From a virus (lineage: Duplodnaviria; Caudoviricetes), in IMG/VR virus record IMGVR_UViG_3300000727_000007, positions 27,921 to 91,920 of that record: DNA of 64,000 nt; one strand, written 5' to 3'. How positions within the stretch are numbered: the first letter of the stretch is position 1; every line of letters starts with the position of its first letter. Below, piece by piece: positions 1-64,000 of the stretch. The translations under genes were made by a program, and so were the position numbers. The notes beneath the pieces are model-generated. The model saw nothing but the letters and a program-made list of their open reading frames with translations. It ran no database searches and was not told where the DNA came from.

Positions 1-369
1 GGCGCAACAAACGCATGGAAGGCAATTGATTGGTTAATCAAAACCAATACAAAAGTTGACAGAGTAATGGTATTTTCAGACGAACAAGTATACAATACAG
101 ACCATCACTACATAGGATACAGTTGGGGTCCTAAAGACAAATCAGAAACCTTACAAGCAAAAATGCAAGTGTACAGAAACAAAATAAACCCTAACGCATA
201 CTTACACTCCTTCGACCTTTCTGGTTATCCAACAACCATGATACCTAATGACGACCCAAAATCAAATCTGGTTGCTGGTTGGAGCGAACAAATATTCAAT
301 TACATTGAATTGTATGAAAAAGGCTTTGCTACAATGGTAGATATTGTTGAAAACTATCCGGTGGATTAA
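1..369 (+). CDS. Ro60/TROVE-family RNA-binding protein, C-terminal vWA domain (5'-truncated by window edge)
   Basis: Frame is open from base 1: GATNAWKAIDWLIK..VDRVMVFSDEQ...YRNKINPNAYLHSFDLSGY...LVAGWSEQIF. This matches the TROVE-vWA pattern (T-N, VMIFTDxQ, DLxGY, AGWS). Confidence 0.82.
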   Translation, partial: GATNAWKAIDWLIKTNTKVDRVMVFSDEQVYNTDHHYIGYSWGPKDKSETLQAKMQVYRNKINPNAYLHSFDLSGYPTTMIPNDDPKSNLVAGWSEQIFNYIELYEKGFATMVDIVENYPVD

Positions 370-397
370 ACCCACCATTTTTATTTTAGGTGAAAAA

Positions 398-1090
398 ATG
401 GACGAAGAAGGTAAAAAGTTTTACGCAATAACAGAAGAATTAAAAATAATGCATGGTGAAATAGGGGAAGATTGTGATCTTTCATGGAAAGATTGCTTCG
501 ATATTATCGATGGTGACTTTTCGACTCTTTGTTATTATGCAAAAAGAGAAACAAATGATGAATCTAAAATTGTTATAGATACTTTAAATGAATTAGCACA
601 TGATGCAATCTTATGTAGAATTGCATATGAGAATGAAGATTTAAAGGGTCCACGTTTTGGCGAAATCATAGAAGATATGAAAAAGATACACGATGCAAAA
701 AGACACGACTATGCTTCTGATGAAGATAGGTTTTCGAACTTAGCTATATCAGAAAAAATGGGAATACCTGCATGGAAAGGTTGCCTTGTACGTATAAGCG
801 ATAAATATTCAAGACTTGATGAATTCACCAAGAAAGAAGAACTTATGGTAAAAGATGAAAGTATAACTGACACTCTAAATGATATGGCAAATTATGCAAT
901 AATCTGCAGAATCTTATATGAAAGAGGTCCACAGCCAGTAAAAGAAGGAATTGATATAACTGACCTATTTGATTCCCTTGGAGTCGATATGGAAGGTGTT
1001 GATATGACTGATTGGGATGCTGTAAAAGAAAGGTTATACAGTCAAGTATATGAAAAGAAAGTTTGTGGTTGCAATGGTGACAGTGATTAA
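398..1090 (+). CDS. Nmad1/DUF1599-like all-alpha nucleotide-pyrophosphatase-fold protein with a degenerate N-terminal duplicate domain
   Basis: KRHDY...VRISDKYSRL...ESITDTLNDMANYAII motif. RBS AGGTGA before ATG 398. Confidence 0.75.
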   Translation: MDEEGKKFYAITEELKIMHGEIGEDCDLSWKDCFDIIDGDFSTLCYYAKRETNDESKIVIDTLNELAHDAILCRIAYENEDLKGPRFGEIIEDMKKIHDAKRHDYASDEDRFSNLAISEKMGIPAWKGCLVRISDKYSRLDEFTKKEELMVKDESITDTLNDMANYAIICRILYERGPQPVKEGIDITDLFDSLGVDMEGVDMTDWDAVKERLYSQVYEKKVCGCNGDSD

Positions 1091-1427
1091 TAGCGATGTG
1101 TATAAAATCCTTGCACATCATTTTTTAGATAAACTAAAAGCACGTGCAAGTGCCGCAAGATATCTTGAAAAGGATTATTCAGTAAGACTTTATACTGTGG
1201 GTGTTTCTCCTAAGTTTGAAGCGTACCCACCAGACATTTCTAATTACGTTGATGTAAGTGCGCCACGAGGACACTTAGAAGATGCATACAATAATAGAGA
1301 TAAACAAAGAACTTTGGCTATAGTAGACAGAGAAAAAGTATTATATGATTCTATATCATTAATCCATTTCTATAAAACCAAAGAGAAATATGAAGCAATA
1401 AAAGATAAATACAAAAACGGGCATTAG
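1050..1427 (+). CDS. hypothetical protein (start uncertain; stop codon lies inside tRNA-Tyr)
   Basis: ORF fills the gap between the previous gene and the tRNA. Confidence 0.55.
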   Translation: MKRKFVVAMVTVINSDVYKILAHHFLDKLKARASAARYLEKDYSVRLYTVGVSPKFEAYPPDISNYVDVSAPRGHLEDAYNNRDKQRTLAIVDREKVLYDSISLIHFYKTKEKYEAIKDKYKNGH

Positions 1428-1591
1428 CGTAGAGGCCACGCGGTCGGCTGTAGAAGCAGGAGTATAAAACAAAACTATATCATGTATATCATTTAAAATC
1501 CCTTAATAAAATATAATCTCACTTGTATTCTTAGAATACAACTCTTGCTACAGATACCGATTATACCCCGGTTCAAATCCGGGATGTCCGA
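1418..1591 (+). tRNA. tRNA-Tyr(GUA) with 102-nt intron at position 37/38
   Basis: Acceptor CGGGCAT/ATGTCCG plus A73 (C1:G72, archaeal Tyr identity), D stem GCGT/ACGC, anticodon stem GTCGG/CCGAT, loop CT-GTA-G|A, T arm CCCGG-TTCAAAT-CCGGG. Confidence 0.95.
1454..1555 (+). other. archaeal-type tRNA intron bounded by canonical bulge-helix-bulge
   Basis: CUGU/ACAG 4-bp helix, AGA and AUA 3-nt bulges, closing helix AGCAGGAGU/ACUCUUGCU. Confidence 0.93.
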
Positions 1592-1604
1592 TTCAGGTGA
1601 TTAT

Positions 1605-1952
1605 ATGTTTAAAAAACTTGGCGAAAAATTAGGGTTAACACGAGAAAATATATTAGGCGCAAAATTTGAAAGTGATAGTAAAGACGAGGCATATTATGAT
1701 AGAAACCTTGCAATCCAACTAGCAGCTTATTTAGCTTACAGAGATGGATTTAACGTAGGGGTACGCGATAGAGATAGCGATTGGCCTATCATACAGATTG
1801 AATTGCCAACAGGACAAATAACATATCACATACCTAAAGATGAACTACTATTACTAAACGAAAGGAGATTCCGAGAACCTGCTTTACCTTGGGATGGACA
1901 CTCTTTAAGAGTAAAACAGGAAAGGATAAAACAATATTTGTCTCAGAGATGA
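1605..1952 (+). CDS. WDGH-motif phage protein
   Basis: Y-x-x-RN...W-P-I-I-Q-I-E-LPTGQITYH...WDGH. RBS AGGTGA immediately after the tRNA 3' end. Confidence 0.7.
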   Translation: MFKKLGEKLGLTRENILGAKFESDSKDEAYYDRNLAIQLAAYLAYRDGFNVGVRDRDSDWPIIQIELPTGQITYHIPKDELLLLNERRFREPALPWDGHSLRVKQERIKQYLSQR

Positions 1953-1962
1953 GACAAAATTT

Positions 1963-2036
1963 GCCGGTATAGCATAGTTTGGGAATGCGCTTGACTTGTA
2001 ATCAGGAGATCGGGGGTTCGATTCCCTCTGCTGGCT
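1963..2036 (+). tRNA. tRNA-Thr(UGU)
   Basis: GCCGGTA/TGCTGGC acceptor, U73, anticodon loop CT-TGT-AA, T arm GGGGG-TTCGATT-CCCTC; no encoded CCA. Confidence 0.95.
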
Positions 2037-2045
2037 TTTCTTTTT

Positions 2046-2120
2046 GGGAACATAATGTAGTCTGGTTATCAGGCCAGGTTTGGAACTTGGTCAGCATCGG
2101 TTCAAATCCGATTGTTCCCA
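2046..2120 (+). tRNA. tRNA-Pro(UGG), atypical (A37, weak D stem)
   Basis: GGGAACA/TGTTCCC plus A73, stem CCAGG/CTTGG, loop TT-TGG-AA, T arm ATCGG-TTCAAAT-CCGAT. Confidence 0.88.
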
Positions 2121-2167
2121 CTTATTTTAACAATATTTATAATATCAAAAAACCATAAAAGTAATAC

Positions 2168-2281
2168 ATGTATGAATTATATGGTTATCATGATAAAAAG
2201 GTTTTAGAGCAGACTTGGGATATAGTGAGTGCTCAAATGCTTCGTGCAGATTATTACCTCGAAGTAGAACCTAATACTTAA
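2168..2281 (+). CDS. 37-aa hypothetical protein, probably leaderless
   Basis: MYELYGYHDKKVLEQTWDIVSAQMLRADYYLEVEPNT; TTTATAATA box about 25 nt upstream of the ATG. Confidence 0.45.
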   Translation: MYELYGYHDKKVLEQTWDIVSAQMLRADYYLEVEPNT

Positions 2282-2359
2282 TTTTGGTTTAATTCTGGCA
2301 TCAACTTTATAATACCCCAGTCAGTTAGTGTTATTGTCAAACGAATAGGAGGCGTAATT

Positions 2360-3349
2360 TTGGCACAACACAAATTTGATTGGATTAAACATTCTGATGC
2401 TGTAGCAGATGACAGATTTGCACTTACTCAGGAAGATTTAGATAAAGTATACAGAATGGACCATCCAGAAATACAAAAACGTTTAACTTTTGTGCGAGAA
2501 ACAGCTTTACCTAGTGCATACAAGCTCGCTAATATGCCTAGTGTAAAAGATCAAGGAGATTTAGGGCTTTGTTTTGCATTTGCCGGGGCAGGAATCCAGC
2601 AATATTATTATCTCAATAATCCAACTATTAAGTCAGATTATGATTTATCCGAAATGTTTTTAGGTTATTGGTCAAGATACATATGCGAAGGTGGTGCACC
2701 AACTGGTGATAATGGTTCTACAATCATTGCTACTATGCAGGCACAACAACAATATGGAATATGTCTGGAAAAAACATGGACATATGTAGATGCGAAGGAA
2801 AATATTAAACCATCTGATGTAGCTGTTAAAGAAGCTTCACAATACGAAGTAGGAAAATACTTTGCAATCGATGAAGATGCAAATGTGACAACCAACATTA
2901 AGAAATCTATATATGCTGGAACACCAATTATGTATGGTTCAGAAGTACATCAATCTATTGACAATGTAGGCACTGATGGTATTGAACCGTATGCTAAATC
3001 ATCTAGCACATCTGATCCAGTAGTAGGCGGACACGCTAGATGGATTTACGGATGGGATGATACTAAAACGATAAAAGGAACAACCAAGAAAGGTGCATTC
3101 CTGGTAAGAAATTCTTGGGGAGGCTCTTGGGGTTGTTACGGAGACTCATGGGTTTCATATCAAGTATTCTTAGACCAAGAAACAGATCCAATGGGTATAA
3201 CCAGTGCGATAGCGCCAACTAATACTCCAACGCCCAGTCCAAACCTGGACCCTACAGCGGATATTAAATTGGTTAAAAATATCGTTTACGGTAGCTATAA
3301 CAACGCTACTAAAATTTCTAAAATTAAAAACATAGTGAGTAAGTATTAA
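2360..3349 (+). CDS. papain-like (C1A) cysteine peptidase
   Basis: DQGDLGLCFAFA (Q/C), GGHA (H), RNSWG (N); GGAGG RBS before TTG; PT-rich linker near the C-terminus. Confidence 0.88.
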   Translation: MAQHKFDWIKHSDAVADDRFALTQEDLDKVYRMDHPEIQKRLTFVRETALPSAYKLANMPSVKDQGDLGLCFAFAGAGIQQYYYLNNPTIKSDYDLSEMFLGYWSRYICEGGAPTGDNGSTIIATMQAQQQYGICLEKTWTYVDAKENIKPSDVAVKEASQYEVGKYFAIDEDANVTTNIKKSIYAGTPIMYGSEVHQSIDNVGTDGIEPYAKSSSTSDPVVGGHARWIYGWDDTKTIKGTTKKGAFLVRNSWGGSWGCYGDSWVSYQVFLDQETDPMGITSAIAPTNTPTPSPNLDPTADIKLVKNIVYGSYNNATKISKIKNIVSKY

Positions 3350-3350
3350 C

Positions 3351-3716
3351 ATGAAGCGAAATGTTGTAGTAGACATCTATCCAGATGTCTATTCTTTTTT
3401 TGAACGAAATAATTGTCTAGAAGGATTCTCCTTACTATACCATTCTGCTGGAATATGCAGATACCATTGCCAGAATCTACAGTTAGAAGCTGAGGTACGA
3501 TGTTATATGAGTACTCAGTTACACGAACCTGTCCTAAATATAAATTTAAAAGAATTTATGGATGAGAAAACTAAAAGAAATACTATTAGATTACTAGATA
3601 ATTTAATTACGGCAGGTATAGGAGAACTAGGAACGAAATCTGATTTTGAATGTGTGCAACGAAAAGGTATTAAATTTGCTGTGATATTCTCTTTTTTTGA
3701 TAAAATTTATAGATAA
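3351..3716 (+). CDS. hypothetical protein
   Basis: ORF abuts the upstream stop; no motif recognised. Confidence 0.55.
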   Translation: MKRNVVVDIYPDVYSFFERNNCLEGFSLLYHSAGICRYHCQNLQLEAEVRCYMSTQLHEPVLNINLKEFMDEKTKRNTIRLLDNLITAGIGELGTKSDFECVQRKGIKFAVIFSFFDKIYR

Positions 3717-3726
3717 CATTTAAATA
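3712..3726 (+). promoter_or_regulatory. archaeal TATA box for leaderless helicase gene
   Basis: GATAACATTTAAATA ends 22 nt before ATG 3749; no SD sequence. Confidence 0.55.
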
Positions 3727-3748
3727 GTATAAATGACAACTTCATTGT

Positions 3749-5485
3749 ATGGACGCGAAGGTTTTTCTGAAACCCATTGACCAAGACCATATGTGTGTAA
3801 ATTTTGAATTTAATTGGAAAGTCATTGAGGTTTTAAGAAGTTTAAAAAGCAGAAAATATATCGCTGCTACCAAAGAAAACATCATTACTAAAGCAGACGC
3901 TGAAATCTTAATGCAAAAATTACCAGAATTTTATTTTGTAATTCAAGAAAGAACACAGGAAGCGTATAAAATAAAGATTAGAAATGATGGTTTTCAAATC
4001 AATCCAGCACCTAGTACAATAAACGCGAAAATGTCTAGGTTAATGTATTTAAGGAGGCCAAGAGATGGTTATGAAGTTGCTAGAATACTTAAAGATGCAG
4101 GTTACAAAGTTGAAATCCAAGATGACCTCGAAGGAACAAACATCGAACTCCCAATTTCTCCAAGTCTATATGATTTCCAGATGGATGGGATGGAGTTTCT
4201 CAGAGGCAATGACTATACGGGACTCGTCTCCCTCGACATGGGCCTTGGTAAGACAATACTTGCTCTCCGAAGTGTCTTCGAACTACAAAAGTCACCTATA
4301 TTAATTGTAGCTCCGTCTTCTCTCTTATTCCAGTGGAAAAGCGAACTGGAAAGGCATTTTGGTTACGAAGATGCTAAGATTATTACATCTAAGATTCCAA
4401 AAGCCAAGAGAATAGAGGCATTTAATACAGGGGATATTATAATAACTAACTATGAGTTATTAAGAACCGTAGAAATAACAAGACAGTTCGAATTACTTAT
4501 TTTAGATGAGTGTCAACGGGTTAAGAATTGGAAAACCAAAACAGCTGCTGCAATTTCAAAAATTGTTGCTAAAAGGGTTATAGGATTATCTGGAACTCCT
4601 GTTGAAAATAATATTATGGAGCTTTATAATATTACTGACCAGATCAAACCAGGTTTCTTTGGAACTCAAAGAAAATTCTATAACAGATATGTCAAAGCTA
4701 ATTATGGTAATAGATTCTCATATCAACACTTAGACGAAGTATTTGCTAAATTGCAAGCACTTATGTTTAGGAAGAACAGAAATGAAGTTGAAATGGAATT
4801 ACCTGCCTTAATCGAACAAACATATCAGGTACAGTTAAACAAGAAAGAACTTAAGTTCTTCTGGGATTACATGGCAGACCAACCTAACGAGCTAGTAGCA
4901 ACCACTAATGCAAAAGTTTTTGCTAGTTCATCTGCATTACGAATGAATGATATTAAAGTATCTTCAAAAGAAAAAGAGCTAATTAATGTAATTAATGATG
5001 TTAATGGACAAGCTGTTGTCTTTACTCAATACAAAAAAGAATTAGCTAGGATTGAAGATTTAATCAACAATAAAGATATCTATTCAATGAGTGGAGATAC
5101 ATCTAAAGCTGATAGAAACAAAGCAATAGAAGCTTTTAAAGCAGACGAAGAAGGAATCCTGCTTATGACAGAAGTTGGTACACATGGATTAAACTTACAG
5201 TGTGCTAACACTTTAATAAACATGGATTTACCATGGACTTATGCAGCTAAAGAACAACGTATAGGACGTATTCAGAGGATTGGTTCTGAACATGAAAGCA
5301 ATTTAGTTGTCAATCTTGTATCCTGTGGGATAAAGATAGATGACAGAGTTATGGAGATTATTGATGAAAAGAAAGAACTCCATGAATTAAGTATAGATGG
5401 GCAAAAGTCATATGTAAGAAAGGCTTTTGCAAAAGACCTTGCGTCCCGAGGTATTGTCTTTAATAAAGCCGGTGCCTCGGCTTAA
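3749..5485 (+). CDS. SNF2/SWI2-family DEXH ATPase/helicase
   Basis: LDMGLGKT, LILDECQ, LSGTPVEN, GLNLQ, QRIGRIQRIG motifs; HARP-like N-terminus. Confidence 0.92.
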   Translation: MDAKVFLKPIDQDHMCVNFEFNWKVIEVLRSLKSRKYIAATKENIITKADAEILMQKLPEFYFVIQERTQEAYKIKIRNDGFQINPAPSTINAKMSRLMYLRRPRDGYEVARILKDAGYKVEIQDDLEGTNIELPISPSLYDFQMDGMEFLRGNDYTGLVSLDMGLGKTILALRSVFELQKSPILIVAPSSLLFQWKSELERHFGYEDAKIITSKIPKAKRIEAFNTGDIIITNYELLRTVEITRQFELLILDECQRVKNWKTKTAAAISKIVAKRVIGLSGTPVENNIMELYNITDQIKPGFFGTQRKFYNRYVKANYGNRFSYQHLDEVFAKLQALMFRKNRNEVEMELPALIEQTYQVQLNKKELKFFWDYMADQPNELVATTNAKVFASSSALRMNDIKVSSKEKELINVINDVNGQAVVFTQYKKELARIEDLINNKDIYSMSGDTSKADRNKAIEAFKADEEGILLMTEVGTHGLNLQCANTLINMDLPWTYAAKEQRIGRIQRIGSEHESNLVVNLVSCGIKIDDRVMEIIDEKKELHELSIDGQKSYVRKAFAKDLASRGIVFNKAGASA

Positions 5486-5528
5486 ACTATTTTTTCCGAA
5501 AACTACTTAAGGGATTGTGAAGAATTAT

Positions 5529-5580
5529 TAACTGGTGAGTCAGTTACCCCCTCCTCACCACTTTATTTTTGAGGTGAAAA
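5529..5580 (+). promoter_or_regulatory. structured 5' leader with alternative pairings and anti-SD segment (candidate cis-regulatory RNA)
   Basis: TAACTG/CAGTTA and TGGTGAG/CTCACCA helices; CCTC and TCACC are complementary to the SD GAGGTGA. Confidence 0.4.
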
Positions 5581-5832
5581 ATGGGGAAATTCAATAACAA
5601 ACTTAAAGAAAAAATCAGTAAAGAAGGTAGTAATGGTTGGCGAAGTTACTATGATGTGAACGCATTCAGCGGAACTTGTTCTAAATGTGGACATGTGAAT
5701 AAATGGAGTATGCAAGCCAGCATTAAAATCCCTAAGTGGTATGGGCTTCTATGGTTAGATATACAACATAAGTACAATGATATAAAATTTAAACTACAGA
5801 TGCTTCGATACAAAATCAAAGGATGGGTATAA
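5581..5832 (+). CDS. small protein with CxxC motif
   Basis: CSKCGH; strong SD GAGGTGA. Confidence 0.65.
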   Translation: MGKFNNKLKEKISKEGSNGWRSYYDVNAFSGTCSKCGHVNKWSMQASIKIPKWYGLLWLDIQHKYNDIKFKLQMLRYKIKGWV

Positions 5833-6143
5833 TGAACAAAGAAGACATTTATCAAGATGCAAGAAATGCTTTTGGCACAGACTTACAGATGATTATACTT
5901 GCAGAAGAATGCTCTGAGTTATCCAAAGCAACATTGAAGTTAGTAAGATTCGGTATAGAACCATGGGATAACAGTGATTTAATCGGGAAGCTCGCCGAAG
6001 AAATAGCTGATGTAAGATTAATGATAGAACAAGCAGAATATATGTTTGCTATCAAAGAAGAAGTAAAAAAAATTGAAAAAGAAAAGTTAGAACGTTTAGA
6101 AGATAGAATAAGGAGACACAACGATGAAGTGCTTTTATCATAA
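5832..6143 (+). CDS. MazG-like nucleotide pyrophosphohydrolase
   Basis: EECSEL...EEIADV acidic motifs; TAATG coupling with the upstream gene. Confidence 0.8.
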   Translation: MNKEDIYQDARNAFGTDLQMIILAEECSELSKATLKLVRFGIEPWDNSDLIGKLAEEIADVRLMIEQAEYMFAIKEEVKKIEKEKLERLEDRIRRHNDEVLLS

Positions 6144-7014
6144 TGATTTAGATGGTTGGTGTGCAGGACACGTAGTATCAAGGTTTTTAGACAAAAGGTC
6201 AAAACCAGACCCAGAAGATTATATTGAAATAAGATATGGAGATGCATTCCCATTTGATATAATTAAGCCTGCAGAAAAAATATACATTGTCGACTTTTCA
6301 CTCGAAAAAGAAGATATGGATAAACTCTTAGATATAACAGAAGATGTAGTTTGGATAGACCATCACCAGACTGCGATTGAAAAATACGCTGATTTCCCAC
6401 GAGAAATTAAAGGAGTAAGAAAAGATGGTGTATCTGGGTGTGTGCTCACTTACTTATGGTTCATAAGCAATTGTGAACATGGTATGGGAATATCCGGTAA
6501 TCAAAACGCTGTACCATGGCCTATTAGGTATGTAGGAGATAGAGATACCTGGCAATGGAAATTCGGAGAAAAGACGTTACATTTCTGCAGTGGTTCTGAA
6601 TTATACAATTTAGACCCATTAAGTCCAGACTGGGCTATAATATTCAAAGATTACAATAAAGTAATAGAACAGGGTAAAACAGTAGAACAATACAAACAAC
6701 AGCGCAATAAAGAATACTTCAAACAATTTGGTTATGTAGCTGAATTTGAAGGATATAAAGCAGCAGTGGTTAATTGTGGGCTTGTAGATTCTAAAATCTT
6801 TGGAGACCTTCTTAGTAAAAACTACGACATAGGTATTATGTATGTAGAAGATGGAGACAAGCTCAAAGTTTCGCTCCGTTCAGAAAGAATAGATGTGTCA
6901 AAAATAGCCGTTAAATACGGTGGTGGAGGCCATCAAGGAGCTTCTGGATTTGAATGGTATTTCGAAGGAGAAGACAAGTTCTATCCATGGGTTGTAATTC
7001 CGGAGGAAGAATAA
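6124..7014 (+). CDS. DHH/DHHA1 phosphoesterase
   Basis: YHNDLDG, IVDFS, WIDHH, SLRS, YGGGGH motifs. Confidence 0.9.
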   Translation: MKCFYHNDLDGWCAGHVVSRFLDKRSKPDPEDYIEIRYGDAFPFDIIKPAEKIYIVDFSLEKEDMDKLLDITEDVVWIDHHQTAIEKYADFPREIKGVRKDGVSGCVLTYLWFISNCEHGMGISGNQNAVPWPIRYVGDRDTWQWKFGEKTLHFCSGSELYNLDPLSPDWAIIFKDYNKVIEQGKTVEQYKQQRNKEYFKQFGYVAEFEGYKAAVVNCGLVDSKIFGDLLSKNYDIGIMYVEDGDKLKVSLRSERIDVSKIAVKYGGGGHQGASGFEWYFEGEDKFYPWVVIPEEE

Positions 7015-7391
7015 TGCAAGACCCTGATGGAAATTTAGGTTGTGCTATAATCCTTGGGATTGTAGCCATTATCCTTTTAGCAGGTTGCTATATAGATTCT
7101 ATTGTAAATCCACAAGTTACAACAATAACAATTGATAGTTCTAAAGCCCCTATGCATGTTCAAGTTTTATCAAAAGCACGTATTTTTCATAATGCTGTAA
7201 TTTATGACAAGAAATATCCTAAAGGCCATGTTGAAACCCAAGAAGAATATAAGCTATATGGAGCTGAGGCAAATCAAACATGGGGTGGAGCTTTAACTGT
7301 AAACAAATCAGTATACTATAATACAAGTATAGGCGATTGGCAAAACTGGGACAACTACAATGGTGGCGAAGGCCCCTACGAATTAAGGTGA
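7014..7391 (+). CDS. membrane-anchored protein, possible lipoprotein
   Basis: N-terminal hydrophobic segment ending LLAGC; TAATG overlap with the upstream gene. Confidence 0.6.
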   Translation: MQDPDGNLGCAIILGIVAIILLAGCYIDSIVNPQVTTITIDSSKAPMHVQVLSKARIFHNAVIYDKKYPKGHVETQEEYKLYGAEANQTWGGALTVNKSVYYNTSIGDWQNWDNYNGGEGPYELR

Positions 7392-7395
7392 TATT

Positions 7396-7725
7396 ATGGT
7401 ATCAGATAAAACAAAGGCTTTATATTTAAAAGCAAGAAGAAGTGAAGAATCCCGTGGTGCCCTTCATAAAGCCACAGAGGAAGCTCAGCTTCAATTAAGA
7501 AAAGAATTAAGAAAATTAGGTTATGGCCGATGTTATGGCACTGCTGTCAATGTATATTGGAGACCATCATTTGGAATAACAATTCATTTCACTGAAGATG
7601 AGTTACACAATGATGAACTACAAACCATACTTGACTTCTTTGGTGTAGAAACATATAAGCTGTACGGTAAGGGCAACGGTAATATAAGTATTCAATTAAA
7701 AGTTGATTTAAATGTTATATGCTGA
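7396..7725 (+). CDS. hypothetical protein
   Basis: AGGTGA RBS, operon packing. Confidence 0.65.
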   Translation: MVSDKTKALYLKARRSEESRGALHKATEEAQLQLRKELRKLGYGRCYGTAVNVYWRPSFGITIHFTEDELHNDELQTILDFFGVETYKLYGKGNGNISIQLKVDLNVIC

Positions 7726-7921
7726 AATAACAGATATAACAACAGAACGTATAGATACTGTTGTTATACACTTTAGGAATCCAGATGGAACCACAGATAC
7801 AGCCAGGATGAGTTATAAAACTTTCATAGATGATGTTCTAAAGAACATTAAAATGAAAGTTGCTATAACAAAAATAGCTGACTTGGGCTGGTTATACTGT
7901 GGTCTGTATCCTAAAGAATGA
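7712..7921 (+). CDS. hypothetical protein
   Basis: Overlapping operon packing; last gene of the + strand block. Confidence 0.55.
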   Translation: MLYAEITDITTERIDTVVIHFRNPDGTTDTARMSYKTFIDDVLKNIKMKVAITKIADLGWLYCGLYPKE

Positions 7922-8066
7922 GAGCCAGAGCTAACATGGTAAACATAAAAGCCACCCATGTCCAAACTCCATAATCTGGCTCTAATTTAACTATTTTTTT
8001 AAGTGCTATAATCCATAGCAGAATAATAAAAATGAGCGTTAATAATTTATATTCTATGTTTTTCAT
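7911..8066 (-). CDS. 51-aa two-TM membrane protein (holin-like candidate), not in ORF track
   Basis: MKNIEYKLLTLIFIILLWIIALKKIVKLEPDYGVWTWVAFMFTMLALALIL. Confidence 0.6.
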   Translation of the reverse strand: MKNIEYKLLTLIFIILLWIIALKKIVKLEPDYGVWTWVAFMFTMLALALIL

Positions 8067-8268
8067 TCCTTTCACGCCCAATACTATCCATTACAATACT
8101 ACCTAGAAGATATCCTCCAATCCAAACTAAAGCTACGATTAGAGAACCTAAGTAATCCACTATGTTCATTTGACAATAGAGGTAGTAATAAGTATAGAGC
8201 GCTATTACACATGCCGGAAATGTTATTAATCCAACAAGGAATTTTGCTTGTTCGTATTTGTTTATGAT
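8047..8268 (-). CDS. two-TM membrane reading frame without canonical start (ATA/ATC start or -1 frameshift extension of the upstream gene)
   Basis: IINKYEQAKFLVGLITFPACVIALYTYYYLYCQMNIVDYLGSLIVALVWIGGYLLGSIVMDSIGRERNEKHRI; fills the gap between flanking genes exactly. Confidence 0.5.
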   Translation of the reverse strand: MINKYEQAKFLVGLITFPACVIALYTYYYLYCQMNIVDYLGSLIVALVWIGGYLLGSIVMDSIGRERNEKHRI

Positions 8269-8621
8269 GCTCCCCCCTGTAAAATTACTCCTGCGAGGAA
8301 AATTATAACCATGAGAGAGCCTGTTATAAAAGCTATTATCATTTTCCAGATGTTACTATTAATAGTATTTACATCTTCTTTAGTAGCTTTTTTCTGCATG
8401 TCTTCTTCTAAGCATTCTATACGTTTTATAACATCGTCTTGTTCCCTACAATCATATTCATCTTTCTTATCTCTGAGCTTGTCTGCTTCTTCTAAGTTAC
8501 GCACTCTTTTTTCTATTTTGTCTTGTTTCTCCAGAAACTTAGTATCCTTTTCATCTCTTTCTCTAAAAAGGTCAATAAGAATATCTAATTTGTCCTCTGC
8601 AGTTAACTCCTTTTTAGTCAT
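8262..8621 (-). CDS. coiled-coil protein with C-terminal TM helix (XhlA-like, lysis-associated)
   Basis: Charged heptad region followed by IWKMIIAFITGSLMVIIFLAGVIL; located at the end of the tail operon. Confidence 0.65.
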   Translation of the reverse strand: MTKKELTAEDKLDILIDLFRERDEKDTKFLEKQDKIEKRVRNLEEADKLRDKKDEYDCREQDDVIKRIECLEEDMQKKATKEDVNTINSNIWKMIIAFITGSLMVIIFLAGVILQGGAS

Positions 8622-8649
8622 TCCCCCTTCCTCCTTGGTAGTTTCAAAA

Positions 8650-8940
8650 CTACAATATTGTTTTTTCTATTTTTTCTTTAATTTTTGTGGATGTGAAATG
8701 TCCATCGGGGAATGTTATATCTAATTCAATTTCTGCCTTTCCTGAATACTCAAGGAAATCAGATTGGGTAATATATCTGACTTCCCCAGCTTCAGCGTTT
8801 TCAATTACACAATCGAAAGTCTTTACATCATTTGCAAGTTTGAGTACTAGCTTTACAATTGCGTTGGTTAAGTTTACGGGCATACCCATTTCATCAGTTA
8901 TTGTAAATTTTAATTTTGTTCCGTAATCTCCTTTTCTCAT
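8650..8940 (-). CDS. BppU N-terminal-like fibre/baseplate anchor protein
   Basis: GDYGTKLKFTITD..GMPVNLT...AEAGEVRY...AEIELDITFPDG pattern. Confidence 0.7.
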   Translation of the reverse strand: MRKGDYGTKLKFTITDEMGMPVNLTNAIVKLVLKLANDVKTFDCVIENAEAGEVRYITQSDFLEYSGKAEIELDITFPDGHFTSTKIKEKIEKTIL

Positions 8941-8951
8941 TGCAATTCCTC

Positions 8952-11900
8952 CTATCTTGGAAGTAATATGGAAGTGTCAAATAATTTTTGGATTGAGGCT
9001 TTGTATTCTTGGTTCTTTAATATTCGAACAGTATATTCAATTATTAAGAATATAATACCAATGTCATCAATACCGCTTACTTCTTCCGTAATAGTAAACC
9101 AATTATGTATGGTAGCTAGTTCTTCTATTTGAACAGATTCGTCTAACTCTATTTTTGCAAATAAATTAAATAAGTCCTGTATCTCTTCAATCTTATCATA
9201 GATTCTGTGAATCTCTATGTGCTTAATCTGTTCATCATGTTGTCCTATGTCTTCTATATTTAGTTCAATTTCTTCCCTGATTGAATCTAAAATAGACCCT
9301 AATTCCCCAATTACTGCGGTTACATTAAGCTTAACATTATCGGAAAATGTGTTACCATCCTGTATTTTTGTGTAATTATATAGTGTAATTAAGGTTTCGA
9401 TTAGCTCATTTTTGTCAGGTACTGTAAGAACATTACGCGCTTGTATATCTAAGTCCATATTTTCATTGTTTGGTATACATGTATTGACAGAAACTTGCAG
9501 GTTTTGTTCAATAAATTCAGCTATTGTTTGTGCAAAAACTTTATTCAAGATATTTACATCACTGGAACCCATCGCTAAATCAGGTGATGTTTTACTTGTT
9601 GACATAGTAGTTGTATCAGATGCGCCTGGATAAACCCAATCTGTAAGAGTTGTTCCTTCTTCTACTTGAACATCATCACACCATAGAATGTCTCCAACAA
9701 CTAATGAATCGAATCTAACGCTGACACAAATAGCGTTTGCAGTTGCAGGTGTTGTTATCTGAACAGATAGTCGTGTCCATTCATTTGAAGTGTCAAATTT
9801 TGAACTTTGAGTTTGTGATAGCCAAATACCATTATTATAAGCTTCGGCATTTATATACATTTTAGTCTGGGTCGTTAATTGTGATTTAACCCATAAAGAA
9901 CATGTATATACTGTACTTGGTTTTATATATTGAGGGAAACCATTAGATGGCATTGTATTATTTGGCTGTAAACCTTTAAAGGTACAATTTGTATTTACAT
10001 CACCTCTAAAACAACCAGTGCCACTGTGTCGTTCTAAAACAGTATATGACCCTATTATACCTGTATGTGAATACATACCTGTGGTATTCCCTAATTCATC
10101 ACCACATGTGGCAACGTTTGGATGTATTTTGTTTTTAACATTTTCGATGTCATAGACTGTTAATTTGTTTTTCATGTTACCTGTGTCATTAGAGGCTCCT
10201 AATGATGGATATATCCATGCTGTTGCAGTAGAACCTAATTCTAATTGACATTTTTTAAAAGTAAATGAATCTCCATCAGCTACATTTAATATCATTATTT
10301 CATTATCGCACCCGTTTGCTCCAGCTGGTGCTGTTCCTGTTACAGTCAATAAACTATACGTAGAATTGATTGGTGTTATTGCCCCATAAGTTCTACTTAA
10401 AAATGGGTATGTTCCACCACTACCAGAAGAGTACCACACTATCGTTGCTCTTGCATTATAAGAACCGTTTGTTTTAATTAAAGTTTGAAATGTATAAGTC
10501 TGACCTGGAATTATTTGAGTTATCCCTTTGTATGTGTGTATATCAGATTTTGTAGTTCCAGATGTGTTAGTTACTGTTGCTATTGGGTCTGGGTCGTTTG
10601 AATAACTTATTATACCACCACCAGAAACTCCCCATTGTGTAGGGTCAGCCCTATATGGCTGCAATATATTTCCTTGTATTTCTGCAACTGGTACTTTAGC
10701 ATTCATTGTAGCTGAATCTTCTTTATATTCTACAAGCCACCCTTCATCATACCATACTGATTCTCCTTGTCCTAGTGAACCACTTATTAAAGGAGTGACA
10801 CTGGTTGTACCTGCTGGTACAGTAAATACAAGAGATACATAAACCCAATCATCTGTAAGAGTTGTAAAAGACCCTGTGGCACTACTAACAACTGAACCCC
10901 CAACCCAAAATTGAGCACTAGCTCTGAATTGTCTGTTATTTCCTGTGCTTTTTGTATATGCTTTCCAATAATATGTTTTACCTGGTGTTAGTGACTGTGC
11001 GCTGGCAGATATAGTACAGCTTTGAACACCAACATAAGAACTTGTAAGTTTTACAGAAGCTGAACCTTTATAATACTCAGTTGTGTCTCTAACAAAAGTT
11101 CCGGTTCCAGTATTCGCTACCCAACTAGCTAATCCCATAGGGTCTGCTTCACAAGTTTGTGTGTTATAAGGTAAAACATTATTTCCAACTGGTATTGATT
11201 GATCTGCAACTGATGTTTTAACTTTAGGATATGGATTATCAGTTAAACCAACAACAGATGGATAAGTCCATGCTGTGGCAGAAGTTCCTTCTTCTAATTG
11301 TAAATCGTCAATTAAGAATGTTGTTGCAATTGTACCGCTTGTTCTTACCACTACTCCAACCCAAGCTGCATTAGATTGAGATACTCCTGTTACAGTCGCA
11401 TATTGCCATGTTCCATTAAAAGTTATATTTGAGGAAGTCCCAAATGTACCAATATATATATTCTGAGAAGCATTAGCAACGAGAGCTAGATTTGCAATTA
11501 CTCCTGGTGTACCTTTAACCCAACAACTAAACGTATAGGAAGTATTTGGTTTCCCAGCGTACATAGTGATGTTTGCGCCTTCAAAACTATTAGCTGTGTC
11601 AGTAACTATTTGAATACATCCAGTTCCGCTATGGTAATCTGAGGTTATTCTTGTTATTGTTTCTGTTCCTTTCCATTTACCAATTCCACTAGCAGAATTT
11701 AATACGTCTCCGCCTGTTGCAGCGTTTGGATTTAAAAGGTTCTTTTGAATTTCTGGTATTGTTGTTTTGGTTTGTATATATAATGGGTCGTAACTTGGAA
11801 TTTCCCAAACAGTAGCTGTTGCATTTTCTTCAAATTGCCAATCATCTGTCCAAAAAGTAACTGAATAATTTTCAGAAGAACATACATTTAATTGAGTATT

Positions 11901-14390
11901 ATATCCGTTTGCACCAAATGTACGTGTTCCAGTAAGTCTTTGCCACTCTCCAGTCATTACAATAGCGGTTGTAGTTGTAGCGTCTATAAAAATACCGTTT
12001 GAATTTCTTTCATATATTTGAAGATTCATTCTATCTCCGGCAGTACCTTTTACCCATGCACTAAATGTATAGGTATGCCCTGGTAATACTGTATGATCCC
12101 ACCAATTTAGAGTCCTCAATCCTTGCTGAGGGAAGTTTGCAATTGTTGTGACTTTAGCACATCCTGCCCCTGAATGAGAAACTGTTGTATCATATGATAC
12201 AGTTTCAACACCTTGATATCGTGATAGTTTAGTACTAGGTCCTGTAACACTTTGTTCCATATCTCCACAAGTAGCTTGATTTGGATATAATTGGTTTTTG
12301 CTTAAGGTTTTATCATAGATTGTTAATTTGTTTTTAGATTGAACACTGTTATCATTTTCTACGGACATACTTGGGTATTGCCATGTTGTAGATGTTCCTT
12401 CAATTAATTGGAAAGCGTCTCCCCACCAAGTAATAGCTTGCGCACCTCCAATGGTATAAACTTGGCCTAAATATGTAGTTTTCCCACTAACGGTAGTGAT
12501 TTGAACAGATACTTGTTGCCATGAACCTGTTCCTGTTACATTAATATAAATTGTAGAGGTAACTCCATTTGTAAGATTAAAACGTACAGTCGCATTTACA
12601 GGTAACAATAACCATCCAGAGAAAGTATAAGTTGTATTAGGTTTTAGGTTAAACCATCCCGTGTTATATCCTTCACCATATGAAACTATTCCAGGTGTTG
12701 TACATTTAAAACTTCTTGTTCCTTGATAAGACTGAGATGTATCAGATGAAAGTATTTCGCCACCTGTTTGCCATCCAAAATAAGATGTATTTCCAAGTGC
12801 ATCTGTTCCACTAGCGACATTTGGATGTAATAAATTCCCTTGTGTCTCTGTAAGAGGCACTTGTGCTTTTACTTGATAGCTATCGCTAGGGTATTCCATA
12901 AACCATACATCATCTACATATACTGCATCACCAACATGTAATGTATTAGTTCCATTTACTGTCATACTCAAATTGTATGTACCTGATACTGTTGGAGTTA
13001 TGGTTCCTATTAATGTATCCCATCCACCTGTGAATGTTTTTGCACTAAAGAAATGATTAGAGCTTGCATAATTCACATTAAAGTAACAATAAGTTTCTTG
13101 ATTGTGATTATTTTTAAAATATTTAACCTTCATCATTGCTAAATATGTTTTTCCTGCTACCATTGGAATACTTAAGAAATTTGTAGTGAAATAATCGTCT
13201 TGTGGATTATTTATATCCGTTATTGTTATTTTAGCGCTTGCAGAACCATTATATTTTTCTGTTGTATCACGAGATAATGAAACTGATAATCCAGTTACAC
13301 CGTTTGCCCCAATTCCTGTTAAGTCTGTTTCAATAGCCTGTTGATTATAGCTAAGCATATTGCCTGGCTGCCATTCAGAAACTGTATTACCTAGTTCTAC
13401 TTGTATTTGTCCTACCCAGAAAGTTGCAACGTGTGCTGCTCCGGAATTAACAAAAGCAACCCCGTTGGTTGTTGCAGTACAAACCCAAGTATAAGATACG
13501 GATTGCCAATCACCATTACCAATAACAGGGGATTGTCCAATACCTGTAACAGTACAATAAATAGCTTCTCCAACAGTAGTTTTTATTTTAGCGGAAACAG
13601 TATAAGTTTGTCCCACAACTAATCCACGTGGCTTTATAAATACTCCTTGGTATTGTCCACCTGTATCAGTAACTACTTTTAAACTTCTATTACCACGATA
13701 ATAAACAGTAGAATCACTTGTAAATGTTCCACCGTTATTTTGATAAAATCCTGTTGTATCTCCGGTTGTATTTGTACAATTAGCTGCGTTTGCGTCAACT
13801 ATATTTCTTGGTGTAAATTGGTCTGAAACAGAAGCTATTTTATTATTAAAACTTAATTTTTCGCCTTGGAAATTTTGTTTAATACTAGGGTAAGTCCATG
13901 CTGTTGCACTAGACCCTTTTTCCATTTGTAATTCATCAACAAGAAAAGTTATAGCTTGTGGGGTTGAATTTGTCCTTATATATATTGACATTGAATACCC
14001 TGTTATTGATGGGGTAAATGAATATGTGATATATTGCCAATCTCCAGTACCAGTAAAAGCAGCATCTCCACTTCCACCACCAGCAGAATAAATTCTAAGA
14101 AGCATACCAGCACCTGCTGGTGCTTTTACCCTTGCAGAAATAGTATAAGTAGTTGCTTCATCAACATAAGGGTAAGATTGCGAATACATATTTTCATATG
14201 CAACAGTTCCAGAAGTAACTGCTTGTATACAACCTGTTCCACTATATTTATCACTTGTTATTCTACTTACAGTTACAGTAGAACTAGAACTAAAAAGTGC
14301 TGCACTATTTGAGACATCTCCACCGGTTGCAACATCGGGATGTAATAAATTCTTTGCTGTTTCATTTACTGTTACTATTTTGTCTACCAT
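8952..14390 (-). CDS. giant adhesin/fibre with nine CBM4/9-like carbohydrate-binding modules
   Basis: Nine modules, each starting NLLxPxxA-like and most ending QxExGxxATxWxYPS; acidic ~18-aa repeats at the C-terminus. Confidence 0.8.
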   Translation of the reverse strand: MVDKIVTVNETAKNLLHPDVATGGDVSNSAALFSSSSTVTVSRITSDKYSGTGCIQAVTSGTVAYENMYSQSYPYVDEATTYTISARVKAPAGAGMLLRIYSAGGGSGDAAFTGTGDWQYITYSFTPSITGYSMSIYIRTNSTPQAITFLVDELQMEKGSSATAWTYPSIKQNFQGEKLSFNNKIASVSDQFTPRNIVDANAANCTNTTGDTTGFYQNNGGTFTSDSTVYYRGNRSLKVVTDTGGQYQGVFIKPRGLVVGQTYTVSAKIKTTVGEAIYCTVTGIGQSPVIGNGDWQSVSYTWVCTATTNGVAFVNSGAAHVATFWVGQIQVELGNTVSEWQPGNMLSYNQQAIETDLTGIGANGVTGLSVSLSRDTTEKYNGSASAKITITDINNPQDDYFTTNFLSIPMVAGKTYLAMMKVKYFKNNHNQETYCYFNVNYASSNHFFSAKTFTGGWDTLIGTITPTVSGTYNLSMTVNGTNTLHVGDAVYVDDVWFMEYPSDSYQVKAQVPLTETQGNLLHPNVASGTDALGNTSYFGWQTGGEILSSDTSQSYQGTRSFKCTTPGIVSYGEGYNTGWFNLKPNTTYTFSGWLLLPVNATVRFNLTNGVTSTIYINVTGTGSWQQVSVQITTVSGKTTYLGQVYTIGGAQAITWWGDAFQLIEGTSTTWQYPSMSVENDNSVQSKNKLTIYDKTLSKNQLYPNQATCGDMEQSVTGPSTKLSRYQGVETVSYDTTVSHSGAGCAKVTTIANFPQQGLRTLNWWDHTVLPGHTYTFSAWVKGTAGDRMNLQIYERNSNGIFIDATTTTAIVMTGEWQRLTGTRTFGANGYNTQLNVCSSENYSVTFWTDDWQFEENATATVWEIPSYDPLYIQTKTTIPEIQKNLLNPNAATGGDVLNSASGIGKWKGTETITRITSDYHSGTGCIQIVTDTANSFEGANITMYAGKPNTSYTFSCWVKGTPGVIANLALVANASQNIYIGTFGTSSNITFNGTWQYATVTGVSQSNAAWVGVVVRTSGTIATTFLIDDLQLEEGTSATAWTYPSVVGLTDNPYPKVKTSVADQSIPVGNNVLPYNTQTCEADPMGLASWVANTGTGTFVRDTTEYYKGSASVKLTSSYVGVQSCTISASAQSLTPGKTYYWKAYTKSTGNNRQFRASAQFWVGGSVVSSATGSFTTLTDDWVYVSLVFTVPAGTTSVTPLISGSLGQGESVWYDEGWLVEYKEDSATMNAKVPVAEIQGNILQPYRADPTQWGVSGGGIISYSNDPDPIATVTNTSGTTKSDIHTYKGITQIIPGQTYTFQTLIKTNGSYNARATIVWYSSGSGGTYPFLSRTYGAITPINSTYSLLTVTGTAPAGANGCDNEIMILNVADGDSFTFKKCQLELGSTATAWIYPSLGASNDTGNMKNKLTVYDIENVKNKIHPNVATCGDELGNTTGMYSHTGIIGSYTVLERHSGTGCFRGDVNTNCTFKGLQPNNTMPSNGFPQYIKPSTVYTCSLWVKSQLTTQTKMYINAEAYNNGIWLSQTQSSKFDTSNEWTRLSVQITTPATANAICVSVRFDSLVVGDILWCDDVQVEEGTTLTDWVYPGASDTTTMSTSKTSPDLAMGSSDVNILNKVFAQTIAEFIEQNLQVSVNTCIPNNENMDLDIQARNVLTVPDKNELIETLITLYNYTKIQDGNTFSDNVKLNVTAVIGELGSILDSIREEIELNIEDIGQHDEQIKHIEIHRIYDKIEEIQDLFNLFAKIELDESVQIEELATIHNWFTITEEVSGIDDIGIIFLIIEYTVRILKNQEYKASIQKLFDTSILLPR

Positions 14391-14431
14391 TGTTCATCCT
14401 CCTAAAAAAGAAGAGAAGTTAGAGAATGAAC

Positions 14432-15004
14432 CTAACTGAATGTAACGGTCTGGATTCCAGTCCAAATCTGCCCAGCGAGCTTGGTTCCTTGAGGTGAGAC
14501 TTTTCTGTTCAGTAAAGTTGTTCCTCCACTTCCATTAGCTATTCCAAATTCATTCCAACCAAAATTAGCTTCTGCTGATTGGAAAGTACTCTGGAAGGTA
14601 GCTGTTTGTGCTGAAACCTGTGGATAAGTTGAATCCATTACTTTGAATAATTTATTAGTTGCAGCCTGTAATGTGGTTTGTGTTGCAACTTCTGCTACAC
14701 TACTGTCTCCTACACCGAAGTAGGCACCTGCGTTATCCCATTTTGTTCCTGTAGATTGGGTCATTAAGTTAAGCATGTTGGTTATTCCACCATTCAAAAG
14801 TAAGTTCCCATTAATTACAGTAAATTGAGGGGCACCAAAAAGTTCCATAGCTTCGTCTAATTCGTATGTTGCTTTATCTTTCCAATCTCTTCTGGATTCA
14901 TATCTTTCAATATACCATGTGGTTGTTCTTTTTATTCCTTCAGCGACTTTTTGAGCAGACATTGTGAGAACGTCTCTGTCGCTTGCATTTACAAAGTCTC
15001 TCAT
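14432..15004 (-). CDS. virion fibre subunit (collar/bead-type protein)
   Basis: NLLLNGG..YFGVGD...TFQSAEANFGWNEFG...LNRKV..GTK pattern of phage fibre-associated proteins; followed by a T-rich terminator. Confidence 0.65.
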   Translation of the reverse strand: MRDFVNASDRDVLTMSAQKVAEGIKRTTTWYIERYESRRDWKDKATYELDEAMELFGAPQFTVINGNLLLNGGITNMLNLMTQSTGTKWDNAGAYFGVGDSSVAEVATQTTLQAATNKLFKVMDSTYPQVSAQTATFQSTFQSAEANFGWNEFGIANGSGGTTLLNRKVSPQGTKLAGQIWTGIQTVTFS

Positions 15005-15258
15005 TAGATCCCCTCCGCTTCTCTTTCTGCGTTTAATTGTGATTCTACCATAGCTACAGCATCTGCTTCTTCCATACCTAAAGATATGAGAGCATCAACT
15101 CTAGGCCTTAAAGCTACGGCTAATTTTTCATTTATTACATCATCAGTATCTTGATTTGCTTTTAATATTTTTATAAACTTGACAGCCTCTAATTCGTAAG
15201 TACTATCGTTTTGTGGGTCATAGTACTGTACGCTTAAGACTCCTCCTTGAATTGCCAT
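15004..15258 (-). CDS. hypothetical protein
   Basis: GGAGG RBS; coupled stop/start with the next gene. Confidence 0.65.
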   Translation of the reverse strand: MAIQGGVLSVQYYDPQNDSTYELEAVKFIKILKANQDTDDVINEKLAVALRPRVDALISLGMEEADAVAMVESQLNAEREAEGI

Positions 15259-15312
15259 GTTAATTTCCTCCTGAAATTAATATTGTCTATTAATTTTCTA
15301 AACTTCTGTGCT

Positions 15313-18300
15313 TTAATAAAGATATGGGTTAATGAAAGGATTGATTCTTGGTTTTATCGGCCTATACTTTACGGGAAGTATAGCAGAATATACAGCACTG
15401 GCTGTATCCAATGTAACATTACAACCATTAGAATTAGTTCCTCCTGCTTTCACTTTCCTTGCTTTTGAAGTAGCTCGTGCAGTTTTTAATTTAACAAGAG
15501 CATCTGTTTTAACAGTAATCAAGTTAGCTGAAAGTGTATTCTCAGCAGATTCTAAATAAACCCTATTAGTTAGTTTTCCTAGTGGATTCGCATAAGCTCT
15601 AAGCATAGCTGTAAATAATCTTACTACTTTTGGGGCTGGAGCTCCTACATCTACTGTGGCAGGTAAAGCTGAAAACTCAGCAGATGGTAATTTAAGCATT
15701 TTAGATGGTACCATAATAGATTCAACATACATATAATCAATATTTGCTGGATATCTAGTACTATAATATCTAAGTGCCATACCTTCTGTTTCTGTAACCT
15801 TAATAACATTGGATATACTTGTTATTAATACGTCGTTTAAATAAACCTTGTAAACATCTGTTATATCTCCAGGCTCTAATACAACTTTTAATTCATTTAT
15901 ATCTGTATTAGGAGTCCAACCATCAGAATAACCCCAATAATTACCATCTGGGACATCTTGCATGTATAATTCTCCACCATCATCAATAACCACAACAAGG
16001 GATTGTTGATACCAACTACCTGTTACAATACCGTTTATTTTAAATTCGAGTAATTGTTGGTGGTGTTGAAGGGTAGGAAATTGAAATTTAAGTCTCCATT
16101 CTTTGTAAAGAGTTGCATCAGGTATATGAAGTACTGAATAAACGTTTGAACTTACAAATTTCACCATATTATTTTCTACTTCTATTGAACCATCATCAAT
16201 TGTAAAATCATTTAAAGTTCCATCTGTAGCGTCATATGACCTATAATTTGCCATATCTTTTACAGCTATTACTTGTAAAGGCATTGCTGTAGCTTCAGCT
16301 ACAGCGGTATCCATAAATGGATAATTAAACCAGCCAAGTTCTGCAACTGTTATATATGGTATTGTACAGTAGTTTGCGCTTTCAGCTCCAGAATCCAAAT
16401 GAATCCATATTTTTGAAGATGTAGTATATGTATTATCTATTATTTTTCCAAGAACAATATCGTCTAAAAATAGAGTAAATCCGCCAGCTAAACTTCTTTC
16501 CACTTTTATTAAATGGTCTGTTTCAGTTAGTCCTGTCCAGGTTTTTTCAATTAAAACAGTTCCAGGATTTTTAATTAATTTAATTTTACTATCTGATTGT
16601 GTTACAACCACAGAATATCCAGTTGTTCCAATAGTATTTCCACCAATAAAGTTCCAAGTTAAAGTAGATGGGTTATTATAGAGCCAATTAAATGGTAACT
16701 CCCAAGTTCCATAAGCTACATCCGAAATCATATAATTAGTTGAATAATCGTTTGGGAAAGCATACAATGATTCAGTTGCTGAATTAGGTATAAATGGCCA
16801 ATTATAATTTTCTCCATTTTCTTGGGTTATGGGACAAACCATCCTATTCCATTGAGTTGTAGGTGTTGCTTCAAAATGCATATGAGCGGATGGTAAATCA
16901 ACAACTGCAGATCCATAAGGTGTGGATTCATAATCCTCTACAACAAAATTAGTTATAGTTCCACCAGTGTCTTGCCCTAATTGTTTAGCTGTAATCATAT
17001 AATATCTGCACCCATCTAATGGGTCTTTAGGATTTCGTGCTGGAAATCCAGGTAAAGTATCATATGATTCACCTGCTTTGTAAACTACAACTCCATCAAT
17101 TCTTAATCCTGTAATATTTGCGTATGCTGGAGATTCTGGTACAACATTATCGAATCCAGATGTATCTCTGATTATTTCTATATGATGGCTATTACCATAA
17201 AATGGAACAGGAAATGAAACATATGGAATGATTGCTTGGTCTTCATACATATGGTCTGCATCGTGATCTGCATAAGTCGCACTAGCAAGTCCCATTTTAT
17301 ATCCTTTTAATTCTGTATCATAATAGAAAGTTACTCCTGTCGCATTATATATAGTATAAAAAGGACAGGTTTCACAATCTTGTCCAGTGCTTGTATCTCC
17401 TAAATTACCGACAAAAATCTGTGTTTTTCCTTCCCAACTTACATCAAAAGATACTTTCCCAAATCGAGCAGCATATTGATTTATTGCCAATCCAAAAGAA
17501 TCTCCATAAAGAGCATCTGGGTGAAGCCAAACACCATCCGTTACTGGATGTATTTTATCAATATCTTCTCCTACAGCATCGGCATATCCACCTATAATTG
17601 TTAATACGTTTCCTCCAAAAGAACTTCTTTTAGCATCCTCTAATTTATAAATTGAGGCATGCGCATCAAATGGTTCTGCTTCACAATTCATTTCTGGAGT
17701 AGGTAAATCAACAATACATGGAGTATGTATGTCACCCACATATCCTATGGTTTTGATAACTAAATCATCAAATTTAGTTGGAGAATCTCCTTCATTTTGA
17801 AAGGCAACTTTAGAAGCGGTAAAGTCAATCCAATTAGATGTTGTATATACTACATTTTCATTGTATAAAACAGTCCACACTGCGCCGTCTTTTATTAAAC
17901 CTATGGTTATATCTGTACCTAAAGTGTAATCATTTGTAATCCATTGCGTTGTGTTTTCACCTGTTTTAATTATTTGGATAACAGTAATAGGTCCTCCATC
18001 AACATTTATCCAAAGTGAATTATATTGAGATTCATCTGCATTATAAAATCTAATTCTTCTTGTACCATAACTAGATGCATTTAGTTTAAATGAACATATA
18101 AAAGCATTTGAATCTGGTATTGTTGCTTTCGCTTCTCCAGCGACACTAGTACTTAAACATCCATCGGCAATACTCCATCCACTTGGTATATCAGACCATT
18201 TACTTAAATCTCCACTAAAATTTTCACTAAAAAGAATAGCTGGAGTTGGATAAATTCTAACTAGTTTCTTTTTAGTTACTGTATTTGTTCCATTTGTATT

Positions 18301-19080
18301 AGTTGTAGTAAGAGACACATTATAATAACCTTCCGCAGTATACGCATGGGTTGGATTTTGATTTGTTGATGTATTCCCATCACCAAAATCCCATAGCCAA
18401 GAATCAACCGATTCAGAAGCTGTTCCTGTAAAATTTAATTCAACAGTTGGATATGAAGTATTGTTATTTACTGCGATTGAAGGTACTGGTCCTACTATTG
18501 GCTCATATGTTAAATTTACATTCTTTATTTCAGTTTCAGAAGGATTAGGACCTCCGGCACCACCTATAAATACAATACCGTTTTGAAGAACTCCATCAAA
18601 TACATCATCGTATAATGTCTGGTCATTATATGTTATTTTTAATGTAGTAGTGGTAATAATAACAATTACATGACCGTCAAGAGTTCCTATTCCTGAAGCT
18701 ATGGTTGTATCGTTTTCTTGGCCATCTATTTCTTTAGAATAATATAGAGTTCCAGCAACATACTTAAAGTTGTTATAAGTCCCGTTACCACCAGCTAATG
18801 TTACCCAAATTGCTTCCCATCCATCTGCTGCACATTTAACATCAAATTCAAGAGTGTATCCACTAGATAAGTCAAATCCAGATAATGTTGCTGTTCCAAC
18901 ACCCCATTGGTCACCTGCTGGCATTAATACAATTCTACTGTTTGTAGAGTCATATACAGCTTGGCTTCCTACATCGCCTCCATTACTCCACCAACCTGGA
19001 TTGTAAAAATAACTATTACCAGTATTTAATGTCCAATGTTCATCAAGGCTTTCCCCTGAAAAATCAGCAGTATATGTCAT
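15313..19080 (-). CDS. large adhesin/fibre with PKD domain and ConA/LamG-like lectin domains
   Basis: PKD signature SWLWDFGDGNTSTNQNPTHAY; several FSENF/H-x-I-K-V jelly-roll modules. Confidence 0.78.
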   Translation of the reverse strand: MTYTADFSGESLDEHWTLNTGNSYFYNPGWWSNGGDVGSQAVYDSTNSRIVLMPAGDQWGVGTATLSGFDLSSGYTLEFDVKCAADGWEAIWVTLAGGNGTYNNFKYVAGTLYYSKEIDGQENDTTIASGIGTLDGHVIVIITTTTLKITYNDQTLYDDVFDGVLQNGIVFIGGAGGPNPSETEIKNVNLTYEPIVGPVPSIAVNNNTSYPTVELNFTGTASESVDSWLWDFGDGNTSTNQNPTHAYTAEGYYNVSLTTTNTNGTNTVTKKKLVRIYPTPAILFSENFSGDLSKWSDIPSGWSIADGCLSTSVAGEAKATIPDSNAFICSFKLNASSYGTRRIRFYNADESQYNSLWINVDGGPITVIQIIKTGENTTQWITNDYTLGTDITIGLIKDGAVWTVLYNENVVYTTSNWIDFTASKVAFQNEGDSPTKFDDLVIKTIGYVGDIHTPCIVDLPTPEMNCEAEPFDAHASIYKLEDAKRSSFGGNVLTIIGGYADAVGEDIDKIHPVTDGVWLHPDALYGDSFGLAINQYAARFGKVSFDVSWEGKTQIFVGNLGDTSTGQDCETCPFYTIYNATGVTFYYDTELKGYKMGLASATYADHDADHMYEDQAIIPYVSFPVPFYGNSHHIEIIRDTSGFDNVVPESPAYANITGLRIDGVVVYKAGESYDTLPGFPARNPKDPLDGCRYYMITAKQLGQDTGGTITNFVVEDYESTPYGSAVVDLPSAHMHFEATPTTQWNRMVCPITQENGENYNWPFIPNSATESLYAFPNDYSTNYMISDVAYGTWELPFNWLYNNPSTLTWNFIGGNTIGTTGYSVVVTQSDSKIKLIKNPGTVLIEKTWTGLTETDHLIKVERSLAGGFTLFLDDIVLGKIIDNTYTTSSKIWIHLDSGAESANYCTIPYITVAELGWFNYPFMDTAVAEATAMPLQVIAVKDMANYRSYDATDGTLNDFTIDDGSIEVENNMVKFVSSNVYSVLHIPDATLYKEWRLKFQFPTLQHHQQLLEFKINGIVTGSWYQQSLVVVIDDGGELYMQDVPDGNYWGYSDGWTPNTDINELKVVLEPGDITDVYKVYLNDVLITSISNVIKVTETEGMALRYYSTRYPANIDYMYVESIMVPSKMLKLPSAEFSALPATVDVGAPAPKVVRLFTAMLRAYANPLGKLTNRVYLESAENTLSANLITVKTDALVKLKTARATSKARKVKAGGTNSNGCNVTLDTASAVYSAILPVKYRPIKPRINPFINPYLY

Positions 19081-19088
19081 TTAATCAC

Positions 19089-19541
19089 CTAGTTTATTGT
19101 TGGTCCACTTATTGTTATTCTTAAAATACCATTTGCGTTAAATCTTAATTGGAAATCAGCCGCAGATGAGTTTTGGTTTGCTCCAAAATCATAATATGCA
19201 AGTAATGGGCTAGTTGTATTATCTCCTGTATAGTAATAAATAATAGCATATCGTGCTTCTATTGTTGATGTAGTCCAAATAACATCGTCGCAATCAAATA
19301 TAGCGATGTTATTTGTGTCATAAGTTATGTTTGGACTTGTTATAACTTTTCCACCTGCGGTATAACCTGTACCTGTACTGCTAACTTCATTTGTTATATC
19401 ACTAAAGAATGTATGTGCATCTTGGTCAGGTGCATAATCTGCGGTACAAAGAGCTACTTTAACATTTCCGTCTGTAAATTTAATATTTCCTAAAAACGCT
19501 TGTACAACTGAATGTCCATAAAAATAAGCTGTAGATGTCAT
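19089..19541 (-). CDS. virion fibre subunit, paralog 2
   Basis: KVALCT..Y.PDQD.H.F...EVS.GTGYTAGGK...SPLLAYYDFG. Confidence 0.7.
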   Translation of the reverse strand: MTSTAYFYGHSVVQAFLGNIKFTDGNVKVALCTADYAPDQDAHTFFSDITNEVSSTGTGYTAGGKVITSPNITYDTNNIAIFDCDDVIWTTSTIEARYAIIYYYTGDNTTSPLLAYYDFGANQNSSAADFQLRFNANGILRITISGPTIN

Positions 19542-19552
19542 ATTTTACCTCC

Positions 19553-19993
19553 TTATGTTGCTATTGATTTAAGCATACCATCTACGTTCCATTGGAGTTT
19601 AAATTCTCCTCCTGTTGAAACTTCGTCTTCTCCAAAATCATAATAAGCTAACACTGGGCTGGTTTCTGGACTTCCAGAATCATAGTATACAATTGCAAAA
19701 CGTGCAGTAATAACAGCGTTTGGCCAAGATACATCATCTCCATCAAACTTAACCATGTTTGTAGAAGCGTCATAACTTAAAGCACAATTAGATACAGCTT
19801 TACCACCGGCTGTATATCCAGTTCCACTTACTTCATTTGCTACTACTTGATTTAAGAACTCGTGAGTGTCCTGATTTGGTGTGTAAGTAGAGGTACAAAG
19901 TAATACTTTGATTTTGTTAATTTCTTCAAAATTGATTAATTTTTTAAAAGCATTTTTCAATGCGTTTCCATACCAATAAGCTCCTGATGCCAT
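19553..19993 (-). CDS. virion fibre subunit, paralog 1
   Basis: Same motifs as the neighbour (EVSGTGYTAGGK, SPVLAYYDFG). Confidence 0.7.
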   Translation of the reverse strand: MASGAYWYGNALKNAFKKLINFEEINKIKVLLCTSTYTPNQDTHEFLNQVVANEVSGTGYTAGGKAVSNCALSYDASTNMVKFDGDDVSWPNAVITARFAIVYYDSGSPETSPVLAYYDFGEDEVSTGGEFKLQWNVDGMLKSIAT

Positions 19994-20006
19994 CGATAAT
20001 TCCTCC

Positions 20007-20921
20007 CTAATATTTCTCCCTAATTGTTATTTTTAAATTAAAAGCGTTTGTTGCATTTCCTTCAAGTAAAGCGCCTATAGCTAATCCATTTGCTAAAAAT
20101 GCTCCTTCTACTTGGAAAGTTTTTGCACTTACCGCATTTACTCCGCCTGGGCTAGACGCGTCTGGGCTTTTAGGTACAGTGAAGGCTTCTCCATGTCTGC
20201 ACCAATAATTTGTTGAATCTGTAAAAGATTCAGTTAAATATAATTGCACGTTTACATCTGATTCTGTAGATAAATTCGCTATACTAATTAAATAAATATC
20301 TTTTAATTCAGTTGGCGGGGTAATTGTAAGTGTTTCTACTGTTCCAGCATTTGAAGAAGCTGAAAATACAATTGCTTGTTGTGTTACTATTGTATTAGAT
20401 ACAGTATGTTTTTCCAAGAGTTTTGCAACACTTTCTTCAGTTGCACAGTCTTTCCATTGTGAATCTTTATAAACCCTTGGTGTAACTCCTAAAACTCCGT
20501 TAGGGAATGTTAGTTGTCCAGTCTGTGTCTGAATTGATTCAAGAGCTGTTTTGTTTTCTCCTAGTAATGTTTGGATAGATTCCATTACTGTATTAAATGT
20601 ATCTGTTGTTAAAAGCTCATTTGATCTAATAGTTAGAGCTGGATGGCTAGCACCATCTAAAAGAATTTCTGCTCTTTGCTCAGAGGTGCTGTCTTTCAGC
20701 TCAACGGCACCTATCTCAAGGTCACCCGCATCAATAACTGCTTTAACACTTAAAGCACTTGTCGTCTCATCAAAATCTAACTTATTCAATTGAGCTAGTA
20801 TTTGGCTTATTGCCCCTGACTCTACAGCAGGGGTTATAGGATTACCATTTATGTCTGTTAATTTTAATCCATTAGTAAACGCTTCTAACAAAGCGTTAAG
20901 TATATCGGAACATTCTCCCAT
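20007..20921 (-). CDS. putative virion fibre/whisker protein
   Basis: GDLEIGAVELKD motif, short coiled coil, beta-rich C-terminal domain. Confidence 0.55.
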   Translation of the reverse strand: MGECSDILNALLEAFTNGLKLTDINGNPITPAVESGAISQILAQLNKLDFDETTSALSVKAVIDAGDLEIGAVELKDSTSEQRAEILLDGASHPALTIRSNELLTTDTFNTVMESIQTLLGENKTALESIQTQTGQLTFPNGVLGVTPRVYKDSQWKDCATEESVAKLLEKHTVSNTIVTQQAIVFSASSNAGTVETLTITPPTELKDIYLISIANLSTESDVNVQLYLTESFTDSTNYWCRHGEAFTVPKSPDASSPGGVNAVSAKTFQVEGAFLANGLAIGALLEGNATNAFNLKITIREKY

Positions 20922-21110
20922 CTATTTTCCCCCTACTTGTTGTTTTAATCTTTTAATTTCTTTCATCATTACAGCCATCTGTTCTTCCATTTCTTGCTGT
21001 TTTTGTAATTGCAAAGTTTTTGCTTTACGTTCCTTCATCTGTTCGTATTTTTCATGGGTTTGAACTTCTATTTTTACAAACCCATTACCTTTTGGTCTTA
21101 TTTCTGGCAT
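20922..21110 (-). CDS. small coiled-coil protein
   Basis: GGTGA RBS, abutting genes. Confidence 0.6.
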   Translation of the reverse strand: MPEIRPKGNGFVKIEVQTHEKYEQMKERKAKTLQLQKQQEMEEQMAVMMKEIKRLKQQVGGK

Positions 21111-21118
21111 ATTATCAC

Positions 21119-24100
21119 CTAATCTATTATAGGAATTAATCTGATTTCTCTAACAGAAGGAGAACTATCTTTTATATTTTCTCTTGTCATACAAATTCTT
21201 GCACGGATATATTTTCCATAAAATGGATAAGATTCTGTTCCGATACCTTCTATTCTTCCAATTTTTACAGTTTGAACTCCTGTGTTACCTTTTGTAGTTT
21301 TTATTAAGAAATAAGGTACACTGGTTAGTAAGATAGGGTTTCTAAGTTTGAAAATAACTTGAACATATCCTTCAGTTCCTTTTAAAGCAGGGAAATTATA
21401 AGCATCTATTTTTCCGCTTTCATCTGATGTTGTTGAAAGTATCAGTTGTAACTCTCCTTGACTTAGGATACCATTTGTCTTTATTAAACAACTTAGGTAG
21501 TTATAATTGGATAAATCAAGATTCTCTTGTTTGTACATAAGAACTCCAGTATCTGTGTTACTCATAACTAACTGGTTTACTTGTATTGAACTAGCATTTA
21601 ATGCAGAATCTGAAACTGTATCAACTAAAGAAGACACAACAACCTGAGTATCCTGACTTGAAGTACCAGTACTTGACATTGAATCTAATAATACTGTTTT
21701 ACCCATTACATCTTCATCAACATCTAAATAGAAGTTATATTCATCATCTTCGTATGCTGCTTCATAGTTACTGTAATCTACAGACCCATGATACATATCA
21801 GACAATCTTAAATCACTTATAATCTTTTTAAATACTGGTCTTCCATTTGAATCTACAGTACTTGCGTTTTCTAAGTTTACCCTAAGTGTTTTACCCATGT
21901 CTATTTCATCTTGTTCGGTTATTGGACTGTTAGCATATACAGTTAGCCATTCCCAATGACTGAAATCATTTGTATCGCTTCTTAATGCGCTTTGAATTAC
22001 TTGGTTTCCATCAAATGATGTGGTAACTAGACAACCAGAGTTATTATCTCCTGATGTAGCTAAGGTTGCTGAAATAGCGTACCCCTTAGAGCTTGAATAT
22101 TTTATTTGAGGACTACTATTATTAGAGCCTGGATTCATTGTTATTCTCCAAACAAATTTATCACCATTGTCTGGGAATTGGAAATTGCTTCCATACATTC
22201 TATAAAAGTTATTTCCACCATCGTTGGATACTTCTAATTTATAACTAGAACCTTTTGGTAAAGAAATATTAACATCCATAGTTACAGAATTAATTATAAA
22301 TTCTGTTTCAGTGATATTTGATTGAATAACTCCTGAACTAATTTGTACACCATCTTTTTCTGTTAATAGAGTTAAAGTTGCAGGCGCACCATTCTGGCTT
22401 TCTTCTATAGAATACATACCAGAATTTCCATTGATTTTAATACTCTTATTTGGAGGATATAATCCACTAACTAATAAATCATACGACCTATCTTTATATG
22501 GGTGTGCTCCCTCAGCTATTGTTGGAACCACTATATTTCTATCTTTTCTATAAGGTTTAAATATATATTCAGTAGTGTTACCATTTTTACCAGATATTGG
22601 GTGGAATATAACTAATAACAAGTACCAGCCAGGGTCTAACCATGTTGTTCCACTAAATTCACATGTCATAACTTGTGAAGTGTTTTTATTAGGCATTGTA
22701 TGTGGACTTAAAGCTCTCTTGTCAGAAATTTCCATTAAGTTTAAATTACTACCTGATTGTTCAAAAACAGCTATTTGGACATGAGAAGCGTTTTTATACC
22801 AGAAATGTCCTACTTGTGTTTGCATTAACAAACCGCCTTTTTTATTGTAGACAAAAGTTCCAATATAATGAGAACGTTTTCCTATAGTAATTTCATGATA
22901 AAAAGAACCAATTTCAGTAACTGGTCTATAATCACTCATATCTTGAGGGAAATGCTGTTGACTTTTGATTTTTGTTGATGTTGTTGTTTTCTTTAATTTT
23001 GCAACACCATTTGTAAGATCTGTATGGTCTAAGGTTGTTTTAGTTAAATCTATACCTGTATTATCTTTTAGTGTCCAAGTTTGTTTTTTACTTACTGTAT
23101 CGGATATTGTATATCCACCTACTGTCTCATCATAGGTGTCGGCAATTCCAATAGACGCAGAAGTGTCTTTAAAAGTATCTCCAATTAAATTATACTTTAT
23201 TCTTTTTGGAGCATTATATACCATCATCCAATTTGCTTCTTTTTCTAATCTTCTAATCCTTTCATCGTGGCTTCTTAATCTGTAAGCTCCTAAACTATCA
23301 TCTTGTGTTACATTCATTAATAAAGCACTGTTTACATTTTTAGGAACATATACTTTTGCTAATCGTAAATAACTACTTGGGATCTCGCTCTCTGGAATTT
23401 CTGGAACATTAGCTACATCACCACTGATTGCTTCATAAAATCCTTCTGGGGTTAGACAAACAATATCTATCCTATTACCATAATTTGAACCCGGGTCTAA
23501 TGTAATATGGGTATCTAAAGGTTGTATTTTCTCTCCTAACATCATCGCAAGAGATTTGTTGATATTAAATGTAGTTGCACTACCATATCCAACTTTAAAC
23601 CATAAATCTGCTCCAATTTCATTATATACTGAATCGTTATCTGATTCAGCTAAGGAACTATTATATCCTCCAGTTGAATCATATAAGACACTGATACCTG
23701 CAATATTTGTTCTTTCTATAGTTAGGAATAAAGGAATAGCTGGCAGGTGGTCTATATTAATTGGTAAAGAATATTCGTTTGTTCCTGGTGTTACAGGGAT
23801 ACTTACAGTTTTTAGAAAAGGTATAGTACTCAACTGTGTTATTCCATTTGATAGTTTTACAGTGACGTTACAACTTGTATTTGTTTCATTTTTAAATTGT
23901 AATGTGATGTTTGTAATAGAAGATTTTTGAGTATCAATTTGTTGTATTAAATATAGTTGCTCTAAAGACTTCCATGAATCTCCATTTGTATTCTTTTGGT
24001 CTATTATAGCATCGTTTGCGTTTGCTACTGGAGATAAAAGAAAAGCGTTTTCCTCTGGACTCAATACAAACTTTTTACCAAATCCATCTATGATTAATTG

Positions 24101-24202
24101 GTCTAGGGATTGCCCTATATTATCCTGCATAGCATTCATATCTCTAGCACTTGCTGTCCAGCCAGGGATAAAACTTGAAATCATTGTGTAATAATTAACC
24201 AT
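21119..24202 (-). CDS. tail fibre / baseplate-associated structural protein
   Basis: RIDIVCLT..G...G...P..P...LAKVYVP module and RIRRLE coiled coil; position after the baseplate genes. Confidence 0.65.
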   Translation of the reverse strand: MVNYYTMISSFIPGWTASARDMNAMQDNIGQSLDQLIIDGFGKKFVLSPEENAFLLSPVANANDAIIDQKNTNGDSWKSLEQLYLIQQIDTQKSSITNITLQFKNETNTSCNVTVKLSNGITQLSTIPFLKTVSIPVTPGTNEYSLPINIDHLPAIPLFLTIERTNIAGISVLYDSTGGYNSSLAESDNDSVYNEIGADLWFKVGYGSATTFNINKSLAMMLGEKIQPLDTHITLDPGSNYGNRIDIVCLTPEGFYEAISGDVANVPEIPESEIPSSYLRLAKVYVPKNVNSALLMNVTQDDSLGAYRLRSHDERIRRLEKEANWMMVYNAPKRIKYNLIGDTFKDTSASIGIADTYDETVGGYTISDTVSKKQTWTLKDNTGIDLTKTTLDHTDLTNGVAKLKKTTTSTKIKSQQHFPQDMSDYRPVTEIGSFYHEITIGKRSHYIGTFVYNKKGGLLMQTQVGHFWYKNASHVQIAVFEQSGSNLNLMEISDKRALSPHTMPNKNTSQVMTCEFSGTTWLDPGWYLLLVIFHPISGKNGNTTEYIFKPYRKDRNIVVPTIAEGAHPYKDRSYDLLVSGLYPPNKSIKINGNSGMYSIEESQNGAPATLTLLTEKDGVQISSGVIQSNITETEFIINSVTMDVNISLPKGSSYKLEVSNDGGNNFYRMYGSNFQFPDNGDKFVWRITMNPGSNNSSPQIKYSSSKGYAISATLATSGDNNSGCLVTTSFDGNQVIQSALRSDTNDFSHWEWLTVYANSPITEQDEIDMGKTLRVNLENASTVDSNGRPVFKKIISDLRLSDMYHGSVDYSNYEAAYEDDEYNFYLDVDEDVMGKTVLLDSMSSTGTSSQDTQVVVSSLVDTVSDSALNASSIQVNQLVMSNTDTGVLMYKQENLDLSNYNYLSCLIKTNGILSQGELQLILSTTSDESGKIDAYNFPALKGTEGYVQVIFKLRNPILLTSVPYFLIKTTKGNTGVQTVKIGRIEGIGTESYPFYGKYIRARICMTRENIKDSSPSVREIRLIPIID

Positions 24203-24211
24203 TTAATCACC

Positions 24212-24625
24212 TTATTCTGATGTTAATGAGATTATAATATCTATTTTTAATTGTACACTACTGTTTTTAGTGAATGGAGCAATCTGACAGATTGCGAGAG
24301 GGATACCTTCCCCTAAAATATCTGTTGTAAATATAGCAACTTCTTTTATTACAGCACTATTTGTAATGTTTGTTTGACTAAATATTGCTTCTAATACAAC
24401 CCTTTCGTTTTCTTCATCATAAGTCGCTGTGATTGGAACTCTACTATATGTTCCATGTGTACTTGGGTCACATTCTAATCCTAATCTTGTACTATCTACA
24501 GTTGGAACTGTATCTGAGATTCCGCATCCTGCATACCCAAATTGAATTGGGTTTGCGTCATTAGGAAAACTATTTTTAAGAATTTGCATTCTTCCTTCAG
24601 TAGTTATTACTTCTATAAGAGTCAT
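24212..24625 (-). CDS. tail-collar/fibre attachment-like protein
   Basis: ITTEG...GCG...PT....L..E...R.....IKEVAIF pattern. Confidence 0.65.
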   Translation of the reverse strand: MTLIEVITTEGRMQILKNSFPNDANPIQFGYAGCGISDTVPTVDSTRLGLECDPSTHGTYSRVPITATYDEENERVVLEAIFSQTNITNSAVIKEVAIFTTDILGEGIPLAICQIAPFTKNSSVQLKIDIIISLTSE

Positions 24626-24728
24626 CTTTTTCCTCCTTTTGTTCCTGTGTTTCAGGGACTATTTCATTTCCATTCGTATCTAACGCATGGACTATAGTTT
24701 TTAAATTAAAATTCAAATTTTTAATCAT
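24597..24728 (-). CDS. 43-aa ORF, possibly the split N-terminal strand of the collar protein
   Basis: MIKNLNFNLKTIVHALDTNGNEIVPETQEQKEEKDDSYRSNNY; fills the gap and overlaps both neighbours. Confidence 0.45.
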   Translation of the reverse strand: MIKNLNFNLKTIVHALDTNGNEIVPETQEQKEEKDDSYRSNNY

Positions 24729-27700
24729 TATAAAAAGCCTCCCTAAATACTCTAAATCTACTAATTTTTGGGCTGTAATAAAGATTACTTGTACTTAAAT
24801 ATCCTCTTATTTTTATGTCAGAATATTCTAAGCCATGTAAATCATCTGGAGAACTTAAATTGCTTTTAATCACATATGGAGTATATATTTTATGCATCAA
24901 AGCAAAATTATTTTCTTTTTTCCAAAATACATACCCATTTACCATTACAATTGTTTTTTCTGGATTCTGAGCGGTGCTAATTTTATAATAATTTGAATTA
25001 TCTAATTTTCCTGTACGTTCAACTAAAATTCCATAAGAATGATTTGTGTTTAACCCACGTACATCTAAATTAATTTCTTTAGCCCCTGTGCTCCAATCAT
25101 ATACAATAAAACTATCTAATATTTCGTTTGGACTTAAATCAGGATTTAATGTGCATAATGAAATACGTACATCGTCTGTAGGGTTTCCTACGACTCCTGA
25201 ACTATATAAAGTAACTCCACTGATAGATGAAATGCCTGGTTTTGTAATTTGGAATATACTTTTGCTATCAGCTACCCCAAATGATGTATAAGAATTTGAA
25301 GTTGTTTGTTGAAAGACAATTCTTTCTTTTATAATTTCATAATTGAGTTTACAAGATTTGGGAACATTTTCAGCTAAACTATGTTGGAATTTTGTCCATC
25401 TACTGTTTGAACCATCTTTTATAGCTTTAATTCGGTTAGTTTGTATTGAAGCTGTTTTTTGTCTGAAAAAGACATTCACTTTACACCATGCAACCGCAAC
25501 TTCTTTATCTCTTCTTACGTGCCATTCTGGATTAGTCATTCCATGTCCCATAAACATTAAGACCTTTAATTTACCTAAAGTATCTTTAGTCAGCTTTTTA
25601 CCCCATGTATCATCCGGCCCACCAAAACTAACTATTCTAGCTTCATCAGAGGCATTAGCTTTTCTTTTGTAAATGTAAGAACCATTTGCAGCGTACATGT
25701 TATCATAGTCAGAATTATAAGCTCCGCCTGTATTTATGTTTAAATTAATTACAGGACCAGAAGCAGGTCTTTCACCACAATTACAAGTTCCTCCGGTTCC
25801 ACAAGTAAATGTTGACCCACCATATTTTTGTAAATTTGACCTTTCAGTTTTAATATACAAATCAACTTGAAGTCCTGTGATAATACAATCATCTGGGATA
25901 TCGTTTGTTATATTAAAATTGTCCATAACTAAAAGCTCTGTTTCTGCATAAGAAGTAGCGTCTGATACAATTGTTTTTACTGCTCCTGCACCGTTAATTG
26001 CCCCAAAATTTTTCCATTTTATTTCATCATCATGCCCGTGAATATAACAAGAGTTTATATGTCTTCCTCCGTCACGATTTGAAGAATAAGCACGATTAGC
26101 AATATTAGAAATAGATTTAACGCCTGTATCAATTTTTAATATATTTTTGCTTCCAATACTATCTGTTTTAATATTGTTAAAAGCAAAATTGCTAAAGTGA
26201 TCTTTTGTATAAGCATCTAATGCAGTTACATAACTAGAAACAGATATATTTTGTTTTAAATTAAGTTTCATTTCTGGCAGGCTCATATCAGCTTCCATAT
26301 AAGAAACAGAAGCCCCCATTTGTAATTTACAAATTCCTTCCTCACCCGCTGAAGCTTTCATTTTAAGATCAAATTCTTTCTCGTAAACCCCTGTTGGGTC
26401 ATCTGCATTCACTGAAAGATTTCCTAAATATAAATCTCCTGATTTAATAGCGTAAGAAGAAATCCCTTCTGTACCTAATTTTTTACATTTTTTTAATATG
26501 GTATTGATTTCATCGTTTGTTAAAACACAAAAATTAGCTGGTAAAGGCCATGGGATATCTGCTCTGAAAACTCCTGGTACATATAAATCTCCTGACCAGT
26601 ACTTAGAATCCCAATCTTCTCTATCTAAAAATACAATATATTCCCACATGTTTTTTATTTGTGGAATTCTTCCTAGATATCCGTATAATTCTGATTTTAT
26701 TAAACCAAACCTTTTGTATGTACCTTCTGTTAATAGGTACTGTACTTCGTAACATAATCCATTTTCTGGGTTATTTAAATATGTTGCAGTTACAAGTTTT
26801 GATTCTCTGTTTATTTTTCGGATAAATTTTCGTATTTCATCAAAGTAATATACTTCACTTATATATTCTTTCTCCAATGTTGTTTCTTCTAAAGCTAAAA
26901 TATCTTGAGTTCCATCTGTATATGTTGAAATTGTAATGTTATGAAGTCCTGGTTTATCTGAATCTAATTTAATAATCCTATTTCCGTTTGAATCTTTTAT
27001 GTATACAGTATTTACAAAAACGTTATTATCTATAATAGCGTTACTTGGTTCTATTTCATCCTTTGGTATATCTTCTTCATAATCAAGAGCATCTTCTAAA
27101 ATAACTGAATTGTTTGTTCCGACTTCACTTTCGTTTGAAGCTTCTATTCTTGTTGTATATTCTTCTGATAAACGTTTTTCTAACCAATAGTCTTGTTCAT
27201 ATTCAAATGGGTAGCCCACAGGAAAAGTATAAGCATATTTATAATACGGAACTACTGTACAGTATTTTTGCCTAAACATACTGAAATCTTTTGCATGTAC
27301 ATCAAGAGCTTTATTTGGTTTATATTTGACATCTGTTTCGGCGTAACTAACAGGAAATCCAACTTTTTTAACAGCGTCAAAGAAATGCCATTCTACTTCA
27401 ACATAGAATTTTTGAGGTAATGAATGAAAATCAATATCTACTGCTGGTATATCCATACGATAGCACACATACTTCTTTTCTTTTATGAACTTCATCCCTT
27501 TTATTAAAGACCCATCATCCTTGTATAATCTGAACGCTTTTAGTGGATATAGTTTATCTGCAAGTGCCTTTGCGTGTAATTGGTCAAGACTAACCTTATC
27601 AAATTCATAAGTTAGCATAACTGTATTAGGTATAGCTATTTCTTCCGCATAATCACTATCATCAGGGTCAATACATGGAACGCACGTCTCTTTTTCTACA

Positions 27701-28656
27701 ATGTTTTGGAATCCAATTGAAATACTTGAAGCTTCCGGTGATAAAACAGGGTAGTCCCCAAAAGTTCTTGGAATATAAGTCTTAAAGTATACATCAAACG
27801 ATTGTTTTACCCACACTTCTTCATCTTTTTCATTAAATTGAAGAGCGTATAAATCACCTGCAGAAAAATTTTTAGTTGCAGAGCATTGCATTGTGAAGTA
27901 ATTGTCATTATTATAAATTTCACTCATTCTAAACAAAATAACATATTGTTTATTTGCTTCTAGGGTATTGGATAATGGTATCATTGTTTTGAAAGGTTCA
28001 TATTGATACTGGTCTAATGCAGTATTTGAGATAGTAAATGTTTCAAGATAATTTTCATTGTCTCCATTTACCTCACGGAACTCACAAAGTATATCGGAAG
28101 AAGGATATCCCATTGGAGAACCTACCATAATTTCAATTAAATTTGTATCATAATTTGGAGTAAAATATTGTTTTAGTTCTTTATTACCGCTTGTTTTCCC
28201 AAAAGATACAGAATTACTATTATCTTCTTGAGACAATTTTGGGTTTAAACTGATATCAATTCCATCTAATAATATTTTTTCTGGTGTTATTTCTAATTTA
28301 CTACCTGCAGGTAAGTTTGTATCTATTATTAATCTTTTATCACCTGATGTTATTGTAATGGGACCTGTTATAGCATTTGGCGGAGTACAAAAGGTTGTAT
28401 CCTCAAATGTAAAGCTAGGCATTATAGGGTAACATTTATCAATTTCAATGTTAAAAGTTGTTCCATTATTTAATAAATCATTAGTCCCTACTATTTTTTC
28501 TGTTTTATGACTAGCCCATATTTTTACAGGTTGTTCAACATATCTTCTAAGTAGATTATTAAAACTAATAAGTTTTCTTTTGTCTTCTTCTATATGAAAA
28601 ACATTTAATATTCCATCTTCCCTGTTCCAATCAGGCATTCGTTGTTTAAGTCCCAT
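24721..28656 (-). CDS. large baseplate wedge/tail protein
   Basis: Directly follows baseplate J; contains an internally repeated beta-sandwich (S-F-G...Q...P...GxP). Confidence 0.6.
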   Translation of the reverse strand: MGLKQRMPDWNREDGILNVFHIEEDKRKLISFNNLLRRYVEQPVKIWASHKTEKIVGTNDLLNNGTTFNIEIDKCYPIMPSFTFEDTTFCTPPNAITGPITITSGDKRLIIDTNLPAGSKLEITPEKILLDGIDISLNPKLSQEDNSNSVSFGKTSGNKELKQYFTPNYDTNLIEIMVGSPMGYPSSDILCEFREVNGDNENYLETFTISNTALDQYQYEPFKTMIPLSNTLEANKQYVILFRMSEIYNNDNYFTMQCSATKNFSAGDLYALQFNEKDEEVWVKQSFDVYFKTYIPRTFGDYPVLSPEASSISIGFQNIVEKETCVPCIDPDDSDYAEEIAIPNTVMLTYEFDKVSLDQLHAKALADKLYPLKAFRLYKDDGSLIKGMKFIKEKKYVCYRMDIPAVDIDFHSLPQKFYVEVEWHFFDAVKKVGFPVSYAETDVKYKPNKALDVHAKDFSMFRQKYCTVVPYYKYAYTFPVGYPFEYEQDYWLEKRLSEEYTTRIEASNESEVGTNNSVILEDALDYEEDIPKDEIEPSNAIIDNNVFVNTVYIKDSNGNRIIKLDSDKPGLHNITISTYTDGTQDILALEETTLEKEYISEVYYFDEIRKFIRKINRESKLVTATYLNNPENGLCYEVQYLLTEGTYKRFGLIKSELYGYLGRIPQIKNMWEYIVFLDREDWDSKYWSGDLYVPGVFRADIPWPLPANFCVLTNDEINTILKKCKKLGTEGISSYAIKSGDLYLGNLSVNADDPTGVYEKEFDLKMKASAGEEGICKLQMGASVSYMEADMSLPEMKLNLKQNISVSSYVTALDAYTKDHFSNFAFNNIKTDSIGSKNILKIDTGVKSISNIANRAYSSNRDGGRHINSCYIHGHDDEIKWKNFGAINGAGAVKTIVSDATSYAETELLVMDNFNITNDIPDDCIITGLQVDLYIKTERSNLQKYGGSTFTCGTGGTCNCGERPASGPVINLNINTGGAYNSDYDNMYAANGSYIYKRKANASDEARIVSFGGPDDTWGKKLTKDTLGKLKVLMFMGHGMTNPEWHVRRDKEVAVAWCKVNVFFRQKTASIQTNRIKAIKDGSNSRWTKFQHSLAENVPKSCKLNYEIIKERIVFQQTTSNSYTSFGVADSKSIFQITKPGISSISGVTLYSSGVVGNPTDDVRISLCTLNPDLSPNEILDSFIVYDWSTGAKEINLDVRGLNTNHSYGILVERTGKLDNSNYYKISTAQNPEKTIVMVNGYVFWKKENNFALMHKIYTPYVIKSNLSSPDDLHGLEYSDIKIRGYLSTSNLYYSPKISRFRVFREAFYND

Positions 28657-28666
28657 CTATATACAC

Positions 28667-29785
28667 CTAACCTATATCTACATCTATCTCTAAGTTTATT
28701 TTTGTAACTTCTAAAACCTCATAAGGTTGTAAATCTACATTCCCTTCTATATCTTGAATTGCATCTGTTGCAATTGTAATAGTCGAATCATATAAATCTC
28801 TGTCTTTAAATTGTTGTAATAAATAATAGGATAATTTACTTAAGTATAATTTATTCCCTACACCGTTTTGTTCTATATATTCAAGAACGGCTGCTTCAAC
28901 ATCACTTTTTAGAGCATTGTACTCTTTTGGAGTTAATTGAGTGCTATTAATTACTTTTATAATAATAGTAATTTCTCCTCCAACATGTACTGCCTGCCCA
29001 CATTCTGTATAAATTCCTGCGGCTCTACTATCAGCAATTAAATCTTCTATTTCTCTCATTTGTTCATCGGACGCTGTATCTATAAATACAGCAAAACTTC
29101 CATAACCAAAAGCATGTTCAAGAACACAAAATTCTGGGGTCGTTAAACCAGAATTAATAAGAGTAAGTCTAATATGGTCAGTTGTACCTTTTTCCTGTGT
29201 ATATCTAGCACTCATTGCATTTGTTCGAACACTTTCAAGTGCTTCTGCGTCTTTACCTCCCCAAGATGGTTGTGGGTTATAACAAGTTACTCCTGTTATA
29301 TCAGATTCTATTTGGTCTAAGGAATATGCAGCGACTTTAGTTTGAGCTCCTGTTTCTAATGATCTTGCTCTTACAGTAACCAATTCTGCTGTTTTGTAAA
29401 GTATAACTCTTTCTACTGTTGAATATTGTATTGGAGGTGTATCTACTGTTTGAATTATTGTTCCAAATGGTATTACCGCATCATCGGTTCTATCGGCATT
29501 TTGCTCCCATACAAACCTCATAATAACATCAGAAGCACGAGCTAAACTTCTAGCATAAAATGGAGCCGCTAATTTTACTATATTATCAGCAAGTGTTGCA
29601 GTCTCTAAAAATCCTTCATTTTTATAATTATCTAATACTTTCTCCCAACCTTCCCAGTCTGCTGCGATAACTGAGAATAATAAACCTATTCTTAATTGAG
29701 GCATTCTAGTTGGGACGAGTTCTGTGGTTATTGCATTATTCCACAGAGAATCTAAAATCAAATCTCCTGATCTTGCCATTAACAT
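28667..29785 (-). CDS. baseplate J-like wedge protein
   Basis: FLETA..., IPFGTIIQT, NPQPSWGGKDAE...GT, RAAGI motifs. Confidence 0.85.
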   Translation of the reverse strand: MLMARSGDLILDSLWNNAITTELVPTRMPQLRIGLLFSVIAADWEGWEKVLDNYKNEGFLETATLADNIVKLAAPFYARSLARASDVIMRFVWEQNADRTDDAVIPFGTIIQTVDTPPIQYSTVERVILYKTAELVTVRARSLETGAQTKVAAYSLDQIESDITGVTCYNPQPSWGGKDAEALESVRTNAMSARYTQEKGTTDHIRLTLINSGLTTPEFCVLEHAFGYGSFAVFIDTASDEQMREIEDLIADSRAAGIYTECGQAVHVGGEITIIIKVINSTQLTPKEYNALKSDVEAAVLEYIEQNGVGNKLYLSKLSYYLLQQFKDRDLYDSTITIATDAIQDIEGNVDLQPYEVLEVTKINLEIDVDIG

Positions 29786-30174
29786 CCCCTCACAAAGTCT
29801 AAAGTTTCTAATACGACTCCATAAATTGTTTCTAATTGAATTTCTATATGTACAATCCCTTCACTTTCATCTAAGGTGGTACTAACAAAAGAGTTCCATA
29901 TTTCAGGATATTCTTGTGCTTTCTGTTGTATACAATCTGATACTTCTAATTCTAAATCTGTAGTCATAGGGTCTCCGATAATTCTTTTTAAATCGGAACC
30001 ATAATTTTCTTGACCAATACCATGACATTCACCTTTATTTGTTTTTAGTTCACCTATAAAGGCTTGTATTACAGCGTCTTGCTGTTCGCAAGTAACAACT
30101 TCACATCCACGAATCATTGAATATTCGAAATACCCCTCCGGAGCTCTTGTTTTGATATCTATTATTTTTGCCAT
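29779..30174 (-). CDS. baseplate wedge / sheath initiator (gp25/gp46-like)
   Basis: LKTNKGE....NYGSDL..IIG motif; precedes baseplate J. Confidence 0.7.
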   Translation of the reverse strand: MAKIIDIKTRAPEGYFEYSMIRGCEVVTCEQQDAVIQAFIGELKTNKGECHGIGQENYGSDLKRIIGDPMTTDLELEVSDCIQQKAQEYPEIWNSFVSTTLDESEGIVHIEIQLETIYGVVLETLDFVRGC

Positions 30175-30182
30175 TTTATCAC

Positions 30183-30356
30183 CTATGATACAGGTCCACT
30201 TTCCTCTACGCAATACATTCCAAATGCGACAGGGTTACTTTTAGGTAATTCAATTTCTTTTATTGGAGTATTTAAATCGTTCTGGTCAAAAATAAGGATT
30301 TTCGTATCTGTTAAAATACATAAATATTCACTATTATAATTAATTGGGTCTGCCAT
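30183..30356 (-). CDS. 57-aa protein, possible spike-tip or accessory subunit (not in ORF track)
   Basis: MADPINYNSEYLCILTDTKILIFDQNDLNTPIKEIELPKSNPVAFGMYCVEESGPVS; abuts both neighbours. Confidence 0.55.
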   Translation of the reverse strand: MADPINYNSEYLCILTDTKILIFDQNDLNTPIKEIELPKSNPVAFGMYCVEESGPVS

Positions 30357-31685
30357 TTAACCACCTGTGTTACTTCTACAACTTCTTCTAAATAAATCTA
30401 CAAAATTCCCTATATTATCTTTTACAGATACAAAACCTTCTTCTGGGGTATATCCATAAAGATTTCCATCTGTACCTAAATGGTATCCATCATAAGATTG
30501 AACCAATGATTTTTCTACGGTTTTAATCTCTTTTAGTCCTTCGACTATATTACGATCGACATCATATTTTAGTGAATATTCATGAGCCCCATTAATTGTA
30601 AATACAGTAACGGTTACTTCAGCGGACACATCAGGAATTGCTTCTATATATCCTGCGCCTGGGCCTCTAATAGGTGTTTCAGGAATATCTATTGTTGAAA
30701 AATTCCCATTATCAAGATTAAAAACGAGTGTTCCTCCTTTATCATTTTTATATACATTGGCTACTTGAACACCTAAATTAGCATAAACAACACATTTACA
30801 AGTATCTACAAATGTCCCATACTCTGCGCTATCTTTAGATGAATTAATAAAACCACCATATATCTTATCTCCCATTATATAATCTCCCCAAGAGAAAAAC
30901 TCTGTTACTGTGTTACCAGGGAAAGCATCTCTTATAGCCAATCCTCCTGAACCCATATCTACTTGATAAGCGCATCCGTCTGTTGCAAAGTATTGAGGGT
31001 CAGTAGGATTAATGGCTTTTATTCCAGATAATGGTATTGTATCAACCCATTCATCCGTTGCTAGATCGTAAACCTTTGCATTGTTTTCATATGAAACAAT
31101 AAAGTATCCTTTCATTGGCTGTATCCAAAAGTTACTACTTCCTCCGCCACAATTACCACCTTCAACACAAATTTTCTTACCATTAAGATAAGCCCAATCT
31201 CCTTTGACTTCTATCTTTGTATCTCCCTTTGTAACCGTAACTTGGTCATTGTGGGTTACAATCTTTGAGTCTCCTCTTTCGATAACTGTAGCACCTGGGG
31301 TTATATTTAGGTCATTATCAAATCCAACTATTTCCCATTTGAGAGTATCTTTAATAGCTTTACAAGAAACTTTTGTTGTTTCAGATATTTTGTAAACTCC
31401 ATTTTTCCAACTCCCATTTGGAGTTGTGATTACACTAAGTGTTCCTGACATTTTAGCATAAGCATTACTGTTTGTTTCAGGGAAATAAACTTTATAGTTA
31501 AAACCATCTATTTTTGTTGGGTCAATTTCTTTTAATTCTCCATGTCGGATACCAACAGGTGTATCACTTTTTCTATCTGGTTGATTTTCAATATCTTTCC
31601 CTACACCTGTACTATTATTTTTTTGATCCCCTAATATGTTTTTGAGGTCATTTGCTGCTTCTTGGGGTGTTCTAAAGTTACTCAT
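30357..31685 (-). CDS. baseplate central spike-like protein with C-terminal extra domain
   Basis: OB-like N-terminus, short beta repeats (GDSKIV/GDTKIE), Gly linker, beta-rich C-terminal domain; position after the hub. Confidence 0.55.
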   Translation of the reverse strand: MSNFRTPQEAANDLKNILGDQKNNSTGVGKDIENQPDRKSDTPVGIRHGELKEIDPTKIDGFNYKVYFPETNSNAYAKMSGTLSVITTPNGSWKNGVYKISETTKVSCKAIKDTLKWEIVGFDNDLNITPGATVIERGDSKIVTHNDQVTVTKGDTKIEVKGDWAYLNGKKICVEGGNCGGGSSNFWIQPMKGYFIVSYENNAKVYDLATDEWVDTIPLSGIKAINPTDPQYFATDGCAYQVDMGSGGLAIRDAFPGNTVTEFFSWGDYIMGDKIYGGFINSSKDSAEYGTFVDTCKCVVYANLGVQVANVYKNDKGGTLVFNLDNGNFSTIDIPETPIRGPGAGYIEAIPDVSAEVTVTVFTINGAHEYSLKYDVDRNIVEGLKEIKTVEKSLVQSYDGYHLGTDGNLYGYTPEEGFVSVKDNIGNFVDLFRRSCRSNTGG

Positions 31686-33328
31686 CTTTGCACTACCTTT
31701 ACATTTGTTTTTGCGGCTGGTGGCCAGTATCTTGTATCAAATTCAAACTTTTCATATTCAAAATCATTCCAAGTACTACCGTTTTGTAACTGTATATAAC
31801 GAGCTTTTTTGGATACTAAGCTAGGGTAATCATATTCAATAATTCTTACAATATAGCCTTTTCCAGTGAGTTTATCATATAAATAATCACTCATTGCAAA
31901 GGTATCTCCCATTTTCTTCTGGAACATACAAGCACCATCATGACAAACAAAATTAAAATCAAATTTAGAAGCTGTTTTTGCTATTTGTTCATATGTTTCT
32001 TCGCCTGGCAGTGTGCTGTTGTATAGGTCGTTTTGACTTAAAATAGCTGGGTACATTTTTAAACGTACGCTTGTTGTTGAAACACCAGGTATTATCTTAT
32101 GCTTTGTTGTTGCTATGTTTAATGGAACTTCTTTTGAAAAATAAGGTACTCTTATCCATTTTCCTGGCATATAAACTGGGTCTATGGGTAAATCGATATT
32201 TATATCTGACCTTAAATTTTTAAGTTGTTGTACTAACATGTTATTGGCTAATATTTGAGCAGAAGCCTTATCTAGTTCTTTTCTTAAGACTTTTATTCTT
32301 TGTTTTGTTGAGTCATCAGTGATTCCATTTAAGTCAGCACTAAGAGTTCCACTATTGTAAGTTACATCTACACCTTGTATTTTTGTAGCCAGTGTTTGTA
32401 ACGTATTTAAAGTGTCTTCTTTTACGTAATAGTTTGGAATTTGAATATCGGGATACGGGAACCCATTAAATTCTCTGATTATACAATCACCAACTGGGGT
32501 AATATAAAGGTATAGATTATTTGCTTCACAAATCTGCTTTAATTCACTTTCACATGTTGTTCCTGAAGCTGAGAATTTTGGTTTTGTTCCTGTTTTATCT
32601 CCTGGTATTGGGCCATAGGTTAATGTAAGCTGATAAAATGGATTTGAAACTTTTTCATATCCATCAATTCCACAATAATGAGCACTACATCCTCCTTTAT
32701 CTGGATCACAGTAATATTCCCCATCTATATATGATATTACGTATGGTTGTTTACATTTAGGACAATAATTTTTTACACTTGAAATATATGACATATCTGC
32801 ATATAAATTCAAACATTTTATACAAGAAGGGTGAAAAGCTCCAGTTACGGTTGTTGATGTATCTCCGATTATTACATCCGTATCTGGAGTTTCAAGAGCC
32901 CCATACTCTATAACGCTACTTCTATTTATCCGTTTTTCCAGAGTATAAACCGATACTTTGTCAAATATTGGATTATGCCCTGAATTTTTAACTAATTCTG
33001 TTACTACATCCTGTAATTCCTTTTCATTATATGTCCCAGCGAACGGAGTTTTAAATAATCTTCCGTTGTCTACAATATCAACACTTATTTCAGTGTTATC
33101 TCTAACTACATGTTTACAGATACCATTAAAAAGTGCATTCTCTGTTAATGTACCAGCACTAATTCTAACGGGTGCATTATCTTGAATTAAATCAGAATAA
33201 CTTGAACTAAAAGGCATTTTTAAAGTACCTAATCCAGCTAAATTATTCGAATCTTGCATATAAATAACTTGCCCTACCAAAAGCTCTGTTTGCCCGCTAA
33301 TTCCTATGTGAAAAGTTAATTGTGTCAT
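31682..33328 (-). CDS. baseplate hub protein with Cys-rich insert and degenerate transglutaminase-like C-terminal domain
   Basis: Hub-like LFNG/D/YITPxG/PGKW elements; PSC..C..NYCPKC..GEYYC..C..YC..G.EK insert; GDTFAMSDYLY..L..KG..VRII.Y. Confidence 0.65.
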   Translation of the reverse strand: MTQLTFHIGISGQTELLVGQVIYMQDSNNLAGLGTLKMPFSSSYSDLIQDNAPVRISAGTLTENALFNGICKHVVRDNTEISVDIVDNGRLFKTPFAGTYNEKELQDVVTELVKNSGHNPIFDKVSVYTLEKRINRSSVIEYGALETPDTDVIIGDTSTTVTGAFHPSCIKCLNLYADMSYISSVKNYCPKCKQPYVISYIDGEYYCDPDKGGCSAHYCGIDGYEKVSNPFYQLTLTYGPIPGDKTGTKPKFSASGTTCESELKQICEANNLYLYITPVGDCIIREFNGFPYPDIQIPNYYVKEDTLNTLQTLATKIQGVDVTYNSGTLSADLNGITDDSTKQRIKVLRKELDKASAQILANNMLVQQLKNLRSDINIDLPIDPVYMPGKWIRVPYFSKEVPLNIATTKHKIIPGVSTTSVRLKMYPAILSQNDLYNSTLPGEETYEQIAKTASKFDFNFVCHDGACMFQKKMGDTFAMSDYLYDKLTGKGYIVRIIEYDYPSLVSKKARYIQLQNGSTWNDFEYEKFEFDTRYWPPAAKTNVKVVQR

Positions 33329-33329
33329 T

Positions 33330-34040
33330 CTACCATCCTGCGCCTGGTTCTAAACTAAATGAATGTGCTGTATCTGTTCCTGGTGATGTCAGTGTTGACA
33401 TTTCCTTTACTCCAATCTGAAAAGTAGCTTCAGTTTGTCCTCCTTGCATTTTCATTTTTGAATTTGTTGTGTATCCCTGTAATGGTTTAAACATTGTTGA
33501 GGAACATATTACCTCAACATCATCTAAATCTCTTAAAAAATCCGCTCTTTTTTGATAATAGGCTTTTAATTCAGCAACACCTGCTAAACTGTCGATTCCA
33601 TATTGAACTGTTTGCCCAATAATATCAAATAAGTTTCCTCCACGCCTTAAAGCGTCAACCGGTCCAATTGGTAAATCAGCATCCCTTTGAGAAATTGTAG
33701 TGTTGAAAGTAATTTCCCTGTATGGTTCTGAATTTGTTTGAACCTGGCTGTTACCTCCAACACCATTGTATCCATCGGTTCCTTTACCGTGGTATGTCAA
33801 CTCAAGGTCATCTGCATAAAGAAGATAACCACCTCTTAGATAAGTAGCCATCTTTTGCCAATCTGACTCTCTTTCACGCGTATCATAATCTCCTCTTTTA
33901 CCAGCTATCCAATCAGTAATCTGTGAAGCTATAGGAGCCATTTCAGATAAAAAATCGTTTAAGTTTATAAGGTCTGCTGTCAGACCTTTACTGTCGTCAC
34001 TTGCTGCTACTATTTTTATTAAACCTCTCATTGTTGGCAT
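33330..34040 (-). CDS. tail tube initiator / distal tail-like protein
   Basis: Position directly after the tape measure; tube-like terminal strand. Confidence 0.5.
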   Translation of the reverse strand: MPTMRGLIKIVAASDDSKGLTADLINLNDFLSEMAPIASQITDWIAGKRGDYDTRERESDWQKMATYLRGGYLLYADDLELTYHGKGTDGYNGVGGNSQVQTNSEPYREITFNTTISQRDADLPIGPVDALRRGGNLFDIIGQTVQYGIDSLAGVAELKAYYQKRADFLRDLDDVEVICSSTMFKPLQGYTTNSKMKMQGGQTEATFQIGVKEMSTLTSPGTDTAHSFSLEPGAGW

Positions 34041-34042
34041 AT

Positions 34043-37000
34043 TTAATCCTCCAGTTTTCTTGCTAATTTTTCAAGTGCACTATATACAAACTGTTCAACG
34101 TCTTCTCCTGTCATTGCATAAATTGTAATAGCTCCATCCTCTATTATTAATTGTTTTCCACTACCGCCGTTTGCTGAAGCCATTGCAGCCCCAGTTTCTA
34201 CAGCTCGTTTTTTAAACAGGTCTGGGTCTAATTGAGGGAATTCGATTTTACCATTATCTGGGAAGTCTCCTGAGAAACCTTTGTAGATTTTTAATGGTGA
34301 TTGGAATTTACCTTTACCTTGACGGAATTTCATTTCTCTAGCTTGTGCAACTTGTCCCCATGGGGTCATGTTCCACATCCAGCCTAATAGACCTTTATCT
34401 TGTTTTTTGTTTTCTTCGTGCTGTTTTCTGATTTCGTCGGTTTGTGATTTTTGCCCAAAGACAAGTTCTCTTAATGGTCCCGCTAGCATTAATCCGATCG
34501 CACCGATTCCGATTGCAGCCCAACCTATTGGTCCAATTGCTGCAGCACCTGCAGCTAAAGCTCCTCCGGCTCCGGATAATAATCCTCCAGCCGCACCACC
34601 GATTCCAGCTAACGCTGTTCCTTCTGCGGCTCCTGCAAGAGCTCCTCCTGCACGTCCTAGGAATCCACCGGCAGCACCGACACCACTTTGGATTAATCCA
34701 CCAAATCCTTCTATACCTCTCATAGCTCCACTGCCGATATCAGCCATGAAGTCTACTGCTTTTGGTCCGTATTTTTGGTAATATTTGTTCCCGACTATTT
34801 TATCTCCTATTTTACCTAGGATTTTACTGTCGCCTTCACCGAATAAATCACTGATAACATCACCAAATTTTCCACCGCCTTCTTTTAATTTATCGCCGAT
34901 TTTAAGTTTTTTGTTGATATTTTTACCAATATTTTTAAGACCTGTATATAAATCCATATCTTCTGGAACCATTGAATCCCAGACATCTTTAAGGACAGGG
35001 GATACTTTATCTTTAGCTTTTTTATAGATATTTGGTAAAATGTCTCCTTCTTTGATAAAGTCTTTAGCTTTTTGTACCATTTTCTTAATACTTTCTTTAG
35101 CATTAGGGAATCCTAGCATTTCACCAAATTTATCAAATTGTCTTAATCCCCAATCTTTTACTGTATCAAGTCCTAGCATTTTAGCTATTTTACCTGCATT
35201 TTCGCTGTTAAAGATTCCTTTAGCTTTATCCCATAATTTTTCTGGGTCCATAAGTGTTTCCCAAGCTTTTTGCATGTCATTTTTAACTTTATCTAGACCT
35301 AATTTTTTACCTGCTTTACCTAAATCAGCTAAAATTTCCTTTTGTATTGTGCTTAAACCTAGGGTCTTATTAATTTTCTCAGCAAGTTCACTTCCTTTGA
35401 AGTTTGCTATTTTTTCTGATATGAAATCTTGTGCTTTAAAGATAGCTCCTTTTTCTGCTGGTTCTAAGTGGTGTCCCATTCTTGTAGGTTTTCCACCGAA
35501 TAACCAATCTTTTGCCATTCCACCAGCTTTATTTATTCCACCAAGTATTCCATTTTCTTTAAAGAACCCTAAGAAATCTCCTGCGTCTGCTGCCATAGCT
35601 TTCCCCATATCTTTGAATGGGAAATTCTTTAGTGATTGACCAGATGTATTTCTTAATATAAACTCTGCGCCAATTATTCCTGCTGCAATTGGAATAACAG
35701 TTTTTATAAGAGTTCGTATAAAGCTATCATTTGATTTAGCTTCATTTATTTTATCTTGCAGAGTTTTTTCTTCTGAAGGCATAGTTATTTTATTGTGTAT
35801 ATCTTCAACAGTTCCTTGTATTTTAGTCATTACTTGGTGTAATAAATCAGGACCTTTTTCTTTTTGGAATTTGCCTGTTCCTGCTGTTCTTCTTGGTGCT
35901 GGTGTAGCTCCGGCTGCTAATTCTTCATCAGTAGCTCCAGTATCAGTATCAACCATTGCAGATGTAGCTCCTTGGCTTCCTGCTCCTTTCATAGCGTTCA
36001 TTGCACCACTAACAACAGGCATTCCTCCTGTCATCATATCTCCCTGCATAGCAGCTTGATCCATCATACCGCCTAATGAAGATGTTGGTGATTGAACACC
36101 ACCTTGAGGAGCTCCAGATGCGTCAACTGAAGTTCCTTCTCCATTCATAGCTTGTTCTGTTTCTGTAGGTAAGGTTACTCCAGCATTACTAGTTGCTCCC
36201 ATTTGGAAAATGTCTTCATTTTTAAGTCCACCTTCCCCAAGTCCTGTTGCGACTTTTTTATATGGTAAGTCTGCCCCCGGAACATTTGATGATTGATCTG
36301 GAGTAAATAAGCTACCAATAAGTGGTAAACTACCTAAGAATGATTTTAACCCACTTGGTTCTCCTTCTTTATCTGGCATTTCACTACCAAGAGTTACATC
36401 GAAATTGCTTAGGTTTTTGCTTCTTTTTGCTTTGTTAGCGGCAACAATTCTAGCTGCATCTTCTGGTGTAAGTTCTTTGTATGGAAGTCCAGTGGTGGGT
36501 TCATAGTCTCCAGAAGCCATTTTAGCTTTCATAGCTTTATCTCTTTCGGAAGTTTCTCCTTCAGGATACCATGGTCGTCTGTGTCCTAATCCAAGTTTAT
36601 TTTTCTTTTCCCATGATTCTCTTGATTCTGGGAATGGATTAGGAGGTCCAGCTAACCATTTACTTGGTGAGGTTGTATATTGAAGCATTGCTCCTATAAA
36701 GTCAAGAATATAGTTAGTTTGATATATAGCATACAGTAATCCATTAGCCATTGAATTAACTGCATTTTTAATATCATCTATGTGTTTTATGGAATTCTGC
36801 ATTTCAGAAACCATGCTGTTTACACTTTGACTTATGTTTTCTGCACCAGGCTGTTGCCCTTCTTCTGTGGATGGGCTGTAAACATCTGGTCCTAATCCAA
36901 ATAATCTTAGAGGTAACATTATTGTTTCAGCTAAGGCTGCTATAGCACCTATTAATTTCATCATAACATTAGCTAATAACATTTCTGATGTTTTAAGTTG

Positions 37001-40000
37001 TTCTTCTACTTGGTATAATCTTTTAACTGAATCTACGTTTTGTGAACCAACAATAGGAGCTAATTGTCTATCGTATTGTCTATTTACTTTAGTATATTTA
37101 TCAGCATATTCTGAAAGCATTTTTTGTCTTTGTTCATTATATGCTCCTTCTGATAGCGTTCCTCTACGTCTTTGCATGATAAGCATTGCTTCTTGTGATT
37201 TTTGTGAAGCGTTTAGAGCTTCGACTCTTGATTTTCTTTGTGCTTCTACTTGGTAAGCATCTGTAAGCATTTGCTCTCTGCCTGGAGTCATCCATCCATT
37301 TTTGCTTGGGTGCATACCCATTATTCTAGCAATGTTTTCACCTGAACCCCATCTCATAGGGCTAACCCATCTTTGAGCTTGGTCAAGTAAATCTCCATTA
37401 TACCATTGTGGTCCGATTTCTTTCCTGAACATTGGTCTGTAAGCAGGATTTTCGCCTCTCAGTCTATATATTTGGCGGTTTGTACCAGCCATTCTGTCAT
37501 ATAGTACTGCTAAAGCTCCACGTGTACCTCTTAGTTCTTTGTCTATTGCATCATAACCAGGAGTTCCTTGTTTCTCTGCTTTTAACCTTTGCATTAATTG
37601 GTCTTCTTGCTGTTCTAAATTACCTGCACGTTTTTTATAAACATCCATTTTTTTAGTTGCAGCGTCCATTTCACGGTTCCAATTACCCCACCATACAGCT
37701 AATCCCATTAAAGCTCCTGCTCCAACAGCAATTGCTGCACCTAAGAATGGTAATGAACCAAAGGATAAAACTCCAATGTCTGCCATCATAGCTTTTATCA
37801 TTGGATGTCCTTCAGCAAAAGTTTTAGATAGTTTTTTAAATTCAGTTCTTACATCTTCAACAAAACCCCAACTTGCAAATTTGGACATAGTTGAATCTTT
37901 ACCTAAGAGATCATCTCTTTTACCTCCTAGATATTCTCTCATTCCTCCTTTGAAAATTCCAAAATCAAAACCTTTAAATCCTTTCATTGATTGTGGGAGT
38001 AAATCTGGTAGGTAATTACGGATTTGGTTAAATTTGACGATAAAAGCTTTACCAAAATTATTTGCAAATTCATCTAGTTGCTTACGGTAATTTCTTGTTA
38101 ATTGCTCACTAACAGTATCTCCAATAGATACTCCTAAGTATGTTATATCGCCATGTTGACCAGCTCTTCCAAAACCAGCGCCAGACCCTATTCTTTTACC
38201 GATTGTGTTGTATAATCCCTGTGATGTAGTAAATCGTTTAATACCTTTTTCAATACCTTCAGCTATTTTATTATATTGAGTCATTACAACTCCGTTAGCT
38301 GGAAGTACATCAAATATAGTCTTTTCATCTAGGGATTTAACTTCAATTTCAAGGTCTTTTAATAATTTATTTCTTTGGGTTTTTAATCTTGAAATTCTAG
38401 CGTTATAGGATTCTCTTTTACTTTTTGATTCATCTACTTTAGCTTGTTGTTTTTGCAGTTTTTCTTGTAATTCTATTACTCTATCTACGGTATCTCTGTC
38501 TTCTTCTGGGTTTATGTTTGCATTTATATCCATTAATCCTTGTAATACAAAATCTGATTTTGTCGCATACTCTTTACCACCAAATTTAGGATAATTTTCT
38601 CTGAAAAACCTTTTATTTAAGTCAGATATTTCCCCTTCTTTCATACGTCCAAGATACATTTTCTGCCATGAAAATAAAGGCTTATTTAACTCATCTCTAT
38701 ATTTTAGATTTATAGTGTTCATTGCATGGCTATATTCTTCATATTGCCTTTCTGCTTCACTCATACCCCATTCTGAATTAGGAGCTCCAACAAAATCATG
38801 TGAATGTTGATCTTTTGGAGTAATTGCTGCATCTCTGTTATTTGATAGCCTTTGTCTCATACCAAAAAGTTCATTCTTAATTCCACGTAATTTCTGGGAT
38901 TCTGTATTGCCGATTCTATCTCTTATGTATTCTAAGTCCATAATTCTGGTACTTAGCATATTAGCTTCAGAAACAATTTTATTTGCTTTGTCTGGTTTAA
39001 ATTCATCCAATATACCAGTAACTGACTCGACATTAACTCTAGCCTGTTGTAAACCACCTTTCATTTTATCAGATAAATTCATATCTTTTAATTGTGGGAA
39101 TTTATCTTGTAAAGTACCATGGGAATACAGGAAATCTCTAATTCTGTGATATGGAGTTGTTGCAAATGAAGGGTCTTTTGTTAATGCTGTTTCTTGCTCT
39201 TCAAGTATAGCTGATTGGTGAGTTATCTCTTTTGATAATGCTTCTTGTCTGTTTTTAACTGCTTCTACACGCTCACTTAATTCTTTTTCTGATCTGGAAC
39301 CAAACCTATAATATTCTAGTGTTTTTTTACCAGTTTTTTCATCTTTCCTATAGTAACGTATTCTTGAACCTTCTTCTGGGTTTACAGCAGATATAGCATT
39401 CTGAATATGCTGTATATTTTTAAGCTCTTCTTCTCCTAATCTCCATTGAGCTATAGTTTCCAAATGAGCTTTTTCCATTTGTCTTGCGATACCTTCATAT
39501 TCAGTTCTGTTAACTTGTTTAACATTTCTCTTATCTAAATTCCTATAAAAGTTGTCTACAGTTCTTCTTGCTTGTTCTAATTGGTTTTCACTAGAATCTA
39601 TAAAATCATTTATCGGTTTATATTGTTTCTGTAAATTTAAAAGTTTTATAACTGCAGATTCATTATAAGTCCTTTTTGACATAGGAGTATTTACTATTTC
39701 ATGATAGGAAGCTGCTCCTTTACCTATGTAAGAAGGTAATATACCATAATCCTCAGATAAACTACCTTTTATTCCTAATTCCTTAAAAAGACTTTCAATT
39801 GCATTATATTTAGCATCCCATACATCTTTTTTATGTGCATAAGATGGTAGACCTCTATATTCTGCCATTAACTCATTTAAATGATTGACAGATTGTGGTA
39901 CTTGTCCTTTAAGGTCGTCTGATAAACCTGCTCTGTTTACTTGTCCTCTTAATACTGGAGAATATTGTGTTCCATAATGCTCTTCTATTTTTTTCTCCCA

Positions 40001-41872
40001 GCCATCACCGAAGAATCTCCAAAATTTTCCACTTCCTTTATAAGCAATAGCTGCGGGGGAATTTTGTTGCAATGAAAGTGTTGTCTCTAATTTCTCTTTC
40101 ATTTCACTTAATTCTTCTAATTTTTTAGTAGATCTATTATATTGTTCAATAAATCCTTCAGCTTCTCTATATTTTGAAATTCCTTTACCGCCACCAGATG
40201 CTACTTCCATATAATTTTTCATTCTGTTGTAAACATCTGTAGCGTCTCTTCCTTCAGTAATTAAGTCAGTGCCTTTTACTTTCTCTCTAAATTGAAGCGC
40301 TGACTTTAATACTTCTGCCTGGAAAGCGGGACTATCTTTATCCCCTGCTACTCTTGATATTTCAGCATATGGACCTTTATCTTTATTTCCAAACATTCCG
40401 CTTAATTTTTTACCTTGCCTTTCAATTTTTAGAATACCTTGTTCCCAACTATCAAAAGGAGATTTATTTAATACTTTATATGTTGTTTGAACTGTTCCTA
40501 AGAGTTGTCCTAGCCTTGTATCGACTTTTTCTATACTTGTAGCAGCTAAATGCCATGCAGCGCCTTTTACCCAAGAAGCAGCTAATATTGCGGCTGATCC
40601 AGCTAGTCCTGTTAGCATAAGTGATAATCCACCAGCTGCTATTTTTGATTCACCAATAGCCATAGCTAACCCTTTACCAAAGTCTAATACCATTGATAAA
40701 GCTGGTAATGTACCTTCGCCTATTGATATTTCAGCAGATTGAACAGCAGATACAAACTGATTCCATTTTTCCTGCGCAGAATTAAGCACACTGCTTAATC
40801 TTTCATTCATATCATAGGTTTTTTCCATTTCTTGGTTAAAATTATGTAATAACCATGTTCCATTTCCTAATTCATCATCTGTAGGGAACAATTTCATATA
40901 TTGTTGCATCATCCTTGGCTCACCGAATTGAGCTAGAACTCTCATCATATCAGCTCTACCTAATCCATGTGCTTTTCCTGCCATTGTCATAGTTTGGATA
41001 ATGTCTTCGAGAGGTTTTAATCTTACTCTTGTACCGTTAGAGGCTTTAACCCAAAAGTCATCGAAGCTCATACCAAGTTCACTTAATGCTTTTTGTGATT
41101 TTGGCATTTCACGTAAAATATAAGTCATAAAAGAACGAATTGATATACCTGCAGTTGAACCTTCTACACCTTTCTGGGATAATGTAGCAACTGCGGCGAG
41201 GGTTTCTTCAATTGACCAATGTTCTTTAGCAGCTCCTCCTACATATTTCAGAGCTAATGCTATTTGTGGGGCTGAAGTAACTGACACGTTTGCTGCGTGA
41301 GCAATAGCTGAAGCATATCTTTCTACGTTAGCATATGAGTCACCAAACAGAGTTGTTGCTGTAATAACATCTCTGATAGCGTCCGCTACGTCGTAACCTT
41401 CAATTTTTGCCAACCTCATACCGTTAGTTAAAACTTTAATCTGGTCAGCAGAATTAGCTATACCTGCTCTTGCAACCATCTGGAAACCACGGGCGATTTC
41501 TGCCGGTGCATCACCGAATTCGACAGCAAGTTTTCTAGCTTGTCCACTTAACTGAGCCATATCCCTTGAGGATATATCACCAATAAGACCTTTAACCATA
41601 GACATTTCACGGTTAAATTCCATAGCTTTTTGGGTCATATCGTAAAGAGCTACACCAGCTACACCACCGGCAGCTAAAACTCCTGCCTGTGCATTTGTAA
41701 AACTAGCATTCAATTGCTGAGTTGCTCTCATACCAACCCCAGTTAAGGTCTGCATATCTGCAGTAATTGCTGCAACAGCCGGCCATGTAAGGTTGGTCAT
41801 ACTTACAATGAAATCCAATCTGTCTGCTTCGTTCATCCCGGATTTTGAACCCGGTTCCATCATTGTTGCCAA
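34043..41872 (-). CDS. tape measure protein (TP901-like core), 2609 aa
   Basis: AMEFNREMSMVKG..., ALKYVG, G.EGSTAG motifs; Ala/Gly-rich amphipathic repeats. Confidence 0.92.
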   Translation of the reverse strand: MATMMEPGSKSGMNEADRLDFIVSMTNLTWPAVAAITADMQTLTGVGMRATQQLNASFTNAQAGVLAAGGVAGVALYDMTQKAMEFNREMSMVKGLIGDISSRDMAQLSGQARKLAVEFGDAPAEIARGFQMVARAGIANSADQIKVLTNGMRLAKIEGYDVADAIRDVITATTLFGDSYANVERYASAIAHAANVSVTSAPQIALALKYVGGAAKEHWSIEETLAAVATLSQKGVEGSTAGISIRSFMTYILREMPKSQKALSELGMSFDDFWVKASNGTRVRLKPLEDIIQTMTMAGKAHGLGRADMMRVLAQFGEPRMMQQYMKLFPTDDELGNGTWLLHNFNQEMEKTYDMNERLSSVLNSAQEKWNQFVSAVQSAEISIGEGTLPALSMVLDFGKGLAMAIGESKIAAGGLSLMLTGLAGSAAILAASWVKGAAWHLAATSIEKVDTRLGQLLGTVQTTYKVLNKSPFDSWEQGILKIERQGKKLSGMFGNKDKGPYAEISRVAGDKDSPAFQAEVLKSALQFREKVKGTDLITEGRDATDVYNRMKNYMEVASGGGKGISKYREAEGFIEQYNRSTKKLEELSEMKEKLETTLSLQQNSPAAIAYKGSGKFWRFFGDGWEKKIEEHYGTQYSPVLRGQVNRAGLSDDLKGQVPQSVNHLNELMAEYRGLPSYAHKKDVWDAKYNAIESLFKELGIKGSLSEDYGILPSYIGKGAASYHEIVNTPMSKRTYNESAVIKLLNLQKQYKPINDFIDSSENQLEQARRTVDNFYRNLDKRNVKQVNRTEYEGIARQMEKAHLETIAQWRLGEEELKNIQHIQNAISAVNPEEGSRIRYYRKDEKTGKKTLEYYRFGSRSEKELSERVEAVKNRQEALSKEITHQSAILEEQETALTKDPSFATTPYHRIRDFLYSHGTLQDKFPQLKDMNLSDKMKGGLQQARVNVESVTGILDEFKPDKANKIVSEANMLSTRIMDLEYIRDRIGNTESQKLRGIKNELFGMRQRLSNNRDAAITPKDQHSHDFVGAPNSEWGMSEAERQYEEYSHAMNTINLKYRDELNKPLFSWQKMYLGRMKEGEISDLNKRFFRENYPKFGGKEYATKSDFVLQGLMDINANINPEEDRDTVDRVIELQEKLQKQQAKVDESKSKRESYNARISRLKTQRNKLLKDLEIEVKSLDEKTIFDVLPANGVVMTQYNKIAEGIEKGIKRFTTSQGLYNTIGKRIGSGAGFGRAGQHGDITYLGVSIGDTVSEQLTRNYRKQLDEFANNFGKAFIVKFNQIRNYLPDLLPQSMKGFKGFDFGIFKGGMREYLGGKRDDLLGKDSTMSKFASWGFVEDVRTEFKKLSKTFAEGHPMIKAMMADIGVLSFGSLPFLGAAIAVGAGALMGLAVWWGNWNREMDAATKKMDVYKKRAGNLEQQEDQLMQRLKAEKQGTPGYDAIDKELRGTRGALAVLYDRMAGTNRQIYRLRGENPAYRPMFRKEIGPQWYNGDLLDQAQRWVSPMRWGSGENIARIMGMHPSKNGWMTPGREQMLTDAYQVEAQRKSRVEALNASQKSQEAMLIMQRRRGTLSEGAYNEQRQKMLSEYADKYTKVNRQYDRQLAPIVGSQNVDSVKRLYQVEEQLKTSEMLLANVMMKLIGAIAALAETIMLPLRLFGLGPDVYSPSTEEGQQPGAENISQSVNSMVSEMQNSIKHIDDIKNAVNSMANGLLYAIYQTNYILDFIGAMLQYTTSPSKWLAGPPNPFPESRESWEKKNKLGLGHRRPWYPEGETSERDKAMKAKMASGDYEPTTGLPYKELTPEDAARIVAANKAKRSKNLSNFDVTLGSEMPDKEGEPSGLKSFLGSLPLIGSLFTPDQSSNVPGADLPYKKVATGLGEGGLKNEDIFQMGATSNAGVTLPTETEQAMNGEGTSVDASGAPQGGVQSPTSSLGGMMDQAAMQGDMMTGGMPVVSGAMNAMKGAGSQGATSAMVDTDTGATDEELAAGATPAPRRTAGTGKFQKEKGPDLLHQVMTKIQGTVEDIHNKITMPSEEKTLQDKINEAKSNDSFIRTLIKTVIPIAAGIIGAEFILRNTSGQSLKNFPFKDMGKAMAADAGDFLGFFKENGILGGINKAGGMAKDWLFGGKPTRMGHHLEPAEKGAIFKAQDFISEKIANFKGSELAEKINKTLGLSTIQKEILADLGKAGKKLGLDKVKNDMQKAWETLMDPEKLWDKAKGIFNSENAGKIAKMLGLDTVKDWGLRQFDKFGEMLGFPNAKESIKKMVQKAKDFIKEGDILPNIYKKAKDKVSPVLKDVWDSMVPEDMDLYTGLKNIGKNINKKLKIGDKLKEGGGKFGDVISDLFGEGDSKILGKIGDKIVGNKYYQKYGPKAVDFMADIGSGAMRGIEGFGGLIQSGVGAAGGFLGRAGGALAGAAEGTALAGIGGAAGGLLSGAGGALAAGAAAIGPIGWAAIGIGAIGLMLAGPLRELVFGQKSQTDEIRKQHEENKKQDKGLLGWMWNMTPWGQVAQAREMKFRQGKGKFQSPLKIYKGFSGDFPDNGKIEFPQLDPDLFKKRAVETGAAMASANGGSGKQLIIEDGAITIYAMTGEDVEQFVYSALEKLARKLED

Positions 41873-41883
41873 TTAAAAACCCC

Positions 41884-42054
41884 CTAAAATAACATTCCTC
41901 TTCCCATTTTAGAAGCGAGCTCTAGTTCCCAGGTTAGACCTGCTTTTAAAAAGTCAATATCATAATGGTCGATCAACCCTAAATCAGATGGTTTACAGCC
42001 CAGTATTCTGCAAACCATATAATCTAGCTTAAAGTCATCGACCCTATCTATAAA
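41884..42054 (-). CDS. tail assembly chaperone -1 frameshift extension (gpGT-like)
   Basis: Slippery A-AAT-TTA at 42057-42051 just before the stop; the -1 frame is open to TAG at 41884 (FIDRVDDFKLDYMVCRILGCKPSDLG...GMLF). Confidence 0.8.
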   Translation of the reverse strand, partial: FIDRVDDFKLDYMVCRILGCKPSDLGLIDHYDIDFLKAGLTWELELASKMGRGMLF

Positions 42055-42524
42055 TTTCTTAATTCATCAATAGCTTTAGCATCATCTACTTCATACTGTA
42101 AAACATTTAGTTTTGTAAGTAATTTTTGTACTAAAGCTAAATCAACGCGTTCCCATTCATCTTGAGTCAATTGTGGTTCCACAATACCTACTTCAAGGAG
42201 TTCATATCCTTGTTTCTGTAATAACTCAAATTCTTCGTCTGTCATCTCTTGAGGGTCTACCATCCCTATCCTTTTCTGTACAGACTGCATTTGTATCCTT
42301 TGTGTTTCATTTAAACGTCTACCTTGGAATACCCTTTCTTCTCCACCTACATTTATAGGGATTGGGTATTTCCTTTCGGTTCTTGCAAATAACCACTCTT
42401 TTGTAGCTGCAATTTGTTTAGCTTCACCTGTTTTTCTTTTAAGGTAGCTTTCTCCTAATTTTCTTAGTTGATCTTCTTCTCTAGCGTCCATTACAGGAGC
42501 TTTTTCTATATTTTCTTCGCTCAT
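42048..42524 (-). CDS. tail assembly chaperone (gpG-like)
   Basis: Between tube and tape measure; GIVEPQLT motif; ends in a slippery heptamer. Confidence 0.8.
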   Translation of the reverse strand: MSEENIEKAPVMDAREEDQLRKLGESYLKRKTGEAKQIAATKEWLFARTERKYPIPINVGGEERVFQGRRLNETQRIQMQSVQKRIGMVDPQEMTDEEFELLQKQGYELLEVGIVEPQLTQDEWERVDLALVQKLLTKLNVLQYEVDDAKAIDELRNL

Positions 42525-43102
42525 AGTTCATCACCTTGTATTGTTTTTTTGTAGTAACCAGAAACGTTCTGGGAGAATGTAATATATCTTGCTTGTCCTT
42601 GTATTTCCTCTGTAACAGGTTTTGTTCCGTCAAAATTACCAAATTGAGCGCTATCAATAACACAGTGGTTTAAAGTCATAACATGCTCTATGTAGTAATC
42701 TCCTATTTTTGCAGCACCGCCATCTCTATTTAATTCTGTACCAGTGTTTACATAAGCCCCACTTGACCGACGCTTGCTAATCTTTTCGGTCTTTTTTTGG
42801 TTCTGCTTTTGGCTTATATCGTACTGGTTAACAAGACGGTATAGTCTTAAATCAAAATCAGTGGTATAAACTGAATATATAAATAACAAGTCGCTCTCAA
42901 AAAATTTGGGCTTCTTGATTGTAAAAGTGAATTTTTTCTTTTGCGGAGCAATATCTATCGGTGCAACAATATCACAAGCGTACCGTGCTGTGTTCTCATT
43001 TTGTACTTGTACGGTAATTTCCTCACATGCAAGTGAATGTAATTGCCCATCTTTACCTTTTAATTTTAAAAATCCTAATTCAAAATAGATGTTATCCGCC
43101 AT
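42521..43102 (-). CDS. second (minor) tail tube paralog
   Basis: Shares EEITV, KK.xFTI+K and FDG.KPV.E.I.G.A with the upstream tube gene. Confidence 0.72.
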   Translation of the reverse strand: MADNIYFELGFLKLKGKDGQLHSLACEEITVQVQNENTARYACDIVAPIDIAPQKKKFTFTIKKPKFFESDLLFIYSVYTTDFDLRLYRLVNQYDISQKQNQKKTEKISKRRSSGAYVNTGTELNRDGGAAKIGDYYIEHVMTLNHCVIDSAQFGNFDGTKPVTEEIQGQARYITFSQNVSGYYKKTIQGDEL

Positions 43103-43113
43103 ATTTTTTCCTC

Positions 43114-43149
43114 AAAAAAAGTAAATAAAAATGGGATGTTATTCCCATT
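43114..43149 (-). terminator. stem-loop plus U-tracts after the major tube gene
   Basis: AATGGGA/TCCCATT stem followed by TTTTTATTTACTTTTTTT on the - strand. Confidence 0.6.
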
Positions 43150-43627
43150 ATACAGGAGCAGATCCACCCGGTCCGCAGACAGGTGTAGTGATCCTTTCCC
43201 CTTTCTTGGTAAACCAAGTAATACGGTAAGCTTTTCCTTCGATATCTTCCTGTACAGGTTTAGAACCATCAAAGTTACCTATTTGTGATTTACTCAATCT
43301 GCAACCTTCAAGTGTTGCCACTTTTCTAGGTTTACACATTTCTTCCCCAACGTTTAAAGCGTAGAGAGTTATATTGAACGCTCTGGTGGATGCGAACCAT
43401 CTGGTTAAAAGCATTCCAGTGTCAGATAAATCTCTTGCTTTCCTAATGGTGAAGTCGATTTTTTTCCTACCCGGTCTGATCATTTTTGCATCAAATGAAT
43501 CAGTGGTGTAGTATTCGGATAGGTCTCTTGTTACATTTACTGTAATTTCTTCAAGACCTATTTCCTTATTGTTATCGAAAACAATTCTACCTAACTCGAA
43601 TATTTGTAATTGGTCTTCTTGTGCCAT
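43148..43627 (-). CDS. major tail tube protein
   Basis: 159 aa, directly after the sheath gene; LEGCRL tube-like strand. Confidence 0.78.
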   Translation of the reverse strand: MAQEDQLQIFELGRIVFDNNKEIGLEEITVNVTRDLSEYYTTDSFDAKMIRPGRKKIDFTIRKARDLSDTGMLLTRWFASTRAFNITLYALNVGEEMCKPRKVATLEGCRLSKSQIGNFDGSKPVQEDIEGKAYRITWFTKKGERITTPVCGPGGSAPV

Positions 43628-43638
43628 CTACATCCCTC

Positions 43639-45360
43639 CTAGTACACCACAATTTTTGCATCTATGATTCTTGCAGCGTGTATAGGTGTGATTGAGATTT
43701 CGGCTAATATTTGACCTTGTTCGCTTTCTGTAGTTGTACCTACAGTTACTACAACGTCATAAGCACTAAGGGCTCCTTCGTCACCCATTACACCTAAGTT
43801 AGACCTTATAGCTTCTTCCAAGTCAGACTGGAAGGTCTCATTCAGGTTTTCACCTAGCATTGAATAACAAGCATCATAAACTGTATATTTAGCGTGGTTT
43901 ATGATCCTCATAACTGCGATTTCATCTTCTTTCTTAATTCCAAGTTCAGCGTATCTTTCCTGAACAGTTGTTACACCTTCAGTAATTTTTACACCGTCAT
44001 CGTCTTTAAGGAAAGTTACACAACCACATTCATTGTAAGCAATCATTTCAGTTCTTGTCGCTGGGCTAGAACCAGTGATAACAAGAGTTTCTGCATCAGG
44101 GTCTTCGTAAATTGGTTCACCAGGAACATCTATAATATCGGTAATAAATTGACTACCGTTTACCATAAGTGCTTTATTTGGCCTTCCACCCCAGATTGCT
44201 GTACTATATTTAGTTGCAGCTATTTTTCCAGCTACTGCCATAGTAGCCATCCTTGGCTGATATTCTACGCCGTTAGTATCAACTATTCCACCAGCTACGA
44301 ATATCATAAGTTCGTTATTTAGAGCTGCTGCATATTTGATTCTTTCCATCATGTTCATGTTTTCATCAGCACCAACAACTGCGAATCTCCATCCGTGTTG
44401 TTCAGGAGTATTCATTTTGGTTACGTGATCAACATAAGGTTGATAGATATCCCCAACACCTTCTATAGGTGCAGATTTTGTTTCATCCTCGTATTGGATT
44501 GATTTTAGACAGAATATACCAGCAATTTCTTTTTGTTCTAAGGCTTTTAACGCTTCTGCGTGAGCTACTTCAGAAGGTGAACTTCCTGCGTCTGCTCCTG
44601 CTTCTTCTCCCATAACCATATCGTCGATTATATCGAACTCTTTTTGTTCGGCTAAGGTTTTTAATTTTGAACCATCAGAACCTGCTGTGTTTCCTGTACC
44701 GGAACCTAATACAGTCCTCATTACATTTTTGTAAGATTGAGAACCTACGTATACTTTTTGACCATTTCCTAATTCCTGTTCCCAGGATTCTGGACTTGGT
44801 GCTGCTCCAGTTTCGCTTCCGGAGGTTACTCCTTGGAAGTATATGTTTACTAAAGTAGATTGGTTATTTACTTTTTCAACCAAGTTCTGAAGTGCGGACT
44901 TATAAGTTCCTGTTGAATCAGGTACAACAGACCTTCTTACGTTTAAGTAATATTCTGTTTTACCATCTTCTTCCTCAATGGTTAAGCTCAATCTCTGTGC
45001 TACACCAGATCCAGAGGATGTAAAGGTTATATAAATCTTGTTAGTACCTGGCATTAAAGAAACAATCTTTGCAACCTTAGCAGGAGTTGCTGCGTTGTCT
45101 AATAAGTAGTGAATAGCTGCGGTTACATCACCATATGCGGCTCTTACACCCCAGAATGGTCCACCACCTGCAGCCCAATAAGCGTCCATGTCAACACCGA
45201 ATGCTTCTTTTAATAAAGCAGGACCGGTGACATACACTGGAACATTAGGAGTTCCTTTTTTACATTCAATAACACACCCCATAGTCTGGTCAGTATCCAA
45301 GACTCTGTTCACAAAGGCATATTCGTGTGTTACGTTTACGTGTGGTACGTTTTTTACCAT
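43639..45360 (-). CDS. contractile tail sheath protein
   Basis: PHVNV N-terminus, KGTPNVPV, GVKITEGVTT, IAVMRI, ITPIHAARII C-terminus. Confidence 0.88.
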   Translation of the reverse strand: MVKNVPHVNVTHEYAFVNRVLDTDQTMGCVIECKKGTPNVPVYVTGPALLKEAFGVDMDAYWAAGGGPFWGVRAAYGDVTAAIHYLLDNAATPAKVAKIVSLMPGTNKIYITFTSSGSGVAQRLSLTIEEEDGKTEYYLNVRRSVVPDSTGTYKSALQNLVEKVNNQSTLVNIYFQGVTSGSETGAAPSPESWEQELGNGQKVYVGSQSYKNVMRTVLGSGTGNTAGSDGSKLKTLAEQKEFDIIDDMVMGEEAGADAGSSPSEVAHAEALKALEQKEIAGIFCLKSIQYEDETKSAPIEGVGDIYQPYVDHVTKMNTPEQHGWRFAVVGADENMNMMERIKYAAALNNELMIFVAGGIVDTNGVEYQPRMATMAVAGKIAATKYSTAIWGGRPNKALMVNGSQFITDIIDVPGEPIYEDPDAETLVITGSSPATRTEMIAYNECGCVTFLKDDDGVKITEGVTTVQERYAELGIKKEDEIAVMRIINHAKYTVYDACYSMLGENLNETFQSDLEEAIRSNLGVMGDEGALSAYDVVVTVGTTTESEQGQILAEISITPIHAARIIDAKIVVY

Positions 45361-45383
45361 TTAATTACCTCCGTTAAAGTAAT

Positions 45384-45593
45384 TTATAACGCTTTTTTGT
45401 AACGTTTTATAAATAATTCATCAAATTTGCGTTGAGTTATTTCATCATCGGCTGACAAGCCGAATCTATTTAAGAATGACCTAAATTTGTAGCTATTAAT
45501 ATCAAAACCAAATCCAGTAGCCATTATTCGCACTGGGAAGGTTGGTTCAGCCACTCTTTTAGGAGCTTTCTTTGCTATTTTAGTTTCTTTCAT
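45384..45593 (-). CDS. small basic tail-associated protein
   Basis: Typical small gene upstream of the sheath gene. Confidence 0.55.
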   Translation of the reverse strand: MKETKIAKKAPKRVAEPTFPVRIMATGFGFDINSYKFRSFLNRFGLSADDEITQRKFDELFIKRYKKAL

Positions 45594-46416
45594 TAATATT
45601 CACCTTCGAAAAAGATTGTCCAATATCAAATGATATAATATCTTTATATTTTGTTACAGTATGTATGACCCATTTAGGGACATCTGGGCCCTCTTCAGCC
45701 CTCTCTTTCTTAGAGCGAACGATTCTTATGGACATGATTCCTCGTGATGCTAATAAATCACCATTATAAAAGGCAAATCCTCCATTATAGATTTGGTCAA
45801 ATGTTATTTTGTCAATAGTAGTTAATGGATTCACTAAAATGCCTGTATCATCTATATACCATGATCCTTCGGTATTAGCCACGTCAGGTGTCTTTATCAA
45901 TCTGTTGCCTGAGTCATAGACTCTGAAAATACCTAAATTACTATGATAATTTGCGTTCTTATAAACATTCCCATCTTGAACCCAACTTGTAAGAGGAGTA
46001 GTTTCTGCGTGTCTTGCAAGTCTAAAACGTTCAAATCTTTCGAAAAGTTTATCTCTAATTTTAAGAGTTTGTGGTGTACTTTCACCATAAATTTCAATTA
46101 CACTTCGTATTTCACGTATTGTGGTATTGCTCTCTGCTCTATGGTACATTAAGTCTCCATGTTCTCCACTAGAAGCGTCACCAGGAGTGTATGTATGGGC
46201 AATCCCCATATCTTTTAAGTCTTCTTCCCAAAATGGGAACAATCTAATCTCTGGATATTCTGCCTTACTTTTGTCCATAACAAAAACAGGCACATTATCG
46301 CTTCCAACTGGAAGATACCAACGCTTATTTAGCTCAGCATTTTCAGGGTGATATTCTCCGCACATTTCACGCAGAGTTTTTGCAAATATTGAACTATCTT
46401 GTATTAATCCTACCAT
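45580..46416 (-). CDS. putative tail terminator
   Basis: YPEIRL motif; neck-module position. Confidence 0.55.
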   Translation of the reverse strand: MVGLIQDSSIFAKTLREMCGEYHPENAELNKRWYLPVGSDNVPVFVMDKSKAEYPEIRLFPFWEEDLKDMGIAHTYTPGDASSGEHGDLMYHRAESNTTIREIRSVIEIYGESTPQTLKIRDKLFERFERFRLARHAETTPLTSWVQDGNVYKNANYHSNLGIFRVYDSGNRLIKTPDVANTEGSWYIDDTGILVNPLTTIDKITFDQIYNGGFAFYNGDLLASRGIMSIRIVRSKKERAEEGPDVPKWVIHTVTKYKDIISFDIGQSFSKVNINERN

Positions 46417-46424
46417 ATAATCAC

Positions 46425-46955
46425 CTACAATGGAATACCACTATAATAAGCTGCCCCAACAGCTAAAAATCCGGCCATTGTTGCAAAACTTGGAAAAACA
46501 GGACGTGATTTACCACTCATACTGCCAATTCCTCGACTACCTCTCCATTCTTTTACAATATCATACGCAAGGTCATCTATTGTATTACGATTTTTACTTT
46601 TTCCTTGTAAAACAGCTAAACTAGCTTTCAAAAGATGATTTGTAGGTTCAGATCGATATATTTCTCCAGTTTCTAATGCTCTTTCTTTTAAATAAGTATA
46701 TCCTCTACTATGTGTTTGATTTGCTTTTACTTTGAGTTCATTTCCTTCAATTTCATAGGAAATGTCTAATTTTTCAATTGTTGTATCATTTGCAGCTAAC
46801 ATTTGCGCTGCAGAACAGATGTCTCTTCCCAATTTATCAAGGGTTCTGCCCCTCATTTTATCTACAACACCGGGAAAAGATGATAAATTAAAAGGGTCTC
46901 TACCTGGCGTAATTTTCCTACCATTAGCCATTGTTGTAATATCTAAAAAACCCAT
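46425..46955 (-). CDS. neck/tail-completion-region protein
   Basis: Synteny; hydrophobic C-terminus. Confidence 0.5.
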   Translation of the reverse strand: MGFLDITTMANGRKITPGRDPFNLSSFPGVVDKMRGRTLDKLGRDICSAAQMLAANDTTIEKLDISYEIEGNELKVKANQTHSRGYTYLKERALETGEIYRSEPTNHLLKASLAVLQGKSKNRNTIDDLAYDIVKEWRGSRGIGSMSGKSRPVFPSFATMAGFLAVGAAYYSGIPL

Positions 46956-47359
46956 TATTCATCGCCTGTCCATTTTACCTGTAGTTCTAAATCGAATTCG
47001 TAATGATGTCTTGTATTGTCAATAATTAGATTACGGTCGATTTTAGCAAATCTAAAGTATCTTGTAAAAGTAGCACCATCAATGGTTATTTCATTTCTAA
47101 TTCTATAATTAGGAGCGTCATCTCTTGGGATTTCAAAAGTAGGTACAAAAAATCCTTTATACTCTGCAATCTCTTCTTGCCCTCGATGTGTTTGAGGGTC
47201 TTCTGAAGGGTTTTGTATAATTCCATCGATTTCTTTTATTTCTACCCAATCATCTTCGACATCTCCCCAGTCACCTTCCGAAGCTCCAGCTTCTCTGTGT
47301 TCCAAATAATAGCTCCATCCTTGAGCTTTTAAATCTTTAATAAGGATCTCCATATCCAT
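46955..47359 (-). CDS. putative head closure protein
   Basis: Beta-rich, HHYE near the C-terminus, follows the adaptor; start inferred. Confidence 0.55.
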   Translation of the reverse strand: MDMEILIKDLKAQGWSYYLEHREAGASEGDWGDVEDDWVEIKEIDGIIQNPSEDPQTHRGQEEIAEYKGFFVPTFEIPRDDAPNYRIRNEITIDGATFTRYFRFAKIDRNLIIDNTRHHYEFDLELQVKWTGDE

Positions 47360-47765
47360 CGTAAACACCAGGTCTTTGGGCGGAATCTTCTGCTTCTTCT
47401 CCATAGAAGTCCATGATATCGCCTAGTAATTCTTCAAAATAGTCGCACCAACTTAAATAGTCGGTTTTGTATCTTCTAACAAAGTTGTTAGTAACATTTC
47501 CCACTTTATATCCACTCTGCTTCATACCAAATCTCTTATCAGCAATGGTTAAGTGACAACCAATTCCTGCGGAAATAACACCTAGAAGGAATTCTTTGTC
47601 TTCATCTGTAAGAGAAGATGTATCAACAGCAAGTAATTTTTTTACTTGTACTGAATAAAAGGGAAAGAGGGAGGCAATAGTATCATCGTAGGTTTCATCA
47701 TCTGGGTCGATTTCCAAAAAATCCTTTATATAATCGATATCCATGGTGACAAAACTATTTGCCAT
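47337..47765 (-). CDS. head-tail adaptor (gp6/gp15-like)
   Basis: IKDFLEID...YDDTI helical N-terminus; YKVGNV hairpin. Confidence 0.65.
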   Translation of the reverse strand: MANSFVTMDIDYIKDFLEIDPDDETYDDTIASLFPFYSVQVKKLLAVDTSSLTDEDKEFLLGVISAGIGCHLTIADKRFGMKQSGYKVGNVTNNFVRRYKTDYLSWCDYFEELLGDIMDFYGEEAEDSAQRPGVYDGYGDPY

Positions 47766-47767
47766 GA

Positions 47768-48289
47768 TTATTCCTCTTTGATTTCTTCTTCTACAGGTTC
47801 TTCAATAACCTGTATTAATCTTGGTATATGAATAAAAATTTGTCGTTTATCTTCATCGGAAATTATCTGCATTTCCTGTTTAGGCTCTTCACGGCCTGAT
47901 TTTACTTTGAGTAAGTCTTCTCTTTTCTGAGTTTTTAAACGAAGTGCATCTTCGTCAAGTATCATTCCTTTATCAAATAAGTAATAAAAAGAATCTTCAT
48001 CTAAAACTTTGGTTTCGCCAGCTTTAATTCTGAATTCTGGGATCACTACTTCAGTCTCTTTCTTACCTTCTGAATCTTTTACAATAGTGTGCCCGTGTTC
48101 AATAAATTCTCTGTCTTGCATATTTGTGATATATTGAACTACAAATTTTCGTATAACTTTAGGGTCTTCCTCAAGTTCTTCGACTTTTGTATCTGCTATT
48201 TCTAACTGTTCTTCTGGCTTAGGTGCTGCTTTTGGAGCTGACCTTTTTGTTGATTTTTTAGTTGTTTTAGCTGTTTTTTTAGCTGCCAT
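47768..48289 (-). CDS. hypothetical head-associated protein
   Basis: Lys/Ala/Thr-rich N-terminus; follows MCP. Confidence 0.6.
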   Translation of the reverse strand: MAAKKTAKTTKKSTKRSAPKAAPKPEEQLEIADTKVEELEEDPKVIRKFVVQYITNMQDREFIEHGHTIVKDSEGKKETEVVIPEFRIKAGETKVLDEDSFYYLFDKGMILDEDALRLKTQKREDLLKVKSGREEPKQEMQIISDEDKRQIFIHIPRLIQVIEEPVEEEIKEE

Positions 48290-48327
48290 AATAAATCCTC
48301 CTTAAAAAAGAAAAATGTGTAAAAGCC

Positions 48328-49173
48328 TTAAGCTTTTACTGTTAACAGACCTATTGCGTCTGTTCTTACAACTGCAGGTTTAGCATACGCAGTCATAAAG
48401 AAAGCATCTATTTGTCTTTCTTCGTCCCTTTGTCTTGCTATCCTTACACCTTGTCTTTGGACGAACCAAACTGGGTTTAATCCAGTGTCCATCATTATAA
48501 CCATACCGGATGGGATTTCCAGCATAGGTACTAAGTCCATACCTGCAACTCTACCAACAGAACCTTCTCTGAGGGTCATTGAAGTTCCAGCTTTGGAAGC
48601 ATCTATAAATCTTTCATCTACTTGCAGGTCAGCGTATTCATCTGGGTTACAGAGAACTACATTAGGCTGTACCTGTTTTTTAATCATCGCAGTTCTTAAA
48701 TATACGATATCTTCAAAGGTTAATTTACCAGAGTTAATGGTTGGCATTATTGTACCGTAACCTGCTAATAGCACAGTTGCTATATCAGAGTTTTCTTTTC
48801 TGAGCATCCTTTTAGATGCTTCTTCAATCTGAGCAGCTCCTACAATACCGTACCAATCGGTTTCTTTGGCTTCATCAGTCATTTCTCCACCAGTACCGTA
48901 TTTAACTACTCTTATTTCGAAGTTATCGGTCATCTGTTTAACTCTTGGAATCTCGGAACCTTCGTTTATCTCTACTGCCATTCCAGTAGGATAGTTACGT
49001 GGTATCTTAACAGACCAAGTTGTAATAGGCATGGTAACTACTTTACAGTACTTTCTTAGAACACTCATGTTCTCGATATACTGCATAACGGTTCTTTCCA
49101 AGTAAGGCATCCATACTACATCACCTGTAGTAAATCCACCATTACCTCCAGCGAATGTTGTAACATCTTGCAT
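48328..49173 (-). CDS. HK97-fold major capsid protein
   Basis: VKIPR...EINEGSEIP...KYG....TDE...VLCNP...GRVAGM pattern. Confidence 0.88.
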   Translation of the reverse strand: MQDVTTFAGGNGGFTTGDVVWMPYLERTVMQYIENMSVLRKYCKVVTMPITTWSVKIPRNYPTGMAVEINEGSEIPRVKQMTDNFEIRVVKYGTGGEMTDEAKETDWYGIVGAAQIEEASKRMLRKENSDIATVLLAGYGTIMPTINSGKLTFEDIVYLRTAMIKKQVQPNVVLCNPDEYADLQVDERFIDASKAGTSMTLREGSVGRVAGMDLVPMLEIPSGMVIMMDTGLNPVWFVQRQGVRIARQRDEERQIDAFFMTAYAKPAVVRTDAIGLLTVKA

Positions 49174-49183
49174 CTTTACACCT

Positions 49184-49624
49184 CTATTTACCTAATAATC
49201 TTACATTAAAAGCTTCGCCGTCTGCATAACATCTAGATTCTGCTACACCAACCTGAGCTACAATTTTTGTAGCGCTAGGGGTTGTGTAAAAGTCCTCTAT
49301 AGCTTTTAACTTACCGTCTGGACCTAAACCTACTGGTTGCCCTGGAGCTATTGCACCTGCCCCAATTGCAGTCCTAATTCCGGCTTTATTCGCGGTTAAA
49401 TTGTCACCATCATAAGCGGTAACGTTGTAACCTTGCTGTGCGGACTTACTGATTTGTACAGTCATTAATAGACCTGCAAAACCTCTTGTGTCGTCTTCTT
49501 CAGCTATGGTTACTTCTTTTTCTGTTCCAGTGTACACAAGAGCTCTGTTATATGGAGAAAATGTAGTTATATCTCCTTTCAATACATATGCTACGTCTGT
49601 ACCTGGTTGAATTAATCCTGCCAT
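49184..49624 (-). CDS. capsid decoration/cement protein
   Basis: GAGAIAPGQPV..GPDGKL...VGVAE motif; between protease and MCP. Confidence 0.75.
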   Translation of the reverse strand: MAGLIQPGTDVAYVLKGDITTFSPYNRALVYTGTEKEVTIAEEDDTRGFAGLLMTVQISKSAQQGYNVTAYDGDNLTANKAGIRTAIGAGAIAPGQPVGLGPDGKLKAIEDFYTTPSATKIVAQVGVAESRCYADGEAFNVRLLGK

Positions 49625-49638
49625 TTAGTTCACCTCAC

Positions 49639-50853
49639 TTATAACCCCATGTAGGATACACCTTCAATTCCACGTCCGTCTCTTGCAAGAACGGTGTCGT
49701 AACAGAAGATTGTCTGAATCATACATTGATCAAACGCTGGGTTTTCGTAATCGATAGACCCATCTTCTTTCTTAAACTCGTCAATTGACCTTGTTTTAAC
49801 AGGTGGGAATTGAGCGTTGTTAGCTTGATTTTCATTTTCAGTTTTTAACCTGTTTTCTTCCTGTTTGGAAGCTTCCATGGTTCTTACTGCACTTTTAGCA
49901 AAATTAACTGTTGCTTCGTCAGCTTTTGCTAATCTTTCTAATTCAGCTTCTCTTGCATCTTCTGCAATGAGTCCGAATTCAATTTCTTTCTCTACTAAGT
50001 TTGAAAACTTAGATTTTTGTAATTCTAATTTTAAATCAGCATTATCTTGCTGTAATTGGCTTATTGCGCCTGTGTCCACTGCCTCTGGTATAGTACCTTT
50101 TATATCTTCCAGAGTAGCGGAGAATTGATTAATTGTTTGTTTAAGCGCGGTAATTTCGTCTTCTTTAGCTTGTAACAAACTTTTTAAATCATCATTTTTT
50201 ACAAAATTACTTGTATCAAGTGAAGATTGGTCTTTTGTTGGTTCTGCCATATCCTCTCCTCCTTTCTTAAATTTCGTATATTTACTTTCAAATTGTTTTT
50301 TGAAGTTTTCAACAAATTTCTCTTTACTAAAGCTTGAAGCGACTGCTGTTGCATCGCTGTCCGCTCCCTCAGATACGATAGATATCTCGAAAGCCTCACA
50401 ATTTTTAGCAATAACGTGAGCTTCGTTGAACCAATGATCGCAAGTGTGGAAGTCTTCTCCACATTTAGAACAAATTGATTCATGTCTAAATCCTAAACTA
50501 CTTGATCCAATATATCCGTCTTGGATTTTACTGTACAGTAGCATCGCATTAGGGTCTTTTGCATGAAACTCACCATAGTATTTTACACCTTCTTTCTTTG
50601 CATCAGCATCAAAAGTTCTAAATGCATCATTTACTTTTCCTATAACATTTAAAGGCGCGTCACTGTGATCGTTACGAATTTGGGCTGTCTTGAGTGTTCT
50701 TTCTATATTGTCCAGTTCACTTTCTGGAACTTCAACAACTCCATTAAAAAGCCCAGGGTGAATACCGAATCCAGAGATTGTGGGAGGCGTATTTTCTTCT
50801 CGTTCCTCTGGCATTATATTCATTGCCAAAGAAAGTGTGTCTTTATCTCTCAT
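49639..50853 (-). CDS. prohead protease fused to scaffold
   Basis: NDHS, IGKV, SSLGF, CxxC...CxH, EISIV..GAD motifs; coiled-coil C-terminal half; internal RBS/ATG at 50250. Confidence 0.85.
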   Translation of the reverse strand: MRDKDTLSLAMNIMPEEREENTPPTISGFGIHPGLFNGVVEVPESELDNIERTLKTAQIRNDHSDAPLNVIGKVNDAFRTFDADAKKEGVKYYGEFHAKDPNAMLLYSKIQDGYIGSSSLGFRHESICSKCGEDFHTCDHWFNEAHVIAKNCEAFEISIVSEGADSDATAVASSFSKEKFVENFKKQFESKYTKFKKGGEDMAEPTKDQSSLDTSNFVKNDDLKSLLQAKEDEITALKQTINQFSATLEDIKGTIPEAVDTGAISQLQQDNADLKLELQKSKFSNLVEKEIEFGLIAEDAREAELERLAKADEATVNFAKSAVRTMEASKQEENRLKTENENQANNAQFPPVKTRSIDEFKKEDGSIDYENPAFDQCMIQTIFCYDTVLARDGRGIEGVSYMGL

Positions 50854-50908
50854 AGTCATCCTCCTAATCAAAGTAATTTAAACACCTGATTACTCATGAT
50901 AATCTGGG

Positions 50909-50926
50909 TTTATAAAAAGGTATCGT
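50909..50926 (-). promoter_or_regulatory. putative late promoter (ACGATACC-TTTTTATAAA)
   Basis: Same ACGATACCTTT element as upstream of terL. Confidence 0.5.
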
Positions 50927-51192
50927 CAGTTTGGGTCATAACGATAGTAGCACAGACCATCTTTACCATGTCTTACAACAACATGGGCAACACCCTTAAG
51001 TCTCTTTGCTATTTTAACACCATTTATACGTACTTTGTCTGTTTTATAATGAGTGACTATCCAATCTTGGATACTTCTTGCTGTCATTTCGTGTCTTTCG
51101 ATTTCTCTATCTTTATTTTTTTCATATCTAATAACTAAAGCGTTAAAAATAACTTCATTCAAATGTTTATAACTTGTAATTCCTGGTTGCAC
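50926..51192 (-). CDS. small putative winged-helix protein
   Basis: MTARSIQDWI...VKIAKRLK...wing CYYRY pattern. Confidence 0.5.
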   Translation of the reverse strand: MQPGITSYKHLNEVIFNALVIRYEKNKDREIERHEMTARSIQDWIVTHYKTDKVRINGVKIAKRLKGVAHVVVRHGKDGLCYYRYDPN

Positions 51193-51857
51193 TAGTCCAC
51201 CGCCTGTATTACTGTAATTTCAGGCTTCACTAAACTATCAAAATGTCTCCTCTCTTCTGGGTCATAATTGTCCCAGCGTTTTAAATAATCTTTATATATC
51301 TCCTGCCTCTGTTTTTCTCGGAGATATCTGTAAGAATATAAATCTAACATACAATTTTCAGCGGGTCCAGGTTGATTGCAAGGTATTAACCCCTTATCCC
51401 ATTTATAATCTATTTCATCAATAAATCGATAAGCTAATGGGATTTCATATCCATCCCATGGGTAATCTACCCTATATTGCTCTACTGTTGTCCATAAAAA
51501 TCGTAATTTAACTAACCATTGGTTAATCGGTGTTTGAATAGGGCTTGAAAAAAGCAATGTATTCATATATCTGAATCTTCGTGTTGGTCTTTCATCGTTA
51601 TAACATGCAAGCACCCATTCTGGGTCATATTCGTCATAATCAAGTTCATCTACAGATTCTTGTAAAATCCGAGCATCAAAATGGTTTGATATCATCTCTT
51701 TTTCTGATTTTTGCAAGATATTATCCTCATCAAGGACAACTATTTCATTACAAATGCTAGAAACGTCACAGAAGACATCATACAAATATTCATTATTCTT
51801 TTGTCGTACAGAAACGACACCTAATACATTATTATACATATCTATCGCCCAAATCAT
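51192..51857 (-). CDS. divergent GT-A/GT2-like glycosyltransferase
   Basis: VVSVR.KNNE.L...CNEIVVLD...PEWVLACYNDER resembles GT2 with an altered DxD. Confidence 0.5.
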   Translation of the reverse strand: MIWAIDMYNNVLGVVSVRQKNNEYLYDVFCDVSSICNEIVVLDEDNILQKSEKEMISNHFDARILQESVDELDYDEYDPEWVLACYNDERPTRRFRYMNTLLFSSPIQTPINQWLVKLRFLWTTVEQYRVDYPWDGYEIPLAYRFIDEIDYKWDKGLIPCNQPGPAENCMLDLYSYRYLREKQRQEIYKDYLKRWDNYDPEERRHFDSLVKPEITVIQAVD

Positions 51858-52488
51858 GTTCTGGTCTTATTGTGGTATCACAAAAGACTCTAAATCCTCT
51901 TTCTTTCGCCATATCGCAGAAATATACATCTTCACCGGCTGGATGTGGCCCATAATGCACTCCTGTTCTTATAACTTCATCCTTAATCAGATAAACCGCG
52001 CCTGTTATGTCAATTTCCATAAAATTTTCCAATTTTGTGGGTCTTACAAACACATTACCGTCACGATTGATGATATTATACGCCATATACTCAGGAGGTG
52101 CGTTGTGTATCAAAGCTGAACAAATATCGACATCATGAGATATCAATTTGCTCAAAGTATCGGGTTCTACGAACACATCGGAGTCAATTGAGAAGATATA
52201 TTCTTCTCCTGTCCATAAATTAAGCCATTGATTCCGAATATCCGCATAATTTGCAAAATCAAGCCCTTTTTCTGGTGCACCCACATATTCGTGCACTTCA
52301 AAAGAGTTAAAATTAGCTCCTATAAGCTTTTTGTAATATTTTAAGTGCCTCATAGTATTATCGGTGCAATTATTCACCAAGAACACTACACGGAGCTGTT
52401 TTAAATCAAAATCTAATTGCAAAAGACTCGCTATATATCGAGATACAAACCTTTCTCTGTTATGTATGGGACATCCAACCATTATCAT
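51832..52488 (-). CDS. GT-A fold glycosyltransferase
   Basis: VGCPIHNRE, VNNCTDNT, IRN, FSIDSDV (DxD), TGAVYLI, GEDVYFC, CDT...H. Confidence 0.85.
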   Translation of the reverse strand: MIMVGCPIHNRERFVSRYIASLLQLDFDLKQLRVVFLVNNCTDNTMRHLKYYKKLIGANFNSFEVHEYVGAPEKGLDFANYADIRNQWLNLWTGEEYIFSIDSDVFVEPDTLSKLISHDVDICSALIHNAPPEYMAYNIINRDGNVFVRPTKLENFMEIDITGAVYLIKDEVIRTGVHYGPHPAGEDVYFCDMAKERGFRVFCDTTIRPEHDLGDRYV

Positions 52489-52501
52489 CTAATTCCTCCA
52501 G

Positions 52502-53875
52502 TTAAGTTCCTGATTTTGAGCTTACTTTTGGATTTGTACCTTTTGGTTTTGGATTTTGTTGGTTTTTATCGAATTGTGGGCTGTTACTTACGTTTCCAGT
52601 ACCCATAGCTTGACTTGATTTCATTATCCAGTCTAATCCATTAGATTCTGTAGGTCTTGAGCCTGGTATACCCATAAATCTTAAACCTTGTTCTATTGTG
52701 ATTACATCCATAGCCATTGCTTCTTTAACCCATGTCCAAATCCTACTCTCTTGCTCAAGCATTGGTTTATTTGGTATAATGTTTATGCTGTAAACATCAT
52801 CTATTCCTGCATTTATCACTTCAGGCCAGTATAACTGGTAAATAAGCTCATCTGCAACGGAATATTGTTCTTCTATAATATTATCATAGTAAGTTTGTAA
52901 CTGTCTTGTAATCGCTGATAGGTTGTCTGCTTCCATTCCTAAAATAGAACCTGGAATACCTGCTGTGGCAAAGAAGTAACTATCTAGCTTGTTCATAATA
53001 GCACTAAAATCAAAAACATTGCTTCCTCCACCTACTATCTCATGGGTTATGGAAGAATCTGTTATTAGGTCAGCACCTGGCACTAATTTTTTAAGTCTCC
53101 TTGAGAAAGTTTGCTGTTCGCTTAAAGGAGTCTTACGTTTTTCGTGCTTACTGTCTATCATCCAATGTATCATTGGGATAGCGAAATGGTCTAATATAAT
53201 AGCTGAATTTAATTGTGTATTTAATATTAAGTTTAAAACTTGTAGCACTGATTCGAAGAGACTATCACCGTATAATTGACCTGTTAGAGGGTCTCTAGCA
53301 ATATGGATTACCTCTTCAGGTTTTAAGTCGACTGTTCCTCCACCGGATTGTGACTGGTATTGCCATCCTGTTAATTGTCCATTGCTCTGCACTGGAGTCA
53401 TGTTCTTAGGACTCATTAAATATAAATTCTGGACTTGTGAAAGCCCTGTTGCAGATGGTCCAATTTGTTTGTAGAGAAAAGCGTCTCCATAAATATTCCT
53501 ATCACGGTAAATCCATTTTTGTGTGTTTCTTCTGAATACACGGTCTACATCTTTTACAACTTGTTCAGCAGCTTCATGTCGGTTTCCATTCATATCTGTA
53601 CAAGTTATTTCATAACCTAATCTTGTCGCATCTCCTGCTTGTTTATCGATAACTTTACGCATGAGAGTTCTTTTATATAGTCCCTCTACAATATCGAATG
53701 TTACAGCAGTGGAGCCTGCGGCTGTTTTATACGAACCAAACGTTTTGGTCGTAACTTCTGTATATTGTTCTACTTTCCCGGGTTTTGTTTGAAGTATCCC
53801 TTGTGCTGCTGAGTTTTTAGCTAGCATACTTCTATCCGGAGTAGCAAGTTTAATATTAAACGCTCCAAATCTCAT
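52502..53875 (-). CDS. portal protein
   Basis: YGDAF, EEVIHI, YGDS, GIPGSILG motifs; follows TerL. Confidence 0.88.
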   Translation of the reverse strand: MRFGAFNIKLATPDRSMLAKNSAAQGILQTKPGKVEQYTEVTTKTFGSYKTAAGSTAVTFDIVEGLYKRTLMRKVIDKQAGDATRLGYEITCTDMNGNRHEAAEQVVKDVDRVFRRNTQKWIYRDRNIYGDAFLYKQIGPSATGLSQVQNLYLMSPKNMTPVQSNGQLTGWQYQSQSGGGTVDLKPEEVIHIARDPLTGQLYGDSLFESVLQVLNLILNTQLNSAIILDHFAIPMIHWMIDSKHEKRKTPLSEQQTFSRRLKKLVPGADLITDSSITHEIVGGGSNVFDFSAIMNKLDSYFFATAGIPGSILGMEADNLSAITRQLQTYYDNIIEEQYSVADELIYQLYWPEVINAGIDDVYSINIIPNKPMLEQESRIWTWVKEAMAMDVITIEQGLRFMGIPGSRPTESNGLDWIMKSSQAMGTGNVSNSPQFDKNQQNPKPKGTNPKVSSKSGT

Positions 53876-55362
53876 ATTGGTATCCTCGCAAATTTATTTG
53901 CTCTTTGGGATAAAATGTTGAAACCTGTTGTTTCTAAGTGTTCTTCATTATCAACATATCCATAGTAATCCCTGCCTGCAAATAGGCATAATAACATTGA
54001 ATCTACAAAGTCGTCAGAACCACCCACTGGTTTCTGATATCTTATGTTGTTTTGTGGGGTAATTTCTCTTTTAAAATCAAACATTTCACTAATTAATTTC
54101 GGATGGTATGTAAGATGTGACATACCCTGTTCTAATTCGGCAACAGCCCCTTCTACTAAGTCTATCTTCTTTTTAGGACCAGAGAAATCAAATCCTACTA
54201 TATCTAATCCTTTCCATTTAGGGGCTAGTTTTTCTTCGAATATTTCTATAACTCCTTTACCAACTCCTGTTTCATCTATAACTAACATTTCTAAGTTAGG
54301 GAAGTCTGGTTGCATATTTAATATATCTTCTACGATTTCTGTGTACTTGGTTTGAACCCATTCTATGTTTTGAATGGTTTTTACCCCTCCGCCTGTGAGT
54401 TCCCCTATGGTTAGGACAGTTGAGTTTCTCTTTTTACCGATATCAAGACCTGCAACACATTTCTTATCGCTGGTATCTTGTAAAAAGTCATCCCATATGA
54501 CACAATGCTTCATTAGTTCTTGTGAAAATACTTCTCCAATAGAATCCATCCATTTTAGACAGTATTCACGTAAAAAACCAGTAAGAGGCATATCTCTAAA
54601 ATCGTCTTTTAGCTCTTCTATAGATATCCTGTTTGTGGAGGAGGATATAGGTTCGTTTGCTTTATCAACGTTACAGGTTGGTCTTTCAAAAACAACAAAA
54701 TCTCTTGGACCACCTTTAGTACCTTTATACGCTCCATCCTGAGTTATATAAAATTTAGCAGTATCATATGCTCTATAAAACTCATTAAGTCTAGCTAAGG
54801 GGGTACCAGCATAGACAAGAGTTTTATCTCTTTTCTGACCACGAAGTGTAGGTCTAAGAGAGACGAAAGTTTCTTCTGGGATAATTTGGGTTTCGTCAAA
54901 AGCAAGGTATAGGGCATTTTTACCCAATTGAGAGGCACCACCACGTCCGGCAGTTGCCATATAAATACGAGATTGATTATTAAGTTTAAATTTAGTTGAT
55001 TTTTTTGATAAAAACAACTGGTCTAATTCTGGGGTTGCAGATAATAAATCCTGAATATCTTCACCAAAGTAAATCGCTTGCTCCATAGTCGGTGATACGA
55101 CCAACGATCTCCAAGCTCTGTTGAAAACACTCTTATGTATAACTTCGAGTTTAATCATCAGAGATTTAGATAAACGTCGCCCCCAGAAAAGGAGCTTTTT
55201 AAGAGCGGGGCAACGTAAATACTGAATTTGGTAGGGCTCAAGAACATATGGGTCACCGAATTCGTCATTAACAACATTCTGTGCAAAGAACGCTGGGTCG
55301 TTCTCACACATGGTCATAAAATTTCGCCTTTGCTGTTCTGTAACGTAATCCGAATCCGCCAT
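53872..55362 (-). CDS. terL: terminase large subunit
   Basis: GRRLSKS Walker A variant, LAFDE Walker B, GTP, REY, GLDIG, IDETGVG, DDFVDS. Confidence 0.92.
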   Translation of the reverse strand: MADSDYVTEQQRRNFMTMCENDPAFFAQNVVNDEFGDPYVLEPYQIQYLRCPALKKLLFWGRRLSKSLMIKLEVIHKSVFNRAWRSLVVSPTMEQAIYFGEDIQDLLSATPELDQLFLSKKSTKFKLNNQSRIYMATAGRGGASQLGKNALYLAFDETQIIPEETFVSLRPTLRGQKRDKTLVYAGTPLARLNEFYRAYDTAKFYITQDGAYKGTKGGPRDFVVFERPTCNVDKANEPISSSTNRISIEELKDDFRDMPLTGFLREYCLKWMDSIGEVFSQELMKHCVIWDDFLQDTSDKKCVAGLDIGKKRNSTVLTIGELTGGGVKTIQNIEWVQTKYTEIVEDILNMQPDFPNLEMLVIDETGVGKGVIEIFEEKLAPKWKGLDIVGFDFSGPKKKIDLVEGAVAELEQGMSHLTYHPKLISEMFDFKREITPQNNIRYQKPVGGSDDFVDSMLLCLFAGRDYYGYVDNEEHLETTGFNILSQRANKFARIPI

Positions 55363-55408
55363 TGTATCTCTCCCGAAGAATAAGTGTTAGTTTCTGTAAA
55401 TCTGTGGT

Positions 55409-55490
55409 TATTTAAAGGTATCGTTCAAGTATATAAGGATATCGGTTACATTTATATAGTAAGACTTTTTCTAGTATAAATACTTTTCGG
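55409..55490 (-). promoter_or_regulatory. three tandem BRE-TATA-like elements upstream of terL
   Basis: CCGAAAAGTATTTATAC, CCGATATCCTTATATAC and ACGATACCTTTAAATA on the - strand. Confidence 0.55.
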
Positions 55491-55512
55491 TCATATTCAA
55501 AAAAATAAGAAT

Positions 55513-56247
55513 TTATGGTTGTAAATACTCTAATACTTGACAGAAAGTAGCAAATTTACGTCTCATGAAAATATTTTGCTTAATAACATCATCAGTATAA
55601 AATAAATCATAAATATTCTTAAAAAAATCATAATTCTTAACTGATTTCTGAAAAATAAAAGAACCATTCATAGGCGACACCTTATTTGTACAACCAATAT
55701 AGTCACGGAAGCCTTCGCATACTTTTTCTGTTCCGACAATGCTGAAATAAGGATATCCTCTTTTGCTTATACCGATAGAACCATCCGCTTCGAACAACCC
55801 TCTCCAAAAATGGGATTGATACTCCCCACAATCTATCGGTTCTACATATTTTGACTTCTTCCCGATAGGAACTCCTATTTCGAGCAACCGTGTTTTTATT
55901 TTTAAGGAAGTAACCTCTAATCTTGACTTATTTAAGTTACTACCTGGGAAAAATTCTTGGATAAACTCCAAAACACCTCTATCATCACCATCTAAACCAA
56001 TTATGAAAGAATTAGAAGTCCAAGGGATATGTCCATCACCAGAAATCCATCCTAAAATCCAAGCCTGCTCTGGACCAATCTCATCAAAAAAATCATCATA
56101 ACACCGTACTATTATTCCACGATGTTTATTTGGCATATATCTTTTAAGTCTATTTGATATTGACGCTTGCGGTCTGTGATAAATAAAACCTATTTCTCGT
56201 TGCTTTAGTCCATACTGTTTTAATCCTAGTATACTATAATCTTCCAT
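55513..56247 (-). CDS. free-standing HTH-LAGLIDADG homing-endonuclease-like protein
   Basis: AWILGWISGDGHI and FWRGLFEADGSI motifs; N-terminal HTH; leaderless. Confidence 0.85.
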   Translation of the reverse strand: MEDYSILGLKQYGLKQREIGFIYHRPQASISNRLKRYMPNKHRGIIVRCYDDFFDEIGPEQAWILGWISGDGHIPWTSNSFIIGLDGDDRGVLEFIQEFFPGSNLNKSRLEVTSLKIKTRLLEIGVPIGKKSKYVEPIDCGEYQSHFWRGLFEADGSIGISKRGYPYFSIVGTEKVCEGFRDYIGCTNKVSPMNGSFIFQKSVKNYDFFKNIYDLFYTDDVIKQNIFMRRKFATFCQVLEYLQP

Positions 56248-56267
56248 AATTGGTGTTAGGTCGGTAG

Positions 56268-56295
56268 TTATATATAGTCCTTTCGCTATATATAA
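56268..56295. promoter_or_regulatory. inverted TATA repeat between divergent genes
   Basis: TTATATATAG-tcctttcg-CTATATATAA, a perfect 10-bp inverted repeat. Confidence 0.5.
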
Positions 56296-56310
56296 AATTA
56301 GGTGATTAAA

Positions 56311-57693
56311 TTGAATAGAGATGGGTTAAACCATAGGAAAAAACGAGTTCGCAAAGGAACAAAGAAGATCAAAAAACCCGAATATAAGAAAAATATGTTC
56401 ATAAGTCTCATAAATGCACTAGAATTATACTCACAATTCCAAACACCCGATGGATTCACCTATTTAAGAGACCCATACGCCATTTTGTTACTTTTAGACC
56501 CAATAGGAGTCGATGTTCCTCTAGAACATCAGGCAGAATACCCAACAATTACATGCGAAGAGTACTATAATGCAGTTCTTGAAGGTAAAATGGAAGAAAT
56601 TCTTCCCAAAATGACCCTAAAAGAGAAAATGTACTGTCAATGGTGGGCTAAATTTAATGAAAAACCACCAATGGGAGAAATTTTAGAGCTTTTATGTAAA
56701 GCATGGAATATAAGACAGGAGCCCGTGAGGGCAACTTATGAATTTCAGCCTGATCCTATACCCATAGCGTTCGGGATTACTGCCCCAAGAATCAAAAAAG
56801 AACCATTAACGCCAGTCATAGGGATAGAATATAGTCAAATTTACCCTTCGCCCTTTCCAGAGAAGCGCAGATTCCCCTGTTGTGTAACCAAAAACAGGTT
56901 TAACACAGAAAAGTTCGTCCAAATTCACAAAGATGGAGACGTTTTTAAGTGTTTTTCCAAAGGAAAAGAACGAGATGACCTTATTTCACTCGAAAATTAC
57001 TCATATCTTACCGAAATTAAGCACTCATATGTCGTAGAAGGCTTTGTCGATCGCGAGGAAAGGCTCGCGATCTACGATGTACTTAATTGGAACGATATCT
57101 GGATGTACCGTAGACCTTTAAACGAACGTTTAAAGTGGTTATGGCACTTTGAACCACTCACAGAGGCGATAGCAATAGTTCACACAGAATCAGAATTGCG
57201 TTCTGTAGTAAAAGGATTCAATAACAATGCAATTATCCGTAACCTGAACACACCGTATTCGCACACGGCAGGTGATTCACACTTAGAGATAGGTGAACAA
57301 ACAGTAATATTACAAGTTGGAGGTCGTCGTGGTGGACGTGGTTTCTCATACTTGAACACAAGTGACAAAAATTCCGTGTTCCAGATACCTGAGAAGATAG
57401 ATAAAGAAGACTGGGGAGACATCGTTGAAGTAAATCAACAGGGCGACATCATAAGAGTAATGGATGACAACATAGTACCTGATTCCTGGAACGATGTTGC
57501 AATCAAATGGGGTAAGCCTATCAAATATGAAGATTGGGCTAATTCTATAAGACTTCCAAAATGTTCATGGTTCTCAAATTCAAAAGAAATTGAAGACGAA
57601 AGAGTAGAAGAAGTAAGACGTAGACATAAAGCCAGAAAAGAAGCAAGGAGAAAGAAACGTGGAAAGACTAGAGACAAGGTTCAAGAACTTTAA
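56311..57693 (+). CDS. protein with degenerate ATP-dependent DNA-ligase-like nucleotidyltransferase domain
   Basis: VQIHKDGD.FKCFS, VVEG, IYDVL.WND...RPLNERL, IIRNLNTPY resemble ligase motifs, but KxDG is missing; basic termini. Confidence 0.6.
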   Translation: MNRDGLNHRKKRVRKGTKKIKKPEYKKNMFISLINALELYSQFQTPDGFTYLRDPYAILLLLDPIGVDVPLEHQAEYPTITCEEYYNAVLEGKMEEILPKMTLKEKMYCQWWAKFNEKPPMGEILELLCKAWNIRQEPVRATYEFQPDPIPIAFGITAPRIKKEPLTPVIGIEYSQIYPSPFPEKRRFPCCVTKNRFNTEKFVQIHKDGDVFKCFSKGKERDDLISLENYSYLTEIKHSYVVEGFVDREERLAIYDVLNWNDIWMYRRPLNERLKWLWHFEPLTEAIAIVHTESELRSVVKGFNNNAIIRNLNTPYSHTAGDSHLEIGEQTVILQVGGRRGGRGFSYLNTSDKNSVFQIPEKIDKEDWGDIVEVNQQGDIIRVMDDNIVPDSWNDVAIKWGKPIKYEDWANSIRLPKCSWFSNSKEIEDERVEEVRRRHKARKEARRKKRGKTRDKVQEL

Positions 57694-57955
57694 GATAGAT
57701 ATCTGGAGACAGAGTCAAAACGTAGACCCTGCTCGTGATTTATTTCATTATTCCATCTATATGAAGACACATAATGGAATTGATTCACATAAACCAGATT
57801 TGTATGACCCACATGTGTGGAAATTTATACAAAGTGAAGAAGATGATGAAATAGCCGGTGACGCATTCCCTTTTGTTATGAGCATAGTAACGAGAATGAT
57901 GAGGTCTATTGAAAAGGATAGAAAACTGTATAAAATAAAGGTGGAAGAATGTTAG
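57659..57955 (+). CDS. hypothetical protein
   Basis: AGGAG RBS, operon packing. Confidence 0.55.
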   Translation: MERLETRFKNFKIDIWRQSQNVDPARDLFHYSIYMKTHNGIDSHKPDLYDPHVWKFIQSEEDDEIAGDAFPFVMSIVTRMMRSIEKDRKLYKIKVEEC

Positions 57956-58140
57956 AAGAACATGAATATCACGTAAGGATAATCAGAAATCCTGGTTGGC
58001 ATATATTTAGTAAATACAATGTGCACGTTGATATAAGGATGATAGGGACAGCTAGAACATTAGAACAAGCGAAAGAAATGGCAGAGATGTATGTTGCAAC
58101 GGCTAAAAGAGATTACACAGTTGCAGACTATTACATATAG
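57949..58140 (+). CDS. hypothetical protein
   Basis: AGGTGG RBS, overlap with the upstream gene. Confidence 0.55.
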   Translation: MLEEHEYHVRIIRNPGWHIFSKYNVHVDIRMIGTARTLEQAKEMAEMYVATAKRDYTVADYYI

Positions 58141-58151
58141 GAGTTGTAAAT

Positions 58152-58403
58152 ATGGACGATGCAAATATAGTATTATTAGAAGAAGTTAAAACAGCAAGAA
58201 AAACATTAGCAAGTATGCAAATAGACGAAATAGAAGTAGACAAAGAAGTAATAAAATCAATAGCTGATATGTTAGCTAATGCATTGATTACAGTGACAGA
58301 CGCAAATGACCGTGACCAAATGTATCTTGGACTTGAGTTAGGTTTTAATGTATCCAGAAAAATAATGAAAGAATTAGATGACGAAGAAGAAGAACAAACT
58401 TAA
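58152..58403 (+). CDS. acidic helical hypothetical protein
   Basis: AGGAG RBS. Confidence 0.6.
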   Translation: MDDANIVLLEEVKTARKTLASMQIDEIEVDKEVIKSIADMLANALITVTDANDRDQMYLGLELGFNVSRKIMKELDDEEEEQT

Positions 58404-58474
58404 TATAGAATGAGTGACAACTTAATTAATAGGAGATAAATAGTACAAAGTTGTTATAAGAAAATAGTATATCC

Positions 58475-58550
58475 GGACGGGGTCCCTCCTATCCCCGTCT
58501 TATTGTTATTTAATTACACACCTCTGTTCTGCATGAGGGGAAGAACCCTC
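58475..58550. terminator. two GC-rich hairpins between convergent operons
   Basis: GGACGGGG/CCCCGTCT and TGAGGG/CCCTCA stems. Confidence 0.5.
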
Positions 58551-58782
58551 ATGTAATTACCTTTGCTGTTATTATTTTTCTAAAAGCAAATCTTTCTTTA
58601 TCACAGTCTTTATCATCTTTCATTGTAATGGAAACATTCATATTATTTTTAAAAGCTTCTGATAGGTCACTATATATTCTACTCATGGCTTCTCTAAAAC
58701 ATACTGCTCTTAAAAGACCAAGTCCATCTAATTCTAAAGTTTCCCAACTCATTTCGTATCCTGTTTCTGATTCTAATTTCAT
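58549..58782 (-). CDS. hypothetical protein
   Basis: GGAGGT RBS. Confidence 0.6.
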   Translation of the reverse strand: MKLESETGYEMSWETLELDGLGLLRAVCFREAMSRIYSDLSEAFKNNMNVSITMKDDKDCDKERFAFRKIITAKVIT

Positions 58783-58943
58783 TTAGCTACCTCCGCTTTA
58801 ACTATATTTCTGATTGCTTCTACATGTTCTAAAATTTCTTTTGCTGCTGGCTCAGAGGATATATAGTGGAGTTGATCCTCCACATCCATCATAGTAAAGT
58901 CTACAAGAGCCATTACATTTTTAATCCCTGTTTTTCTAGTCAT
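58779..58943 (-). CDS. 54-aa hypothetical protein (not in ORF track)
   Basis: MTRKTGIKNVMALVDF...AEVAK; ATGA overlaps at both ends. Confidence 0.55.
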   Translation of the reverse strand: MTRKTGIKNVMALVDFTMMDVEDQLHYISSEPAAKEILEHVEAIRNIVKAEVAK

Positions 58944-59377
58944 AAGAAAATCGCCCTGATAGCATCTTTAAGGTCACCAAAGTAACCTCTAATTTTCTGC
59001 CATAGTGAGATCGCAGTTTCATCAGTGTATAATCTTAACTGGCCTGTTATTCTGTCTATTTCTTTGTTATCCCATGGACCAATACCAAGGCATGTCATAG
59101 TTCCTTCTTCAACTTCAGTTAATCCAGCATCTACAACTGCAAAGCATGGTAATTCAGCCATGTTGTTTGCTAAGTAATAATACCATTTAAGGTCTATTAG
59201 ATTTTCTACTTCTAACACTACTACTCTTTCTAAATCATTCGCCCATTTCTTTTGTATGTCTTTATCCATTGCTTCAGCAGATTTAAAAGCACCATGCCCG
59301 GCGTGTACACATTGCGCTCCCATTTTTCCACTGCTTGTACCTAAGTCTTTTCTATAGAGTATTACTAGTTTTGTCAT
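58940..59377 (-). CDS. pth2: peptidyl-tRNA hydrolase, Pth2 (archaeal/eukaryal type)
   Basis: RKDL..SSGKMGAQCVHA, VVL.V, DAGLTEV..GT.TCLGIGP, ID.ITG.L.L. Confidence 0.92.
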   Translation of the reverse strand: MTKLVILYRKDLGTSSGKMGAQCVHAGHGAFKSAEAMDKDIQKKWANDLERVVVLEVENLIDLKWYYYLANNMAELPCFAVVDAGLTEVEEGTMTCLGIGPWDNKEIDRITGQLRLYTDETAISLWQKIRGYFGDLKDAIRAIFL

Positions 59378-59379
59378 TA

Positions 59380-59763
59380 TTAACACCTAAATATTTTTCT
59401 TATTAAATAATCTTCTTCTTTTTTATTTTCTTTATAAGTTCTAACCCGTGGACAACTAATATCTCCACATTTATCGGGACCAATACAGAAACAAACCTTT
59501 GGTTCCTTCTTATTTACATATTCATACTTATCGAAAGAACATTTCTCTTTTTTGGGTTTAATCCTGGTAATTACATCCTTAATTACATTTTCATCAGGAG
59601 TCCTGTTGATTGCAGGTATTACTTCTCTGTCAATTTTTATAGCTTTATTTTCTTCTATCTTTTCTGTTGCATTACTCCCACAAAGTGGACATACTGCATT
59701 CATATTCATGTACTTTACTGGTACAAATCTTCTTTCACAATTCCTACAATAATAATCACTCAT
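59380..59763 (-). CDS. zinc-ribbon protein
   Basis: YYCRNCERRF...CPLCGS plus a second Cys cluster. Confidence 0.65.
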   Translation of the reverse strand: MSDYYCRNCERRFVPVKYMNMNAVCPLCGSNATEKIEENKAIKIDREVIPAINRTPDENVIKDVITRIKPKKEKCSFDKYEYVNKKEPKVCFCIGPDKCGDISCPRVRTYKENKKEEDYLIRKIFRC

Positions 59764-60121
59764 CGTACATACCCTCCACTAGATAACCCCAGTTAGTGCC
59801 TAAGTTTCCACTAACCCAGTCAATCTGTTCGTTTGTTTCTGTAATTATATCTTCATAATATTTTACTAATCCAATTATTAAATCTACAAAAGATGTACCT
59901 TCTTTACCTTCTATCCAATTGGGTTGCTCAGCGATGAGATAATTAGCGAGCTTTGCTAATTCATCATACATCTTTGCACTTTGTACACCTAACTTAATAC
60001 ACTCTTGTTCTTTCTGTGTTAAGTCGATAAGTAATTGGTTGATGTATTCTGACATTGCATAGTTTTCTAACCCAAAGGCTTTTGGGGCATGATACATCAG
60101 TATCTCTGTTGTTCTAAACAT
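59756..60121 (-). CDS. hypothetical protein
   Basis: GGTGA RBS. Confidence 0.6.
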   Translation of the reverse strand: MFRTTEILMYHAPKAFGLENYAMSEYINQLLIDLTQKEQECIKLGVQSAKMYDELAKLANYLIAEQPNWIEGKEGTSFVDLIIGLVKYYEDIITETNEQIDWVSGNLGTNWGYLVEGMYDE

Positions 60122-60125
60122 AATA

Positions 60126-60323
60126 TCACCATATCATTCCTCCCCTGCTTGTAAAGAAGGGGATTTTAATTTGAGGCAATTCTGGAAATTCTTTATAGAT
60201 TACCTTAGCTTGTTTTCTTAGACATTGAAAAAGTTCATAATTTTCTTCAGAGGCATTACACCCTTCCATATCCCACATTTTGTTTTGTATTTCAAGTAAT
60301 TCTACTGCGGGGTGTTTGGTCAT
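60126..60323 (-). CDS. hypothetical protein
   Basis: Operon packing. Confidence 0.55.
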   Translation of the reverse strand: MTKHPAVELLEIQNKMWDMEGCNASEENYELFQCLRKQAKVIYKEFPELPQIKIPFFTSRGGMIW

Positions 60324-60475
60324 ACTTTTTCTCCTCTGAATCTTAACATTGATTGTTTCCTACGTATCTTCATTTCCATTCCCCTGATACGTTCTTCTTT
60401 CTTCATTCTTTTTTGTCTTCCAACATTGAATCGTATTGCTTTGTGTAATTCTGCTACTCTAGTTCTTTTGTCCAT
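60320..60475 (-). CDS. small Arg/Lys-rich protein
   Basis: TAATG coupling; highly basic. Confidence 0.5.
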   Translation of the reverse strand: MDKRTRVAELHKAIRFNVGRQKRMKKEERIRGMEMKIRRKQSMLRFRGEKV

Positions 60476-60798
60476 TATGATCTCTCCAATTGTTCTCCGC
60501 AAACTTCAATAGATTTTGCTGCGTATTCTGTTGCTTCTATTAAATCTTCTAAGGCACTCTCGAATATTTCTACACCAGGAATACCTTTTTCTTTTCTTTG
60601 TTTAATCATTTCTTTTAAATACACTATTTGCATTCTTCTGGTTTCATCAAAATACCTCTGCTTCTTAGCTTCTTCGGCTTTCCTTATTTCCATAGCAACT
60701 TCCCAAGCGGTATAAGTCTTTCCTTCGATAGACTTATGCTCAAAATAGGAAATAATCTCATCTATGTCCATATGTCGTTCCCAGTAATCACAGCCCAT
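60475..60798 (-). CDS. hypothetical protein
   Basis: Operon packing. Confidence 0.55.
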   Translation of the reverse strand: MGCDYWERHMDIDEIISYFEHKSIEGKTYTAWEVAMEIRKAEEAKKQRYFDETRRMQIVYLKEMIKQRKEKGIPGVEIFESALEDLIEATEYAAKSIEVCGEQLERS

Positions 60799-60988
60799 GT
60801 TCAACCCATCCTAAATATTTTTGTTGTAAGTACCTGTAAATCAATTCAAAAGCTATACAGAATAGTATATACCCTATAACGAAGTAAGGGTCGAGAAATT
60901 TTGATTTATCAGGCAATAAAATAAGTGCTATAAAAAAGGCTACAATGTACGGTAATACGCTTTGATTAAAAGTTGTCTTCGTCATCAT
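60788..60988 (-). CDS. small two-TM membrane protein
   Basis: Two hydrophobic segments. Confidence 0.55.
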   Translation of the reverse strand: MMTKTTFNQSVLPYIVAFFIALILLPDKSKFLDPYFVIGYILFCIAFELIYRYLQQKYLGWVEHGL

Positions 60989-61616
60989 CGTTCATCAACT
61001 CCAATTGGAAATGTCTTGGTGTAGAATAATCCTTAGTCATTATTAAACCTGCTTCTAAAAGTATATCGATTAATTCTTCTCTAGAATATTGATACACATG
61101 CTCATCTACGTCAGGTTTAGTTATTTGTGGGTTTGGCATTTCATCCACACTATTATAGAACTTAGTAATTCTACCCCATGCTTTTGCGTCTGGTGTAGAT
61201 AAGAATAACTTACCACCTGGTTTTAAACCATCCCTGAGTTTACGCAAAGTAGGTATTGGGTTAAAGTAAAGATGCTCTAGAACTTCTGTGAATATTATCC
61301 TGTCGTAGCGTTTTACTGGAATATCGGTTAACTCTATATCTGCAATAAAGAAATCGATATCAAAATAAGTTATTACTTTTGAATCAATTATTGGTTTGAA
61401 GTCGATTGCTTCAACATCTGCTTTATAGTGTTCTCTTGCAAAAGCAGCTAGCGTACCGTATGCACATCCAACATCTAATACATCAGCAACTTGTTCTGTG
61501 TCTTGTTCCATCATTTTAAGGATGTTACCCCAATATGATGTTTCATCTTTTCTGTATGTTTTGTAGTATTCATTGGATGAGTAATTCTCTATCAGGTCTT
61601 GTATTCTTTCAATCAT
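60966..61616 (-). CDS. class I SAM-dependent methyltransferase (not DNA-MTase type)
   Basis: VLDVGCAYG, FTEVLEHL, LKPGGKLFLSTP. Confidence 0.88.
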   Translation of the reverse strand: MIERIQDLIENYSSNEYYKTYRKDETSYWGNILKMMEQDTEQVADVLDVGCAYGTLAAFAREHYKADVEAIDFKPIIDSKVITYFDIDFFIADIELTDIPVKRYDRIIFTEVLEHLYFNPIPTLRKLRDGLKPGGKLFLSTPDAKAWGRITKFYNSVDEMPNPQITKPDVDEHVYQYSREELIDILLEAGLIMTKDYSTPRHFQLELMNDDDEDNF

Positions 61617-61622
61617 ATAATT

Positions 61623-61790
61623 TCACTTCGCTATTAATGCCCATATCAATCCTACGAATATCGCTAATAATACAAAAGGCCAAGTATAAGTAAGTAACAC
61701 TAAAAACAAACCTACTAGTACACATAAGATTGGTACACCAACTACACATACTATTATTATGCCGATAAATTCTCCTATTGATACGCCCAT
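61623..61790 (-). CDS. 55-aa very hydrophobic membrane protein (not in ORF track)
   Basis: MGVSIGEFIGIIIVCVVGVPILCVLVGLFLVLLTYTWPFVLLAIFVGLIWALIAK; AGGTGA RBS, TTTATAA upstream. Confidence 0.65.
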   Translation of the reverse strand: MGVSIGEFIGIIIVCVVGVPILCVLVGLFLVLLTYTWPFVLLAIFVGLIWALIAK

Positions 61791-61990
61791 ATTTATCACC
61801 TATTATATCTTTGTTATTCTTACTTATAAAGCTATGGTATGTTTACTATAATATTATAGCAAATTTACTATAGATTTCCCGCGCATTTTTAGGGTACCTA
61901 CTTACTAAGTGAATTTTCCTGCCTGAGTTAATTTTAACTTTTCCAAAAATCCTCTTCCGATACTGACTCACTAACCACCAACCATCCGTG

Positions 61991-62079
61991 CGCACAACAG
62001 CGTGCTTCCTTTCCTTTGCGTATACGGGAATACTCTGTTTCCGTGGTGCTCTTTTTGTGCGGTTCTTTCTTTTTATTTT
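61991..62079 (+). ncRNA. candidate structured small RNA
   Basis: Terminal stem CGCACAA/TTGTGCG plus AGCGT/GTGCT, pyrimidine loop, 10-bp hairpin, U-rich tail. Confidence 0.3.
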
Positions 62080-62106
62080 GATGAATTAATAATCGAGGTG
62101 AACAAC

Positions 62107-62379
62107 ATGGAAAGTATAGGAATGAAGATACATGCGTTAACTTGTGACCATAAAGGGCGTGAGTTCAGGCAAACTGGTAAATGGATAAATGGTTTAGTTG
62201 ATAATATAACTGATAAACCATGTGTGCCTACATTAGCACATATATTAACTAAATGTAATCATGATAATCTACATTTAATAGGTATTACATGGGATACTAC
62301 ATTAGAAAAACACTTTATATGTAAAGATTGTGGTGAACAAATAACTATGTGTGATACAGAGGTTGATTATGATGAGTAA
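62107..62379 (+). CDS. Cys/His-rich putative Zn-binding protein
   Basis: CDH, CNH, CKDCG motifs; GAGGTGA RBS. Confidence 0.65.
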   Translation: MESIGMKIHALTCDHKGREFRQTGKWINGLVDNITDKPCVPTLAHILTKCNHDNLHLIGITWDTTLEKHFICKDCGEQITMCDTEVDYDE

Positions 62380-62797
62380 TACTATTAAGCATGCAATAGT
62401 AGGTAGTCGTACTATACACAACTATCCTGCTATATCTAAGATATTAAAACAACATGATATACAAGCTATAATAAGTGGTGGTGCTAAGGGTGTAGATACA
62501 TTAGCTAATACATACGCTGATAAGCACAATATTGAAATAGTTAATATATACCCTAAATGGAATACACATGGTAAAAAAGCAGGCTATATACGTAATAAGC
62601 AAATAGTTAATCTATGTAATGTAGTATTAGCTTTTTGGGATGGTAAAAGCAAGGGTACTACACATAGCTTTACATTAGCAAAGCAATTACATAAAGACTT
62701 GTATATATACGTATATAATGTAAATAAACGTTGTTTTGAATTACATTTACATTATGACTATAGTGCTAAACAACAATCTAAATTAGATGATTTTTAA
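62369..62797 (+). CDS. SLOG-superfamily protein (YspA/DUF2493-like)
   Basis: AIVGSR, ISGGAKGVDTLA, AGYIRN, AFWDGKSKGT. Confidence 0.85.
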   Translation: MMSNTIKHAIVGSRTIHNYPAISKILKQHDIQAIISGGAKGVDTLANTYADKHNIEIVNIYPKWNTHGKKAGYIRNKQIVNLCNVVLAFWDGKSKGTTHSFTLAKQLHKDLYIYVYNVNKRCFELHLHYDYSAKQQSKLDDF

Positions 62798-62854
62798 TTT
62801 TTAAATTTATTTTTTTCTTAATAATTGAATTAATAAAATAATTAGGTGATATAT

Positions 62855-64000
62855 ATGAATATAGAACAATATATGAATGATGAACAGAAAAAAGAATGGG
62901 ATATGTACAATCAGATACCTACTAGAGATGGTAACTATACAAGCCTACATGACAATACAGATATGAGTTTGTTTAGTTATTCTGAAATACAAAGATATCA
63001 TGAAACAAGATATAGTAGGGCATTAGGTAATCATTGGCAAGATGTTGAATTACAATCTAGATCTAAAACAAAAAATCGTATATTCGTAGAAAAAATGCAA
63101 ACTATGCATCCTAGTTGTATAATTAACAATTATGGACATTACACTATAATAGATCAATATATGGAATTATTGCCATTACGTCCTAAACAATCAGTATCAG
63201 GTAGACACTATATGTACATAGAATCTATAGAGTCATGCTACATATCAGACTTAGACAGTGGAGAAGAGCCTTTTAATAACCCTTATAATAGGATGTACCC
63301 ACATCCTAAAAACCCAAATAAAGTCGATTATGTAGGCAGTACATTATTCCCAGATATAGGCGCAGATAAAGTGCAATATTGGGAAGTAGATAATGTACAT
63401 AGAACAATGGGCATGCCTAGATACAGATATGAAGATCGTATGATAAGCATTGATATAAAAGGATATGACAATATAGGCCCACGTAATATACGCATATCAG
63501 TACCCAAAGGCAATGATCTAGATACAGGATTGCCCCTATATAGAGATATCGAATTACTAAAAATAAAAACAGTAGGCAGTACATTCTACTTACTACCTAT
63601 ATGCAAATATGGCGATTACTGGATATACAATTCCTTTAATAAAAACCATCAACATGCAAAAAATCTAACAGGAAAAACAAGAACTAACCTATATAGAAGA
63701 TACAAAATAAAAGAACAAGGATTTAACGAATCAGGAAAATGGATTGTACCACAAAGATTCACAAAACAAAAAGAAACAATCATAGAAACCGAATTAGTCA
63801 CATTAAGAATAACACATAACCAATTACACAAAATCGAACCTGACACAATACAAAGAAAACAACAAAAACTACACAATCTAATAAACGAAATGGAAAAATA
63901 CATGCGCTCCACCGCACCCGAACTATTCGAAACAAGAATAAACATACTAGACTTCATAACAACCGATCTAAAACAAGAAATCGCAGAAATAACCGCATAA
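62855..64000 (+). CDS. hypothetical protein
   Basis: AGGTGA RBS; long ORF ending TAA at the window edge; C-terminal coiled coil. Confidence 0.65.
   Translation: MNIEQYMNDEQKKEWDMYNQIPTRDGNYTSLHDNTDMSLFSYSEIQRYHETRYSRALGNHWQDVELQSRSKTKNRIFVEKMQTMHPSCIINNYGHYTIIDQYMELLPLRPKQSVSGRHYMYIESIESCYISDLDSGEEPFNNPYNRMYPHPKNPNKVDYVGSTLFPDIGADKVQYWEVDNVHRTMGMPRYRYEDRMISIDIKGYDNIGPRNIRISVPKGNDLDTGLPLYRDIELLKIKTVGSTFYLLPICKYGDYWIYNSFNKNHQHAKNLTGKTRTNLYRRYKIKEQGFNESGKWIVPQRFTKQKETIIETELVTLRITHNQLHKIEPDTIQRKQQKLHNLINEMEKYMRSTAPELFETRINILDFITTDLKQEIAEITA

What the first reader, a model, noticed from the sequence alone, without database searches (positions are those of the whole stretch)
1..2120. Archaeal virus encoding a Ro60/TROVE protein beside a tRNA cluster: possible viral RNA quality-control system
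Seen: the frame open from base 1 carries the C-terminal vWA motifs of TROVE proteins, and three tRNAs follow within 2 kb on the same strand; Pth2 lies at 59 kb. Known: Ro60/Rsr binds Y RNAs (bacterial YrlA RNAs mimic tRNA), often sits near RtcB RNA-repair genes and is linked to tRNA damage; it is characterised in animals, some bacteria and a few bacteriophages. Inference: this virus carries a module that protects, repairs or replaces tRNA and rescues translation against host anticodon-nuclease defences. I know of no characterised Ro60 RNP in an archaeal virus.
Basis: partly seen in the sequence, partly recalled or inferred. Interest (0 to 1): 0.8.

Follow-up and report, generated by a model that had tools for sequence, protein, structure and literature searches.

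The report
Methanogen virus Ro60, Y RNAs, tRNAs
A tailed virus of methane-producing archaea carries a complete Ro60 RNA-surveillance protein with its own small partner RNAs, inside an island of 26 tRNA genes and an RNA-end repair enzyme; this is a real but not unprecedented viral kit for keeping translation running.

Summary
All three observations hold.

- **Ro60 gene.** Window 1-369 is the last 122 residues of a 512/529-aa gene that starts about 1.2 kb upstream. It is a complete Ro60: TROVE ring plus a vWA domain with an intact MIDAS motif.
- **tRNAs.** Three tRNAs follow on the same strand: Tyr with a 102-nt archaeal-type intron, Thr and Pro.
- **PTH2.** It lies at 58940-59386 (-).

The host is archaeal, probably Methanobacteriaceae.

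There are 23 more tRNAs, giving 26 in all and covering all 20 amino acids. An RlaP RNA 3'-end repair nucleotidyltransferase sits inside the array. Three to four Y-RNA-like genes lie directly before Ro60. Their stem covaries, and a model built from it finds more than 300 same-strand matches beside TROVE genes in bacteria and viruses.

No RtcB or other RNA ligase was found in this 69%-complete record. A complete related virus has a CCA-adding enzyme, Y RNAs, Ro60, tRNAs, RlaP and PTH2 in one island.

The reading as a tRNA and translation maintenance module is supported by gene content only. The anticodon-nuclease target is inference.

It is not a first. TROVE genes are on record in HGTV-1, Asgard viruses, Borgs and jumbo phages, and this scan noted an archaeal-virus Ro60 before on other DNA. 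Verdict: new member of a known kind.

The parts
1..369 (+). C-terminal 122 residues (vWA domain end, MIDAS T and D) of the Ro60/TROVE gene. The full gene is G000 26751(26700)-28289, starting 1170-1221 nt before the window.
398..1090 (+). Gene just downstream of Ro60, with two DUF1599 ('nucleotide modification associated domain 1') repeats. The likely start is ATG 398, behind an AGGTGA ribosome-binding site. Its role in the module is unknown.
1050..1427 (+). 125-aa ORF with no family match.
1418..1591 (+). Archaeal-type tRNA-Tyr(GUA): C1-G72 pair, short variable loop, and a 102-nt intron at 1454-1555. The intron sits in a bulge-helix-bulge (two 3-nt bulges 4 bp apart) after position 37.
1605..1952 (+). 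WDGH-domain protein (PF25311, 30.1 bits), function unknown. The likely start is ATG 1605, behind a GGTGAT ribosome-binding site.
1963..2036 (+). tRNA-Thr(UGU).
2046..2121 (+). tRNA-Pro(UGG).
58940..59386 (-). Peptidyl-tRNA hydrolase PTH2 (archaeal/eukaryotic type), in a distant module on the other strand.
   Evidence: Adjacency of PTH2 to RlaP in relative G002:

Best explanation
This is a PhiF1-related tailed virus of Methanobacteriaceae-type methanogens. It encodes a self-contained Ro60-Y RNA particle inside a roughly 10-kb translation-maintenance island (G000 about 20.4-30.1 kb, all on one strand). The island holds 26 tRNAs for all 20 amino acids, including an archaeal initiator and an intron-bearing tRNA-Tyr. 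It also holds an RlaP nucleotidyltransferase, three collinear Y-RNA-like genes plus one tRNA-shaped one, and then Ro60. Proposed working, by analogy and not shown here: the Ro60 ring binds the conserved Y-RNA stem on its outer face and threads the 3' ends of misfolded or nicked structured RNAs (tRNA, rRNA) through its hole. The variable Y-RNA 'cargo' loops, some tRNA-like, recruit a host enzyme. RlaP re-adds nucleotides lost from damaged 3' ends. The host's own RtcB and CCA-adding enzyme finish the repair; the host ligase is needed anyway to splice the viral tRNA-Tyr. The viral tRNAs replace lost host tRNAs, and PTH2 recycles tRNA from stalled peptidyl-tRNA. Together these keep translation going during infection, whether the RNA damage comes from host defence or from the virus itself.
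For: Protein: the AF2 model has pLDDT 91.4 and pTM 0.90. Full-length Foldseek matches to Ro60 structures reach TM 0.78/0.76, including Thermus phage phiLo Ro60. MIDAS residues D322, S324, S326, T393 and D417 are invariant in 35 homologues. Y RNAs: a repeated motif lies in the 745-nt gap before the gene and again before the 53%-identical gene in L004. In 13 units from 7 loci, 87% of cells are paired and 13 of 16 pairs show compensatory changes. No shuffle out of 500 reaches this, and slid controls give 44-52%. Model R1 gives 329 matches at E<=0.1 in TROVE loci, all but one on the TROVE strand, and none in the 64-kb window or in L002. Island: 25 tRNAs by ARAGORN plus Tyr. RlaP scores 128.7 bits. 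The viral tRNAs read 48 of 61 codons, which is 83% of viral codons. Recurrence: HGTV-1 has RtcB, an intron-bearing tRNA, TROVE and RlaP. The complete virus G002 has CCA-adding enzyme+HD, four R1 hits, TROVE, tRNAs, RlaP and PTH2. RlaP homologues lie on the TROVE strand in 14 other loci. tRNA arrays flank TROVE in 6 of 9 IMG/VR loci. RlaP adds 1-2 nucleotides to damaged RNA 3' ends and restores aminoacylation of repaired tRNA (bioRxiv 10.64898/2025.12.29.696909). Host: the terminase large subunit (TerL) matches only PhiF1 (39%, 3e-93) and HGTV-1 among 50,697 phage records, and a Methanobacteriaceae MAG protein at 54%. There is a pseudomurein-binding repeat, and the Tyr and initiator tRNAs are of archaeal type.
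Against: There is no binding, expression or activity data. No RtcB and no RNA ligase or polynucleotide kinase was seen among the larger ORFs scanned. ORFs without a family match could hide one, and the record is only 69% complete. PTH2 is not linked to the island in this virus. The closest cultured relative, PhiF1, has neither TROVE nor RlaP, so the module is accessory. Rfam YrlA and Y_RNA models do not recognise the RNAs. PNPase, the known bacterial effector, has no counterpart identified here.
Confidence: 0.6

Rival explanations
1. The Ro60-Y RNA particle is a decay tool, not a repair tool. It hands structured host RNA (rRNA, tRNA) to a host exonuclease so the virus can shut off the host and recycle ribonucleotides into DNA. 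The viral tRNA array then compensates for the loss of host tRNAs.
For: The only mechanistically defined bacterial role of Rsr/Y RNA is to specialise PNPase for degrading structured RNA (PMC4201824). The virus also encodes NrdD, thymidylate synthase, thymidylate kinase, dCTP deaminase, MazG-like NTP pyrophosphatases and a DHH/DHHA1 phosphoesterase of the nanoRNase type. This set fits nucleotide salvage.
Against: The recurrent neighbours are RlaP, CCA-adding enzyme, RtcB and PTH2. These rebuild or recycle tRNA rather than destroy it. No nuclease gene is linked to Ro60 here.
Confidence: 0.2
2. The Y RNAs are the active agents. They act as tRNA-like decoys or sponges, stabilised by Ro60, that soak up host tRNA-targeting nucleases or tRNA-binding factors.
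For: One unit is shaped like a whole tRNA, with acceptor, T and long variable arms kept in the minimum-energy fold. Another unit carries a T-arm-like hairpin. tRNA-length 'tRNAs' of 122-127 nt containing the motif recur in L015 and L018. YrlA is a known tRNA mimic (PMC4201824).
Against: Two of the four units have short or non-tRNA-like loops. No tRNA-targeting defence gene of the host is known here. This is pure inference.
Confidence: 0.1
3. There is no functional module. The tRNA array only adjusts codon supply for an AT-rich virus, and Ro60, RlaP and PTH2 are independent accessory genes that happen to accumulate in the same variable region.
For: PhiF1 lacks TROVE and RlaP. PTH2 is 58 kb away in this virus. 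Several TROVE-bearing viral contigs lack RlaP, RtcB and PTH2.
Against: The same combination recurs in distantly related viruses with only 31-39% TROVE identity, always on one strand. Many of the negative contigs are fragments of 11-36% completeness.
Confidence: 0.1

Closest known systems
Bacterial and phage Rsr (Ro60) with YrlA/Yrn1 Y RNAs (D. radiodurans, S. Typhimurium, M. smegmatis, mycobacteriophages; Chen et al. 2014, PMC4201824; Thermus phage phiLo Ro60, PDB 9l5y)
   Same: It has a full TROVE ring plus vWA/MIDAS. Several small RNA genes lie next to the gene on the same strand, each closed by a conserved bulged stem, and some have tRNA-like parts. The stem model built here also matches RNAs beside more than 100 bacterial TROVE genes.
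   Different: The host is an archaeon. The Rfam YrlA model scores at most 20.6 bits against a 69-bit cut-off, and those weak hits fall on true tRNAs. There is no RtcB/RtcA operon. The effector (PNPase in bacteria) is unidentified. One unit carries the two stem halves in swapped order inside a tRNA body.
Halogranum tailed virus 1 (HGTV-1, NC_021328) genes 126-140
   Same: This is an archaeal tailed virus with a TROVE protein (31.8% identity, E 2e-61), RlaP (123 bits), an intron-bearing tRNA and many tRNAs. The same RNA motif, with an 8/8-bp complementary partner, lies in the gap just before its TROVE gene.
   Different: HGTV-1 carries its own RtcB and lacks PTH2. It is a haloarchaeal myovirus with only 21.6% TerL identity. 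Its Y RNA is not annotated.
Phage counter-RNase RNA-repair systems (ROT/TROVE, RlaP, RtcB/Rnl ligases, CCA-adding enzyme; Iyer et al. 2021, PMC7824862)
   Same: It has the same parts list (TROVE, RlaP, tRNAs) and the same proposed logic: repair or replace tRNA cut by host RNases.
   Different: No ligase, kinase or phosphoesterase partner was found in this record. At 92 kb or more it is not a jumbo phage, and the host is archaeal.
Ro60/TROVE genes reported in Nidhogg Asgard-archaeal viruses (bioRxiv 10.1101/2021.07.29.454249) and in Borgs (PMC11208441)
   Same: A TROVE+vWA protein is encoded by a virus or element of archaea, and an RNP with Y RNA has been suggested.
   Different: Those reports name no partner RNA. 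Here candidate Y RNAs are located and supported by covariation.

Membership tests
Ro60 / Rsr (TROVE + vWA) | TROVE domain profile match | tested here: met
   PF05731 scores 105.9 bits against a cut-off of 23. phmmer finds PDB TROVE/Ro60 chains at E 1.7e-31 to 1e-5.
Ro60 / Rsr (TROVE + vWA) | Closed alpha-helical (HEAT-like) ring followed by a vWA domain, over the full length | tested here: met
   The AF2 model has pLDDT 91.4 and pTM 0.90. Foldseek gives TM 0.78/0.76 over about 544 columns to 9nfa and 1yvp, and the next non-Ro60 hits cover the vWA domain only.
Ro60 / Rsr (TROVE + vWA) | MIDAS motif DxSxS...T...D in the vWA domain | tested here: met
   D322, S324, S326, T393 and D417 are invariant in A1. 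Pfam vWA_Ro60 scores 26.8 bits, just under its 27.7 cut-off.
Ro60 / Rsr (TROVE + vWA) | Binds Y RNA and misfolded RNA | not testable with these tools
   This needs RIP-seq or EMSA.
Y RNA (bacterial YrlA/Yrn1 kind) | Encoded beside the Ro60 gene on the same strand, often in several copies | tested here: met
   The units lie at L003 12115-12188, 12407-12520 and 12540-12701, ending 50 nt before the start codon.
Y RNA (bacterial YrlA/Yrn1 kind) | 5' and 3' ends form a conserved stem with an internal loop or bulge, kept by compensatory change | tested here: met
   87.3% of cells are paired, 13 of 16 pairs change on both sides, and 0 of 500 shuffles reach this. The alignment was made by me around the motif, so it leans towards the structure. 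The independent matches offset this.
Y RNA (bacterial YrlA/Yrn1 kind) | Match to Rfam YrlA (RF02553) or Y_RNA | tested here: not met
   There is no hit in the gap at E<=10. RF02553 reaches at most 20.6 bits in the record, on true tRNAs. It is also sub-threshold (37 bits) beside bacterial TROVE genes.
Y RNA (bacterial YrlA/Yrn1 kind) | tRNA-like domain in at least one Y RNA | tested here: inconclusive
   The third unit has a T-arm-like hairpin. The element at L003 12196-12374 keeps acceptor, T and variable arms in its minimum-energy fold, but the swapped-order stem is not in that fold.
Rsr-RtcB-RtcA RNA repair operon | RtcB ligase encoded with Ro60 | tested here: not met
   PF01139 is absent from the 91.9-kb record, while the controls ring in 10 of 14 genomes. 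The record is 69% complete.
RlaP (PF10127) RNA-repair nucleotidyltransferase | Profile match over the full length | tested here: met
   128.7 bits, profile positions 13-248 of 249.
PTH2 peptidyl-tRNA hydrolase | Profile match over the full length | tested here: met
   95 bits, profile positions 2-115 of 115.
Tailed virus of Methanobacteriales (PhiF1-like) | Hallmark genes closest to methanogen viruses, and archaeal host signatures | tested here: met
   The evidence is TerL and the prohead protease-like protein matching PhiF1, a Methanobacteriaceae MAG homologue at 54%, and a pseudomurein-binding repeat. It also includes the bulge-helix-bulge intron, the C1-G72 tRNA-Tyr and the A1:U72 initiator tRNA.

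The most novel reading that the evidence does not exclude
In archaea there is no PNPase partner. This viral Ro60 would then work through a different, still unknown effector recruited by tRNA-shaped Y RNAs, for example the archaeal exosome, RNase P/Z or the CCA-adding enzyme. With the full tRNA set, RlaP and PTH2 it would form a portable translation-rescue system that defeats a tRNA-directed archaeal defence. That would be a new branch of Ro/Y-RNA biology, testable in the cultured HGTV-1/Halogranum pair.
Probability: 0.2. Interest if true: 0.7.

Novelty: new member of a known kind. Interest (0 to 1): 0.45.

Why it matters
Ro60/Y-RNA particles have been studied in animals and a few bacteria, and their role in viruses is unknown. 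This locus gives a compact case in which the protein, its candidate RNAs, a full tRNA set and an RNA-end repair enzyme are encoded together by an archaeal virus. The same RNA motif sits before the TROVE gene of HGTV-1, which has a cultured host. The question 'what does a viral Ro60 RNP do?' could therefore be tested at the bench. The stem model also flags many unannotated Y-RNA candidates beside bacterial TROVE genes that Rfam misses.

Tried and rejected
- Pfam on the 122-aa fragment alone gave nothing; the full ORF was needed.
- Rfam at gathering and at E<=10 gave no Y_RNA or YrlA hit in the gap. RF02553 searched directly reached at most 20.6 bits, on real tRNAs.
- RtcB was absent. Among the ORFs scanned, no RNA ligase, kinase or phosphoesterase turned up. 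The upstream 20 kb is DNA replication and nucleotide metabolism.
- PhiF1, the closest cultured relative, has neither TROVE nor RlaP.
I therefore could not fetch the 134.8-kb contig that carries the identical protein, or the 122-kb and 69.5-kb contigs of the 57-58% relatives.
The best 80 cellular loci found in genome contigs are all bacterial.
- I considered that the third 'tRNA' (window 1418-1591) might itself be a tRNA-like Y RNA. I rejected this: it is a canonical tRNA-Tyr with a bulge-helix-bulge intron and lacks the stem motif.
- Complex prediction was not used, because RNA partners cannot be scored.
Full report
**Where the window lies.** The window is G000:C1:27921-91920 of a 91,920-bp IMG/VR record. 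The record is classed as a provirus and estimated 69% complete. I read the 28 kb upstream as loci L001-L003. Coordinate offsets are: window = G000 - 27920, and L003 = G000 - 14000.

**The protein.**
- The open frame at window 1-369 has no Pfam match by itself.
- It is the end of an ORF at G000 26700-28289. The public gene call (P0001, 512 aa) and the homologue consensus both start at the second ATG, G000 26751.
- The full ORF matches TROVE at 105.9 bits and vWA_Ro60 at 26.8 bits, against a 27.7 cut-off.
- It matches solved TROVE/Ro60 chains by sequence.
- An AlphaFold2 model built from 35 homologues has pLDDT 91.4 and pTM 0.90.
- The model superposes over its whole length on Ro60 structures: 9nfa and 1yvp at TM 0.78/0.76, Thermus phage phiLo Ro60 (9l5y), and D. 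radiodurans Rsr (2nvo). Beyond these, only vWA domains match.
- The MIDAS residues are invariant.

**The tRNAs and the host.**
- Downstream lie tRNA-Thr and tRNA-Pro.
- A third tRNA at 1418-1591 is found by Rfam with a 105-nt insertion in the anticodon loop. It folds as a cloverleaf. Two 3-nt bulges are separated by a 4-bp helix; this is my reading of the dot-bracket and matches the archaeal bulge-helix-bulge splice motif.
- ARAGORN with introns calls it tRNA-Tyr(GUA) with a 102-nt intron after position 37.
- It has C1-G72 and a 5-nt variable loop. By established knowledge these mark archaeal/eukaryotic tRNA-Tyr rather than bacterial.
- One of the two CAU tRNAs has A1:U72 and GGG/CCC in the anticodon stem, the archaeal initiator pattern.
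- Among 50,697 phage records, the terminase large subunit (TerL) matches only Methanobacterium virus PhiF1 (39.4%, 3e-93) and HGTV-1.
- The only named homologue of this terminase in the large protein collection is from a Methanobacteriaceae MAG, at 54% identity.
- A 250-aa protein in the island has a pseudomurein-binding repeat.

'Archaeal virus' is supported, and a Methanobacteriaceae host is likely.

**The island upstream.**
- ARAGORN finds 23 more tRNAs at G000 20400-25256 on the same strand. With Tyr, Thr and Pro that makes 26, covering all 20 amino acids.
- Under standard wobble they read 48 of 61 codons, or 83% of the virus's own codons.
- Inside the array is a 260-aa RlaP nucleotidyltransferase (PF10127, 128.7 bits).
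- RlaP adds one or two nucleotides to damaged RNA 3' ends and is needed to restore aminoacylation of over-trimmed repaired tRNA (bioRxiv 10.64898/2025.12.29.696909).
- Further upstream come NrdD, thymidylate synthase, an ERCC4 nuclease, a split DnaE with UDG, thymidylate kinase and dCTP deaminase. That region is DNA metabolism, not RNA repair.
- RtcB is absent.

**Partner RNAs.**
- The 745-nt gap between a 177-aa secreted-looking ORF and Ro60 holds four copies of a motif of the form UGYG-(N11-12)-UACUUC.
- Three of the copies have a downstream complementary strand followed by ...AUUCUCC... and a closing stem.
- The 53%-identical gene in viral contig L004 is preceded by five such units.
- Single or multiple units also precede the TROVE genes of L015, L018, L020 and L028. 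One lies in the unannotated gap before HGTV-1 gene 129.
- In an alignment of 13 units, the three-helix structure I propose is 87% paired. Compensatory changes occur in 13 of 16 pairs. No shuffle out of 500 reaches this, and slid controls give 44-52%.
- A covariance model built from the alignment (R1) matches its training units by construction.
- R1 also gives about 300 further matches at E<=0.1 in metagenomic, viral and bacterial TROVE loci. In total 328 of 329 matches are on the TROVE strand. Most, by eye, lie just before or after the gene. There are none in the 64-kb window or in L002.

These RNAs therefore carry the general Ro-associated stem of bacterial-type Y RNAs. The Rfam YrlA model does not reach its threshold on them, nor on the bacterial ones.

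The fourth motif copy lies inside a 177-nt tRNA-shaped element at L003 about 12196-12374, with the two stem halves in swapped order. Its minimum-energy fold keeps acceptor, T and long variable arms but not the swapped stem. I did not resolve it further; another follow-up of this scan deals with it.

**Is it a module?**

| Virus | Order of elements |
|---|---|
| HGTV-1 | RtcB, intron-bearing tRNA-Asp, [motif], TROVE, HNH, RlaP |
| G002 (complete 79-kb virus with terminal repeats; TROVE 39% identical) | class-II CCA-adding enzyme head plus HD protein, four R1 matches, TROVE, six tRNAs, RlaP, PTH2 directly after RlaP, more tRNAs including two of about 110 nt |

- RlaP homologues lie on the TROVE strand in 14 further loci, several of them bacterial.
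- tRNA arrays on the TROVE strand occur in 6 of 9 IMG/VR TROVE loci.
- These recurrences support a functional link between Ro60, tRNA supply and repair, and, through G002, PTH2.
- I ran no statistical control, and many contigs are fragments.
- In the present virus PTH2 is 58 kb away among small late-region genes.
- PhiF1 has neither TROVE nor RlaP.

**What is shown and what is inferred.**
- Shown computationally: the fold and motifs of Ro60, the covarying RNAs, the gene content and its recurrence, and the archaeal host signatures.
- Inferred from work on Xenopus, Deinococcus, Salmonella and Mycobacterium Ro60: that the stem is the Ro60 binding site, that the loops recruit an effector, and that damaged tRNA or rRNA is the substrate.
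- That the trigger is a host anticodon nuclease is a published hypothesis for phages (PMC7824862), not something seen here.
- The host's own RtcB, which is near-universal in archaea and present in all four archaeal control genomes, could supply the ligase. It must in any case splice the viral tRNA-Tyr.
- A decay or nucleotide-salvage role is a serious rival, given the NrdD pathway and a DHH phosphoesterase.

**Novelty.**
- Ro60 orthologues and YrlA RNAs in mycobacteriophages have been known since 2014 (PMC4201824).
- TROVE with RlaP and RNA ligases in jumbo phages was reviewed in 2021 (PMC7824862).
- A phage Ro60 structure has been deposited (9l5y).
- 101 GenBank phage records match this protein.
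- For archaea, HGTV-1 gene 129 is annotated as TROVE. Nidhogg Asgard viruses are reported to encode Ro60 (bioRxiv 10.1101/2021.07.29.454249). Borgs have a core TROVE protein (PMC11208441).
- I found no paper that identifies Y RNAs or characterises a Ro60 RNP in an archaeal virus.
- This scan has already noted an archaeal-virus Ro60 with an upstream Y-like RNA on other DNA, and the Y RNAs of this very genome.

I therefore rate it a new member of a known kind. Its value lies mainly in the complete, compact island and in the link to a cultivable system.

Noticed in passing
window 1454-1555: The 102-nt intron of the viral tRNA-Tyr is long for a bulge-helix-bulge intron. It is AU-rich and has an internal hairpin. 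Splicing must rely on host EndA and RtcB.
   Followed up: partly
L003 11940-12090 (G000 25940-26090): This may be a degenerate fifth Y-like unit overlapping the end of the 177-aa ORF. A 22-nt inverted repeat (73%) has a 3' arm resembling the Y-RNA 3' strand. Model R1 does not detect it.
   Followed up: no
L003 11422-11955 (G000 25422-25955): A 177-aa ORF with a signal-peptide-like N-terminus, a Cys-rich zinc-ribbon-like middle and an Asn/Thr-rich stretch. It is wedged between the tRNA array and the Y RNAs and has no family match.
   Followed up: no
L015 9379-9505, L018 412-533, L094 5658-5784: Rfam calls 'tRNAs' of 122-127 nt beside TROVE genes. The L015 one contains the UGYG...UACUUC motif in its anticodon region, so it looks like a tRNA-shaped Y RNA. 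L094 is from a bacterial (Blackallbacteria) MAG.
   Followed up: partly
L005 5908-7054: The complete relative G002 has a 240-aa class-II (bacterial/eukaryotic type) CCA-adding enzyme head and a separate 153-aa HD protein, just before its Y RNAs and TROVE gene. This is odd if its host is archaeal, and the host was not settled.
   Followed up: partly
L093-L172 (e.g. L166 7860-8182, L128 8156-8815, L157 7561-8562): Bacteroidota and other bacterial TROVE genes are followed by arrays of 3-7 matches to the stem model R1. Rfam leaves these unannotated, and its YrlA model scores only about 37 bits beside them.
   Followed up: partly
window 55513-56247 (-): A LAGLIDADG-like homing endonuclease ORF lies next to the terminase gene.
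   Followed up: no
window 2360-3349 and G000 20851-21603: A papain-family (C1) peptidase and a pseudomurein-binding-repeat protein with weak endolysin PHROG matches. They are probably lysis or wall-binding functions interleaved with the tRNA island.
   Followed up: no
window 62351-62797: A SLOG/DprA-like (YAcAr) domain protein near the record end. A 33.7%-identical stretch occurs in the HGTV-1 locus, at L173 2083-2331.
   Followed up: no
P0004 and P0138: A 57%-identical TROVE protein and a 48%-identical terminase are each recorded on a contig of 122,136 bp. It is probably the same related virus, so Ro60 may be stable in this lineage.
   Followed up: no
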